Source of the DNA: Hypanus sabinus
Lineage: Eukaryota
Length of the DNA stretch: 64,000 bases
Direction: 5' to 3'
Assembly: GCF_030144855.1 (NCBI RefSeq)
Contig: NC_082709.1
Coordinates: forward strand, 172,360,001-172,424,000
The position numbers were made by a program, and so were the translations under genes. Of the stretch, positions 1-64,000 are shown in pieces (the first letter of the stretch is position 1; every line of letters starts with the position of its first letter). The notes under the pieces are model-generated. The model worked only from the letters and a program-made list of their open reading frames with translations. It ran no database searches and was not told the DNA's origin.

Positions 1-585
1 AGCCTAACTCTCTACTTGGCATTGCTGCAAAGAAGTGGGTCATCAGGACCGTCACAGAGGCTACTGAGCAAGCCTCCAGATGCCTATGGATCAAGACGTG
101 TGACCCAGGGACCAATGCTGCTGGGACACAAGCCAGGGTCTGATAAGAACATAAGAATGTAAGAAATAGGAGCAGGAGTAGGTCATCTGGCCTGTTGAGC
201 CTGCTCTGTCATTCAACAAGATCGTGGCTGATCTGACCATGGACTCATCTCCACCTACCTGCCTTTTCCCCCATTACCCTTAATTCCCCTACTATGCAAA
301 AATCTATCCAACCTTGTCTTAGATATATTTACTGAGGTAGCATCCACTGCTTCAATAGGCAGAGAATTCCACAGATTCACCACTCTCTGGGAAAAGCAGT
401 TCCTCCTCATCTCTGTCCTAAATCTACTCCCCCGAATCTTGAGGCCATGTCCCCTAGTTCTAGTCTCACCTAACAGTGGAAACCCTGACTAGGTGAAGTG
501 TCTAATGTTGAAAGACCTGAAATACCCAATGAGTCCAGGTTACATCACTGATGATGTGTCCCAGCACATCCTAGGATGTATCTCA
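1..585 (+). mobile_element. HERO/R2-clade non-LTR 3' end, split by a CR1 3' fragment (146-485, minus strand)
   Basis: Translates as ..IRTVTEATEQASRCLWIK..DP, resembling the HERO C-terminus (EAAEKASRWLWIKR). 3' UTR resumes after the CR1 piece. Confidence 0.6.
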
Positions 586-849
586 GCACCCACAGACTAT
601 CATGTAAATCCAACACTAATATCGGACAAAGAACGTAAGGTCAGCAGCAACATCGATTTGAGAACAAGCTATTAGCATGTCCTCTCTTCTCAGAAAACAC
701 TTTTTGAGGAGCTGTGCTTCATGGGGAATGAGCTATTCTCCTTGCCTCATTTCAGGAACTAAACATAATGAATGATTGTGAAAGAAAGGAAGCACTGTTA
801 TATGGATGAAATGTTAAACCCGAGGACCCATATTTTCCCTGGACATCTG

Positions 850-1880
850 CCCTCACCCCATCTTCCTGCTGCCTTAACAGGGATAGAGTTCCTCTTGTCC
901 TTACCTACCACCCCATGAGGCTCCACATCCAGTGCATCATTCTCCACAACTTCCGCCATCTTCAAAGGGATCCTACCACCAAGCACATATTCACCCCCCT
1001 CCCACTCTGTCCCTTCCACTGGGATTGCTCCCTCCATGATTCCTTGTCCAGTCACCCCTCCCCTCTAATCTCAGTCCCTGCAAGCGGAAGATTTGTTACA
1101 CCTGCCCATTCACCTCCACCCTCACCTCCATTCTGGACCCCAAACGATGCTTCCAGTGAGGTAACACTTCACCTGTGAATCCGTTGGGCTCATCCAATCC
1201 AGTGCTTCCAAAGCAGCCTCCTATACACTGGTGAGACCCAACATAACTTGAGGTACTGGTTTGTCAGGTACCTTTGCTCTATCCACAAAAAGCAGGATTT
1301 CCCAGTGGCCGACCATTTTAATTCCAATCCCCAATCCTGTTCCAGCATGACAGCCCATGGCCTCCTGTATTGCTATGACAAAACCACCCTAAGGGTGAAG
1401 GAGTCACATATTTAGTCTGGGTAGCCTTCAACCTGATGGCGTGAACATTGGTTTCTTCAACTTCAGGCAATTTTTTCCCCTCCCCTTCCCTCTTTTTCAA
1501 TTCTCCACTCTGCTCCTTCTCTTAACTCTTCCCTTCTCCTCTCCTGCCTATCCTCTCCTCCTTCCTTTTCCTTTCCTTTCTCCCATGGTCCGTTCTCCCC
1601 TCCTATTAGATTCCTTCTTCTCCAGCCTTTTACCTTTTCCACCTATCACCTCCCAGCTTTTTACTTCATCCCCACCCCTCCTCCACCAACCTGGCTTCAC
1701 CTATCACCTTCTAGCTTGTAGTCCTTCCCCTCCCCCACCTTCTTCCTCCTTCCTTTCTGGTCCTGACCAAGGATATCAGCCCAAAACGGTGACTGTTTAT
1801 TCATTTCCTTAGATGTTGCCTGATCTACGGAGTTCGGTGCGGCTTTGGATTTCCAGCGTCTGCAGAATTTCTCATGTTTG
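850..1880 (+). mobile_element. Decayed Penelope-like element, 3' part (GIY-YIG remnant plus pLTR)
   Basis: LHIQCIILHNFRHLQRDPTTKHIF matches the 48.8-50.9 kb element. Pyrimidine-rich pLTR with a decayed hammerhead and tail. Confidence 0.85.
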
Positions 1881-3109
1881 TACTTTCAATTTAGGCTGGA
1901 AGTAATATGTCCTTTCAAGATGGCGCCAAGTTGCTGTCTCCGATGAGCTGTGGTGGAGGTATGCATTGGCAGCACTGACTTTCAGATTTAGTTTTTTAAT
2001 CTTTAATGTGGTTTTTTTTTAATTTGTAAGGATTTTTGGGGACAGAAAGGGGAGTTAGGGGTCATATTAGGATTTAGAGGCAGGGATATCGAGAAATCAG
2101 AGCTCCAAGCCGTCTGAGACTCCACTCTGCATTGGCAAATTAGCGATGCAGACATGGGACATTTGTGGGCAGATGTCAGATGTTGAACCAGAATATAGAT
2201 GGGCTACACCATCAGGTCAGCAGGTTCTGGAGTTGGAGTTCCATATGACCAAGAGGAACAAATTCTGATGGCTGCCTGAGTTTGCAAATCAGTGAGACCA
2301 AAGCCGAGGCCTAGTGTTCAGGGTCCCATCATCAGCAAGTCTGGTTTTCAAGGCCTAGTATTCGGTGTTCAGAGTGTCTGAGGATCGAGGTCCAAAGGTC
2401 AAATCAAAAGTCCAGAAGTCAGCATGACATCTAAAACTTTGATAGTCTTCTTGCACATTGGTTGTTTGTCCGCCCTGTTGGGTACGGCCTGTTATATGCC
2501 TTGTTAGGTGAAGTCTTCCATTGATTCTATTATGGTTCTTGAATTTACTGAGTGTGTCCACAAGAAAATGAATCTCGGGGTTGTGTATGGTGCTATATAT
2601 GTACTTTGATAGTAAGTTTATTCTGAACACTGAAGGCCTCAGATTTCATTTGGGAGGTTGACATCCAGTGACTGCAAGCCCAAGTCCATGTCTACTGGAG
2701 GCATGCCTGGGGGTTAAAGGACTGTGTATATCTGTGGGTGGGAAGGAAGAACGAGGCTTGATTTTGCTGCTGCTTGTTGTGTTCTGTGTTGTTGTGCCAA
2801 TTGTGGGCATGATCTTTTGGCACCAGAATGTGTGGCAATCTTTTCAGGCTGCCCCTAGGTAGTGTTGGCTGTCAATGCAAACAATACATTTCTACGTACA
2901 CATTACTAATAAACCTTAACTGATTGTTGGCCAGAACAATGGGACGAACTCCAATGCCCTGAGTGTTTTTCCATACACTAACATGAACAGAGAGATTCAA
3001 TCTGTCTCATCTGATTAAAGCTTAAGCTTTAAATGAAAATATGGCAAGAAGTACTTGCTGGCTTCTATCTTTACTAATATTGTTTACCTCTTCACATGGG
3101 CTCAGCAAT

Positions 3110-3625
3110 CTCCAATTAGTGGCTATTTATTAGCTATGCCTGTACACCAGCTCTTAATCATCCAGCAACTCAATGCATTAAAGCATGCAGACATGGTCAA
3201 GAGGTTCAGTTGCTGTTCAGCCCAAATATTATAATGGGGAAGAAATGTGAGCTAAGTGACTTTAACTGTGGAATAATTGTTGGTGCCAGATGGGGTGGTT
3301 TGAGTATCTCAGAAACTGCTGATTTCATGGGATTTTCACGCATAACAGTCTCTAAAGCTTACAGAGAATGGTGCGAGAAACAAAAAGAAACACACAGTGA
3401 GTGGCTGTTCTGTGGTGAAAACACCTTGTGAATCAGAATGGTTAGAGGAGAATTGTCCATACTTGTTCAAGTTGACAAGAAGACAACAGTTCCTGAGAAA
3501 ACACACATTCCAGCAACAGTATGCCGAATGGCATCCCTGAACACACAACTTTGAAGTGGATGGGCCACAGCAGCAGCAGATCTCAAATGTGCATTCAGCA
3601 TCCACTTTACTAGGTATGGGAGGTA
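3110..3625 (+). mobile_element. Non-autonomous Tc1 element (transposase N-terminal HTH only)
   Basis: MGKKCELSDFNCGIIVGARWGGLSISETADFMGFSRITVSKAYREW. Decayed TIR. Confidence 0.85.
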
Positions 3626-5811
3626 AGTTTGCAGTATCATAATACCAAATATGCTTAATTTTTCTCAGTACATCATCTAGAGGAAATGTTTGGAACAACA
3701 ACTACTCAAGACAACAATGTACTCGATACTGGCAGTTTGTACAGAAACTGGTTGTGCTTTTGTTTGAAGCTGGATGATAGTCAATCATTAAGTTAATTAC
3801 TATTCATCATTTCATCATTTCAGCATTTTGGATTTTGGATTTGGCTACAAAATGGTCACATGTGTTTACTCTGCTATTAATTCAAGATAATAATTCATGT
3901 TATCGTGTTGTTCACTTTTGTGCCCGTCAATTGTTATTCTGTTTGGTTACCACAGACTGTGGGAAATTCCAGAAATTATAGAAGTCTTGCAAATGTTGCC
4001 AAGCCTTCAATAAGAAACCAGCCAACAACAGATTTTGTGCTGAGAACTACAGTATCTCATTTGAATGTGTCTCTCAGTAGCTTGGAATGCTTCTATAAAG
4101 ATAAGGATCGGCTTAATTTGTCACATGTACATTGAAGCATTGTAAAACGTGCTGTTGGTGTCAACAACCAAAACACTCTAAGGATGTGCTGAGGGAAACC
4201 TGCAAGTGTCGCCATGTTTCTGGCACCAATGTAGCATGCCCACAAATTAATAATTGCTACTAACCCGTACGACTTTGGAATGTGGGGGGGGGGGGGGGGA
4301 ACTGGAGCTCCTGGAAGAAACCAATGAGGTCACCTTTTTTGATGAGACCTAAGGAGGGGTCTCGGCCCGAAAAATCGACTGCTTACTCTTTTCTCCAGAG
4401 GTGGTGCCTGGCCTGCTGAGTTCCTCCACCATTTTGTGTGTGGTGCTTGGATTTCCAGCATCTGCAAGACTTTCTCATGTTTGCGTTCACCTTGCACCTT
4501 ACGGACAGTGCCAGGAATTGAACCCCAATCGCTGGCACTGGAAGGTGGCTCCTTCAGCAATAGCTTGGCTCTGTATAAATCCAACTTAGTTTTGTGTACT
4601 AGTAGCATAGTCATACTCTACTCTGGCCCTTCAGAGTGGTCAATGTAGCATTTGATGACGTGATATTGCAATGGTATTTTGACAGTAGCTAAGGCAGAGC
4701 TTGAACAAGGGGGTCTAATGCACCACAAGTTAAGTCTTCATAATAATAAGATCATAAGACATAGGAAGAGAATTAGCCATTCGGCCCATTGAGTCTGTTC
4801 TGCCATTTGTTCATGGCTGATTGATTTTCCCCCACAACTTCATTTGCCTGCCTTCTCCCCTTAACTTATGATGCCCTGACTAAGCAAGAACCTATCAACT
4901 TCTGCTTTAAGTATACCCAAACACTTGGCTTTCACAGACATCTGTGGCAAAGAATTCCACAGGTTCACCAAACTCTGGCTAAAGAATAGAGGAAAACTAT
5001 TAAAAAGTTCTCTTTTACTGAGCACAGAGGTGTTTTGAAGATGTTTTATCTGGGGGAGTCCATGTGAAGAGATAGATGATGGTAAAGATCTAATATCAGG
5101 GCCAAGACATTCACTCCAGTTCCACAAAAGCCCACTTGAAATTGGACTAGAAGCCCAGGATTTAAGCATTAAACGTTTCGTGCAAATCTAAGCTAGTTTG
5201 CACAATCTACTTCTAAAAGCTATAAATCAGTAGATTTTCTTTTGGTTGCTATCCTGCTGATTTTTCCATTGTGTCAAGACTGTAAACAAAGCGCTCAAAC
5301 CAACACATTCATGTTCTGACAGACTCTGAGGCAAAATTTCCACATGAGAGTGGTCTGAACTAATTATAACCTTCAATGGAGGTCCTGGGGACTCAATGTA
5401 ACAGATTAAGAGCAGCTTTGTCTGCCCCATGGGCATTATATTTCACTGAATGTTTGTTATCATGTCGTGACTGTGGTTCCCAGATTGGCCTCATTAGTCA
5501 CTTCAGATCCCACAAAACCAGAATGGAAATAAGTCATCTTTGATCTGATGGGAGTATCTCAGAAAAGTACAAATAACTATTTCATTATTATTTTTCTCAG
5601 TGATGGTTTACGTACTTTAAAAACATCATTATTGTAGATGGTAAACAGCCAACACTTGTAGGCATGATCCAAAACTATACAACCATACATCAGTTTTGAC
5701 TACTATCCTTACTGATAATTATTTAACCACAATCCCTAAGATGGATTTAAAACACTGTTAATTCAAGGATCAGAGCTCTTTATCTTTATCTGTCCTATTT
5801 CCCTGAGTGCT

Positions 5812-6016
5812 TTGTTGTTGTTCAGTCGTTAAGTCGAGTCCGACTCTTCGTGACCTCGTGGACCAGAGGGTCTATCTGGCAAGACATGGAAGTAGACTGC
5901 CAGGCCTTTCTTCCACATAGAAACTGCTGTTGCCCAGGTTGGGACCTGGCTGGGCTTGAACTCAGGACCATCTGCCTTGAAGTCCAGTGCTGATGCCACT
6001 ACACCACCAGCCAGCC
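5812..6016 (-). mobile_element. tRNA-derived SINE with RTE/BovB-like 3' tail
   Basis: A box TGGTGTAGTGG and B box GAGTTCAAGCC. Tail ..GGTCACGAAGAGTCGGACTCGACTTAACGACTGAACAACAAC. Confidence 0.78.
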
Positions 6017-6139
6017 CAATGCAATCTACCCTGACCCAATTAATCCTTGCTAGATTTCACACTCTCTGGCATTTAACCAGCAGCTGTGATATTATCAGCC
6101 AGTTGTTAAAAAGAGAAACAAACTGTACGATATAAACAG

Positions 6140-6570
6140 AAACACGAGATTTGGCAGGTACTGAAAATCCAGAGTAACATGCACAGAAAAATGCTGGAGG
6201 CAGCATCAATGGAGAGGAATAAACAGTCGATGTTTCAGGCCAAGACCCTTCATCAGGACTGAAAAAAAAGAAGAGGGAAGATGCCAGAATAAGAAGGTGA
6301 GGGAAGGGAAAGGATTACAAACTGGAAGCTGATAGGTAAGGCCGGGTGAGGGGTAAAATAGGTGGGTGGGGGAAGGGAGATGAACCTAGGACGTGACAGG
6401 TGGAAAAGGTAAAAGGCTGAAGAAGAAGGAATCTGATAGGAGAGGAGAGTGGACTGTGGGAGAAAGGGAAAGAGGACGGACATCAGGGGGAGGTGGTGGG
6501 TAGGTGAGGAGGAGAGAAGAGGTAAAAAGGAAGCCAGAATAGAGGAAAAGAAAAAAAGATGGTGGAGAGG
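6140..6570 (-). mobile_element. Penelope-like pLTR fragment
   Basis: Same pLTR and tail sequence. Hammerhead-like core at 6224-6261. Confidence 0.82.
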
Positions 6571-7286
6571 GAACCCTGTAAGCTAATTGAAAACTTGGCA
6601 GCTTGAAGAAGATTGCAATGATAAGAGGTTGTATATGAAATTGATGAGGCAGGAAAGGCAAATTCCTAAGTGATGGGCAGAGGCTGCAAGGTGAATTACA
6701 TTCAGATTAGTCTTATTACTCAAATGTACATCAAAACATAGTGTGAAATGTGTTGTTTGTGTTAACAACCAACACAGTCTGAGAATGTGCAAAGGGCAGT
6801 TTGCAAAGTGGGGCCATTTTTCCGTTCCCAACATAGCATGCCAACAATGTTCAGCAGTACGTCACACAACCAATATACAACAAGACCGGAAACCGGAGGT
6901 CCATGGGCCAGTCTTCATCAAAGGATTTGAGGCAGAGAGGGTCAGCAACTTTAAATTCCTCCATGTTATCATTTCAGATGAAATACAAGGGCATTCCATG
7001 GCAGGCCATGATGCAACCAGTCAACGTGGTTTAGGAAGGAGATCAGTCAGATCTCCCAATACCAACCAAGCATCTCATTAATTATCAAAACAAGTAACAA
7101 ATTCTGATGTGTTTCCATTCTACTGAGACTACTCTTTGATACATGATGTTGAGAGCACTGGTCTTCAATGTATTCTGTTATGGACAGAAATGGGCATTAC
7201 ATGAACAATGATGTCATTATGCATGCCTGACGCCCAAAAAGCAAGTGACATGTCATCCAATTCTGAGCTTAAAGCCTTTGTTTCAT

Positions 7287-8055
7287 TCTTTATGAAACAG
7301 TGTATTCTGCTTAATTGGGACACATCAAGACCAGTACATTTTGGTCCAATTAAGTGGCTACCTCGATTAGGCAAAGTTCCATGGAAGTAGTTAAAAATAT
7401 ATAAAAAAGATAAACTACTATTTGACTGAGTAACAAGTTATTTATTTAAATGAAAAACAGAACAAACACTGTCAATGCTTCTACGTTACTATAAAACTGA
7501 GTATTATTTCCTAAAAGTTATCAACAGAGGAATTAATCCAGTGGACACTGCCGTGTTCTTTTGATTGACCGCAAAACAGGCAAAATTAATGCAGACACGT
7601 AATGTAGATAATGAACTGCCTTCATACAATCCCTCAACAATTGCAGTCCCCAAATCTTCTATTTTTTTGTATAAAATTCAAGATAATTCTTGTTACTTCA
7701 AATTCATCGTAGTTCCTAATATGTTGTAGTGAAATTGTTTCGTTTTCACTCCCAACCATTTCAGGTATCTGTAGGCTTGAAACCACAGTGAGCAAAACGA
7801 TTCTGAATTGTCTTATTGCTAACTTCTCGCCAACTCTAAATGACAAAAATTGCAGCAGCCACCGCTATGTTAAAATAGTTCACTCTAAGCACAGTCTAAA
7901 GGACACACAAGTGCACGCAACCGATGCTAGTTCAGCAACGGTCTCCTGTCCTAATTAAGCAACATTTTTCCCAAATAAATGAAGGGAATTTGGCTGTTTT
8001 TTCAGTTTGTTTTTGTTCTTCAAGAGTTAAACCAAGTAAGCTGAATTTACAACAC
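7287..8055. mobile_element. Tigger/pogo-like non-autonomous remnant
   Basis: cagtg..ttaattgggaca end and repeated ccaattaag subterminal motifs in inverted arrangement. Confidence 0.5.
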
Positions 8056-9012
8056 TGGGGCCTAAATATAACAAATGAATGAATACTGTAAGCTGTCTGT
8101 ATATTCATCTAGTGTTCAGTGCTTTGCGTGATTCGTCTGTCTCTGTTTGTTTGCAGAGATATAAGAATTCCACTAGGATTTCTCAATGTTGGGCTCCAAG
8201 TCTTTTGGGATATCTACCAATGTGATTAGCTTTCTTGCACACCTGAATAAAATTCCTACGTCTGAGATTTCTCCAACGAAAATTACTTAATGAGAGGCAG
8301 ATTCGTTAACGAAATGTACAAAGCTGCTCTGATTTAACATACATATCTGTGTACCAGCTGAAGATTTCATTTCACAGGGGAGTACACACATTTGAATAAT
8401 GGCAAAGACGAATATATAGTTAAATGGTATGCAGTCAGCAAGGTGTTTTTCACCAGGATTCTGTTTAGTTCACAATCGAAAGCAATAAAGAGCGACTTCT
8501 AACCATCAGCAGAGAGCCTGGTCTATTTTTAGACATTTCCTGAATTCATTTAGTGTCCTCACAGTGAGCAGATATGTGTGGAAAAACATGCTGCCAGTGG
8601 TGTGAAGCTCAGGAGCAGAATTAAAGAATTTGACCCGTTGAACCTGACCCACCAGTCAATGAGATCTATGCTGATCTGTGACCAGACTCCAGCCTTTGCT
8701 CTATTTCTTTAATGCTTTTAGTTAAGAGAAATCTATCAATATTAGGTTTAAATTTACCAAAAGGCACATCACAGGGAGACCAAACAGAACATAGAATCAT
8801 ACCGCCCAGGAGCGGATCGTTCAGCCCACAATATTGTGCTGAACCAGTTATATTAGTAATCAAATAGCCAACTAAACTCTTCTTTTTACACAATGTCCAC
8901 ATACGATTTTAATGTCTGATTTTAATGGGACAGTTCTATAGTTAAGCACAAACTGGACATCACACTATTTCTTAAGTGACTCTTGGAATTTGTTTCATTT
9001 CATGATAATGTG

Positions 9013-9672
9013 CACTCGGTGACTACTTTATTAGACACAAGCCACTGAGTGTATGGACTTCGAGGTTTGACGTGTTGTGCATCAGAAATACTCTTCTGCA
9101 TAACACTGTTGTAATGTGTGGTTACTTGAGTTACTGTCATTTTTCTGTTAGCTTGAACCAGTCTGCCTGTTCCACTCTGACCTCTCTCTTTAACAAGTCA
9201 TTTTCGCCCACAGAACTGCCGCTCACTGAATGTTGTTTTTTTGTTTCTCGCACCAATCTCTTTACACTCTAGATACTGTGCTGCGTGAAAATCCCAGAGG
9301 ATCAGCAGTTTCTGAATAATCAAGCCACTCCAGTCTACCATCAACAATCATGCCACGGTCAAAGTCACTTAGATCACACTTCTTCCCCATTCTGATGTCT
9401 GACCTGAACAACTACTGAACCTCTTGACCATATCTGCATGCTTTAATGCATTGCGTTGCTGCCGCATGATTGGCTGATTAGATATTTGCATTAACAAACA
9501 GGTGTACATAATACTTAATAACTTCAGTCCTGATGGAGGGTCTCGGCCCAACTCTTTTCCATAGATGCTGCCTGGCCTGCTGATGTCCTCCAGCACTTTG
9601 TGAGGGTCGCTTTAGATTTCCAGCAGCTGCAGATTTTTCCATATTTATACCTAATAAAGTGGCCACAGAGTG
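9013..9672 (-). mobile_element. Non-autonomous Tc1 element, same family, with a Penelope tail inserted at ~9523-9640
   Basis: TIRs cactc(a)gtggccactttattag at both ends. Homologous to 3110-3625. Confidence 0.85.
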
Positions 9673-10111
9673 CACAACTTAGTTTTTGCCATCTGCTAAT
9701 GTCCTTGAAACAAAGCTAGTATGAGTTCATCAAGGAGAAATAAAATCACAGGGCATTCATAACGGTAGAGATCGACTTTACGAGATGCTGTAGTAACAGC
9801 TTCTTCCTGCCCCACTATGCCCCATCTTGTCCTGCTCTCAGTTTCCTCATCTGCAGCCCTTTGTTGCCTCCATCTATCGCCTCCCAGCTTTTGTTACTAT
9901 TTCTGCCTTCCCTTCCTATCACCCCCTCAGCTGGCTCCACCGATCTTCCCTTCACCTTATTTTACTAGCCATCTTCCCTCTATTTTCCAGCCCAGATGAA
10001 GGGCCTCAACCCGAGTCATTGACTATCCATTTCCCTCCACAGATGCTGCCTGGCCTGCTACATTCGTCCATCATCACGTTTTATGCTCAGACTGCTCTTG
10101 AACCCCGTTGA

Positions 10112-11080
10112 CAAACAGCGAAAATCTGCAGCTGCTGGAAATCCAAGCAACACGCGTAAACTGCAGGAGGAACTTGGCAGGCCAGGCAGCATCTATGGAA
10201 AAGAGAACAGTCGACGTTTCGGGCCGAGAGCCTTCGTCAGGACTGGGGAGAAGGAAGATGAGAAGTCAGAGCAAGAAAGTGGTGGGGAGGGAAATACAAG
10301 GTGGCAGGTGATAGGTGAACGCGGGAGAAGGGAAGGCGGTGAAATAAAGAGCTGGGAAGTTGACTGGTGAAAGAGATAAAGGGCTGGAGAAGGAGGAATC
10401 TGACAGAAATCTGACAGAAAATCTGATGGAAAATCTGATCATGGAAGAAAGGGAAGGGGGAAGAGCACCAGAGAGACGTGATAGGCAGGTAAGGAGATAA
10501 GGAGAGAGAAGGAAACAGGAATGGGGAATGGTGAAGGAGAGGGGTGGGGGGGGGGCAATTACCGGAAGTTTGAGAAATCGATGTTCATGCCATTAGGTTG
10601 GAGACTAGCCAGATGGAGTATAAGGTTCAGCTCCTCCAACCTGAGGGTGGCCTAATCGCAGCAGTAAAGGAGACCAAGGACTGACACGTCGGAAAGAGAA
10701 TGAGAAGTAGGATTGAAGTGGGCAGCCACCGGGAGATCCTGCTTTCTCTGGTTGACAGCGCATGGGTGCTTGGCGAAGTGGTCCCCTAATTTACGTGGGG
10801 TCTCACTGATATACAGGAGGCCACACCAGCAGCACTGAATATGGTAGATTACACCAACAGACTCACAAGGTGAAGTGTCGCCTCACCTGGAAGGACATTT
10901 TGGGGCCCTGAATGGTAGTGAGGGAGGAAGTGTAGTGACAGATGTGGCATTGGTTTTGCTTGCAAGGATAAGTGCCAGGAGGGAGGTCAGTCGGGAGGGA
11001 CAAGTGGGCAATGAAGATCCCTACAGAAAGCAGAAGTTGGTGGGGGGGGGGGGAGAAAAAGATATGCTTGGTGGTGGGAA
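10112..11080 (-). mobile_element. Penelope-like element, 3' fragment
   Basis: PTTKHIF...DLPPGTYPCKQNQCHICHYTSSLTTIQGPKMSFQVRRHFT, followed by pLTR with hammerhead and tail. Confidence 0.88.
10208..10245 (-). ncRNA. Minimal type I hammerhead ribozyme motif
   Basis: CAGTC CTGACGA A GGCT-CTCG-GCCC GAAAC GTC GACTG. Perfect 5-bp stem I, one mismatch in stem II. Confidence 0.65.
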
Positions 11081-14000
11081 CATAGTTCAGTTCATAAGTC
11101 AATATACCATAAGACATAGGAGCAGAGTTAGGTCACATGGCCCTTCAAGTCTGCTCTGCCATTTCATCAGGGCTGATCCTTTTTTCCCCTCCTCAGCTCC
11201 CTTCCCAATCTTCTCCCATTAACCTTTGATGCCATGTCCAGTTAAGAACCTGTCAAGCTATAAGACCATAGGACATAGGAGCAGAATTAGGCCATTTGGC
11301 CCATCAAGTCTGCTCCGCCTATTTAGTTTCAGATTCAGGTTTTTTTTATTTCATGTGCATTGAAACATACAGTGAGATGCGACATTTGTGTAAACAAGCA
11401 ACACATCCAAGGAAGTGCTGGGGCAGCCAGTCACGGTCACCTACGACTGGCTTTGCCGGCGTCTCGGAGAGGCAAGCTCTCCGAAGGTGGGTACATGGCT
11501 TGGAAAGGTTTGTGCTCAGTGTGGGGTCAGGAGTGTGGGCAGAAATCTCGTAGTAGGGACCGGAGAGCTGTCTGACAGTGAGGCCAGACCTGATTAGAGC
11601 ATGGCACGGAACGTGAATGGAAACTCGCCCGGAATTAGGACTAGGGTTGATTCCTGTGGATAAGAGAAATGTGACCACGAGCAAGGACGTGGATGAGAGG
11701 GATATGGAGAGCTATGGTCCGGATGCAAGTCGTTCGGACTAGGCAGTTTTTAAATGGTTTAGCACAAAGTAGATGGGCTGAAGGGCCGATTTCTGTGCTG
11801 TAGCTTTCCATGACTCTATGAACATACATCATAGTTGATTAAAAAACTTCACCAACTGAAACTCTACCCTCACATACACAACCTGAGGAAATTATTGGAA
11901 GTGCATTGGCACTATTGTCAACACAAGAATTGGGAGCTTTGAACAAGTCGATTTGAAAGGATCTCATCTTGGATGCAGCAAACAGAAAAAGCCACCAGCT
12001 ATTCCCAATTCTAGTGTGTTTCTTTCTTCCAACAACCTAAATCAAAAGAAAAGTCATAGATTTTATTTCTTTACCAGGTAAAACATCTAATTTGTGATGA
12101 AATGTTGTTCAGTAACTAATCCTGATAAATCATCTCACTAAAGCACTGGTTGGATATGTCAGTCAATGAGTGGGAAGAGCAATGCATGGTTAAACCTGCA
12201 AGGTTAACTAGAAATAAAGATGTTTGGTGTTGGTTGCAATTCTTTCTTTGTTCATAACTGTCACTCACTGGCCATCTTCCCTTCTGCTTGAGGTAGAGTA
12301 CTTTCTTGCATAAATTTACAAATGTTTTCACACCACCCTATTTTCTACACTATCCATGTAGAAAAATTGAAAACTCCTGGGATTTGATTATTCAGCACAG
12401 GACTCTTAAGTCCCAGATTCAATTTTGTTGATTTTTTTTTGAAAATCAGTAAGTTTATTTTTGATCTCCGGAGAAGTGCCCCACGATGCTGAAAATCATC
12501 CTTAATGACAATTCCAAGAAAATGTGGTTTGCTTTTGCTTGAAGACAATCAGCCAAGTTACAGGGTAGCGTGAGCTATCGCAAGCAACTTGGCAAGTCCA
12601 TGCCCTTCAACAGAATGGTGGAGAGGCTCAAGGAAAGGTTAGTCACATCAGACACAGAGATGCTCTTATACTGTTTGGATGGGGATGAGGGGCCTAAAGA
12701 TGGAAAATTCCATAATGCCGCCAGGAATATTTTTCTCAACAGCATGGAGTTATCTGTTTCTGTAGAAATTGGCCATTGAATGCACAATGTTGCTGAGTAA
12801 ATACTATTATCTCTGCAATCCACAGCCCGTAATTTCCCTTTGGGAGTTGTGGTTTCGAACTAGCTGTACTGCTTGGTGTCTTTGTGGTATCCCAAAGGAT
12901 TTGGCGAGCTGGCCTCTCCAGAGCGCTAGTACAGCCATGGCCATTGCTGGAGCATTGGGCCAGATTGAAGCAGCGTTGCCCAGGCCAAGGAGCGAGAAAT
13001 AAATTGATGTCTAGCCGATTTAAGTGCCGAGCCACATTAAAAAGATTAAGGTGTCGAGGCTGAGAGTGATGGACAAACCAGTGTTCAGCTCACTATTCTG
13101 AGGCTCCATCACTGAACTGGCCCTGCAGCTGTGACCTGCACCAATCCGGTTCCTGGACTGGCGTCAGCACTGGATTTGGCACAACCCTCCACACCATTGA
13201 GGACATGATTCAGGAAGGTAATATCCACCACTAAGGACCCTCACAACCCAGGCGAAGCCTCTTCTCATTACTACCATCAGGACAGAGGTACAAGAGACCG
13301 AAGACATACACTCAATGTTATAGGAACAGCTTCTTCCCCTTTGCAATCTGAGCAGCCCATGAAACCGTGAACTTACTTATAGCCCATTTAGGGCAGCAAT
13401 GAAGGTCCTCCATCTCTGGCAGTGTTCAGGACTTCCTTCATCATGTCAGTAGCTTCCTCTCGGTTTTCACTACTGTCGCTCATGCAAGTCTCAGGTGGAG
13501 ACTCAGGAATACCGTCACTGATATCGAAGGATTCTTCATTGCCGCTGCCTTTCAAATTTTGTTTTACCGGTCAGAGTTGTTAGCTCTGAGATGAACCCTT
13601 GAGGTGAACCACTCTTAGTCTGGCCTCTACCCTTTGACCTGCTTGGCATGGATGACCCTAACAAGAGCCAAAGCATAAACCCCTGACTCCAGCCAACACA
13701 TCTCTCTGGATCATTGGGAGAGTTACGGTCCTCTTGGAGGAACCCATGAACACTATTTCATTATTCCTGTTTTTGCAGTATTTATTTACTTTGTACTTTG
13801 GAGCAAATTTATGTTTGCACCATACCACTGCATAAAACAACCAATTTCAAATCATAAAAGACAGTGATACTAAATATGATTCTGATCAGACTGCAAGATC
13901 TTCAGAGAAAAGTTCTGGAAAAGAAGTAAAATTTATTCCCTAACAGATAAAAGAGAGACTGTTTTGAACAAACGGAACTCATTTCACCATGTAATCGAGG

Positions 14001-14956
14001 CTATGTGATTGGCTGTCCATCATCTCTGACAGTGACAGTAAAAGCCAATGGTTACCTTTCCTGTCACTTTGCCCCTCCTCCATCGCCGCAGGACTTGAAG
14101 GTCGGGTTAAGTTGATGTGACCTTGTGGGAGAGTTTTTCAAGTGGAAAAGTCATTGCACTGGGGCTGGTCCACTCTCTCAACCTTGGAAGTCCTGTTTTG
14201 GAGGTATGAGTAGTCGTCACAAACTGGGATTTTCCTTGGTGGCTGTGGATGACCATGACATCTTCATCGCCTTGCCATGACCTTCACTCTCCAAGAAGCG
14301 TCACAGACCCACCTTCCTGGCCATTGGATCTTGCTGTTGATCTCGCCGGAGCAGAGTTCCCATGCTGGGACAAGCATGTCCCTACCTCGCTGAGGTATTG
14401 AGGTCCACCAGTTAACCTCACCTGGTTTAGCCCACCTGTCGAAGTGGTGTACTGGGCTGTGGCCACTGTCACAGTTACTTAGAGCCTCAGGTGAGAGCTG
14501 TGTGTCCACAGGGGGACAAAGGTGAGAGAGCTGCACGAGAATGGACATGACAAGTCCTTCACCAGAGGTGCTACCCTCTCCTGGACACATCCCGAGCTTA
14601 TATATTTATTAGGCTATGTAAATGTATGTAAAAATTAATAACTTAATACAAATTAAGTGGCTGTTGACCACATGACATAATTTATACAAGTTGATACTAT
14701 TGGTAGGATGTAATATACAAACCTTCTCTTTTATTCTCGACATAGTTTCCTACCTTACTACAAAGTGGTACATATAGCTGGAAGTGTCTCTTGGCTTGTC
14801 ATAAAACAAGCCAAAAGATCTGGTGCTTTTACTTTGAAGTGAAGCATGGAGTTGCCATGGTAACCTTGCTCAATATTTGCTCCTCAATCAGCATGACTAA
14901 ATCAGGTTACCTAGTCATTATCACATTCATATTTGTGAGATGCAAATTGGCTGTCA

Positions 14957-16005
14957 TAGAAACATAGAAAATAGGTTCAGGAGTAGGCCATTCGGCCCTC
15001 CAAGCCTGCACCGTCATTCAGTATGATCATGGCTGATCATCCAACTCAGAACCCTGTTCTTGCTTTCTCTCCATACCCCCTGATCCCTTTAGCCACAAGG
15101 GCCATATCTAACTCCCTCTTAAATATAGCCAATGAACCAGCCTCAATTGTTTCCTGTGACAGAGAATTCCACAGATTCACCACTCTCTGTGTGAAGAAGT
15201 TTTTCCTCCTCTCAGTCCTAAAAGGCTTCCCCTTTATCCTTAAACTGTGACCCCTCGTTCTGGACTTCCCCAACATCGGAAACAATCTTCCTGCATCTAG
15301 CCTGTCCAATCCCTTTAGAATTTTATACGTTTCAATAAGATCCCCCCTCAATCTTCTAAATTCCAGTGAGTATAAGCCTAGTCGATACAGTCTTTCTTCA
15401 TCTGAAAGTCCTGCCATCCCAGGAATCAATCTGGTGAACCTTCTCTGTACTCCCTCTATGGCAAGAATGTCTTTCCTCAGATTAGGGGACCAAAACTGCA
15501 CACAATACTCTAGGTGCGGTCTCACCAAGGCCTTGTACAACTGCAGTAGAACCTCCCTGCTCCTGTATTCGAATCCTTTTGCTATGAATGCCAACATACC
15601 ATTTGCCTTTTTCACCGCCTGCTGTACCTGCATGCCCACCTTCAATGACTGGTGTACAATGATACCCAGGTCTCGTTGCACCTCCCCTTTTCCTAATCGG
15701 CCACTGTTCAGCTAATAATCTGTTTTCCTGTTCTTGCAACCAAAGTGGATAACTTCACATTTATCCACATTAAATTGCATCTGCCATGAATTTGCCCACT
15801 CACCTAACCTATCCAAGTCACCCTGCATCCTCTTAGCATCCTCCTCACAGCCAACACCGCCGCCCAGCTTCGTGTCATCCGTAAACTTGGAGATGCTGCA
15901 TTTAATTCCCTCTTCTAATTCATTAATATATATTGTAAAAAACTGGAGTCCCAGCACTGAGCCTTGCGGTACCCCAACTAGTCGCTGTCTGCCATTCTGA
16001 AAATT
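14957..16005 (-). mobile_element. CR1 LINE, 5'-truncated (RT C-terminal half and 3' UTR)
   Basis: ORFs 15712..15957 and 15046..15681: KFTDDTKLGG, QFNVDKCEVIHFG, RPHLEYCVQFWSP. (catagaaa)n tail. Confidence 0.95.
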
Positions 16006-18368
16006 CTAATCCTGTCATGTTTCCAACTATACAGAATCTTCATGCATGTACAGAGAGTGGACTAGCCACTTGGGCCTTTTGTCTACACTGTCATTCATTA
16101 ATATCATGATTAATGTCAATCTTCTACCTTAACACTATTTCCAGTATTATCCTTGTATACCCTGAATCCATTAATAGACAGAAATCATTCCAGCTTTGAA
16201 TTCAATGATTGAATTCTTACAACCTTCAGATGGAGAGATATCCAAAGAGTCATCACGCTTTGCCCGAGGATATTTCTCCTCATGTCAGTCCCAAATAGCC
16301 TGCTCTTTATTCTGAGAGAAATTCTCCTTTTTCTCGACTCCACATCCAGAGGAAATATTCTCTCTGAAGGCAGTCTGGTGACCTCTGTCAGAAATCTTTG
16401 TTGAGATCTAGACAAAACTTTAGAGAATACAGTTCCAGCCAAATTCCCACAAGGCGAACCCACCAAACCTGGACCCAATTCTAATGAATCTTCACTGCAC
16501 TCACAGAATAACAAGTACAAACCTGGGTAACAAAAGGATTCTTTTTTTGACAGATGTCCAGAGTCAATTTTGCATATAAGCCAGGAAATATATAAAAATC
16601 ACTCAGTATGGTGACCATACCTCCACAGATGTGAATGATATCAAAAGCACATCATACAGATAAAAAAAAATTTCTACCGAAAGAACACAAAAAAACTATG
16701 AAATATAGCAACTTTTCCTCGGACGGAAATGGATAATGTGAGAGGGCATTATTTCACGGTGATCGGAGGAAAGGCGGAGTCCAGCGTGACGGGCGTGTAT
16801 CGAGCACCCTGCTGGAGCAGTGGTAGGGGCAGGTACACCAGGGAGATTTAAAAGACACTTGGAGAGGCTCATGGTTGAGAAAAACATGGGAGCTATGTGG
16901 GTGGGAAGCATTCTACTGATCTTGGATTCAAGGTAGCTTAGTGGCTAGTACAACTTTTTGCAGTACCAGCGACCCAGATTTAATTCTGGCCGTAGCCTGT
17001 AAGGAGTTTGTACATTTCCCCATGACCGTGTGGGTTTCCTCCCACAGTCCAAAGACATACTAGTTGGTAGGTAAATTGGTCCTGGGTAGGTCTGTAGTCT
17101 AATGTAGTTTTTTCTGTGCTGTCTTTTTAAGTAGTTCAGTCTAGTTTTTGTACTGTGTCATGTAACACCATGGTCCTGAAAAACATTGTCTCATTTTTAC
17201 TATGCACTGTACCGGCAGTTATGGTCAAAGTGACAATAAAAGTGACTTGACTTGATTTGACATTGTAAATTATCATGTGATCAGGCCAGGATTAAATTGG
17301 GTGGACTGCTGAGCGGTGTGTCTCAAATAGGCTGGAAGGGCCTAGTCCATGCTGAACCTCAATAAATAAATTTGTGGGCAACATTGTGGGCCAAAGTGCC
17401 TGCACTGTCTGCTATGCTCTATGTATAAAACCTACGTTTAAACAATTTTTAAAGATCTTCAAAGATTTGGCAAGGTAACATTTCTGGCTAAGGAAATACA
17501 TGGACAGGCTAAGGCCTATCCAGTGCTGTACATTTAATGATCTAAGTCCTGTGGATGATATTCAAATGTTACTTTGACTTGGCCATTTGGAGAAACATTA
17601 AAAAAAATTCTACAGACCAGTTATCATTAATGACCTCTCATAGAACGAAGTCTGACCCCAGAGTGACGTAGCTGATTCTGTGAATTAAATAGCTGCAGAA
17701 ACAAGTACAGCCCGAAAGGAGTATAGTTGGATTAGCGTAATTAATATCAGTCTAAAACTAATCGTGCCTTTGATCTGTCTGGATCTGTGTAAGGTTTTAT
17801 AAGCACGCCCAACACGTGGACAAAAATATCCATTCATTCATTTGTACACAATATTCCAATTGGAAATTTTCAAATTATTAGTGTTTATTTGTTTTTTGTC
17901 TGATTCTCATTTGGATTTAAATGCTGTGGGTTACAATGACAATAATGCGATAGCTGGGAGCTACAGTAATTACAAAGATTACAGGAGCTGAACTCTGCAC
18001 TAGTAACTCCCAGTGAGACCTGAAGTGTTCAGTCCCTCAAGTCAGACTAAATGAAAACCACATTCCTTTGTCTCCAGACTTCGCATATCTAGGCCTGTTA
18101 CTAATTATTAGATAAAATCTACTTCAGAAACTAACCTTCTATGTAATAAAAGGCATTGAATCCAGCCATGAAATGCGACAATGTTAGCACTATTTGCGTT
18201 TCACAGGAAAGCTCATATTGGAAAGATAATAAAAGGCCTTGCATAGAAAACAGAATCATTATTTTTTATTTAAAAATGCAGGAATGACTGGAAGAAGGGA
18301 AAATAATTAAGAAGCCTTTTTTAATCCTAATTTGTAGCAATTAAAAAATATCATTAGTCCTTGTCAGG

Positions 18369-18746
18369 AACACACACATAGTGCTGGTGGAACTCAATAG
18401 GTCAGGCAGCATCTCTGGAAAGGAATAAAAAGTCGATGTTTCAAGCTGAAATCCTTCATCAGGACCTGTTGTCTAGAAAGAAGCGATGGGCTTTGAGGCC
18501 TTCTTGAGGAGAGATCTGAGTGTATAGGGACTGGACATTCATGGTGAAATTGAGGCGATTGGATCAAGTTGCTGAAGAGAGTATGTGAAGCGTCATGGAC
18601 GTAGGTGGGGAAGGACTGAACCAAGGGGGATCTTTGCCTAAAATGTCAACTCTATTCCTTTCCATGGATGCGTCTGACCTGGTAGCTCTTCCGGCATTTT
18701 GTATGTGTTACACTGGGTTTCCAGCATCCGCAGAATCTCTTGTGTT
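18369..18746 (-). mobile_element. Internally deleted Penelope-like element (inverted tail, RT fragment, hammerhead and tail)
   Basis: RT fragment VQSFPTYVHDASH.. at ~18466-18630, flanked by oppositely oriented pLTR tails. Confidence 0.8.
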
Positions 18747-21509
18747 TACTAGTCGTTGATAGTTCAGGTAGTGTTGTTGTACCTAGAGGATGTTTTATCA
18801 CTTTGGACTATCATGCCACCTTATGATCATGCATAGATTCACCGAGCAACACACGCAAAATGCTGGCAGGCTCAGCAGCTCGGGCAGCATCCATGGAGAA
18901 GAATAAACAGTCGATGTCTTGGGCCGAGACTCTTCTTCAGGACTGGAGAGGAAGGGGATTTACTGAGGTGATTTTAATCCAGTCTCTTGCTTACCCTATA
19001 CAAGGCTGTGATTGAATACACCACTGAGATTCAAGTTTATTTATCAAGTGTACAGTGAAATGTACTGTTTGTGTTATCGACTAACCTACCCAAGGGTGCT
19101 CTGGGTCAGCCTGCAAGTGTCGCCTCTCATTCTGGCGCCGAAACAATGCTTGGCAGAACAACACAAAAAAGCAACCAATCAACAACAGGAAAACAAGGCC
19201 CATTCCTCCGTCTGACCCACACACATCCTTTCACCCCAAGTAAGGCCGTCCTTCCTCATTGACCTCCAGTCCCCAGCTTGAAATCGAACTTGCAGATATT
19301 GACCTTCCACTTCCCCAGCACACTTGAAGAGATTTGCAGACTCGGTTCCTCTCAATGGGCCCTCAACTTCCAAACTTCCAACTCACTCCTCATACCCCGA
19401 TCCTCCGGCATCAACCCCAAGGACCTCCCAGTCACCAAACACTAGGCCTCAAACTCCAGGCTCGTCGAAGACGAGGCTCTGAACTCTAAGCCTCACCCTC
19501 GAATCTCACCGATTTGCAAAGCTGTGGGGTTATTGGAACACGTTGGTCCTGCCCACAGAGGCATCCAGAGCTAAATTCTGCACCAAACTCACTTGTGGTT
19601 TGTCAAGCAGCCATTACTTGACCATTCTACCCTTTCAGAAATACACTTACCTTACAAAGCAAACACTGTAAGAAACTCAGAAAACTAAGAAGCTCTGTTC
19701 CCTCATTTTAATTTTCCTTATATTTAACGTGGTGCAGATTTGTCTATCGTCGCCACTTGTGCTTTCTGAGCCGAGAAGGTGTGCTGGCAGTGGAACTAGA
19801 GCTTCATCACTGGTAGATATTAACTTTGAAAAGGTTTAACACACTTGGGCAATGATGGGGTTAAAGTGAAACTCTGTCTGAACTGCCTTCCACATACAAG
19901 ACAGCAATCTAATCTGGATCCCATTTTGCTGGCTCTGATTTTTTTTTCTCGCAACTGTTCGCCACACTAATAGAGCTGAGGGCAAAAGGAAACATTTATA
20001 CCAGAAAGTGTATAAAACCTCAGGGGTGAAGGGTCAGTGATTACAGGAAATGCGGCCAAAAGCATTGTGTGCAGTTGAGGAATGAGGGGCAAGAGGTTTC
20101 TATTTCAGGCCACAGGATGCGAGATGTTAACAAGTGAGAAAGGAACAATGTAAATCTTTGGTGAAACTAAACCTCGCTTCACCTCTGACCCGGACATAAA
20201 TATTGCAGCTATCAGTTTTAATAAATAATGGTTTAGTTATTGTTTAAAAGACCACCCATCACTAAAGTATAAATACCATTGAATTACTTAAATTAATGTG
20301 TTGGAAGTGTTCACTGCATTTAGCTAAATAAATTTTACTGTAAATTTAGCAAGTACTTTTGCGGTTAGGTTATGTATTGTTCCCTCTTTACAGCCCGAAG
20401 TACACATGGTCACCATCTGTACAACGTGTTGTATAATCTCCGTCAGAGAAACATAAGAAGTCAAAATAGAATAAATCCCTTTTACCATTGCAAGCCCAGT
20501 GGTTTATTTAACTCTCCCCTCCTGCACCCCCCCCCCCCCCGGGTGGTACCAGGTCATGCAGCTCAGAAAGGTCCCCTGTCCCCCTGTCCATGCTGGGACG
20601 ATGCCTGGTCGGCACAGAATTAGCTGAACTCGTGGCAGCGAGGGGGCTCACTGCAGTGGAGTTCAGCACCCCAGCGTCAAATCATTGACTACGGCTGAGT
20701 GAGTGTGCTGGTCAAATTGTCCCAGCTGACACTGAGGGAGAGAAAGGGTTAGGTATTATCCCCTCAGTCAAATAAGCTGGCAGCATTCATTGCTCAGGAC
20801 CATGTCTCGAATAGGCACTTCTTCGGAGGGCACCTATCATCGAAGAAACTTGACAACTCTGAGAAAAAGAGATCACTGTAACTGTTGGTTTCTGGCAAGA
20901 CGGCACCAGAGAACAATGGCGACATCCTAAAAACAACTCACGGAACTCATAGATACCTTTCCCCTTCCGAAAACAATTCTTCTGAACTGCGATCGATTGT
21001 AACCTGGACTTTCCTCTTTAAGCCAACTGAACAGTCTGGGAGATTCAATGAGGATGAGAGCGGAAGGTGCGCCTAGATCGTCGGTGGGGGTGCACGCGAC
21101 GTCGGTTCCTAACAGCAGGGCACGAACCCGTGGTCGGCTCCATTGCTCCGCGCTGAGGACGCGAGCGGAAGATGATCAGCGGCGTCAGCCTGCGTTTGGC
21201 CAGTGGCTTCTCACTGGTGGCGGCAGGCGGAAGGTGCAGCTGGAGCAGCTGTTATCCTGCAGCCGCCAGGATTCACTCACCTCGGCCGCTCCATGCCTGT
21301 GGGCTCTCCTCTGGGGATCCTGCAGTTCGTGTTATTGGTCTACCTTTTATTGTTTGCATGATCTTTTCTCATTTTTCACACATTGGGTGTTGGTAGCGTT
21401 GTTGTGTGGGGATGTTCTTTAAGTGGGTCCTATTTCGTTGTTTTGTGGCTGTCTGCAAGAAGATGAATCGCAAGGTTGTATACTCTATACATACTCCGAA
21501 CTTTTAGTT

Positions 21510-21712
21510 CCTGCTGATGCTGGAAATATTGAGCAACACACACAAAGTGCTGCTGGAGCTTAGCAAGTCGGGCAGCATCTGCAGAGTGGAATAAACGGCT
21601 GATGTTTTGGCCCGTGACCTCTCGTCAGGACGAGGACCTAAAGATAGACAATTTCTTCCCCTGTGCAGACGCTGCCTGACTTGATGAGTTCATACAGCAT
21701 TTTGTCTGTATA
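21510..21712. mobile_element. Head-to-head pair of Penelope tails (hairpin-like remnant)
   Basis: Minus-strand tail and decayed hammerhead (21510-21630) joined to a plus-strand tail (21640-21712). Confidence 0.7.
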
Positions 21713-22013
21713 ACTGTAACAGCGTCCATTTCATAATATATGAAAGCTGAATTTGGAGAGACAGTGCTGCACGTAGTTTTCACTGTGCACTCTCTGATTA
21801 CATCCAATTTTACCCAATCTTATTGTATGTGATTTCCTGGCTCTCTCTTGCATGATCTGGCTTAGTACAACCTAACCCCCTCCAGCAAGAAAAAGAATCT
21901 CAGACATATTCTATGAATTTAATACCAAAAAATAGTTTTAAAAGTAGAAGTTTCCTTTTTAATATGGCTAACAGGAAACCATTAAGGTTTTCTCAGACAG
22001 GATTACAACCCCT

Positions 22014-22200
22014 AAACACAAGGGAATCTGCAGATGCTGGAAATCTTGAGCAACGCACAAAATGCTGGAGGAACTCAGCGGGTCAGACAGCATCTACGGA
22101 GGGGAATAAACTCTCGACGTTTCGGGCTGAGACCCTTCATTGGGACTAGGAAGGAAGGAGACAAAAACCAGAATAAGAAGCTGATGGGGGGGGGGGGAGG
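22014..22200 (-). mobile_element. Penelope pLTR/tail fragment
   Basis: aaacacaagggaatctgcagatgctggaaatc... with a decayed hammerhead. Related copy at 25361-25486. Confidence 0.8.
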
Positions 22201-22245
22201 GGGTCATAGATTTATAAACAACCAACACATTGCAAAAACGAGTAG

Positions 22246-23243
22246 AAAAAGAGTAGTGATTAACGGGTCCCTTTCGGAATGGCAGGCCATGACCAGTGGG
22301 GTACTGCAAGGTTCAGTGCTGGGACCGCAGCTGTTTACAATACACATTAATGATTTAGATGAAGGGATTAAAAGTAACATTAGCAAATTTGCTGATGACA
22401 AAGCTGGGTGGCAGTGTGAAATGTGAGGAGGATGTTATGAGAATGCAGGGTGACTTGGACAGGTTGGGTGAGTGGGCAAATGTATGGCAGATGCAGTTTA
22501 GTGTGGATAAATGTGAGGTTATCCACTTTGGTGGCAAGAACAGGAAGGCAGATTACTATCTAAATGGAGTCAAGTTAGGAAAAGGGGAAGTACAACGAGA
22601 TCTAGATGTTCTTGTACATCAGTCATTGAAAGCAAGCATGCAGGTACAGCAGGCAGTAAAGAAAGCTAATGGCATGCTGGCTTTTCTAACAAGAGGAATT
22701 GAGTATAGGAGTAACAAGGTCCTTCTGCAGCTGTACAGGGCCTTGGTGAGACCCCACCTAGAGTATTGTGTGCAGTTTTGGTCTCCAAATTTGAGGAAGG
22801 ACATTCTTGCTATTGAGGGAGTGCAGCATAGGTTCACAAGGTTAATTCCCGGAATGGTGGGACTGTCATATGTTGAAAGATTGGAGCAACTGGGCTTGTA
22901 CTCACTGGAATTTAGGATGAGAGGGGATCTGATTGAAACATATAAGATTATTAAGGGATTGGACACACTGGAGGCAGGAAGCATGGTCCTCTGATGGGTG
23001 AGTCCAGAACTAGAGGCCACAGTTTAAGAATAAGGGGTAGGCCATTTATAACAGAGATGCGGAAAAACTTTTTCACCCAGAGTGGTGGATATGAGGAATG
23101 CTCTGCCCCAGAAGGCAGTGGAGGCCAAGTCTCTGGATGCATTCAAGAGAGAGTTAGATAGAGCTCTTCTAGATAGTGGGGTCAAGGGATATGGGGAGAG
23201 GGCAGGAACGGGGTACTGATTGTGTATGATCAGCCATGATCAC
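22246..23243 (+). mobile_element. CR1 LINE, 5'-truncated
   Basis: SGVLQGSVLGP, FADD, RPHLEYCVQFWSP. ctattgtctatt tail. Confidence 0.95.
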
Positions 23244-23524
23244 TGTGAATGGCAGTGCTGGCTAGAAGGGCTGAATGGCCTACTCCTCCACCTATTGTCT
23301 ATTAAAAATAAATATTATTACCTCAGCAACTGAGAATGCAGCAACTGGTTACTATACAGATATTTAACAAGGACACTTGATTGTCTCTCTGACAGATTAG
23401 GCAAGAGCATGACTTAGACTTCAGAAAAGGGATTCTCCCTTCTTAGTTACAAAGAAAGCAACTACATCCTTGTGAACCAAAGTCCACCAGATGAGTAGCT
23501 CAGTTCGAGATAAACAGGGCTGCA

Positions 23525-23538
23525 CCGCCATCTAGTGG
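23525..23538 (-). promoter_or_regulatory. CTCF core motif CCACTAGATGGCGG
   Basis: Near-consensus CTCF core in non-repetitive sequence, preceded on the minus strand by CTGCGATC, which resembles the upstream module. Confidence 0.65.
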
Positions 23539-24594
23539 CCAGATCGCAGTAGGGTTCTGATTGACAGAGAGCTGCACCGACACCCACACAGTTAAAGACA
23601 AAAATATTTGCTGCACTTTCAAACATTGAAACATGCAGCAAAATGTGTCATTTGTGGCAAATCAAATCAGTGAGGATGGTGCTAGGCAGCCCTCAAGTGT
23701 CACCATGCTTCCAACAACAGCATAGCATGCCCACAGCTCACTAATCCTAAGCAGTCTTTGTAACGTGGGAAAAAACTGGAGCACGCAGAGGAAACCCACA
23801 GGGTCACAGAGAGAACGTATAAACTCCGTACGGAATTCCACCCCGACTGGAGAGCACTACAGCTGTAAAGCTACACGCTAACTACAACACTACCGTGCCA
23901 CTCAGTTACACAAAGGTCTTCTCAAAAACCATTTGCAACTCAGCCCTAGCGCCTGATTAGTCTTAGGCTCCCTTGCACTTCAACAGTCACTGAATCAACC
24001 TGCAAGTCTAGATCTTGCTCCACTCCCCAAACTAGTGATTTAGGACCTGGGTTTATTTCTCATTTATGTGCTACCATCCGCAGCGGACTTCGAGGCCAGC
24101 GTTTGAATCCCGGGTTCAAACCCAGCCGGCTCCTTGCAAGCTTTCCATCCATACCGGGTTGAGCGTCGAGCCTCGGGAAACACACAGATGCCAACAGAAA
24201 CGGCAAGGTGTGCCCGAAGTTCCACAAGCCGTGGAAGGGAACGACAACAACGACTGTCATTGTCCCTACCTGCCTCAGTGTGTTTCTTCACTCTGAGGTT
24301 TGAGGGTTAAGTAGTGCTTCAGAAACTCCAGCACAGTATCAAGGCTGGGCCAATGAATGCTGTGGGAAGGCAGCACCATTGGGTCAGATGCTAAATTGAA
24401 CCCCTTTCTCTTCTCATCTCAACTCCCATCTCGCTATTTTATACTCCAGGTCAATATTTATCTCCCAGTTGCCATTACCAAAAGAGGTTGTCTAGGCGTT
24501 ATCACATTACAAGAGTGATGTTCCCAACTTTACCAAAGTGATGACACTTCACAGATACTCCCAGCTGCCATTTGCAGTGTATATTTTCTGTATA

Positions 24595-25111
24595 CAACCC
24601 GTGCAAAAGTCTGAGCCACATATATATCAATAAGACCTTTGCACAGTACTGTAGCAACTTTATGTATTGCACTGTACGGCTGCCACACAAAAAAACAAAT
24701 TTCAACACGTATGTGAGTGACGATAAACTTGATTCTGATATGGGTCCCCATTGTCGACAGAGAGAGGGAAAAAGGCAGGGAGAAGGGAATCGTGGCTGGG
24801 AAAGGGGAGGGAGTGGGAAGCACCTGAGAGACATTCTGGAATGATCAATAAACCAATCGTTTGGAATTAAATTACCTTGCCTGGTGTCTCAGGGCTGTAT
24901 GTATCTGCATCCGCGTCACACCCTGCCCTTGGCATCCCTTCTCTGCCACCTGTCTCACACCCCCCACACCCGCGGCACACCATCCTCACCATTCCCAACG
25001 TTCTTTGCCCCGCCAGATTTACGAACTCGCTCTCCCCTCCAATACAGTACTGTGCAAAAGTCTTGAGCACTTTAGTTATATAAATATCTGCCTGAATTTT
25101 GCACAGTACTG
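24595..25111 (+). mobile_element. Composite element: two Tc1/mariner-type mini-MITEs flanking cargo (copy 1)
   Basis: Mini-MITEs at 24595-24651 and 25045-25111 with TIR CAGTACTGTGCAAAAGTC, each TA-flanked. Confidence 0.82.
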
Positions 25112-27599
25112 TATAGGAGCATTTGCCAACCCAATTAAATTTCTATAAAAATCTATCACAAACAACAGAGCCCCCATCCCTGATCCCTGTGCGACATCTC
25201 TGGTCATAGAATTACGTCCCTCCACAATCACCCTATGTATTCTAATAGTCATGCCCAACTTGAATCCAATCTATGAAGTCACCATGGTCCCATGTGCCTC
25301 CAGGATCAGTATGGCTAACAGGAAACCATTAAGGTTTGTTCAGACAGGATTACAACCCCTAAACACAAGGGATTCTGCAGATGCTGGAAATCTTGAGCAA
25401 CAAATTGCTGGAGGAACTCAGCAGATCAGACAGCATCTACGGAGGGGAAAAAACTGACAATGTTTTGGGCCAAGGCCCTTCATCAGTGACTTGGTGAAGA
25501 TGTGATCAAGTTTGCTGATGATTTAAAGATAGATTGGTTAGAAATTTGATAGGCAACAACAAGGGTCATTCTAGGTCATTCTGTTGTGCTAGAAAGCTGA
25601 GGTCAGCAATAAGCCCCTGGGTTTTAGAAAGTGAATATTCATCACATTACCAAACCTCTCAGTTGACAAGAGTGAAGAAGAATGGCATGTATAATGGTTG
25701 ACAATACTCTCTTTCCATTTATCCTAGGAATGTTGCTTAGAGAAGCTTGTGTTCAATGTGCCTGTAGGAAATATTTCAGGTTAATGACCATCCATCCGAA
25801 GTAGGAAAATACAGAAAGGAAGCATCATTGTAGGGAAGTGAAGGGGTGGAGAGGAAAAAGGATCATAGTCATAGTCATACAGCACTACAGCACAGAAACA
25901 GGCCCTTCAGCCCACTTAGTCTATGCTGAACTGGTATTCTGCTAGTCCCATCCACCAGCACCTGGACCAGAGGTCTGCGCACCCATGTCCTTATCCAAAC
26001 ATCTCTTAAATATTGAAATCAAACTCACTCCCTCTGACAGTTCATTCCACATTCTCACTGCCCCCTGAGTGAATAAGATCCACCCCCCTCCCAAGTCCCT
26101 CTTAATTTTTTTAGCAGTACAGCACAGAATAGCCCTTCCCGCCATTCAAGCCCAGCTGCCTGACAACCCCTGACTTAACCCTAACTTAGTCACAAAACAA
26201 TCTACAATGATCCATTAACTTACTCAGTATGTCTTTGGACTGCGGGAAGAAACTGGCGTACCTACGGGAGAATCTACACATTCCATGAGGACGTACAAAC
26301 TCCTTACAGTGGATGCTGGGACTGAACTCTGAACTCTGCCACCCGGAGCTGTAATTCCCACACTACTGTGGCACCTTATTTCACCTGTCACCCTTAACCT
26401 ATGATCTCTAGTTCTAGTTTCACCCAGCTTCAGTGGAAACAGCCTGCTTGCATTAACTGCATCTATACTCCTCATAATTTTATGTATTTCTATCAAATCT
26501 CCCCTCATTCTCCTGCACTCCAGGGTACAAAGTCCTAACCTATTCACACTTTGCCTAGAACTCAGGCTAACATCTGCAATAGAGACCACAGCTGTCCAGA
26601 TGACAGAACTGATTTCAGTCTCACCTAGAAGAGGGGAATTAATACCAGTTGCTCAAGGCTGTTGTGTCCAGATCAATGTAAATAGAAGTGTTAAATAGAG
26701 GGAAAACAGCATGTATATAGACAGAGAAACTAAAACCAACATTCTGGGACCAGTAGCAAGCAGTGGCTGGAAATACAGAATAAAAGAAAATTCTGGAAAA
26801 ACTCAGCAGATCTGGGTAGAGGGAAAAACTGAGTTCAAGTTCTATGTGGTTGTCCCTGTGTCAGAAAAGTCCCACTCAGACAGGAACGAGGAGGAATGAT
26901 TCAGTGCTGAGAACTGAGACTGTAACCTGCCAAGATGTTTTACGGTTATTAAGATTACATTGCGATGTTATTAAAGTTTACTTTGGGATTTGTTGGAACA
27001 ATGCAAGAGCTCAAGGGTAAATAGGTCAGAGTGGGAGTGGGATGGAGAACTGAATTGACAGAAGGCTGGAAATGACTGAGGACTGAATGGAGATGTTTTA
27101 CAAAGCAGCCTGTCAACCTGCAGTTAGTTTATCCAGTCCAGATACAGTCACAAACTGAGCACCAAATGCCATTCATTGAGTTAAAAGAGGCAATGAGAAA
27201 AGGCTTTACCCCACCTGGGGCAGCACTGGAAGTCATAGTTATCCATCTCACTTCAAAATCCACAAACTCATTCTCCAGATCACCTCTGTAACGTCACCCC
27301 ACATTCAACAAGATGAGTCTCTCTAATCATTCATCCAGTCCCTGCAATCATTCCCTCCAGTCATCAGCCTTATACCCCAAATAGCACTTTGCAACGTAGC
27401 ACTGGTGAAACGGGGCGACACTTTGCACGCAGTTTACAAAACTTCTAAATCTACTGTTTCTGAGCTACCTTCACTGCAATCTGCAGCCAGAACTTCCTTT
27501 TAAGTAATGTACTTTTGAATCGTCTTAATAAACTAGTGATTTCACGACCTTCTGAAGGACATGGCGGACTGAACTCTCAACAATGCAGGAACGGCATCT

Positions 27600-30500
27600 T
27601 TAAGCTTACAAAGGTACATCATCATAGCTGGAAGAGAGAAAGGAGGGGAGCACTCCAAGCCAGGCTGAGATGCAGACAACTGAAACTCCCTCTACCCCGC
27701 ATTTTGGTAGCAAATGTATAGTCACCGAAGAACAAGATTGAGGACCTAAGGGCAGGATGGCTGTATCGGAGAGAAATGAGGAATTGTTGCATTCTCTGTT
27801 TCACGGAGACATGGCTCCCTCTAGACAAGCTGAATATAGTAAGTCAGTAAGACCTGAGGGCTTCTCAATACACAGGATGGACTGGGCTGCTGTTTCAAAG
27901 AAGGCATGAGGTGGGGATCTGTGTTTCATGATAAACTCTTTGTAGCACTTGAATGTAGCAGTATGGTCACACTCTTGTTCCCCCAAGCTGGAACATCTAG
28001 TGATTAACAGCTGACTGTTCTACTTACCAGGAGATCTCTCCTCTGTGATTCTGACACATACTGCCAAAGGCCGATGTTCAGCATGCACTCGAGGTAGAGT
28101 GCAGCAAAACCAAACAAAAGAGGCTACGCCGGTGTATTTTTTTGTAATTTATTTTTTATTGTTCACCTCAAACAAACATTTCCATAAGATGTATTTCAAA
28201 TATTGCACATATATATCGTATAGTCATATATGCCACAGATCTCCACATAATATTTATCTGAGGTATACACTTATAGAAAAGAGAGGAAAGAAAGAACAAG
28301 CGAAAGGAGAAAACTATGTACAAGTAGGGAGTGATCTGTTTTTACAACATATTCATTGATTTGTGAGGATAAAATCAGGCCTGTGAGGTGTTATGTAGTT
28401 AAACCATTTTTCCCAGTATGAATCAAATTGTTCCAGTTTATGATTAACAGATGCTGTTATCTTCTCCATTTTGTAGATGTCCATTGTAATTTCCATCCAT
28501 GCATTTAAAGTTGGGCTCTCTTGTGATAACCATTTCCTAGTAAGAGTCTTTTTGTCAGCCAGAAGCAGTATATTCATTAAATATTTATCTCTTTTCAACC
28601 ATTCTTGAGGTATATACCCAAAATATATGGTCTTACTCTCGAAGGGTATTTCACATTTAAAGAATGTCTTGTAGAGCATTGAAATGGACTCTTAAAATAT
28701 GGAAAACTATTATAAAAGAACACACCAATGCATTTGAAATCATTGTCAGGGACATTATCATCAACATATCAACAGTAGCACAAGGGGTTCGCAACTCACT
28801 CAACCACTGTTATACTATGCCTACTGTTCCATCCCAAGACCACATTTCAGGAAACCTGATCACTGAGCTGTCTTTCTTCTACTTCCACACGGACAGAGGC
28901 TGAAGAGAAAGACCCCAGAGATGAGGACAATGAAGAGCAGGTTGCGAGAGGCAGTGGAGAGGCTACAGGATTGCCTCAAGTCAGTGGACCACGTTCAAGG
29001 ACTTATCAAAGGATCTGAATGAATATGCCACAGTTGTCACAGAAGAGTGCGTCCCCCCCCCAACTTCATTCAGAGTCTTTCCCAATCAGAAGATCCTCAA
29101 TCTGCAAATACCGCTGATCAGGTCTGGCAACCAAGTAAAATACTTTTTCTGAAAAGCCATCTCACGGACAAAGTGTAAATCCTCAACCAGACTTGAATCA
29201 CTGAAGGATGCTGGACAGCTGGGCAGGACTTGAATTCTATCACCTCCTACAAAGTGAAACCAAACACGATTTCGCTCCCAGATGAGCCCAATGCCTCGAA
29301 TGCTGACATTGCCTTAATGGACCTTCACATATTCCTACAGCCCCTGACAACTCTGTGATTTCAGTCTCTGAGGTTGATGTGAGAGTGTCATTCAGGAGGG
29401 TGAACCCATAGAAAGCATCCAGACAAGACATGGTTCCTGGATAAAAGTGCCAGGCATACCTGAAATACGAAAGACCTGAACCAATCAACTGGCTGGAGTG
29501 TTTGCAGATATCATTAACCTCTCGCTTCAGCAGTCTGAGGTACCCACTGGCTTCAAACAGGCTTCAATTATACCAGTGCCTAAGAACATGGTAACCTGCC
29601 TTAATGACTATCATCCAGTAGCACTTACATCCACTGTGATGAAGTGCTTTGAGAGGGTGGTGATGAAACTTATCAACTCCTATCTGAGAAGAGACTTGGA
29701 CCTGATCCAACTTGCCTACTGTCACAACAGGTCAACAGCAGATGCCATTCCATTGGCTCGTCACTGGACCCTGGACCAGCTGGACAGTGAAGATGCTTAC
29801 ATCAGAATGCTCGTCATTGACTACAGCTCGGCATTCAGTACCATCATTCTCTCAAAACTAATCAATAAAGTCCAAGACCTAGGTGTCAATAGCTCCTTGT
29901 GCAACTGGATCCTCAATTTCTGCACTTGTAGACCCCAGTCATTTTGGATTGGCAGCAACATCTCCACAATCACTCACCATCAGCACAGGCACACCATAAG
30001 GATGTGTGCTTAGCTCCCTGCTCTGCTTGCTTTATACTCATGACTCTGTGGCTTAACACATCCCAATGCCATATTTAGGTTTGTGATGACACCGCTGTCA
30101 TTGGCCAAATCAAAGGTGCTGACAAATCAGCATGTGGGAGAGTGATTCAAAATCTGGCTGAGGGATGGCACAACAACAATCTCTCACTCAGTCAGCAAGA
30201 CCAAGGAGCTGATTATTAACTACAGGAAGAGGAAACCGGAGGTCCATCAGCCAGTCCTCATCAAGGAATCAGAGGTGGAGATGGTCAGCAACTTTAAATA
30301 CTTGTGCTATCATTTCAGAGGATCTGTCTTGACTCTAGCACGTACTGTAAGTGCCATTACAAAGAAAGCACAACAGCACCTCTACTTTCTTAGAAATTCA
30401 GCATGTCATCTAAAACTTTGACAAAATTCTATTGATAGGCGGTGGAGAATATACTGACTGGAAACACCAATGCCCTTGAACAGAAATGCCTGCAAAAATT

Positions 30501-31042
30501 AGTGGATACGGCCAGTCCGTCAGGGGTAAAGCTCTCCCCACCAGAGTGCATCTACAGGGAGCGCTGTCGCAGGAATGCAGCATCATTATCAACGTCCTCC
30601 ACCATCTAGGCCGTGCTTTCTTCGTGCTGCTGCCATCAAGAAGGAAGCACAGGATTCTTAGAGCCTACACCAGCACGTTTAGGAACAGTTATTACCCCTC
30701 AATCATCAGGCACTTGAACCAAAGTAGTTAACTTTACTCACCTCAACACAGAACTGCTCCCCCAGCCGTTGGACTCACTTTCAAGGACTCTTCAACTCAC
30801 ACTCTTGATAATTATTGTTTATTTATTATTATTATCATTATCATTATTATTATTATATTATTATTATTTTATTTTTGTATTTGCTCTGTTTGTTGTCTTT
30901 CACACACTGGTTGCTTGTCCATCCGGTTTTATGCAGTCTTCTATTGTGTTTCTTGGATCTACTGTGAATGCCCACAAGAAAATGAACTACAGGGTTGGAC
31001 GTGATAACATTTATGTACCTTGATAATAAATTTACTTTGAAC
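27600..31042 (+). mobile_element. Rex1/Babar-type LINE, decayed, near full-length, interrupted by an L1 fragment
   Basis: PLPRILVANV endonuclease start. ORF 29498..30013: [35 protein letters not shown]. tactttgaacttt tail. Confidence 0.88.
28135..28680 (-). mobile_element. L1 LINE ORF2 C-terminus plus 3' UTR and poly(A)
   Basis: ORF 28353..28679 (..KKTLTRKWLSQESPTLNAW..MEKIT..WEKWFNY). tttatt signal and T-run at ~28137-28160. Confidence 0.82.
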
Positions 31043-31844
31043 TTTGACTTCCACCCCCACGATCCTTACTGACTCCAAAGCAGCTTTTCTCAATGTGGTC
31101 CCTTCGCAATCGCCTTTCCTGATCATCTCCCCAACTCTTTGCCCGGAATCTTTGTCTCTGTCCCCCTCTCTCTCTATGATGGCAATACCCTCCCCACCCC
31201 GAAGCACCCCTACTGCAAGCCTATCCAGTACTGCTTCTGCCATATCCACTCTGCAGTGATGGGAATTGTGGAATTGCCTATCCAATCACACAGAATGGCT
31301 CGGGTGGGATATGATATCCTAACATGCCGCAAACTTAAGAGATACTGCAGGTCATACTTGGGGCTTCACCAAGGGGGAGGACCAGCTGTGACCTCTTTGA
31401 ATAACAGTCTAAGCTGGAGGGTCTCTTTAGATTCCTCTGCCAGTATTTTGTATGTTATCCAACTGCAGACATTAAATCAGATCCCTCAGGCTCTTTCATG
31501 AAAAGAATTCCATGTGATGACATTACTGTCCTAACAATGAATCAAAGCCAGATCATTTTTTAATTTTGTTTTTCTTTGCAGCCTAGATCTTTTATAACTT
31601 TTCCCCACTGCTTTTATAACCTTTTTGTTCTTGCAATAAGCAATGTCCATTAGATACATTGTCAGCAATCAGCCTAATGACGAACCATAAGATTCTCCCC
31701 ATCCACCGACATTCTCCAGTCATCGGCAGTAAAACGGCGTCTGCAGAAAAATTTGAATCTATAAGATAAATATTCAGAATTTTCCATAAAGCAGTGCAGA
31801 TTGTTCTCCCCCATCTGGCCCGCATATGCACTTCTTATTATTCC

Positions 31845-32044
31845 NNNNNNNNNNNNNNNNNNNNNNNNNNNNNNNNNNNNNNNNNNNNNNNNNNNNNNNN
31901 NNNNNNNNNNNNNNNNNNNNNNNNNNNNNNNNNNNNNNNNNNNNNNNNNNNNNNNNNNNNNNNNNNNNNNNNNNNNNNNNNNNNNNNNNNNNNNNNNNNN
32001 NNNNNNNNNNNNNNNNNNNNNNNNNNNNNNNNNNNNNNNNNNNN
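31845..32044. other. Assembly gap (200 N)
   Basis: Run of exactly 200 N, a typical fixed-size scaffold spacer. Confidence 0.99.
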
Positions 32045-33194
32045 CCCTGACTTCAAACAACTTTTGCAGACAAAAGTGGGAGGAGGGTCAGATAGCTTTC
32101 TATGCAGCCACTGGTAGTTTAAAGGCAAGGATGTCCTCTGCAGAAGTGATTCCAAAACAGAGCATTTCCTCCCGAATACAGTACTTCAAAAGAAAGCATC
32201 CTCGGTACTAAAAGTACTACATTTGGTGTTACGCTGTAATAATGTAGATGCACACTGATCTGAGGAAAGTGGAAATTCAGACAGGTTCAATTGTCAGCAG
32301 AGTGCTCGTGCAGATATGGAATCTCCTTCCTGTTGTTCCAGGATGCCAGCCTGAAGCAACTAGCTTTTAAATTGATTCTGTGCCCAAAGCATCCTTCCTC
32401 TTTACAATCACCGAGGGACCAGCAGTAAATCTCCAGCATTTTATTTCTCAATATCCAGCCGTTTTATCTTTCATCAAATAACTTGTGTGTGTGCAGCTGT
32501 GTAATCATTTGATGGCACTTGGACGATTTTTTGTTTAATCAACAGCAGATCCAGGCAGAGAGGTAACAAGGACAAATCATCCCAAGTTGTAAATTGGTCA
32601 GTGCTTTTAAAAAAAAACCAGATATGTGAAAATGCTCTCTCTTGCCCTTCCCCACTATTCTTGCAAATAACAGGCCAATGACTTAAGAAAAATTTATTCT
32701 ATTTATTTATCTATTCAGAGAAACAGTGCGGATAGGCCTTTACGGGCCAGCAAACCCCAACAACCCTAGATTTAACCCCAGCCTAATCATGAGGAAATTT
32801 ACAATGACCAATTAACCTACTAGCCAGTACGCCTCCAAACACCGGAGCACGTGGAGAAAACCCACACATTCCACGGAAAGGACGTACAAATTCCTTATAG
32901 AGGTTGCCAGAACTGAACTCCGTACTCCGACGCACCAAGCTGCAATAGCACTGTGCTAACCGCTACGCTACTGTGGTGCTCATGAAGGCAACTTTTTTTC
33001 TGCATAGCTTAATAATTGAACAACATATAGAGCCATTTAGCAAATTGAGTTCAGAGCTTAGAAATGTCCAAATTGCAATCAGAAACAAAAAAAACTCCCC
33101 AGATAAAAATTAAAGAAACAAACTGAGAATGTGTACAGTAATTATCAGTTTTTTTCAAAATACTTCGAGATGTTGTTGAACAAAACTAATATGG

Positions 33195-33200
33195 TTTATT
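33195..33200 (-). terminator. Probable PSMG1 polyadenylation signal (AATAAA)
   Basis: tttatt on + strand, ~100 nt downstream of the stop codon, followed by T/GT-rich sequence on the minus strand. Confidence 0.6.
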
Positions 33201-33302
33201 ATTTCAATATTTAATAAAACATCACTAAAGGCAGGTAGCAAATAACATTCTTCTGGAATCCACTCCACTGCTAATGTACAAATGAATTAGAAATTGTTAG
33301 TC

Positions 33303-33377
33303 TCATGTATACAGGTTGCTCTGGATCTTGTTGGCATCTACTAGCTGTTTCAGTATTTCTGCACTTCGGGAGTTATC
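33303..33377 (-). CDS. PSMG1: PSMG1 exon 7, last coding exon (DNSRSAEILKQLVDANKIQSNLYT*)
   Basis: cttccttgcAG acceptor, TGA at 33305-33303. Aligns with human ..EILKKL....EIQSNIYT. Ends in the HbYX motif. The seven exons total 843 nt in an uninterrupted frame. Confidence 0.96.
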   Translation of the reverse strand, partial: DNSRSAEILKQLVDANKIQSNLYT

Positions 33378-36300
33378 CTGCAAGGAAGCAAAGAAAATAG
33401 TCAAATGTCAATAGCTTTTAGCCTCCAAGGGTTCCTGGGCTGGAAAATCAAAGACATAAGACAAAAAGACACAGGAGCAAAGTTAGGCCACCCAGTCCAT
33501 TCCATTGTGGCTGATTTATCATACACCTCAACTCATTCTCCTACCTTCTCACCAGAACCTTTGACACGAAGACTAATCAAGGTCCTATCAACCTCCGCTT
33601 TAAATATACCCAAAGACTTGGCCTCCAGAACCAAATGTGGCAATAAATTCCATTGATTTGCCATGCTGTGACTAAAGAAATTCTTTCTTATCTCTGTTCT
33701 AATAAGATGTCCTTGTATTCTGAGGCTTTCCCCCTTGGTCCTAGACACCCCCACTACAGGAAATAACCTCTCCACTCCCACACTATCTAGGCCATTTCAG
33801 TATTTAATATACTCTAAGTGTATATAATGTAGAGTTGAGAGAGAAAGGGAAATAGAGAGAGGAAATTGTTATCATTTTGCACAGCTATTCATTTAGTCCC
33901 GCCGTAGTATTTTTGTTATATCCCACAGGTTCCAAATGGCCAACATTTCCTGTCCTCCCATAAAAACATGGTGCTAGACACACACAGCATGTCGGGTAGC
34001 GACTGCACTGAAAGAAACAAGTTCAAGTTTAAAGTTTATTGTTATCTGACTGCATATACTGTACAAGCAAACAAAACAACATTTCTCTGGATCATGGTGC
34101 AAATAATTTTTTTTCTGATTTATCCTAGTTTAATCATGGTAACGTCCTCAATGCATTTTCTTATGTAGTAGTCACCGATCCCACATATTCATCAATGTTG
34201 ACGTGATGATTGTAGGTAGCCTCCTCCCCAAATATGCTCCTGCCCAGTTTTTGAAGCAACTCTGCAACTGTACAGCACTGCAGTGGCACCTTCTGGCCAG
34301 GTCCTGATCTCGCTGTGAAATGATTTGACTTGTTTAACCAGTGGTTAACAAAAGCGATTAGCAAAATGGAAATGGAGTCTGAGAACCCGAAGTGAGGCCA
34401 GGGTATAGCTTGTAGTCTCCGAAAACTTTGGTATAAACCAGGAGTGTTTTTAAATTGGCATGATTGAAGTCACCAGCCATCGGAGCAAGTGGCTTTGAGA
34501 TTGTAGATTGCACTGTAGAGCTCCCCCAGCGTTTCTCCAGCACTAGTACCAGCACGGGGAGGTTTGCAGATTTAAGCAGCAATAATCACCATGGCAGTGA
34601 ACTCCCTCAGTAAGTAGAAGGAAGGGTCTGCAGTTCACCATTAAAAACAGTATCCTCATTGTATCAACAGTATCCTCATCTCATCCTGAGGTGTTCGCAC
34701 ACCAGTTCTCAATGATTAGACACACAGTCCTTCATGGGTAGTAGAGCACGTAGTCATGGCTGAGTAGACCACGACGCGAAGCCACAGCCCACTCCCCATG
34801 TTAGTCCATGACTGTGCAACACCTTCATTATTCTGCTCACTCGCGAGCTAGACTTGAGGATTTTAATGTTTTCGTGTTTTTTGGTCATAGAAAACACAAA
34901 CAGGACAAGAACTTTCACCATTGGTTGGAGCTGGAGTGGCTGCAGTGCCATGCAGGCCACCATCTTGTATCTGGTTGAAAACCCCTCACCATAAACAGGA
35001 ATGTGAGAAAACAAATTAAATTTAAGGCTGGGGGAGAATGAATAGAAGCAACAGTTCCTGTCAGAGGAAAAGATTTGGGAACAGCTTCTTCCCCTCTGCC
35101 ATCAAATTTCTTAATGTACATTGAACCCATAAACACTACCTTACTCCTTTTTTTCTCTCTTTTTGCACTACTTACTTAACTTTATACACACACACACACA
35201 CACTTCTTACTGTAATTTACAGTTATATATATATACTGCTGCTGCATAACAACAAATTTCACGACATGTGCCGGTGATATTAAACCTGATTCTGATTCAG
35301 GGTCACTTAATGTACAAACACTCCTGTGTCCAGCGTCACTTTCTGGACATACAATCAATTTGTGTATTTATTTTGTGCTGCAATGGATCAGGAGTAACAA
35401 TAATTTTGTTCTCTTTTACACTGATATAATGGAAATGAGTTTAAGCCACCTTGAATCTCGAAAATGCTGGAGGAACGTCACAGATCAGGCAGTATCCATG
35501 CTGAGGAACAAAGAATCACCAAGAGATATCCTCAGTAGGATTAAGCCATAGTTTCCCAGGTGATTCATGTGGAGAAGTTCCTCTTCCTATCCATTCCTCT
35601 CCTACCCTCTCTGTAAATGAAAACGAACTTGTTGTCTCATGGTTCCAGTCCCAACGAAGACTCTTTGAGCTGAAACGTCAGCTCGGTTTATCTTTCCATT
35701 AATATTGCCAGACCTGCTGAGTGCTTTTCTGTTTTCAACACAGCATCTGTAATTTTTGATTTTCAATTCAAGTCCTCACTCACTGTCCCTGTCTCCTGCC
35801 TCCAATGCTTTAAACATTGAGTTATTATTGTTATTGTATATCTACTGAGATACAGTGAAAAGCTTTTGTCTGCATGTCATTCAATCAGATCTGACCATAA
35901 GTAATCAGAAGAGAAGAGAATGCAGAATATAGCATTCTGCAGTTACAAAGAAAGTGCAGTGCAGGTGGACAAATGAAGTGCAAGGGCCACAATGAGTTAA
36001 ATTGAGCTGAAGGATTAACATTTAAGACAGCAGAACAATTCTAACAGATGAAATGAATGGATCTGCTGTAGCCATCTCACAAAGAATTACTATGCTCCAA
36101 TACCATCAGGTGGACATCTCAATTCACTCACTGCCTCATGATCCTATTCAGGTTCCTTCTCCTTATGCTGCAATCTATCATCCTCTTTCCCCCACTCCAT
36201 TCCCCTCACCAACTTCTCCATTCCTGATTCCGCTCAGCCATTCTTTCCATCTCTCGAAAGTTCCTCTGGTTATTCTGCTATCTTTTACCACGCCTCTCAA

Positions 36301-37807
36301 AGTCCAACCCTACGTCCCCGCCATGAGAGGAGGAAACGGGGCTCTAGTAAAGATGTACAGGCCAATCCCCTGCACAGTGGATGCAATGGATTGAATAAGC
36401 GTTGATGAACTCCAACCATACCAACAACTTCAGAGGACGATGGAGAGAGAAGGGCGTCAATGACCTTCGCCCCACTAAGGAGCCAAGGGCCCAAGTTAAT
36501 AACTAAGTAGGTTTATTACAACACTTGTAAACCATAATGTCATCCTCATGATCACCCCACACTACCCAATTTACTTCTTCAGTTCAGTATCCATTTTGTT
36601 AATCCAGCTACAAAGTATCTTGGGCTAGTTTCTGGATTACAAGTCTAATAAAAAAGAGAATGGTTAACTAGAAATCATACGGCAGAAAGAGTTATTCTGA
36701 CCATGTTGGACTGCAGAATGTATACAAATACACAACGAGTCCTGGCTATGATGGGACCCACTGTGAAGAACAGCTGGAAAACTTTGTAAACTGGCACATA
36801 AAGTATACTGACTTGACAAGATACTGGCGGGGTACTGACCACAGATTCTAACGGTCCCCTTCAGTACAGACATGAGGAAAGCAGAGAAGTGGAATTAATA
36901 GGCTTTAAGTTCTTATTTCAAATTCCAGTTCCCAGAATGATATCAAACTGTTACTTTTATCAATTAGACTCTTGCTTTAAACCTAAAAGTTCTTTAAGAA
37001 CCTTTAACGTTCGGCATGGACTAGAAGGGCCGAGATGGCCTGTTTCTGTGCTGTAATTGTTATATGGTTATAATGCCAAGATAGCTTGCTTGCAGTTTGT
37101 ACACAACTTACAGACAAATGTTACCTTTCCTGCCTAACAGTCTTTGATATATGCTTGCAGCATGAAGATCAAGCTTAAGGACAGCTTCTATCCCACAGTT
37201 TTGAATGGACTTCTTGTAGGATAAGATGGATTCTTGGCCTCACAATCTACTTATCATCTTGCACTTTATTGTTTACCTGCATTGTACTTTTTCTTCTGGT
37301 AGCTTTGACACTTTATTCTGTATTATTATTGTTTTATCTTATTCTAGCTCATATTCCTGTGAGTTAGGGACATATTATACCAGCATGCTAAGTCAGCTCT
37401 AGCAGACTGGGCGGATGAGATCTACAGTGACACCCAACAGCCAGGAAGGAGGTACTGCAATGCTCCATGGAGAGCGAAGGGCATGACAGGGCACAGAAGA
37501 CATCACGGTTATCTACTGCAACCAGAGAAGACTCCAGTTTGTGATGCTTGTTTGTACCACTGAACTTGGACTTCTGAGGGCAAGAGAGTGGAACTGCCCC
37601 AGTGCAACGGCTTTTCCATTTCAAAAACTCCCCTGCACGTTTCCTATGATGGTCTGGCACAACGCACAACCACTGCAAAGCTCAATGATTTGACCCATAT
37701 GAACTGTTTCTAGACAAGCTTTTCACCTCATCATGGTACGAGACAATAAGACTAATACCAACACCAACTGTATGTCCATGTAACGATTAAGAATAAACTG
37801 TCCTTAC

Positions 37808-37944
37808 CTTTACCAAAGTATTCAAGCTCCTACACGCGAGCACTGGCTTAAAGGCTTCTATGGTCAAAGTATCCAATGCTGTAATATCACTATAGCAATG
37901 GTAGAGTACAGCAGGAATCTCTCGAACCTGACAGTAGGTCAGAA
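37808..37944 (-). CDS. PSMG1: PSMG1 exon 6 (LTYCQVREIPAVLYHCYSDITALDTLTIEAFKPVLACRSLNTLVK)
   Basis: ttcccAG acceptor, GTAAGG donor, 137 nt. Aligns with human LSYCQVWKIPAILYLCYTD..EAFKPIL..SLKGLVK. Confidence 0.97.
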
Positions 37945-39145
37945 CTGGGAACAAAGAACAAAAACACACCTCTCAGTTTTTGATATTTCTCCACACCAAC
38001 CCTCCCAAATTCTCAGAAAGCAAACATCCAAACTGCAGTCAAGCCACACACAACACTGATGTGCTCCACTCTGGTCAGAGGTAATTTGGTTCATCTTCTT
38101 TAGGGTGACAGCAAAATTCTCACTCACGGCCTCAGTTCAATAACTGGGATCATACAAGAGAAACAGCCGCTTTGGCTGAGGTGTCGAGATGTGAATCCAA
38201 ATCCTGTGAGCTACTGCTCTTCACGTGAGAAAACATGGGAAATAAAAGACCCAGCCAACCAAATTGGGGCAGCACAGTAACACGGCAGTTAGCGTAACGT
38301 AACCCTGTTATAGCGGCAGTGACCAAGGTTCAAATCCGCCGCTGTCCATAGAGTTGTACGTTCTCCCCATGACCGGCACGGGTTAGTAGGTTAATTGGAC
38401 ATATGGATGTAATTGGGCAATGCAGGCATGTTATCATGCAGTACATCTAAAATAAAACTAGCAAGTTTAACTATCCAGCGGAAATCCAACAATCTACTTT
38501 TCAATGGGCTCTACTTAGTACCTGATTTTCAATTCAAATTAGTTTGCTTCAGGACAGCACGGCTTAAAGGTCAATTTTCAGTCAATTTATTACCTAAATT
38601 ATCTTACAGAGGTTACAGAAGTAATTGTACAAAGGAGTGGGCTGCCACCATTATATCGTGGATTTCAAGTGTACAGTTTTAAAGTAATTCTGAGAAGTAC
38701 TTTTCACTGTTAACATTTGAAAATTCAGTGTTGTCTCCGGCAGAAATCTATCCTTTCAATTTGATCTTTGATATTTGAGTACTTGATTGCTCTTTGTATG
38801 AGCTACTTATTTAATCGCATCCAGGGCTCAGAAAGACAAATTATTTATGGGGCAATTTTAGCAAGCACTGAGGAAGTGCTAGTGGACAGCCCACTTGAAG
38901 AGATGCAGTCAGTACTATAGAAGGAGCAGTGGGATAGCGGTTTAACCTTCCTGGCCACCAACGATACTACTGGATAAATGCAGGAATTCAAGCACCACCA
39001 CAGAGATGAAGATAAAAATAGCCAATTCCCAGAAACAGATATCAGATACCTAGCTTATCGAAGTTCAAATCAGCCATGATCGAATGGTGTAACAGTCTCA
39101 ATGGGCCAAATGGCCTAAATCTGCTCCTCTGTCTTGTGGTCTATG

Positions 39146-39225
39146 GTGGGGTTCCCAACCTTTTTTTTGCCATGGAGCCTTACCAATAATCGAGGGGTCC
39201 ATGGACCCAAGGATGGGAACCCCTC
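39146..39225. mobile_element. ~80-bp hAT-type MITE
   Basis: Inverted ends ggggttcccaacct / aggatgggaacccc with internal ccatgga repeats. Confidence 0.7.
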
Positions 39226-39699
39226 ATTAATGGTCTAAGTTGAAAGGGTAGGTTTCTACAGTAGACAACATTGAAAAACAGAACATTTTCATACATTAAG
39301 AACTGTATTAAGTTACAGCAATGGATTGGGACTATCAAGCCACACGTGGCAAAAGTTATTCACAGCCTTAGCCATTCACAGCTAGGTCAGCAATTCAAAG
39401 TGCCATTCACTGCCCATACATCAAGTTACTGAACAACAGTAGAGCACATGCTCTTACATTACAATTCAGAATCTGTCCAAGACTTATTGTTAAGATCAGA
39501 TCACCGCTCTATTACCATACGAGTGTAGAAGATAGATGACAAGTATTAGGATTTTCCAAAGGTATAGTTTTTCAAAAAAGTAAGATAGAAATGAGTTGAG
39601 AGGGAAGAGAAGGTGATCTTTATGCGCAATTGTGCTCTACGTGATGAGGGTAATGCGATTCATGGGCTAGTGTGGGATTCAAGTTCACAAAGAAAGCGT

Positions 39700-39990
39700 G
39701 GAGTGGCATGGCAGCGTAGTGGTTAGCACTAAGATTTACAGTGCCAGCTACTTGGGTTCAAGTCCTGCCGCTGTCTGTAAACAGTTTGTGCATTCTCCCT
39801 GTGACCACCTGGATTTCCTTCGGGTGCTCTGGTTTCCTCCCACAGTCCAAAAACATACCGGTTTGTAGGTTCATTGGTCATTGTAAATTGTTGTGTGATA
39901 AGGCTAGGGTTAAATCAGGGGATTAATGGGCAGCGCAGTTCAAAGGGCCGGAAGGGCTTATTCCACACTATATCTTAATCAGTCAATAAA
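39700..39990 (+). mobile_element. tRNA-derived V-SINE (HE1-like)
   Basis: A box (AGCGTAGTGG), B box GGTTCAAGTCC, V domain gggtgctctggtttcctcccacagtccaaa. Relatives at ~4100-4530, 16925-17370, 23610-23900, 26110-26375, 32710-32980, 38265-38450, 47985-48250, 55740-56010 and 57640-57935. Confidence 0.85.
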
Positions 39991-39999
39991 CTGGGTTGT

Positions 40000-40445
40000 C
40001 ATTTGAAGAGTGTTGATGGCTCTGCGCCTATATTCACTGGAATTCAAAAGAATGAAGGGTGATCTAACTGAAACCTATCCAATGGTGAAAAGCCTTGACA
40101 GAGTGGATACGGAGAGGATGTATGGTGGGAGAGTCTAAGACCAGAGGACAGAGCCTCAGAATAGAGGAGCATTCATTTAGAATGGAGATGAGGAGGAAAT
40201 TCTTTAGCCAGAGAGTGGTGAATCTGTGGAATTCTTTGCCACAGGCAGCTATGGAGGCCGAGTCTTTATGTATATTTAAAGCAGAGGTTGATAGATTCTT
40301 GATTGGTCAGGGCATAAAGGGATACGGGAAGAAGGCAGGAGATTGGGGCTTAGCTAAAAAATGGATCAGCCATGATGAAATGGCGGAGGAGGCTTGGTAG
40401 GCCAAATGGCCCAATTCTGCTCTTATTATCTTATGGTCTTATGAT
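40000..40445 (+). mobile_element. Short CR1 3' fragment, representative of many
   Basis: KTRGQSLRI..FFSQRVVNLWNSLPQ. Similar fragments at ~4745-5000, 16000-16400, 25865-26560, 33455-33795, 44280-44670, 45600-45930, 46900-47390, 52060-52640, 56865-57490 and 61850-62133. Confidence 0.85.
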
Positions 40446-40804
40446 TTAAATAAATAAATAGAAAGCATTTGAATAGAAATGTATTCAGAACTGGAAGCAG
40501 TGAGACTGAGGAAAGGGTGCACAATGAAGGGAAGGGTGTCATTGTGCACCAGTAAACAGTTTAATTATATAAACATTATGTCAGTGGAAGAGAAAGTGAA
40601 AGCAATTGCAGTCAAAAACTGGAACATCTCCATCAGTTTAATACAGCTTGAAAGTGAGAAAATTATAGTCCTGTCTTTTCAGTCTTGCATGCTATGAGAA
40701 AGATTTTTTTTGATCACTGGAGATATAAGTAACCTAAACACAAAAAGGTAAAGAAATACTCATCAATCATTCCACTTCCATCCCCCTTGCCATTGAATCC
40801 ATAC

Positions 40805-41003
40805 CTGCTGCTGGGAGCCCAGAGATCACATTGGGCTGTTCTAGTAACTGGCAGTGGGGAGTCTCCTGCAGTGCATTTGTCTTCAAGGCTCGAAGGAATG
40901 GTACAGGGATGCTTGGAATGGACTTGGATGATTTATATTCAGTAACGGATGAACATGACAGAACTATCACATTTAGGCTCCTTTTCTGGACATTTTCAAA
41001 AAC
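40805..41003 (-). CDS. PSMG1: PSMG1 exon 5 (VFENVQKRSLNV...PFLRALKT...LLEQPNVISGLPAA)
   Basis: ttacAG acceptor, GTATG donor, 199 nt. Conserved PFLRALKT and LLEQPN..LPAA motifs. Lies within ORF 40767..41078. Confidence 0.97.
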
Positions 41004-41420
41004 CTGTAATGAGAAGCAGAAAAAAATGTTTCTTTCCCTGAGTAACAGACACAGCAAAAACAAACAACAAGACTGCACTCTCTTACACCAATTAGCACGT
41101 CTCCTGTAATGGTTAGAGAGCTTGGACCATTTGATTACCTTGAAAACACTCAGCTGAGTGTGTGACTACACCTCCGTGTCCACACAACCTTCGTTCCTTT
41201 ATTCCATGTTCACTGTTCTCCCCGATCAGGTTCCTTCTTCAGCCCTCTACAGTTAACACCTAGCACCTCCCAACTTCTCACTATTTGTGTGTGGTTGTTA
41301 TTACTAACACAAGCTCCCTTGCATGCCTTTTTTATGTGGTGTCCAAGTTCTCAGCTGCTCACAGTGGTTTCTGACCACTTCCTCTGGGTCTACGATTACT
41401 ACAGATGGCAGGGTGGAGAA

Positions 41421-43593
41421 ACAATAGACAAGAGACAGTAGGTGCAGGAGTAGGCCATTCGGCCCTGCTAGCCAGCACTGCCATTCATTGTGATCATGGC
41501 TGATCATACACAATCAGTACCCCGTTCCTGCCCTCTCCCCATATCCCTTGACCCCGCTATCTATAAGAGCTCTATCTAACTCTCTCTTGAATGCATCCAG
41601 AGACTTGGCCTCCACTGCCTTCTGGGGCAGAGCATTCCACATATCCACCACTCTCTGGGTGAAAAAGTTTTTCCGCATCTCTGTTCTAAATGGCCTACCC
41701 CTTATTCTTAAACTGTGGCCTTTAGTTCTGGACTCACCCTTCAGTGGGAACATGCTTCCTGCCTCCAGTGTGTCCAATCCCTTAATAATCTTACATGTTT
41801 CAATCAGATCCCCTCTCATCCTTCTAAATTCCAGTGTATACAAGCCCAGTTGCTCCAATCTTTCAACATATGACAGTCCCACCATTCCAGGAATTAACCT
41901 CGTGAACCTACGCTGCACTCCCTCAATAGCAAGAATGTCCTTCCTCAAATTTGGAGACCAAAACTGCACACAATACTCCAGGTGGGGTCTCACCAGGGCC
42001 CTGTACAGCTGCAGAAGGACCTCTTTACTCCTATACTCAATTCCTCTTGTTATAAAAGCCAGCATGCCATTAGCTTTCTTCACTGCCTGCTGTACCTGCA
42101 TGCTTGCTTTCCTTGACTGATGTCAAGAACACCTAGATCTCATTGTACTTCCCCTTTTCCTAACTTGACTCCATTTAGATAGTAATCTGCCTTCCTGTTC
42201 TTGCCACCAAAGTGGATAACCTCACATTTATCCACATTAAACTGCATCTGCCATACATTTGCCCACTCACCCAACCTGTCCAAGTCACCATGCATTCTCA
42301 TAACATCCTCCTCACATTTCACACTGCCACCCAGCTTTGTCATCAGCAAATTTGCTAATGTTACTTTTAATCCCTTCATCCAAATCATTAATGTATATTG
42401 TAAACAGCTGCGGTCCCAGCACCGAACCTTGTGGTACCCCACTGGTCACAGCCTGCCATTCCGAAAGGGACCCGTTAATCACTACTCTTTGTTTCCTGTC
42501 AGCCAGCCAATTTTCAATCCATGTCAGTACTCTGCCCCCAATACCATGTGCCCTAATTTTGCCCTCTAATCTCCTATATGGGACTTTATCAAAAGCTTTC
42601 TGGAAGTCCAGGTACACTACATCCACTGGCTCTTCCTTGTCCATTTTCAGTTACATCCTCAAAAAACTCCAAAAGATTAGTCAAGCATGATTTTCCCTTC
42701 ATAAGACAATGCTGACTCAGACTGATCCTTCTACTGCTATTCAAATGTGTCATAATTTCCTCTTTTATAATTGACTCCAGCATCTTTTCCACCACTGACG
42801 TCAGGCTAACCGTTCTATAATTCCCTGTTTTCTCTCTCCCTCCTTTCTTGAAAAGTGGGACAACATTAGCCACCCTCCAATCAGCAGGAACTATTCCTGA
42901 ATCTATAGAACATTGGAAAATGATTACCAATGCGTCCACAATTTCTAGAGCCACCTCTTTAAGTACCCTGGGATGTAGACCATCAGGTCCTGGGGGACTT
43001 ATCAGCCTTCAGACTCAACAGTCTATCCAACACCAGATCCAAAGTACCTGTTCAACTCATCTGCCATTTCCTTGTTCCCCATAATAAATTCACCCGTTTC
43101 TGTCTTCAATGGCCCAATTTTGGTCTTAACTATTGTTTTGCTATTCACATACCTAAAGCAGCTTTTACTATCCTCCTTTATATTCTTGGCTAGTTTACCT
43201 TCGTACCTCATTTTTTCTTGGCGTATTACTTTTTGTGTTACCTTCTGTTGCTCTTTAAAAGCTTCCCAGTCCTCAGGTTTCCTGCTCATCTTTGCTATGT
43301 TATACTTCTTCTCTTTTATTTTTATACTGCCCTTTACTTCCCTCATCAGCCACGGCCGCCCCTTACTCCCCTTAGGATCTTTCTTCCTCTTTGGAATGAA
43401 CCGATCCTGCACCTTCTGCATTATTCCCAGAAATACCTGCCATTTTTGTTCCACTGTCTTCCCTGCTAGGGTATTGTTCCATTGAACTTTGGCCAGCAAC
43501 TCCCTCATAGCTCCATAGTTCCCTTTGTTCAACTGTAATACTGACACATCCGACTTTCCCTTCTCCTTCTCAAATCGTAGATTAAAACATATC
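41421..43593 (-). mobile_element. CR1 LINE, 5'-truncated (~2.2 kb), in PSMG1 intron 4
   Basis: ORFs 43023..43547, 42589..42954, 42312..42644, 42140..42442 and 41514..42101 tile CR1 ORF2 ([25 protein letters not shown]). Confidence 0.95.
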
Positions 43594-43618
43594 GTCTCTA
43601 GAGATATTGTATCTCATA

Positions 43619-43946
43619 GAGATACGTCTCTACCAAAGTGGGTGTAAGGCACTCCTTCCCTCCACTGGCCTGCAGGTCAAGATGTAACACCTGTTTAGCA
43701 CCCTGATCATATTCACGTGAAACCATGGGAGCAGGTAGCAGATGGTTGTATGAGCAGCTAGTCCATATCACAAGTCCTGGTTATGCGACCACTGACGCCA
43801 GGCAATCTCTGAAGAGTACTGATTGATAATGGCTGGAATCACCCATCTTGTAAAGACACTGCCCAGAGAAAGGCAACGGCAAACCACTTCTGTAGAAAAA
43901 TTTGCCAGAAACATTTATGGTCATACGACACGGAACGTAACGATGA
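43619..43946 (+). mobile_element. RTE-related non-autonomous element, probably continuing from ~41330-41419 on the other side of the CR1
   Basis: RTE-like 3' end ggcaacggcaaaccacttctgtag..ttgcc..atacgacacgg. Confidence 0.55.
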
Positions 43947-44105
43947 GGGTTACTAATCCACTACAGTAATCTCTGAATGCCAACACTTCCTTGTCTGTGG
44001 GCAAATAAGGGTTCAACCAATAAGCCTTTGCCTACGAATGAGACGCAGAACCCACAATAACACAGGTGTAACACTGACCGGACTGGACTGTAGAAGAGCA
44101 CGTAC

Positions 44106-44168
44106 CTTCTCAGCCCACTGGAAAAGCTGATCCTCAGCCACGTAGCAACTGCAATGGCAAGTCAGAAT
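44106..44168 (-). CDS. PSMG1: PSMG1 exon 4 (ILTCHCSCYVAEDQLFQWAEK)
   Basis: ctgcAG acceptor, GTACG donor, 63 nt, phase 0. Aligns with human VFLCQCSCYVAEDQQYQWLEK. Confidence 0.96.
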
Positions 44169-46396
44169 CTGCAGTTACAGAAACAGATTGCATGATGAAC
44201 AAACACAACACTAAAAGGGAAACGACCTGCATTGTTACAGAATATTTTCTGGCATTAGAGTGTTCTACTCTACTTCCAATGAGTATTGTGTTCAGTTCTG
44301 TTCACCTCATTACAGGAAGGAAGTGAAAGCTTTGGAGAGGGTGCAGAAATTTACCAGGGTGCTGCCTGGATTAGAGAGCATGTCCTGTGAGGATAGGTTA
44401 GAGAGAGCTACACAAGAGGGTGAGAGGTGTATATATAGCGGTGAGCCAGACATTTTTTCCACAGGGCAACAATGGCTAATACAAGGGTCACAACTTTAAG
44501 GTGATTTTTAGAAAGTATAGGAACATTTAAGAAACTTTTCAATAGGTACATGGATGAAAGAAAAATGGTGGGCTATGTGGGAGGGAAGAGTTAGATTGAT
44601 CTTCAAGTAGGTTAAAGGGCGAGCACAACATGGGCCAAAGAGTCTGTACTATGCTGTACTATTTTATGTTCTACTTTACTACTAATGAAGCAGTTTTAAA
44701 GTTTAGTGTCTGCTGTAGGTGCAAAAAGTTACATCAGCACTTGGGGAGCATTAGCCTTCATAAGTAAAGTTGTGCAAAATCTAACTTAACAATCAGCGAT
44801 ACTTACAATCAAAACAGATGCTTATGATGATGAGAATTCTAATTCTGTAAAATCCAGAAAAATTAGGCCCCAAGCATGTCTTTGAGCAAATTACAACTTC
44901 ATACACAGCATTAACTCTCCTCCCATCTACTAATGGGGCTTTGATACGTATAAAGAGCAAAATAAGATGGTGGTGAATCTGTAAAGTTCATTGCCACAGA
45001 TAGCTGTGGGGACCAAGTCATTGATTAGAAAAGGTGTCAAAGGTTGTGGGAAGAAGGCAGGAGAATGCAGGATAAATCAGCCATGATCAAATGGAGGAAG
45101 AGACTCAATGGGCTGAATGGCCCAGCTTTGCTCCTACGTGTCACTGTCCTGTGGTCAAAAACAATGCCAAAGCATTTCACTTCGCACTTTCTGTAGCTTG
45201 GTTTAATCAACTTTCCCTCAGAGCTGATTTTTTGGGTTAGGAAACAGCACTAAATTTAGTCAAAAATCAATCAACTCATCACCCAATATACAGCCATCAA
45301 TAGCTTTCACTCAGAGAAAGACATACAGTCAGGAAGACATCACGACACATCAAATGAAAGAGCAATCTTTCAAGAGGGATTCTGCGTATAACACCCTTTG
45401 ACCTAGTCACTCCTCTGTTTCCATTCCAAATGGGATTAATATGGATGGCTGCTTGATGTCTGGCGTAGGCAGGATGGGATGAAGGGCCTATGCCAGTGCT
45501 CTGTGACTCTGTGACACTCATTACCTGCTGAAAAGTGCACAATTCACTGGCAAACAAGATGGGGCCACTTGTAGATCTCAGCTTTCCTGCCCACAGTTTA
45601 TACCACCATACAAAATCATGAGGGGTTTATTTCGGCCACAGCCTTTCTCCCAGGGTAGGGAAGTCTAAAACTAGAGAACAGAGACTTAAGGTGAGTAGGG
45701 AAAAACTTAAAAGGGTCCTGAGGGGCAACATCTTTCACACAGTAGGTGGTGGCCATACGGCTCGAGCTGCTATTGGAAGTTATAGAGTGGGGGTAAAATT
45801 ACAAGGTTGAAAAGACATTTGGACAGTTACCTGTATAGAAAAGGGCTATAAGGCAAATGGGACTAGCTCAGGTAAACACTTGGGTCAGAATGAATGAATT
45901 GGACCCAATTGCCTACTGTAAGGCTTTATGGCTGTCCATCTGTCTCACTGTCATGGTCCACATCACCCCATTACACTTTGAGCTAGTTTTCTACATTCAG
46001 TCTCATATCGCCAATGAACATCATCAGTCTCAAACATCAACAGCTCCTCCATCTCCAGACGCTGACTGACCTGCTAAATATTTCAGCATTTTATTTCAGA
46101 TCTGGATTCTGTTATATTTCACAGCCTCAGATCCTGGGTTGTCATGTGAAAGATGAACTGGTACACTACTTACAATATTTTGCAAAACTCAATCTTACTA
46201 GTAAATTTACTCAGACTGACAGATATTCAAAGCAACTTATTAAGTCTGTGAAGGTCAGGACGCTGTAGGGGTTGAGAGTCCACCTTCTAAGTTTAGAGAG
46301 CTACGACATTGTCTCAGGACAGAGTAGAGACCTTCTGGGTCTGAAAGCCTGGGAGGTGCCAATGTCCTTCTTATACCTAATCACAAGGCAACTCAC

Positions 46397-46551
46397 TGAT
46401 GGGTTGGATGTCAGTCGGTAGAGAAGGCATGATGAATCTGATGGAAACTGCTTATCCACAGGATCTGTTCTTGTACTTCGCTCGTTCCATAATCTAACAG
46501 CTCCGATGATCTCCCAACTCCCACTGCACTGTACGAAAGAGTTCAGAAACC
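46397..46551 (-). CDS. PSMG1: PSMG1 exon 3 (FLNSFVQCSGSWEIIGAVRLWNERST...LYRLTSNPS)
   Basis: tttatttaatAG acceptor, GTGAGT donor, 155 nt, phase 1 to 0. Aligns with human FLSSFV..WEEVG..LWNEW..FYHLKSNPS. Confidence 0.95.
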
Positions 46552-48286
46552 CTATTAAATAAACACAAAGAGTGCACAGTCAATAATGTAAAACTACAGC
46601 AAACCAACAGGCTCAGGACTTTACAGGTCCTGTACAAACAGATTCTCCAGGCCGTAAGTCCTGTGCAGACCACAACATTTAAAAATTTTTTTTTTACACA
46701 ATTGTAGTTCAAAGTGAATGTGGTGTGTGCATAAAGTGCAGAAATAGAACCCAGTCAATGTAAATAAAGCACAGGAACTAGGGCCCTGAGTTGGAACTGG
46801 GGCTTATTGTTGTATTCTGTGTTGTTCTGCCGAGCCTGGTGGCAATGCTATGTTGGTGCCAGGCTGCCCCCTAGGTTCTGCTGGCTGCTAATGCAAATAC
46901 TCACAGTCACATAGAAAGAGGCCCCTCAGCCCATGCCAAGCAGTTAATCTGCCTTCTCCCATCAAGCTGCACCAAGAACGTAGTCCCCCATACCCCTACC
47001 ACCCATGCACCTAACATCTCTTGAATGTTGAAATCGAGCTCGCATGACCAACTTACACTGGTAGTTCATTAAATATTCTCACGACCCTCTGCGTAAAGAA
47101 GTTTCCCCTCATATTCCTCTTAAACTTTTCACCTTTCACCCTTAACCCATGACTTCTGGTTGCAGTTCCACCCAATGTCAGTGGAAAAGCCTGCTTACAC
47201 TTACCCTATCTATACCCTTCAAAATTTTGTATAACTCTATCAAATCTTCTCTCGATCTTTTACATTCCAAAGAATAAGTCCTAACTTATTCAATCTTTCC
47301 ATATAACTCAGCTCCTCCAGACCCGACAAATTGTAAATTTTCTCTGTACTCTTTCAACCTTATTTACAGCTTTCCTGAAGGTAGGTGACCATTTCACTTT
47401 ATGTTTCAATGTCCCTTTGATAAATAGACCTGATTTCGTAATCATTGTCCTAGACTTTCCTTCAGGATCAACATCCATTATGGACAATTCGAATGGAAGT
47501 ATAGGTGGTCTGATTAGCGGGTCTTCAGATGACAAAAATTGCTGGAACTTAAGGTAAAGAAGAAGGTTGTCGAAGGATACAGCAAGATATCGATTAGTTG
47601 GAAATTTGGACAGAAATGGCAGAGTTTGATCTGGAAAAGTGAGGTGATCCACTGCAAAATGTATTAAGGGTGATATAGTAGACATATTTGATACTTGTCC
47701 TCACTAGGCATAGATGGACACCAGATTAGATAGATTATTCAACATGCACAAGAGGTTCACCAGGATGTTCTGTTTTGGAATGTATTAGCAATGGGAAAAT
47801 TGGAAACACTTGGAATTTTTTTCTGGAACATGGGAAGAGGGCAACCTGGATGCCCATCTACCTGGATCTTGTGCAGGTAGATGGGATTAGTTTAGGTTGG
47901 TTCATGTCTACACTGACCATGATGCCAAAGAACCTGCTCTGACCAGGGATATAACCCTAGCACAAAATAAAATCCTGTCAAATTTTATTGAGACTGCATG
48001 GAATAGGCCACTCCAACCATTTGAGCTACACAACAAGCATCCCTAATTTAACCCTAGCTTAATCACAGGATAATTTACAATGTCCAATTAACCTACTAAT
48101 CAGTGAGAGGAGACTGGAGTACCTGGAGAAAACCAATGCATTCCACAGGGAGGACGCACGGACGCACAGATGCACCTGGAATTGAACTCCGTACTCCCGA
48201 TACCCAGAGCTGTAATAGAATCATGCTAACTACTATGCTACTGTGGCAGTAAATTATGCCTTTAAATGTAACGGTCAGGACAGATA

Positions 48287-48813
48287 CAAGTGGCCCCCCG
48301 CTTTACGCAAGTTCACTTTACGCCACTTCGCTTTTACAAAAGACTTACATTAGTTCCTGTTTTTGCTAACCATAAGAAATCCAAAGAGGATTTTTGCTTT
48401 TACGAAAAAAGGCACCCGCTTTAAATCTGTGTTTACCCCAAGAAAGATTACCACGACCGTGAAGCCTTGTGCGGCCGGGTGTGTGCGCATGCATGTACAT
48501 GCCGATATTTTTCTACAAATCGGTTTTGACTAAATCTTCACAATTCTCACAATCACAGTATGCACACTGTGCATACATTATTTCTATTTTATATAGGCTG
48601 TGTATTTATCATATCATTCCTGCTTTATATATGTTAGTGTTATTTTAGGTTTTAGGTCTATTTGGTTTGATTTGGTAGGTTATGTTTTGGATCTGGGACC
48701 CTCAAAAATTTTTCCCATGTAAATTAATGGTAATTGCTTCTTCACTTTACGCCATTTCAGCTTATGAAAGGTTTCATAGGAGCACTCTACTTACAGATAG
48801 CGGGGGAATCCTG
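48287..48813. mobile_element. Tigger/pogo-like MITE
   Basis: TA-flanked imperfect TIRs caagtggccccccgct / agcgggggaatcctg, with subterminal ctttacgcca repeats. Confidence 0.7.
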
Positions 48814-48828
48814 TATTGCAATTATTTA

Positions 48829-50934
48829 AAAAACACAAAATGCTGGCAGAACTCAGCAGGCCAGACAGCATCTACGGGAGGAGGTAGTGATGACGTTTCA
48901 GGCCGAAACCCTTCATCAGGAGTGAAGTAACATGGGATGGTCGAGGGGGATAAGAAGTGGGGGGAGGGATGAAGTAGAGAGCTGGGAAGTGATAGGCTGA
49001 AGGGAAATGGGCTAGGTTGGAAGGTGGAGAATTATGGGAAATAAAAGAGAAAGAAAGGTAGGGCTGGGGGGAGATTGTAGTGAGGGGGGAAAAGAGAGAG
49101 AAAGAGAACCCTTGTTCAATCCCTTCCCACCTATGTCCATGATACTTCCCATGCTTTACATCTCTTCAAAGATTTCAAGTTCCCTGGCCCCCACCGCCTC
49201 ATTTTCACCATGGACGTCCATTCCCTATATACCTCTATCCCCCACCAGGAAGGTCTCCAAGCTCTCCGTTTCTTCCTGGATTCCAGACCCAGCCAATCAC
49301 CCTCTACCACCACTCTTCTCCGCCTTGCGGAATTAGTCCTCACCCTTAACAATTTCTCCTTTGGCTCCTCCCACTTCCTCCAAACTAAAGGTGTAGCCAT
49401 GGGCACCTGCATGGGTCCTAGCTATGTCTGCCTTCTTGACGGCCATGTGGAGCAATCTATGTCCCAAGCCTACACCGGTATCTGTCCTCCTCTTTTCTTA
49501 TATTATATCGACGACTGCATCAGCGCTGCTTCCTGCACACATGCTGAGCTCATTGACTTCATTAACTTTGCCTCCAACTTTCTCCCCGCCCTCAGATTCA
49601 CCTGGTCTATTTCTGACACCTCCCTCCCTTTCTAGATCTTTCTGTTTCTAGCTCTGGAGACAGCCTATCCACCAATATCTACTATAAGCCTACAGACTCT
49701 CACAGCTACCTAGACTATTCCTCCTCCCACCCTGTCTCCTGTAAAAATGCTATCCCTTTCTCTCAGTTCCTCTGCCTCATCTGCTCTCAGGATGAGGCCT
49801 TTCATTCTAGGACAAAGGAGATGTCTTCCATTTTTAAAGAAAGGGGCTTCCCTTCGTCCACTATCAACTCTGCCCACCATCGCGTCTCCCATATTTCACT
49901 CACCTCTGCCCTCACCCCATCCCCCCGTCAGCCCATCAGCGATAGAGTCCCCCTGGTCCTCACCTATCACCCTACCAGCCTACAGATCCAACATATAATC
50001 CTCCGTAACTTCTGCCACCTCCTATGGGATCCCACCACCAGCCACATCTTCCCCTCCCCCCACTCTCGGCTTTCCGCAGGGATCGCTCCCTACCTGACTC
50101 TCTTGTCCATTCATCCCCCCCATCCCTCCCCATGGACCTCCCTCCAGGCACTCATCCCTGCAAACGGAAGAAGTGCTACACCTGCCCCCACACTTCTTCC
50201 CTCACCACCATCCCAGGCCCCAGACAGTCCTTTCAGGTGAGACACCACTTCACCTGCGAGTCAACTGGGGTGATATACTGTATCCGGTGCTCCCGATGTG
50301 GCCATTTATACATTGGGGAGACCCGCCGCAGACTGGGAGACTGTTTCGCCGAACACCGGCGCTCAGTCCTCCAGCAGTGGCGGGATCTCCCTGTGGCCAC
50401 ACCCTTCAATTCCACAGACCACTCCCACTCCGACATGTCTGTCCATGGCCTCCTCTACCGTCAAGATGAGGCCACACGCAGGTCGATGGAGCAATACCTT
50501 ATCTCCCGCCTAGGTAGCCTCCTTCCTGCCGGCATGAACATCCAACTCACTGACCTCCGTTGATACCCCTGCACCCCCCCTTACCCCATCCCTATCTATT
50601 ATTTTAGTCTGGTTCTCTTTCTCTTCCCCCACCCCCCCCACTACAATCTCCCAACAGCCCTACCTTTCTTTCTCGTTTATTTCCCATAATTCTCCACCTT
50701 CCCCCTAGCCCATTTCCCTTCAGCCTATCACTTCCCAGCTCTCTACTTTATCCCTCCCTCTACTTCTTATCCCCCCTCGACCATCCCATGTTACTTCACT
50801 CCTGATGAAGGGTTTCGGCCCGAAACATCGTCACTACCTCCTCCCATAGATGCTGTCTGGCCTGCTGAGTTCTGCCAGCATTTTGTGTTTTTATTTATTT
50901 CCAGCATCTGCAGATTCACTCATGTTGCCTTTGA
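48829..50934 (+). mobile_element. Penelope-like element (Neptune-type), 5'-truncated, RT plus GIY-YIG endonuclease, with inverted 5' pLTR
   Basis: RT motifs MDVHSLYTSI, GVAMG..GPSY and YIDD (49210-49635). CKRKKCYTC linker and GVIY..CSRC..YIGET (50024-50563), frameshifted. 48832-49109 is an inverted copy of ~50610-50890. TSD attgcaat(t/c)attta at 48815-48828 and 50935-50948. Confidence 0.93.
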
Positions 50935-51067
50935 ATTGCAATCATTTATTTGTGTACTTATGGTCATTTAAAAGTAAAAATGCACATTAAATTATTTATT
51001 ATTTATATGTAGCAAATGCTTTTAATGGCACTTGGAGAACAAAGCCATGTCATCATCAAACGGCTAA

Positions 51068-51972
51068 GGCTATGTCCACACTACGCCGCATAAATCTGTA
51101 ACCGAAGCTTTCTCTCTTCATTTTTACCCCCTGTCCACACTAAAACGGCGTTTTCGTCCCCCAAAACCAGAGAATTTCAGAAACACTTTCCAGAGTGGGT
51201 ATTTTTGAAAATGCTGCTCGGGCAGATCAGTGTGGATGGGGTAACCGGAGAAATCTGAAAACACTGTCAGACGGCAGCGCGCCATTTCATTGTTTTCCTG
51301 AACGCAACCCCCCGCACAATCTAACAATTTCAGAACAGACGGCAAACAGACTGACGCCAGAAGAGTTAGAAATGTTCTCACCAAATACTTTGACCCATAA
51401 CTTACTGAATAAATAAGTATACTATACTCACTTTGCCCTGTTTTCTGTCCTTGCTCATAAGAAGGTGGCTTACCTATTTATGCAAGTACTTCTCTGACAA
51501 TAGATGTGTTACCGCCTAATGTAACATTGTATGGAAATACACGATAATACTGATGCAGGCATGTTTTATACATTTAACAAGGGGCTTTATTAATGCAACA
51601 GAGTTAGTCAGTTTTTCAATGTTCGTCGTCAGCCAGGTCAATTTGTCCGTGAACTCCCTGTCGGTTGCCTCCGTACGCTCCAGTATTTTTTTACTTTTAA
51701 GTTCTCCCACGCGAGAGCCAACAGCTGTCCATCGTTTTAAGTTTTTCTAGTCTGTAACTACACAAACGCGCACTTTCACAGCGAGATTCGACACTAAACA
51801 TGTCGCTTGTTTTTGGTAGATGTGCCCTGCGCGTGCCCAGTAGGAGGAGATTCGCTGAAATCTCCGTTTCAAAGTGGATAGAGATATTTTTAAAAACGCC
51901 TAGTGTGGAGGCCTATCGTTTTTACGTGAAACCGGCATTTTCAAAATTATTCGGTCTAGTGTGGATGTAGCC
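51068..51972. mobile_element. PIF/Harbinger non-autonomous DNA transposon
   Basis: TIRs GGCTATGTCCACACTA / TAGTGTGGATGTAGCC, TAA target duplication on both sides, subterminal TCCACAC repeats. Confidence 0.9.
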
Positions 51973-54356
51973 TAAGATTCTTTCCATTTCTTCTCTTTCT
52001 CCTTTGCAGCAACAAGAGTAGATCAGGTCACAACAAGAGCTCACAAGGTGAAAATGCACACTGGCCTTCAGAGTGCTGAGTACAGGAGTTGGGATGTTAC
52101 GTTGATGTTGTATAAGACAGTGAGACCAAATTTGGAGTATTGTGTGCAGTTCTGGTCATCTACCTATTGAAAAGTTATCAATAAAATTGAAAGAGTACAG
52201 AGAAAGTTTACAAGATTGGTACAGCGTCTTATGGACTCAAGTTACAGGGAACTGGTGAATAGGTTAGGACTTTATTCCCTGGAGCGTAGGAGAATGAGGG
52301 GAGATCTGATAGAGGTATATAAAATTATGAGGGGAGTAGATGCAAGCAGGCTTTTTCCACTGAAGTTGGGTGAAGCTAGAACTAGAGGTCGTGGGTTACA
52401 GGTGAAAGGTGAAATGTTGAAGAGGTACCTGAAAGGGAATTCTTCACTCAAGAGGGTGGTGAGAGTGTGGAACGAGCTGCCAGACAGAAGTCGTGGATAC
52501 ATTTAAGAGTAGTTTGGATAAGTACATGGAAAAGAGGGATACAAGGTCCATGGTCCAGGTCAATCAGACTAGGCAGAATAACAGTTTGGCACAGATTAGA
52601 TGGGCTAAAGGGCCTGTTTCTGTGCTGTAATGCTCCACGTCTCTAAACTTAAAGCACTTCACATCCGCAGTGTTCCTTTTCAATTGTTCTCTCCCAAAAC
52701 TGAGTTTTGTTTCAAGGTTTAGAAGGATACTGGCCAATTACTAGCAAACAGGACTGGCTCATATCATTCACTGGAACTCTCACTTCTATGTTAAAAGGAC
52801 AGGCAGGTAGACAGAGGAGGTGGGGTGGCTCTGTAGGTAAAAACTCCTAGCAAACTTGAATCCCTAAAGGATGCTGGACAGGACTTGAATGCTATCACCT
52901 CTTACAAAGTGAAACCAAGTGACATGGGTGACAACAAGGCTTTGCTGTCAGATGAGCTCAATGCCTTCTATGCTTACTTTGGCCATCAAAACACGGAAGA
53001 ACCTTCACAAACTCCCACAGTCTGTGATGACCTTGTGATTTCAATTTCAGAAGCCAACACGAGAGCATACTTCAGGAGGGAGAACCCACTGTAAGCATCT
53101 GGCCCAGATGGGATACTGGCCAAGTAAGAAAGACCCGTGCTGGTCAACCATCTGGAGAGTTCACCAACATCACTAACCTCTCGGTAGTCTGATGTACCCA
53201 CCTGCTTTAAGCAGGTTTCAATTATACCGGAGCCTAAGAAGGATGTGGTAACCTGCCTCAATGTCTGTCAACCAGCAGCACTCACATCCACAGTGACGAG
53301 GTGTTTTGAGAGGCTGGTGATGAAACTTATCAACTGCTGCCTGAGAAGCAACTGGGATCCTCTCCAGTTTTCCTACCGGCGCAACAGGTCCACAGCAGAT
53401 GCAATCTCATTGGCTCTTCACTCAACCCTGGAACGTGTGGACAGCAAAGATGCATACATCAGGATGCTCTTTATTGACCAAAGCTCAACATTCAATACCA
53501 CCATCCCCCAAAACTAATCAATAAGCTTCAAGACCTTAGCCTAAATATCTCCTTGTGCAATTGGGTCCTCTATTTCCTCATTTGCAGATTCCAGTCAGTT
53601 CAGATTGGCAACAACATCTCCTCCACAATCTCCATCAGCACAGAGGTGCACCACAAGGTTGTGTTCAGCTCACATTCTATTCGATTTAAACTTATAACTC
53701 TGATGCCATATTTAAGTTTGTCAACAACACCAGTGTCGTTGGCCGAAACAAAGGTGGTGACAAATCAGCATAACGTGGTCTCTGATGTTCCATTTGCCCA
53801 GTACTTTCATTATCTGTCCCACTCCTACTTTGAGTTCTCTGTCCTTGTTTTCTCGCAAATTTCATGAAACCTGGTGTGAGACTGGCGACCAGCATCTCCT
53901 CTTCTGACTAGGCACGTGACAGAGCCCTCAAGGTTCACCACTGAATTTGGATAACTAGTTTGTATCAACTAGTTTGTGGTCAGTACTCATGAAAAGTCAT
54001 TGTCCTGTAACATTGAACTCCACTTCCCAGCATTCAAGACATCTTCAAGGAGCGATGCCTCAAAAAGGCAGGATCTATCATCAAGGAACCCCAACACCCA
54101 GGGCATGTCCTCTTCTCATTGTTACCGTCAGTACAGGAGCTTGACGGCACACACTCAACAATTCAGGAACAGCCTCTGCCATTGGATTCCTGAATGGACA
54201 TTGAATTTTCATGAACACTACCTCACTACTTTTTATTCTCCTTCTACACTATTAACTTGTTAATGTATACGCACTTACTATAATTTAGTTTTTTATCATT
54301 ATTGCAATGTACTGCTACTGCATAACATCAGATCTCACAACATATGCCAGTAAAAT

Positions 54357-54394
54357 CAGTCCTGATGAAGGGTCTCGGCCCGAAACGTCGACAG
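54357..54394 (+). ncRNA. Minimal type I hammerhead ribozyme motif
   Basis: CAGTC CTGATGA A GGGT-CTCG-GCCC GAAAC GTC GACAG: both conserved boxes, stem II, GUC cleavage triplet and stem I (GTC/GAC). Confidence 0.75.
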
Positions 54395-54453
54395 TGCTTC
54401 TCCCTATAGATGCTGCCTGGCCTGCTATGATCCACCAGCATTTTGTGTGTGTC
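54357..54453 (+). mobile_element. 97-bp hammerhead-plus-tail Penelope derivative with 10-bp TSD
   Basis: Flanked by ccagtaaaat at 54347-54356 and 54454-54463. Starts at CAGTC-CTGATGA. Confidence 0.88.
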
Positions 54454-54930
54454 CCAGTAAAATTAAACCTGATTCTGATTCTGACAGTCTCTCTTCACAG
54501 CTGCTGCCTGACTTGTTGGGCATTTCCCAGATTTGCTTCCTTTCAGATTTTTAGCAGCTAACTTCTGTATTTCTGTTCCAGCTTTATTTGTTCCATCAGA
54601 CCTCTCACTCATTTTCTTCTGTCTACATCTCTTCCACACACACGTGTGGTTAACAAGCCCTCACCCCTCTCTCTCACTGGCATCAAACAATGCTTGTTAA
54701 TCACAATCTCCTTGGTCTCCCCACCTCTCCCCTATCGCTCTAACCTAAATCTGGATTCATCTGTACCTTTTCCTTTTTCTAATGAAAGTTCATTCATCTG
54801 AAATGTTACCTCTGTTTCTCTGTCCACACATGCTGTCGGGCTGACTGAGCTAGAAGAGACTCTGCATAGGCCAGATCTTTTATCCCAGAGAGAAGGAGGC
54901 CAACGGTGACCTTGTAGAGGTCTAGACATA

Positions 54931-55417
54931 TAGTACTGTGCATGTCTTCGGCACCTACTATATATAGCTCGGGTATCTAAGATTGTACACTGTACTATAT
55001 TTGTCAACTTGGAGTTAAGAACGAGTGTGTAAATCTGGCGAGCGAAATGGATGTTAGGAATGATGCAGGAGGGGTGTGGGACAGGAGGCAGAGGAGGAGT
55101 GTCAGGGGCAAGGCTTTCATTGCCAGGGGCAATCATTAGATTCCAATAATTGGTTTATTGATCATTACAGAATGTCTTACTGGTGCTTCCCATTCCCTAC
55201 CCTCTCCTTTCCCCTTCTCCCAACCATGATTCACCTCTCTCTGCTCCCTTCCCACTCTCAGTACACAACAGTGACCCGTATCAGTATCCAAGTTTATCAT
55301 GAAATGAGATTTTATTTTTGCAACAACAATAAAGTGCAATAAATACAATTGTTACAGTGCTGTGCAAAGATCTTCGGCTCCCGAGGCCACTGTGCCTGAG
55401 ACTTTTGCACAGCACTA
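54931..55417 (-). mobile_element. Composite element (copy 2), inserted at TA in a CR1 remnant
   Basis: Mini-MITEs at 54931-54997 and 55355-55417. Cargo is reverse-homologous to 24654-25042. Confidence 0.82.
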
Positions 55418-56051
55418 TAAAATCAATAGGGGAGTAGATAAGGTGCAGGGTAATCTTACCCAGGGCAAGGGAACCTAAAACCAGGGGGGCATAAGTTTAA
55501 GGTGAGAGGTGAGAGATTTAAGGTGAACCTGACAGACAACATTTTCACACAGAGGGAGGTGGGTTTATGGAATGAGCTGCCAGAGGAAGTAGTAGAGACA
55601 GGTACAATTATAATATTTAACGGACATTCCATGCGAATCAAGTAAAACTAAAACAGAATTTGATTGTAGTGCAGTGAGGCTGCAGTCTTTCTATAATGAG
55701 GTAGTGGTTTGGGCTGTGCAGATTGAAAAAGACGAAAGATTTTAAAGAAAACCTTGTCATATCTGTACCATGAAACATACTGTGAAATATGTCATTTGTG
55801 TCAAATCAAATCAGCGGCGATAGTTCAGAGTGTTGCCATGTTTATGCCTCCGACATGGCATGGAACAAAGTACGTCTTTACACTGTGGGATGAAACTGGA
55901 GCACCCAGAGGAATGTACAAGCTCCTTGCAGACAGCAGTGGGAATCGAGCCCCTATCTCATACAGCTGGCCACTGTAAAGCGATGCACTAACCACTACAT
56001 TACCGTACCTTTTGGTGCAAGAACCAAATAGCTGATGGGAGACAACTGCCC

Positions 56052-56228
56052 TTGATGAATAAACTCTTCTCGGGCTTCCAGCCGGGTATCAATTTTAACC
56101 AATGCTAAAATCCCTGATGAAGATGGTAGAGTTTGTCATCAAAACGTCAGTTAAGATCGATACCTGTCCCGGGCTGGAAGCCTGAGAAGAGTTTATTCGT
56201 CACATACGCCAGGAAAGCACTAGATCCT
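56052..56228 (+). mobile_element. Solo pLTR of a second Penelope family (Poseidon-like) with inverted 5' arm
   Basis: ~45-bp inverted arms around CTGATGAAGATG..CATC-AAAACGTC. Tail gcctgagaagagtttattc..cgccaggaaagc. Confidence 0.6.
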
Positions 56229-56435
56229 TTATCATCTGAGCTTCAGCTCCACTTACAACCCGAATTCTGACGCAAGGTCGTCGATATCAGCTCCTCTTCC
56301 TGGCTGCCAGATACTGCCTGCCTAACCTGTGTATCTCAGCTGTTCGACACTGTGTTACGTTTGGCTTTAGATAGAATGAAGGTCATAGTTGCAGGAAAAC
56401 AGCGACTCCCCACCCCACCCCCTATCCTTACTCAC

Positions 56436-56545
56436 CAACAGCATTCTCTCCAACAGCAACGAGAAAAGTTGAGCAAGGGAAACTCTGGCTGGCCGTGTCT
56501 TCACCCGATGTCCTACTCTCTGGATTCCACTGAATGGAAATACCC
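56436..56545 (-). CDS. PSMG1: PSMG1 exon 2 (GISIQWNPESRTSGEDTASQSFPCSTFLVAVGENAV)
   Basis: cttcctcatcAG acceptor, GTGAGT donor, 110 nt, phase 2 to 1. PCSTFLVAVGENAV aligns with human PCSKFIIAIGNNAV. Confidence 0.94.
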
Positions 56546-58696
56546 CTGATGAGGAAGACATACTTTCAGGAAAAACTCACAATCCAAGCTCGAACAGAAC
56601 AGTCATGTCACATCCAAAAGTTTCACTGAAGCAGAACAACAGCAGCAACAGGAATAGGCAGCAAGCCCCCTCTAGCCTGCTCCACTATTTGACACAACTG
56701 ACTGAGAACTCTGCTCCACCCTGCCTGATGTGTAGATAACCCATCTCCTCTGGGGCTACAGATCTGGCTACCTTGGCCTTCAATACGTTCAATGATTTGG
56801 CCACCATAGCTCTCCAGGGGAGAGTACTCAAAGCTAGCTCAGGGTGACGAAAGGCAGGGACCGATCTGGTTAACTTGCAGGTCAAGTTGGTGGTGAGGAA
56901 GGCAAATGCAATGTTAACATTCATTTTGAGTGGACTAGAATATGAAAGTAAGGATATAATGTTGATGCTTTATAAAGCATTGGTAAGCGGTTTTGGGCCT
57001 TTATCTGAGAAAGGATGTGCTAAGAGGGTCTAGAGGGGTTCACTAGAATGATCCCCGGAATGAAAGGGTACGAGCAGTGTTTGACGGTGCTGGATCAGTA
57101 CTCGCTGGAATTCAGAAAATTAGCAGGGCAGGGGCATCTCATTGAAACCTATCGAATATTGATATACAGAGTGAATGTTTCTGATAGTGGGGGAGTCTAG
57201 GACCAGACAGCACAGTCTCAGGCAGGACAGAGGGATGTCCACTTAGAACAGAGATGAGATCATTCTTTAGCCAGTGAATGATGAATCCAGGGAATTCACT
57301 GCCATAGGCAGCTGTGGAGGCCAAGTCATTGGGTATATTTAAAGCAAAAATAGTTAAGTTCTTGATTAGTCAGGGCATCAAAGGATACAAGAGGAAGGCA
57401 GGAGAATGGGATTGAGAGGGATAATAAATCAGCCATGAGCAGACATGATAGCCAAAGGACCTAAACATGTTCCTGTGTCTGTGGTCTTATCGATTTATTG
57501 AGTCTAACTTTCTTCATATTAATGGAATCTGACCAACTTGCTGTCTCACAACTCTCCAATTCATTAGTGGAGCAGTAACCCTGGGGTCACCATGACAAAT
57601 CCAGAGTAATTCCACAAAACACAGAGAAAACGCTGTAAGATAAAAGATTTAATGTGTACATCAAATCAGTGAAAAATCCAGTGAAATGCGTCATTTGCAT
57701 CAACGACCGACACAGTCCGAGGATGTGTCAGAGGCAGCCGCAACTGTACCACACTTCCAGTGCCAACAAAGCATGCCCACAACTTATTAACCCTAACCTT
57801 TGGGAAGTGGGAGGAAACCAGAGCACCCGGAGGAAAACATGCGATCACGGGGAGAATGTACAAGCTCCTTACAGGCAGCGGTGGGGCATTGAATCTCATT
57901 CTGTAAACAATTGCACTAACCGCTGCATTACCAGGCCAACCCATCCCAACAGGTCGTTCTCAACAGACTCACCCCAACAGATCCAAGTGCAATCCAAATC
58001 TCTTCTGGGTAATCGCAATAAAGCCCCAGTATAACTACAACATACATCTTATCCAAAGAGACTCAGCTACCTTGGGTCAATCATAGCAGGCATAAACTAA
58101 TCCCTACAGACCAGAATGGGCGTATGGAGATGAATCAAAACCAATTAAGTATCAATCCCAATTACAGTAGAAGAATCAAGAGCGCAGAGCTGCACACGAG
58201 TTGCCTTCTCCTTAACAGTAAGGGTTTGAGGAGACTTGGAAGGCACCAAAGGCACTGGCAGATTTCTACAGGTGTACCTCGGAGAGCTTTCTAACTGGCT
58301 GCATCACTGCTTGGTACTGGGGAGTGGGCTATTGCACAGGATCAAAGTAAGCTGCAGGAAGTTGTGAACTCAGTCGGTTCCATCATGGGACTAACCTTCC
58401 TAGCATCCAGGAGAGACGGCTCAGAGACAGGATCCATCACCCAGGACATGCCCTCTTCTCACTGTTACCATCAAGGAGAAAGTACAGGAGCCTGAAGACA
58501 CACACTCGGGAACAGCTTCTTCCCGTCTAACACCGTCATCTGAGTGGACATGGAACCCATGAACACTACCTCACTACCTTTATTTTCACTGCTTAATTAA
58601 CTGAATATATATTTGCTGTAATTTAGTTATTTTTATTATGTATTTCATTGTGCTGTCCCATACAAACAAATTTCATGACATATGCAGGTGATATTA

Positions 58697-58800
58697 AGCA
58701 ACACACACAAAATGCTGGAGGAACTCAGCAGGCCAGGCAGCATCTATGGAAAAGAGTACAGTCGATGTTTCAGACCTACACCCTTCACCAAGACTGGGTA
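58697..58800 (-). mobile_element. Penelope tail fragment with mutated hammerhead core
   Basis: Typical tail. The CTGATGA box reads TTGGTGA. Confidence 0.78.
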
Positions 58801-58864
58801 ACATTAGATCTGTTGGGGTGGGGGAAGAGAAGGAATTGTTGATATTTTCTTTTGATAGCTGCCA

Positions 58865-59455
58865 GGAGATAATCCCAGCAGGCTGGTTCACCCTAATAAA
58901 CCAGGAGTTAAATCCAGAAGGGCTAAATCATCTCAACAGACCCATTAATCCCAGCAGAGTGGAAGTAATCCCCACAGACCACATGACCCTGCAACTCATT
59001 CTTAGAGATGAGTTAATTTCAACAGATGCAGGATATTTCCAACAGTTCGTGAGTCAAACCCAGTTTGTTTGGGTCAATCCATGCAGACCATGAGTTAATC
59101 CCAGCATCCTGCATCTCAATACTAGTTACCTCCAGAAAACAGAAACTATACCTAAAAGGCAAGTAAATCCCAGCAACTGCCGGCCAGTCTCAATAAGCAA
59201 ATTAATCCCAACGGGGCCACGACAATCCCAATAGGAGATGTTAATCCCAAAATCCCAGACCAATCCCAACAGACCTGTAAATCCTAGTAGTTGCTGGTCT
59301 ATCCAGAGGGACCAGGAAATCCCAGCAGCTGCTGGTCCACCCCAACAGACCAATGAATCCCACCTGATGCCAATCCAGCCCAGGAAACCAAGAAAAACCC
59401 AACAGCTGCTGGTCCATCCCACAAACCAGTAAATCCCAGCAGCTGCTGGTCCATT
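58865..59455. repeat. Degenerate ~38-bp tandem repeat (consensus ~AATCCCAGCAGCTGCTGGTCCATCCCAACAGACCAGTA)
   Basis: AATCCC-like anchors at 59166, 59204, 59243, 59280, 59318, 59356, 59395 and 59432 (spacing 37-39 bp). More decayed units continue leftward. Confidence 0.85.
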
Positions 59456-59459
59456 CGAT

Positions 59460-59980
59460 AGCAGCGAGGGTGGCCTCGAGGCTCCTCCTGCGGCCCAGTA
59501 CCGACACACGGAGCCCCACTTCCCGGGGCCTCGGCCTAACCTCACCTGCGTCCCGCCAACTCATTTCTGATCTCCTCATCCTCATCTTCGTCCTCCTCGT
59601 CCACCGCCCGGGAGAAGACGGATACAACCTCCCCGAAAAACGTGGCCATTCGCCGGGTAGATCCTGCGGTCTCCCAGGCGGCGTATCACCAACTCCCGTC
59701 GCCCAGCAGAGGACGCCGTTACCCTGAAAATACACACGCGCACCGCCAGAGGGCGCACGTCGGCAGCAAATGCACACGGCCACCGCCAGAGGGCATCCTT
59801 CCCCCGAAAAGACACACGCCACCAGAGGGCGCGCCGCCCACTCCGCTGCCTGTTGCCCCACGACAGAAGGGGGACTTTCCGCCCGCAGCCGGAACGCAGA
59901 TTCAGGAGGTTCTCTGCGGAGATTACAGTGATAGCGGAAGCGTGCATTGGCAAAAATCCCCCGGATCCTCGAGAGGTCCA
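59460..59980 (-). promoter_or_regulatory. CpG island and PSMG1 promoter, with CTCF-like motifs and ETS/GABP-like CGGAA sites
   Basis: Sharp GC and CpG enrichment over exon 1 and upstream. CC(G/A)CCAGAGGGC motifs at 59743, 59783 and 59819. CCGGAA at ~59889 and GCGGAAG at ~59934. Confidence 0.85.
59546..59649 (-). CDS. PSMG1: PSMG1 coding exon 1 (MATFFGEVVSVFSRAVDEEDEDEDEEIRNELAGR..)
   Basis: ATG at 59649. 104 nt ending at an AG|GTGAG donor (phase 2). Matches the vertebrate PAC1 N-terminus MA(A)TFFGEVV plus acidic tract. Lies in a CpG island. Confidence 0.96.
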
Positions 59981-60809
59981 AGTGGTTTGGAAAACCACAA
60001 ATGAAACGCTATTTTTAATTAAGGGGGGGGAAGAGAAATCTATGTATTATAGACTAAGATCTGTCACTTTGCAATTGCTGGAATCCATCAGTAAGGAGAT
60101 TATTGCAGAACATTTAGAAATTCATGACAAAATCAAGTGAAAGTTGAATTTACTGTTTTATGCACAGGTGCAATGATTAACCTGCAGCAGCATCACAGGC
60201 TCATGACATCAGGCGCACTAAATTCTCAAAATAAACATCAATTTATACATAAACCAGAAGCCCTGGCTGAACCAAGAGATGGAGAATTTGCAGAGGTGAG
60301 GTGTGATGGGTAGTTTCCAAGACCAGTGATTCAGGAAGAAGTCCGGGTACAGAAGGCCGTCGTGAGAGTAGAAAGATAATTCCGTGTGAAATTAGAGACA
60401 CAATTAAATGCACGGCAGCTGTGGCGGAGTGTGCACGGCCGTATTCCTAATGGCATGAGTGGACGTTTTGCTTCACTTCCCAATAAGCTCAACACCTTTT
60501 ATGCACACGTTGAAAGGGGGAATGGCACGACCCCTGTGTGAATCCCCACAGAGTCTGAAGACCCTGTGATCTCGTTCTCAGAAACCTTCAAGTGGTGATT
60601 CCTTGCAAGGAGCCCCAATGGTGAACCTGGCCAAGTACTGAGAAGCTGTACCCACCAACTAGCTGGAGTGTTCTATTTCTCACTGAAAAAATGACAGCAA
60701 TCATATCTGGGGCCCCAAGAACGGCAGCATGAGCATACGCAATGACTACTAACTGGTAGAACTTGTATCTACCACAATGAAGTGCTTTGAGAGGTGGGTT
60801 ATGTCTAGA

Positions 60810-63800
60810 ATTTTGCCTCCCAGGTGCCAGGGTCATGGATGTCTCAGACTGGGTCCACAGCATTCTAAAGGGGAGAATTTCTGATGACCAACGACATAGG
60901 CAGGAAAAGGGATGAGGTCCTGCAGAGTTTATAGGAAGTTGAGGAGAGAGCTGAGCAACATGACCTCCAGTGTTGTGATCTCTGGATTGCTGCCTGTGCC
61001 ACATACCAGCGAGGGTGAAAATAGAATGATTTGGCAGATGAATGCATGGCTGGGGAATTGGTGCAGGGTATCTGGATCATTGGGATCTCTTCTGGGCGAC
61101 GTACAACCTCTACCAAAGGGACAGATTACACCTGAACCCAAGGGGGACCAGTAACTTTGTGAGCACGTTTGCTAGTGCTGTTCAGGATGGTTTAAACTAA
61201 TTTGGCAGGGGGATGGGAGCCAGAATGATAGGGCTGAGGATGGGACAGTTGGTACCCAACTACAGTAGAGGCAGTGTGTTCTGAGACTATGAAGGAGGAC
61301 AGGCAGATGATGGGATGAGGTGAAGTGTAACATTGGGGCAAAAATCAAAAAGACTGATGAAAATGGGACTGAAGGTGTTACATTTGAATGCACGCTACAT
61401 ACAGAACAGGGTAGATGATCTTGAACATCTGCTGAAGATTGGCAGGTATGACATTGTGGGCTGTAAAAAAGATCGTAGTTGGGAGATACACATTGTATCG
61501 ATAGGACAGGCAGGTAGGCTGAGTGGGTGACATGGCTCTGCTGGTAAGGATGAAATTAAATCCTAAGAAAGATCAGAAGATACAGATTTATTGTGGGAAG
61601 ATGACTTGTTGGAGCAGCTTGCAGTTGAGCCTAGGGAAACACAGTTCAGGATTGGATGTCACATAATGGGACAGCATTGATTGGGGAGCTCAGTGAAAGG
61701 ATTCCTTAAGAGGCAGTGATGATAATATGATAGAATTCACCCTGCAGTTTGAGAGTGAGAAGATAACCTTTCAGGTACATCAGTACTGCAGTGGAGGAAA
61801 GGGAATTACAGAGGAATGAGAGAGGAGCTGGCCAAAGTTAATTGGAAGGCCTGAACAGATTAGATATGGCAAAGTTATTTCCCATGGTAGGGGATTCTAG
61901 GACAAGAGGCTATGACTTCAGGATTGAAATACATCCATTTAGAACAGAGATATGGAGAAATTAGTCAGAGGGTGGCAAACCTGTGGAATGTGTTGCCTCG
62001 AGCGGCTGTGGAAGCCAAGTCATTGGGTGCATTTAAGGCAGAGATAGGCTCTTGATTAGGCAGGGCATCAAAGGGAAGAATTGGATCAGCCCATGATTGA
62101 ATGGTGAAGCAGACTTGATGGGCCAAGGTCTTATGGAAGGGGACACTAGAAGGGATGGCAGCTGAGCAGCAATGGCTGGAGTTTCTGGGAACAATTTAGG
62201 TGTAGAATAGATAGATCCTGAAGAAGGGAGGATGATGAAACTGTGGCTGACAAGGTAAGTCAAAGACAGCATAAACGCAATAGAGAGGACATACGATATA
62301 GCAAATATTTGTGGACATTAGAGAAGATTTGAAAGCTTTTAAAACCCAACAGAAGGCAACTGAAAAAGGTATAGAGAGACAAAAGATGTAAGCTATCCAA
62401 TAATAAGATACCAGAAGATTTTTCAGATGTATAAAGAATTTAAAATTGAGGCAAAAATGCAGACAAATTAATAAGTATTTTTGCATCAGTTGTCACTGTG
62501 GAAGACGCTAGCAGTATGGCAGAAATTCAAGAGTGTCAGGAGGCATACGTGAGTGTAATTGCTATTGAGGGAGAAGGTGCTTGAGAAGTTGAAAGGCCTG
62601 AAGGTAGATAAGTCACCTGGACTACACCCTTGGGTTCTGAAAGAGGTAACTGAAGAGATTGTGGAGACATTAGCAGTAACCACAAGATTATGGAATGGTT
62701 CCAGAGGACTTGAGAATTGTAGATGTCACTTCACTCTTTAAGAAGGGAAGGAGAAGGAAAACAGAAAATTGTAGGCTAGTTAGCCTGACTTCAGTAGTTG
62801 GGAAGATATTGGGAGTCGATTATTAAGGAAAACATCTCAGGGTTCCTGGAGGCACATGATAAAATAGGCCATAGTCAGCTTGGTTTCCTCAAGGGAAAAT
62901 CTTGCCTGACAAATCTGTTGGAATTCTTTGTGAAAATAACAGGCAGGACAGACAAAAGAAAGTCAGTGGATGTTGTTTACTTGGATTTTCAGAAGGCCTT
63001 TGACAAGAAGCCACACATGAAGCTGCTTAAAAGAGTAGGGAAAGTACTAGTATGGTTAGAAGATTGGCTGACTGGCAGGAGGCTAAGAGTGGGGATGAAG
63101 GAGCCTTCACTGGTTGACTGTCAGTGACTAGTGCTGTTCTTTAGGAGCCGGTGTTGGGACCTCTTCTTTTCATGTTAAATATCAATGATTTGGATGATGG
63201 AATTGATAGCTTTGTGGCCATGTTTGTGGATGATACCAAGATCGGTGGAGAGTCAGATAGTGTTGAGACAATCTTAATGTGGACAAATTTAATATCTAAC
63301 TTAAGAGATCTTCTGTTAAAATAGGAATGCTCTGTGTGTGTATGCACTACCATTCAGTTTGGTTGGTGGAGGGGAGAGGGGGATGGGGATGAGGGTTGGT
63401 GGGTGGCTGGGTTAACAGTCAAAATGTAATCAGTAACTGGTTGTATTGAATGTAATTTGTTGGTTTTGCAATAAAAATTAGAAATAAAAAGTGTTGAGGA
63501 AACTGAGTCTGCAAAAGGAATAAGATTAGGAGAATGGGCAAAGAAGAGGCAGATGGAATATAGTGTAGGAAAGTGTATGGTCATGCACTTTGGTAGAAGG
63601 AATGATAAGGGTGATTATTTTCTAAATGATGAAAATTCAAAAATCAGAGATGTCAAGGGATTGGGAGTCCACATGTAGGATTCGCTAAAGGTTAATTTGC
63701 AGGTTGAGTTGGTGCTGAGGCAGGCAAATGCAACGTTAGCATTCATTTTGAGAGGACTAGAATATAAAAGCAAGGGTGTAATACTGAGGCTCCATGTGGC
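60810..63800 (+). mobile_element. Old, near full-length CR1 LINE (ORF1 SGNH-esterase remnant plus decayed ORF2) with nested insertions
   Basis: VVISGLLPVP..NAWL..WC (ORF1). LKVLHLNAR (endonuclease start), GKSCLTNLLEFF and [14 protein letters not shown] (ORF2). Confidence 0.88.
63268..63489 (+). mobile_element. L1-like 3' end inserted in the CR1
   Basis: AATAAA and A-rich tail. 9-bp TSD agtgttgag at 63259-63267 and 63490-63498. Confidence 0.7.
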
Positions 63801-64000
63801 ATTTGGGTCAAGTATAACAAGGTTACCCGTACATGTAGTCTTGTGCAGCTTCTCTGGTGCTGAAGGGATGGCAAGCAAAAAACAGAATCTGTAATAGGAA
63901 CTAAAGGTAATTGTTTCATTCTTCCCAAATTTCAGTTGGACATTTCTGCTCATCCAGATCAAGAGCGTGGACAGATAATGTAAGAGGGATAGTTACCAAC

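Follow-up and report, generated by a model that had tools for sequence, protein, structure and literature searches.

A non-coding Tc1-type unit with a complete hairpin element at each end, probably of composite origin, in the genome of a ray

Composite transposition, in which two small elements together move the DNA lying between them, is textbook matter in bacteria, while in eukaryotes it is met mainly as rare events (Ac/Ds) or as a product of engineering (the Sleeping Beauty "sandwich"). Small palindromic elements are themselves familiar, and MADE1, also called MiHsmar1, is an 80-bp mariner MITE of primates that consists of two TIRs placed back to back and flanked by TA. It makes a good model for the end elements, taken alone, of the unit described in this article, but it belongs to the mariner branch and not to Tc1, and to our knowledge no amplified composite is known that uses it as a pair of ends.

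The engineered Sleeping Beauty "sandwich" (SA) vector belongs to the Tc1 branch, places one complete element on each side of a cargo, the two facing head to head, and relies on the outermost ends to move the whole (PMC4229213). It is nevertheless man-made, its IR/DR ends are of ~230 bp, and its innermost ends were mutated against cutting (PMC4229213), whereas the ray unit has hairpins of 57-67 bp with undisabled inner ends (in copy 1 these are the best preserved) and forms a genomic repeat family. In the bacterial TIME-COMPs, two short non-autonomous inverted-repeat elements (MITEs) likewise bracket and mobilise DNA, with the transposase supplied in trans (PMC13367494). These are prokaryotic members of the Tn3 family, moving replicatively with resolution and carrying gene cargo in few copies (PMC13367494); the ray unit, in contrast, is a eukaryotic element of Tc1 type that moves by cut-and-paste, carries non-coding cargo and exists in many copies. 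The macrotransposons and alternative transposition of maize Ac/Ds also show how neighbouring class II ends can jointly move the intervening DNA (PMC3260210, PMC4270019), but there the ends are of the hAT type with 8-bp target duplications, the events are single, experimental or rare, and span up to 100 kb (PMC3260210, PMC4270019), and they were never amplified into a fixed short family. Finally, in the grapevine Pack-MITEs (PMC2817404) and in MER6 with its V-SINE domain, a vertebrate Tc1/mariner case (PMC6887750), a small non-autonomous DNA transposon amplifies foreign DNA. Each of these has one TIR per end, while the ray unit has at each end a whole TIR-loop-TIR element with its own TAs.

Why pay attention to such a unit? 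A vertebrate family fixed in composite form would show that this route is natural, able to amplify, and able to disperse arbitrary DNA; what is dispersed here is a LINE tail together with pieces of other repeats. It would also explain to annotators, in concrete terms, how one such unit could come to be listed as three "families" in automatic repeat libraries. A literature search returned no published work containing the TIR string and no cartilaginous-fish family of this build, and the composite form with MITE hairpins may be put, modestly, as a structural variant of known transposons. Its practical weight is modest as well, the copies being old and non-coding.

The window considered throughout is a stretch of 64,000 nucleotides from Hypanus sabinus (NC_082709.1, positions 172,360,001 to 172,424,000), analysed with the exception of an N run at 31845-32044 that marks an assembly gap. 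It contains the unit twice. The best explanation, to which we give a probability of roughly 0.6, is a non-autonomous and non-coding element of the Tc1 branch of the Tc1/mariner superfamily, with doubled hairpin ends and a composite origin. Read letter by letter at both sites, the same three-part layout of hairpin, cargo and hairpin appears in opposite orientations: copy 1 occupies 24593-25113 on the plus strand and copy 2 occupies 54929-55419 on the minus strand, the two being inverted and 30 kb apart. The unit measures 487-517 bp (about 490-520 bp), and in both copies each end is a TIR-loop-TIR palindrome of 57-67 bp with TA on both sides. Two TA-flanked palindromic mini-elements around ~390 bp of cargo, recurring in inverted form, were what the original prediction described, and this layout is confirmed at both loci.

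Copy 1 opens with an outer TA, the target-site duplication (24593-24594), at which homology with copy 2 stops. Next comes its left terminal hairpin of 57 bp (24595-24651, plus strand; profile E 5e-13), whose outer TIR is degenerate, with one base missing and several changed, and whose inner TIR agrees at 17/18 positions. An inner TA (24652-24653) then separates the hairpin from 389 bp of cargo, a non-coding mosaic (24654-25042, plus strand), and a second inner TA (25043-25044) leads into the right terminal hairpin of 67 bp (25045-25111, plus strand; profile E 1e-18), with TIRs at 18/18 and 17/18. The outer TA on this side lies at 25112-25113, and homology again stops there. In copy 2, the outer TA at 54929-54930 is the counterpart of the right end of copy 1. 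It is followed by a decayed hairpin of 67 bp (54931-54997, minus strand; profile E 8e-15) that is homologous to the right hairpin of copy 1, an inner TA (54998-54999), 353 bp of cargo with its parts in the same order as in copy 1 (55000-55352, minus strand), another inner TA (55353-55354), the 63-bp homolog of the left hairpin of copy 1 (55355-55417, minus strand; profile E 1e-15), and a last outer TA (55418-55419). Both inner TAs are therefore kept in both copies.

When up to 3 mismatches are allowed, the 18-nt TIR is present 5 times in the 64-kb window, where chance would give 0.09. Looser patterns recover all 8 TIR arms and nothing else convincing in the same window. When folding is compared with that of shuffled sequence, three of the four hairpins do better (z -2.8 for the left and -5.6 for the right hairpin of copy 1, and -5.7 for the one at 55355-55417), while the fourth, at 54931-54997, is decayed (z -0.2).

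A peculiarity is seen at the right hairpin of copy 1 (25037-25062 and 25094-25119), where the palindrome extends six bases beyond the TAs. The letters are CTCCAA-TA towards the cargo and TA-TAGGAG towards the genome, 5/6 bases being complementary, with a chance of ~0.005. At the homologous hairpin of copy 2 the extension is weaker and gapped (GACA..TA and TA-TGTC). As outer flanks should be unrelated target DNA, the extended palindrome of copy 1 is unexpected; it could be a trace of doubled-end processing.

The nature of the ends is supported by several features. TA is found at all eight hairpin borders, and the ends begin with CAGT, which is a Tc1 signature. In metagenome contigs the exact 18-mer was met at 20 loci, one of which (contig L006) carries TA and the 18-nt end identical base for base, along with a second copy of the TIR core ~190 bp inward, direct and not inverted, as in the IR/DR layout. 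The same contig holds the remnant of a transposase, with a downstream piece that matches DDE_3 (38.6 bits vs. a cut-off of 28.6) and an upstream piece with a weak match to HTH_Tnp_Tc3_2. This decayed Tc1-type element spans positions 1-1191 on the minus strand of the contig, and at least one stop and a change of frame interrupt its transposase reading frame. It may be related to the autonomous partner, the contig being metagenomic and not demonstrably from this ray genome. Two more metagenome contigs, L015 (546-1081) and L017, from another eukaryote, contain a plain, TA-flanked and AT-rich MITE of ~535 bp, with one TIR per end and microsatellites in the flanks, which has its first 22 nt in common with the terminal repeat. 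Ray copies of the unit were not found among the metagenome contigs with the TIR.

These matches place the ends within the Tc1 lineage. The unit also has what characterizes a Tc1/mariner MITE: a TA duplication, a TIR in common with an element encoding a DDE transposase (L006), and a small, non-coding and multicopy body. The original prediction had called for the autonomous Tc1/mariner carrying this TIR; a decayed gene remnant capped by it is present on the metagenome contig, and within the 64-kb window there is no Tc1 transposase adjoining this TIR.

How would such a unit move, and how could it have arisen? Going by the known mechanism of the family, a Tc1-type transposase acting in trans would pair the two outermost TIRs, and the complete unit would be cut out and pasted into TA sites. 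At the origin, two mini-elements would have landed ~390 bp apart in repeat-rich DNA, later to be used jointly, which would make the unit nature's equivalent of bacterial composite transposons and of the engineered Sleeping Beauty sandwich. This is the simplest account because the ends are complete, TA is kept on the cargo side, and the relatives within the lineage have single repeats; the structure of the unit thus makes an origin from two mini-elements likely. As in a composite transposon, each end is a complete, bounded element, and the unit inserts whole with its own target duplication. The claim of a composite transposon is therefore upheld in so far as one unit moved; as for two free mini-MITEs coming first, pattern search and profile found no solo mini-MITE in the 64-kb window. 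With two units observed, this absence means that solos are locally not much commoner than units.

The hairpins themselves can be compared in the two copies that were read directly. Likeness within copy 1 is 48/56, and between counterparts of the two copies it is 40/57 and 48/64. The higher likeness within copy 1 is not predicted by simple descent from one founder, although the sequences are short, and it could reflect noise, conversion between the ends, or a less simple history. Compared for separate descent of left and right ends, the four hairpins, short and decayed as they are, give no clear sorting.

The main rival of composite origin is a single parent whose ends were already doubled and whose interior was lost. 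In its explicit form, a deletion or capture derivative in the manner of Pack-MITEs, one parent with an inverted extra TIR near each end would have had its interior replaced during gap repair, and two mini-elements would never have existed. The lack of any solo mini-element in the window fits this, as does the second transposase site that IR/DR-type Tc1 elements such as L006 have inside each end, and there are familiar examples of MITEs whose interiors are captured DNA unrelated to them (PMC2817404, PMC6887750). Yet the inner repeat of L006 is direct and not inverted and lies ~190 bp in, and the related MITE of L015 has a single TIR per end, so doubled ends are not the standard form of the lineage. 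Moreover, the TA between hairpin and cargo, kept in both copies, is the mark of independent TA insertion, and capture needs none. We consider a capture derivative unlikely on balance, though it deserves to be kept in mind.

Under the preferred composite reading, the doubled ends might have a meaning of their own. Each unit would offer four transposase sites, two per end and inverted, and it is a tentative and rather doubtful idea that the unit owes its success to these. The doubled unit might be a better substrate than a single mini-element, an effect also seen with the engineered Sleeping Beauty sandwich. Were this true, the composite would outnumber its building blocks, and rays would harbour a self-standing natural "sandwich" family.

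That the three parts travelled together is shown by the comparison of the two copies. Copy 1 and the reverse complement of copy 2 align from end to end with MAFFT at 67-77% identity, segment by segment 0.67-0.70 for the hairpins and 0.71-0.77 for four cargo segments. In the first ~20 bases outside the outer TAs, identity falls to 0.26-0.28 on both sides. Hairpins and cargo being equally diverged between the copies, they are of the same age in both. The outer flanks, whose sharing the original prediction had named as grounds against itself, are unrelated.

The insertion site of copy 2 adds to this picture. To its left, the end of a CR1-like coding remnant (54905-54928, plus strand) reads G D L V E V, and to its right (55420-55600, plus strand; blastn to 52400-52501 and 45649-45819) the frame picks up directly after the outer TA, reads K I N R G V D K V ... 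F T Q R ... W N E L P, and runs on into the usual C-terminal LINE motifs. An uninterrupted CR1-like paralog at 52296-52345 reads R-G-D-L-I-E-V-Y-K-I-M-R-G-V-D, and it acts as an "empty site" for the complete unit, hairpins included. As had been proposed, copy 2 splits a CR1 remnant, and the unit was mobilised as one piece, with homology running through hairpins and cargo and ending at the outer TAs. Equal divergence of the parts and the split of the CR1-like frame argue that the whole unit was inserted as one cut-and-paste element. It is accordingly well supported that the three-part unit is a single mobile element, which entered two unrelated TA sites in separate events. At copy 2, the short string GACA (54925-54928) stands between the CR1-like frame and the outer TA; it is absent from the paralog at 52296-52345 and may go back to an old indel or be left over from the insertion itself.

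The unit is also found outside this genome. A segment of 1,501 bases around copy 1 was compared at 80% likeness with Logan contigs from four runs labelled as four organisms. Contigs that cross the left junction and the left hairpin into the cargo are present in 4/4 organisms (24142-24682, 24460-24685, 24270-24697, and 24223-24685), as are others that run through the right hairpin and over the outer junction on that side (25042-25339, 25012-25374, 25043-25339, and 25082-25339). The orthologous flanks differ from the window at ~2-3% of positions, plus a 16-bp indel. An empty orthologous site for copy 1, of the kind that the original prediction proposed to look for in related rays, did not turn up in the contigs of the four other organisms, the site being occupied in 4/4. 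Since it is occupied in all, the insertion of copy 1 predates the split of the four organisms; the unit is old and probably dead. The flanks also show a 16-bp and a 2-bp insertion behind 24443/24444 in 3/4 runs and a 12-bp insertion behind 25126 in 2/4, which are possible markers separating the organisms.

Across the four organisms, thousands of contigs match the unit at 80% or more, and tens of thousands match parts of it. In many contigs, cargo positions between 24872 and 24964 are followed at once by 25041, which immediately precedes the right hairpin, so there are further copies whose right-hand cargo is shorter. The contigs also contain many hairpins, without what flanks them, whose loops vary widely between copies. 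In run X14, the summed contig depth is ~8 for the single-copy flanks, 100,000-120,000 for the LINE-tail part, 160,000-260,000 for 24814-24915, ~5,000 for 24967-25017, and 4,000-19,000 for the right hairpin. Summed depth runs 10-50x higher over cargo parts than over the hairpins, although contig depth cannot rank parts; the joint sides amount to 22-27 letters, and contigs seem to stop at TIR arms. Most cargo relatives may be without hairpins, depth being only a hint of this, and the figures suggest that the LINE tail and the core also belong to repeats that outnumber the unit or are younger than it. Within the 64-kb window, both cargo copies carry both hairpins, with no lone cargo core, which disfavours the view that cargo without hairpins is greatly in excess. 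No third copy, solo hairpin or free cargo was found in the window by blastn, by mismatch patterns or by nhmmer profiles, which gave only LINE/SINE tails and a region at 11.0-11.2 kb that was rejected as a low-complexity false lead.

These depths are what could speak for another scenario, in which the cargo is a dispersed repeat and the mini-elements inserted separately, in each copy, at its two preferred-target borders: cargo pieces do look commoner than hairpins in the contigs, as a hint only. Four independent insertions at exactly matching positions would be required, against which stand the equal divergence of hairpins and cargo between copies, the CR1-like frame broken at copy 2 by a complete unit with its hairpins, and a cargo that has neither ends nor a target duplication of its own. 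Separate arrival is consequently improbable.

The composition of the cargo bears on what has been carried along by the composite unit. Its parts, in order, are the 3′ tail of a LINE/SINE, a stretch rich in purines, a core at ~24797-24963, and a stretch rich in pyrimidines. The tail (24672-24741, plus strand) has homologous tails elsewhere in the window, at 35232-35307, at 54299-54353 plus 54451-54482 (split by a 97-bp insertion), and at 58637-58696. It points rightward, that is inward, and its end lies inside the cargo, so the sequence that follows is not part of that retroelement. With a tail that ends internally and recurs elsewhere in the window, the cargo is foreign DNA. This tail does not match the CR1-like LINE at 41.5 kb at its 3′ end. 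Of the cargo parts listed in the original prediction, a LINE/SINE 3′ tail is present, the Rex type named there being a putative assignment, and the purine and pyrimidine tracts are seen too. The core (24797-24963, plus strand), which includes an AATAAA at 24847-24852, is shared with a repeat seen on many separate contigs of the four related organisms. The matching pieces are bounded at ~24797-24809 and 24954-24963, are ~82% alike, and define a core of 165 bp; some contigs of up to 1867 bases match 24799-24963 only.

Protein-coding content is not apparent, the ORFs of the unit giving no Pfam match. Captured host gene fragments, as carried by Pack-MITEs, were not found; the cargo derives from repeats, is of low complexity and matches no protein family. 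Tandem repeats were not found in the unit either, and with no tandem subrepeats and single short hairpins as ends it differs from foldback elements of the FB or Galileo type. A tRNA scan found no tRNA-like head, and no Rfam family reached threshold, the right hairpin scoring ~26 bits as miRNA-precursor-like vs. thresholds of 49-110. At one of the homologous tails mentioned above, the 97-bp unit at 54354-54450 interrupts the LINE/SINE tail and has one copy of a GTAAAA-containing duplication on either side; for a hammerhead at this place, no model reaches the cut-off in an Rfam scan of the whole window at gathering thresholds.

With a LINE/SINE tail inside the unit, one might think of a fold-back element mobilised by retrotransposition and not by cut-and-paste. 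This is very improbable: the flanking duplication is TA only at all borders, with no long target duplications, the ends agree at every base with the end of a Tc1 transposon, and the LINE tail, internal and directed inward, could not have served to prime the unit's insertion. Segmental duplication of one locus, to which two copies 30 kb apart in the same window could point, is excluded for practical purposes because the flanks are unrelated (26-28% identity just outside the outer TAs), the copies moreover being inverted and in different contexts.

Copy 2 lies in a gene. PSMG1 is encoded on the minus strand from 59649 to 37800, and the copy occupies its intron 2. The exons were recognised singly from frame translations and are not a spliced model: exon 1 starts at 59649 with M-A-T-F-F-G-E-V-V, exon 2 lies near 56.45 kb and exon 3 near 46.4-46.5 kb, followed by pieces resembling exon 4 near 44.1 kb, exon 5 near 40.9 kb, and exon 6 near 37.85 kb, all on the minus strand. 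The exon 4-like and exon 5-like pieces are separated by a CR1-like LINE whose RT frame is long and open (41517-43613, minus strand).

The AATAAA of the core occurs in both copies, at 24847-24852 on the plus strand in copy 1 and at 55154-55159 on the minus strand in copy 2. The exon positions on the minus strand show that its assignment to the sense orientation of PSMG1 intron 2 was correct. The further proposal, that the unit disperses this signal, holds in that both copies have it; it is unremarkable in that the 64-kb window counts 109 AATAAA, and for this reason the AATAAA of the unit carries no weight, so that its use for intronic polyadenylation would be speculative. The element is without evident host function, its AATAAA appears incidental, and there is no visible effect on PSMG1.

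By far the commonest repeat in the compared stretch lies just beyond copy 1, at 25324-25476, with a summed depth of 1.3-3.5 million in the four organisms. Many contigs join its position 25360 to 25400 on opposite strands, in a fold-back form, and its loose ends read like the repeat at 54354-54450.
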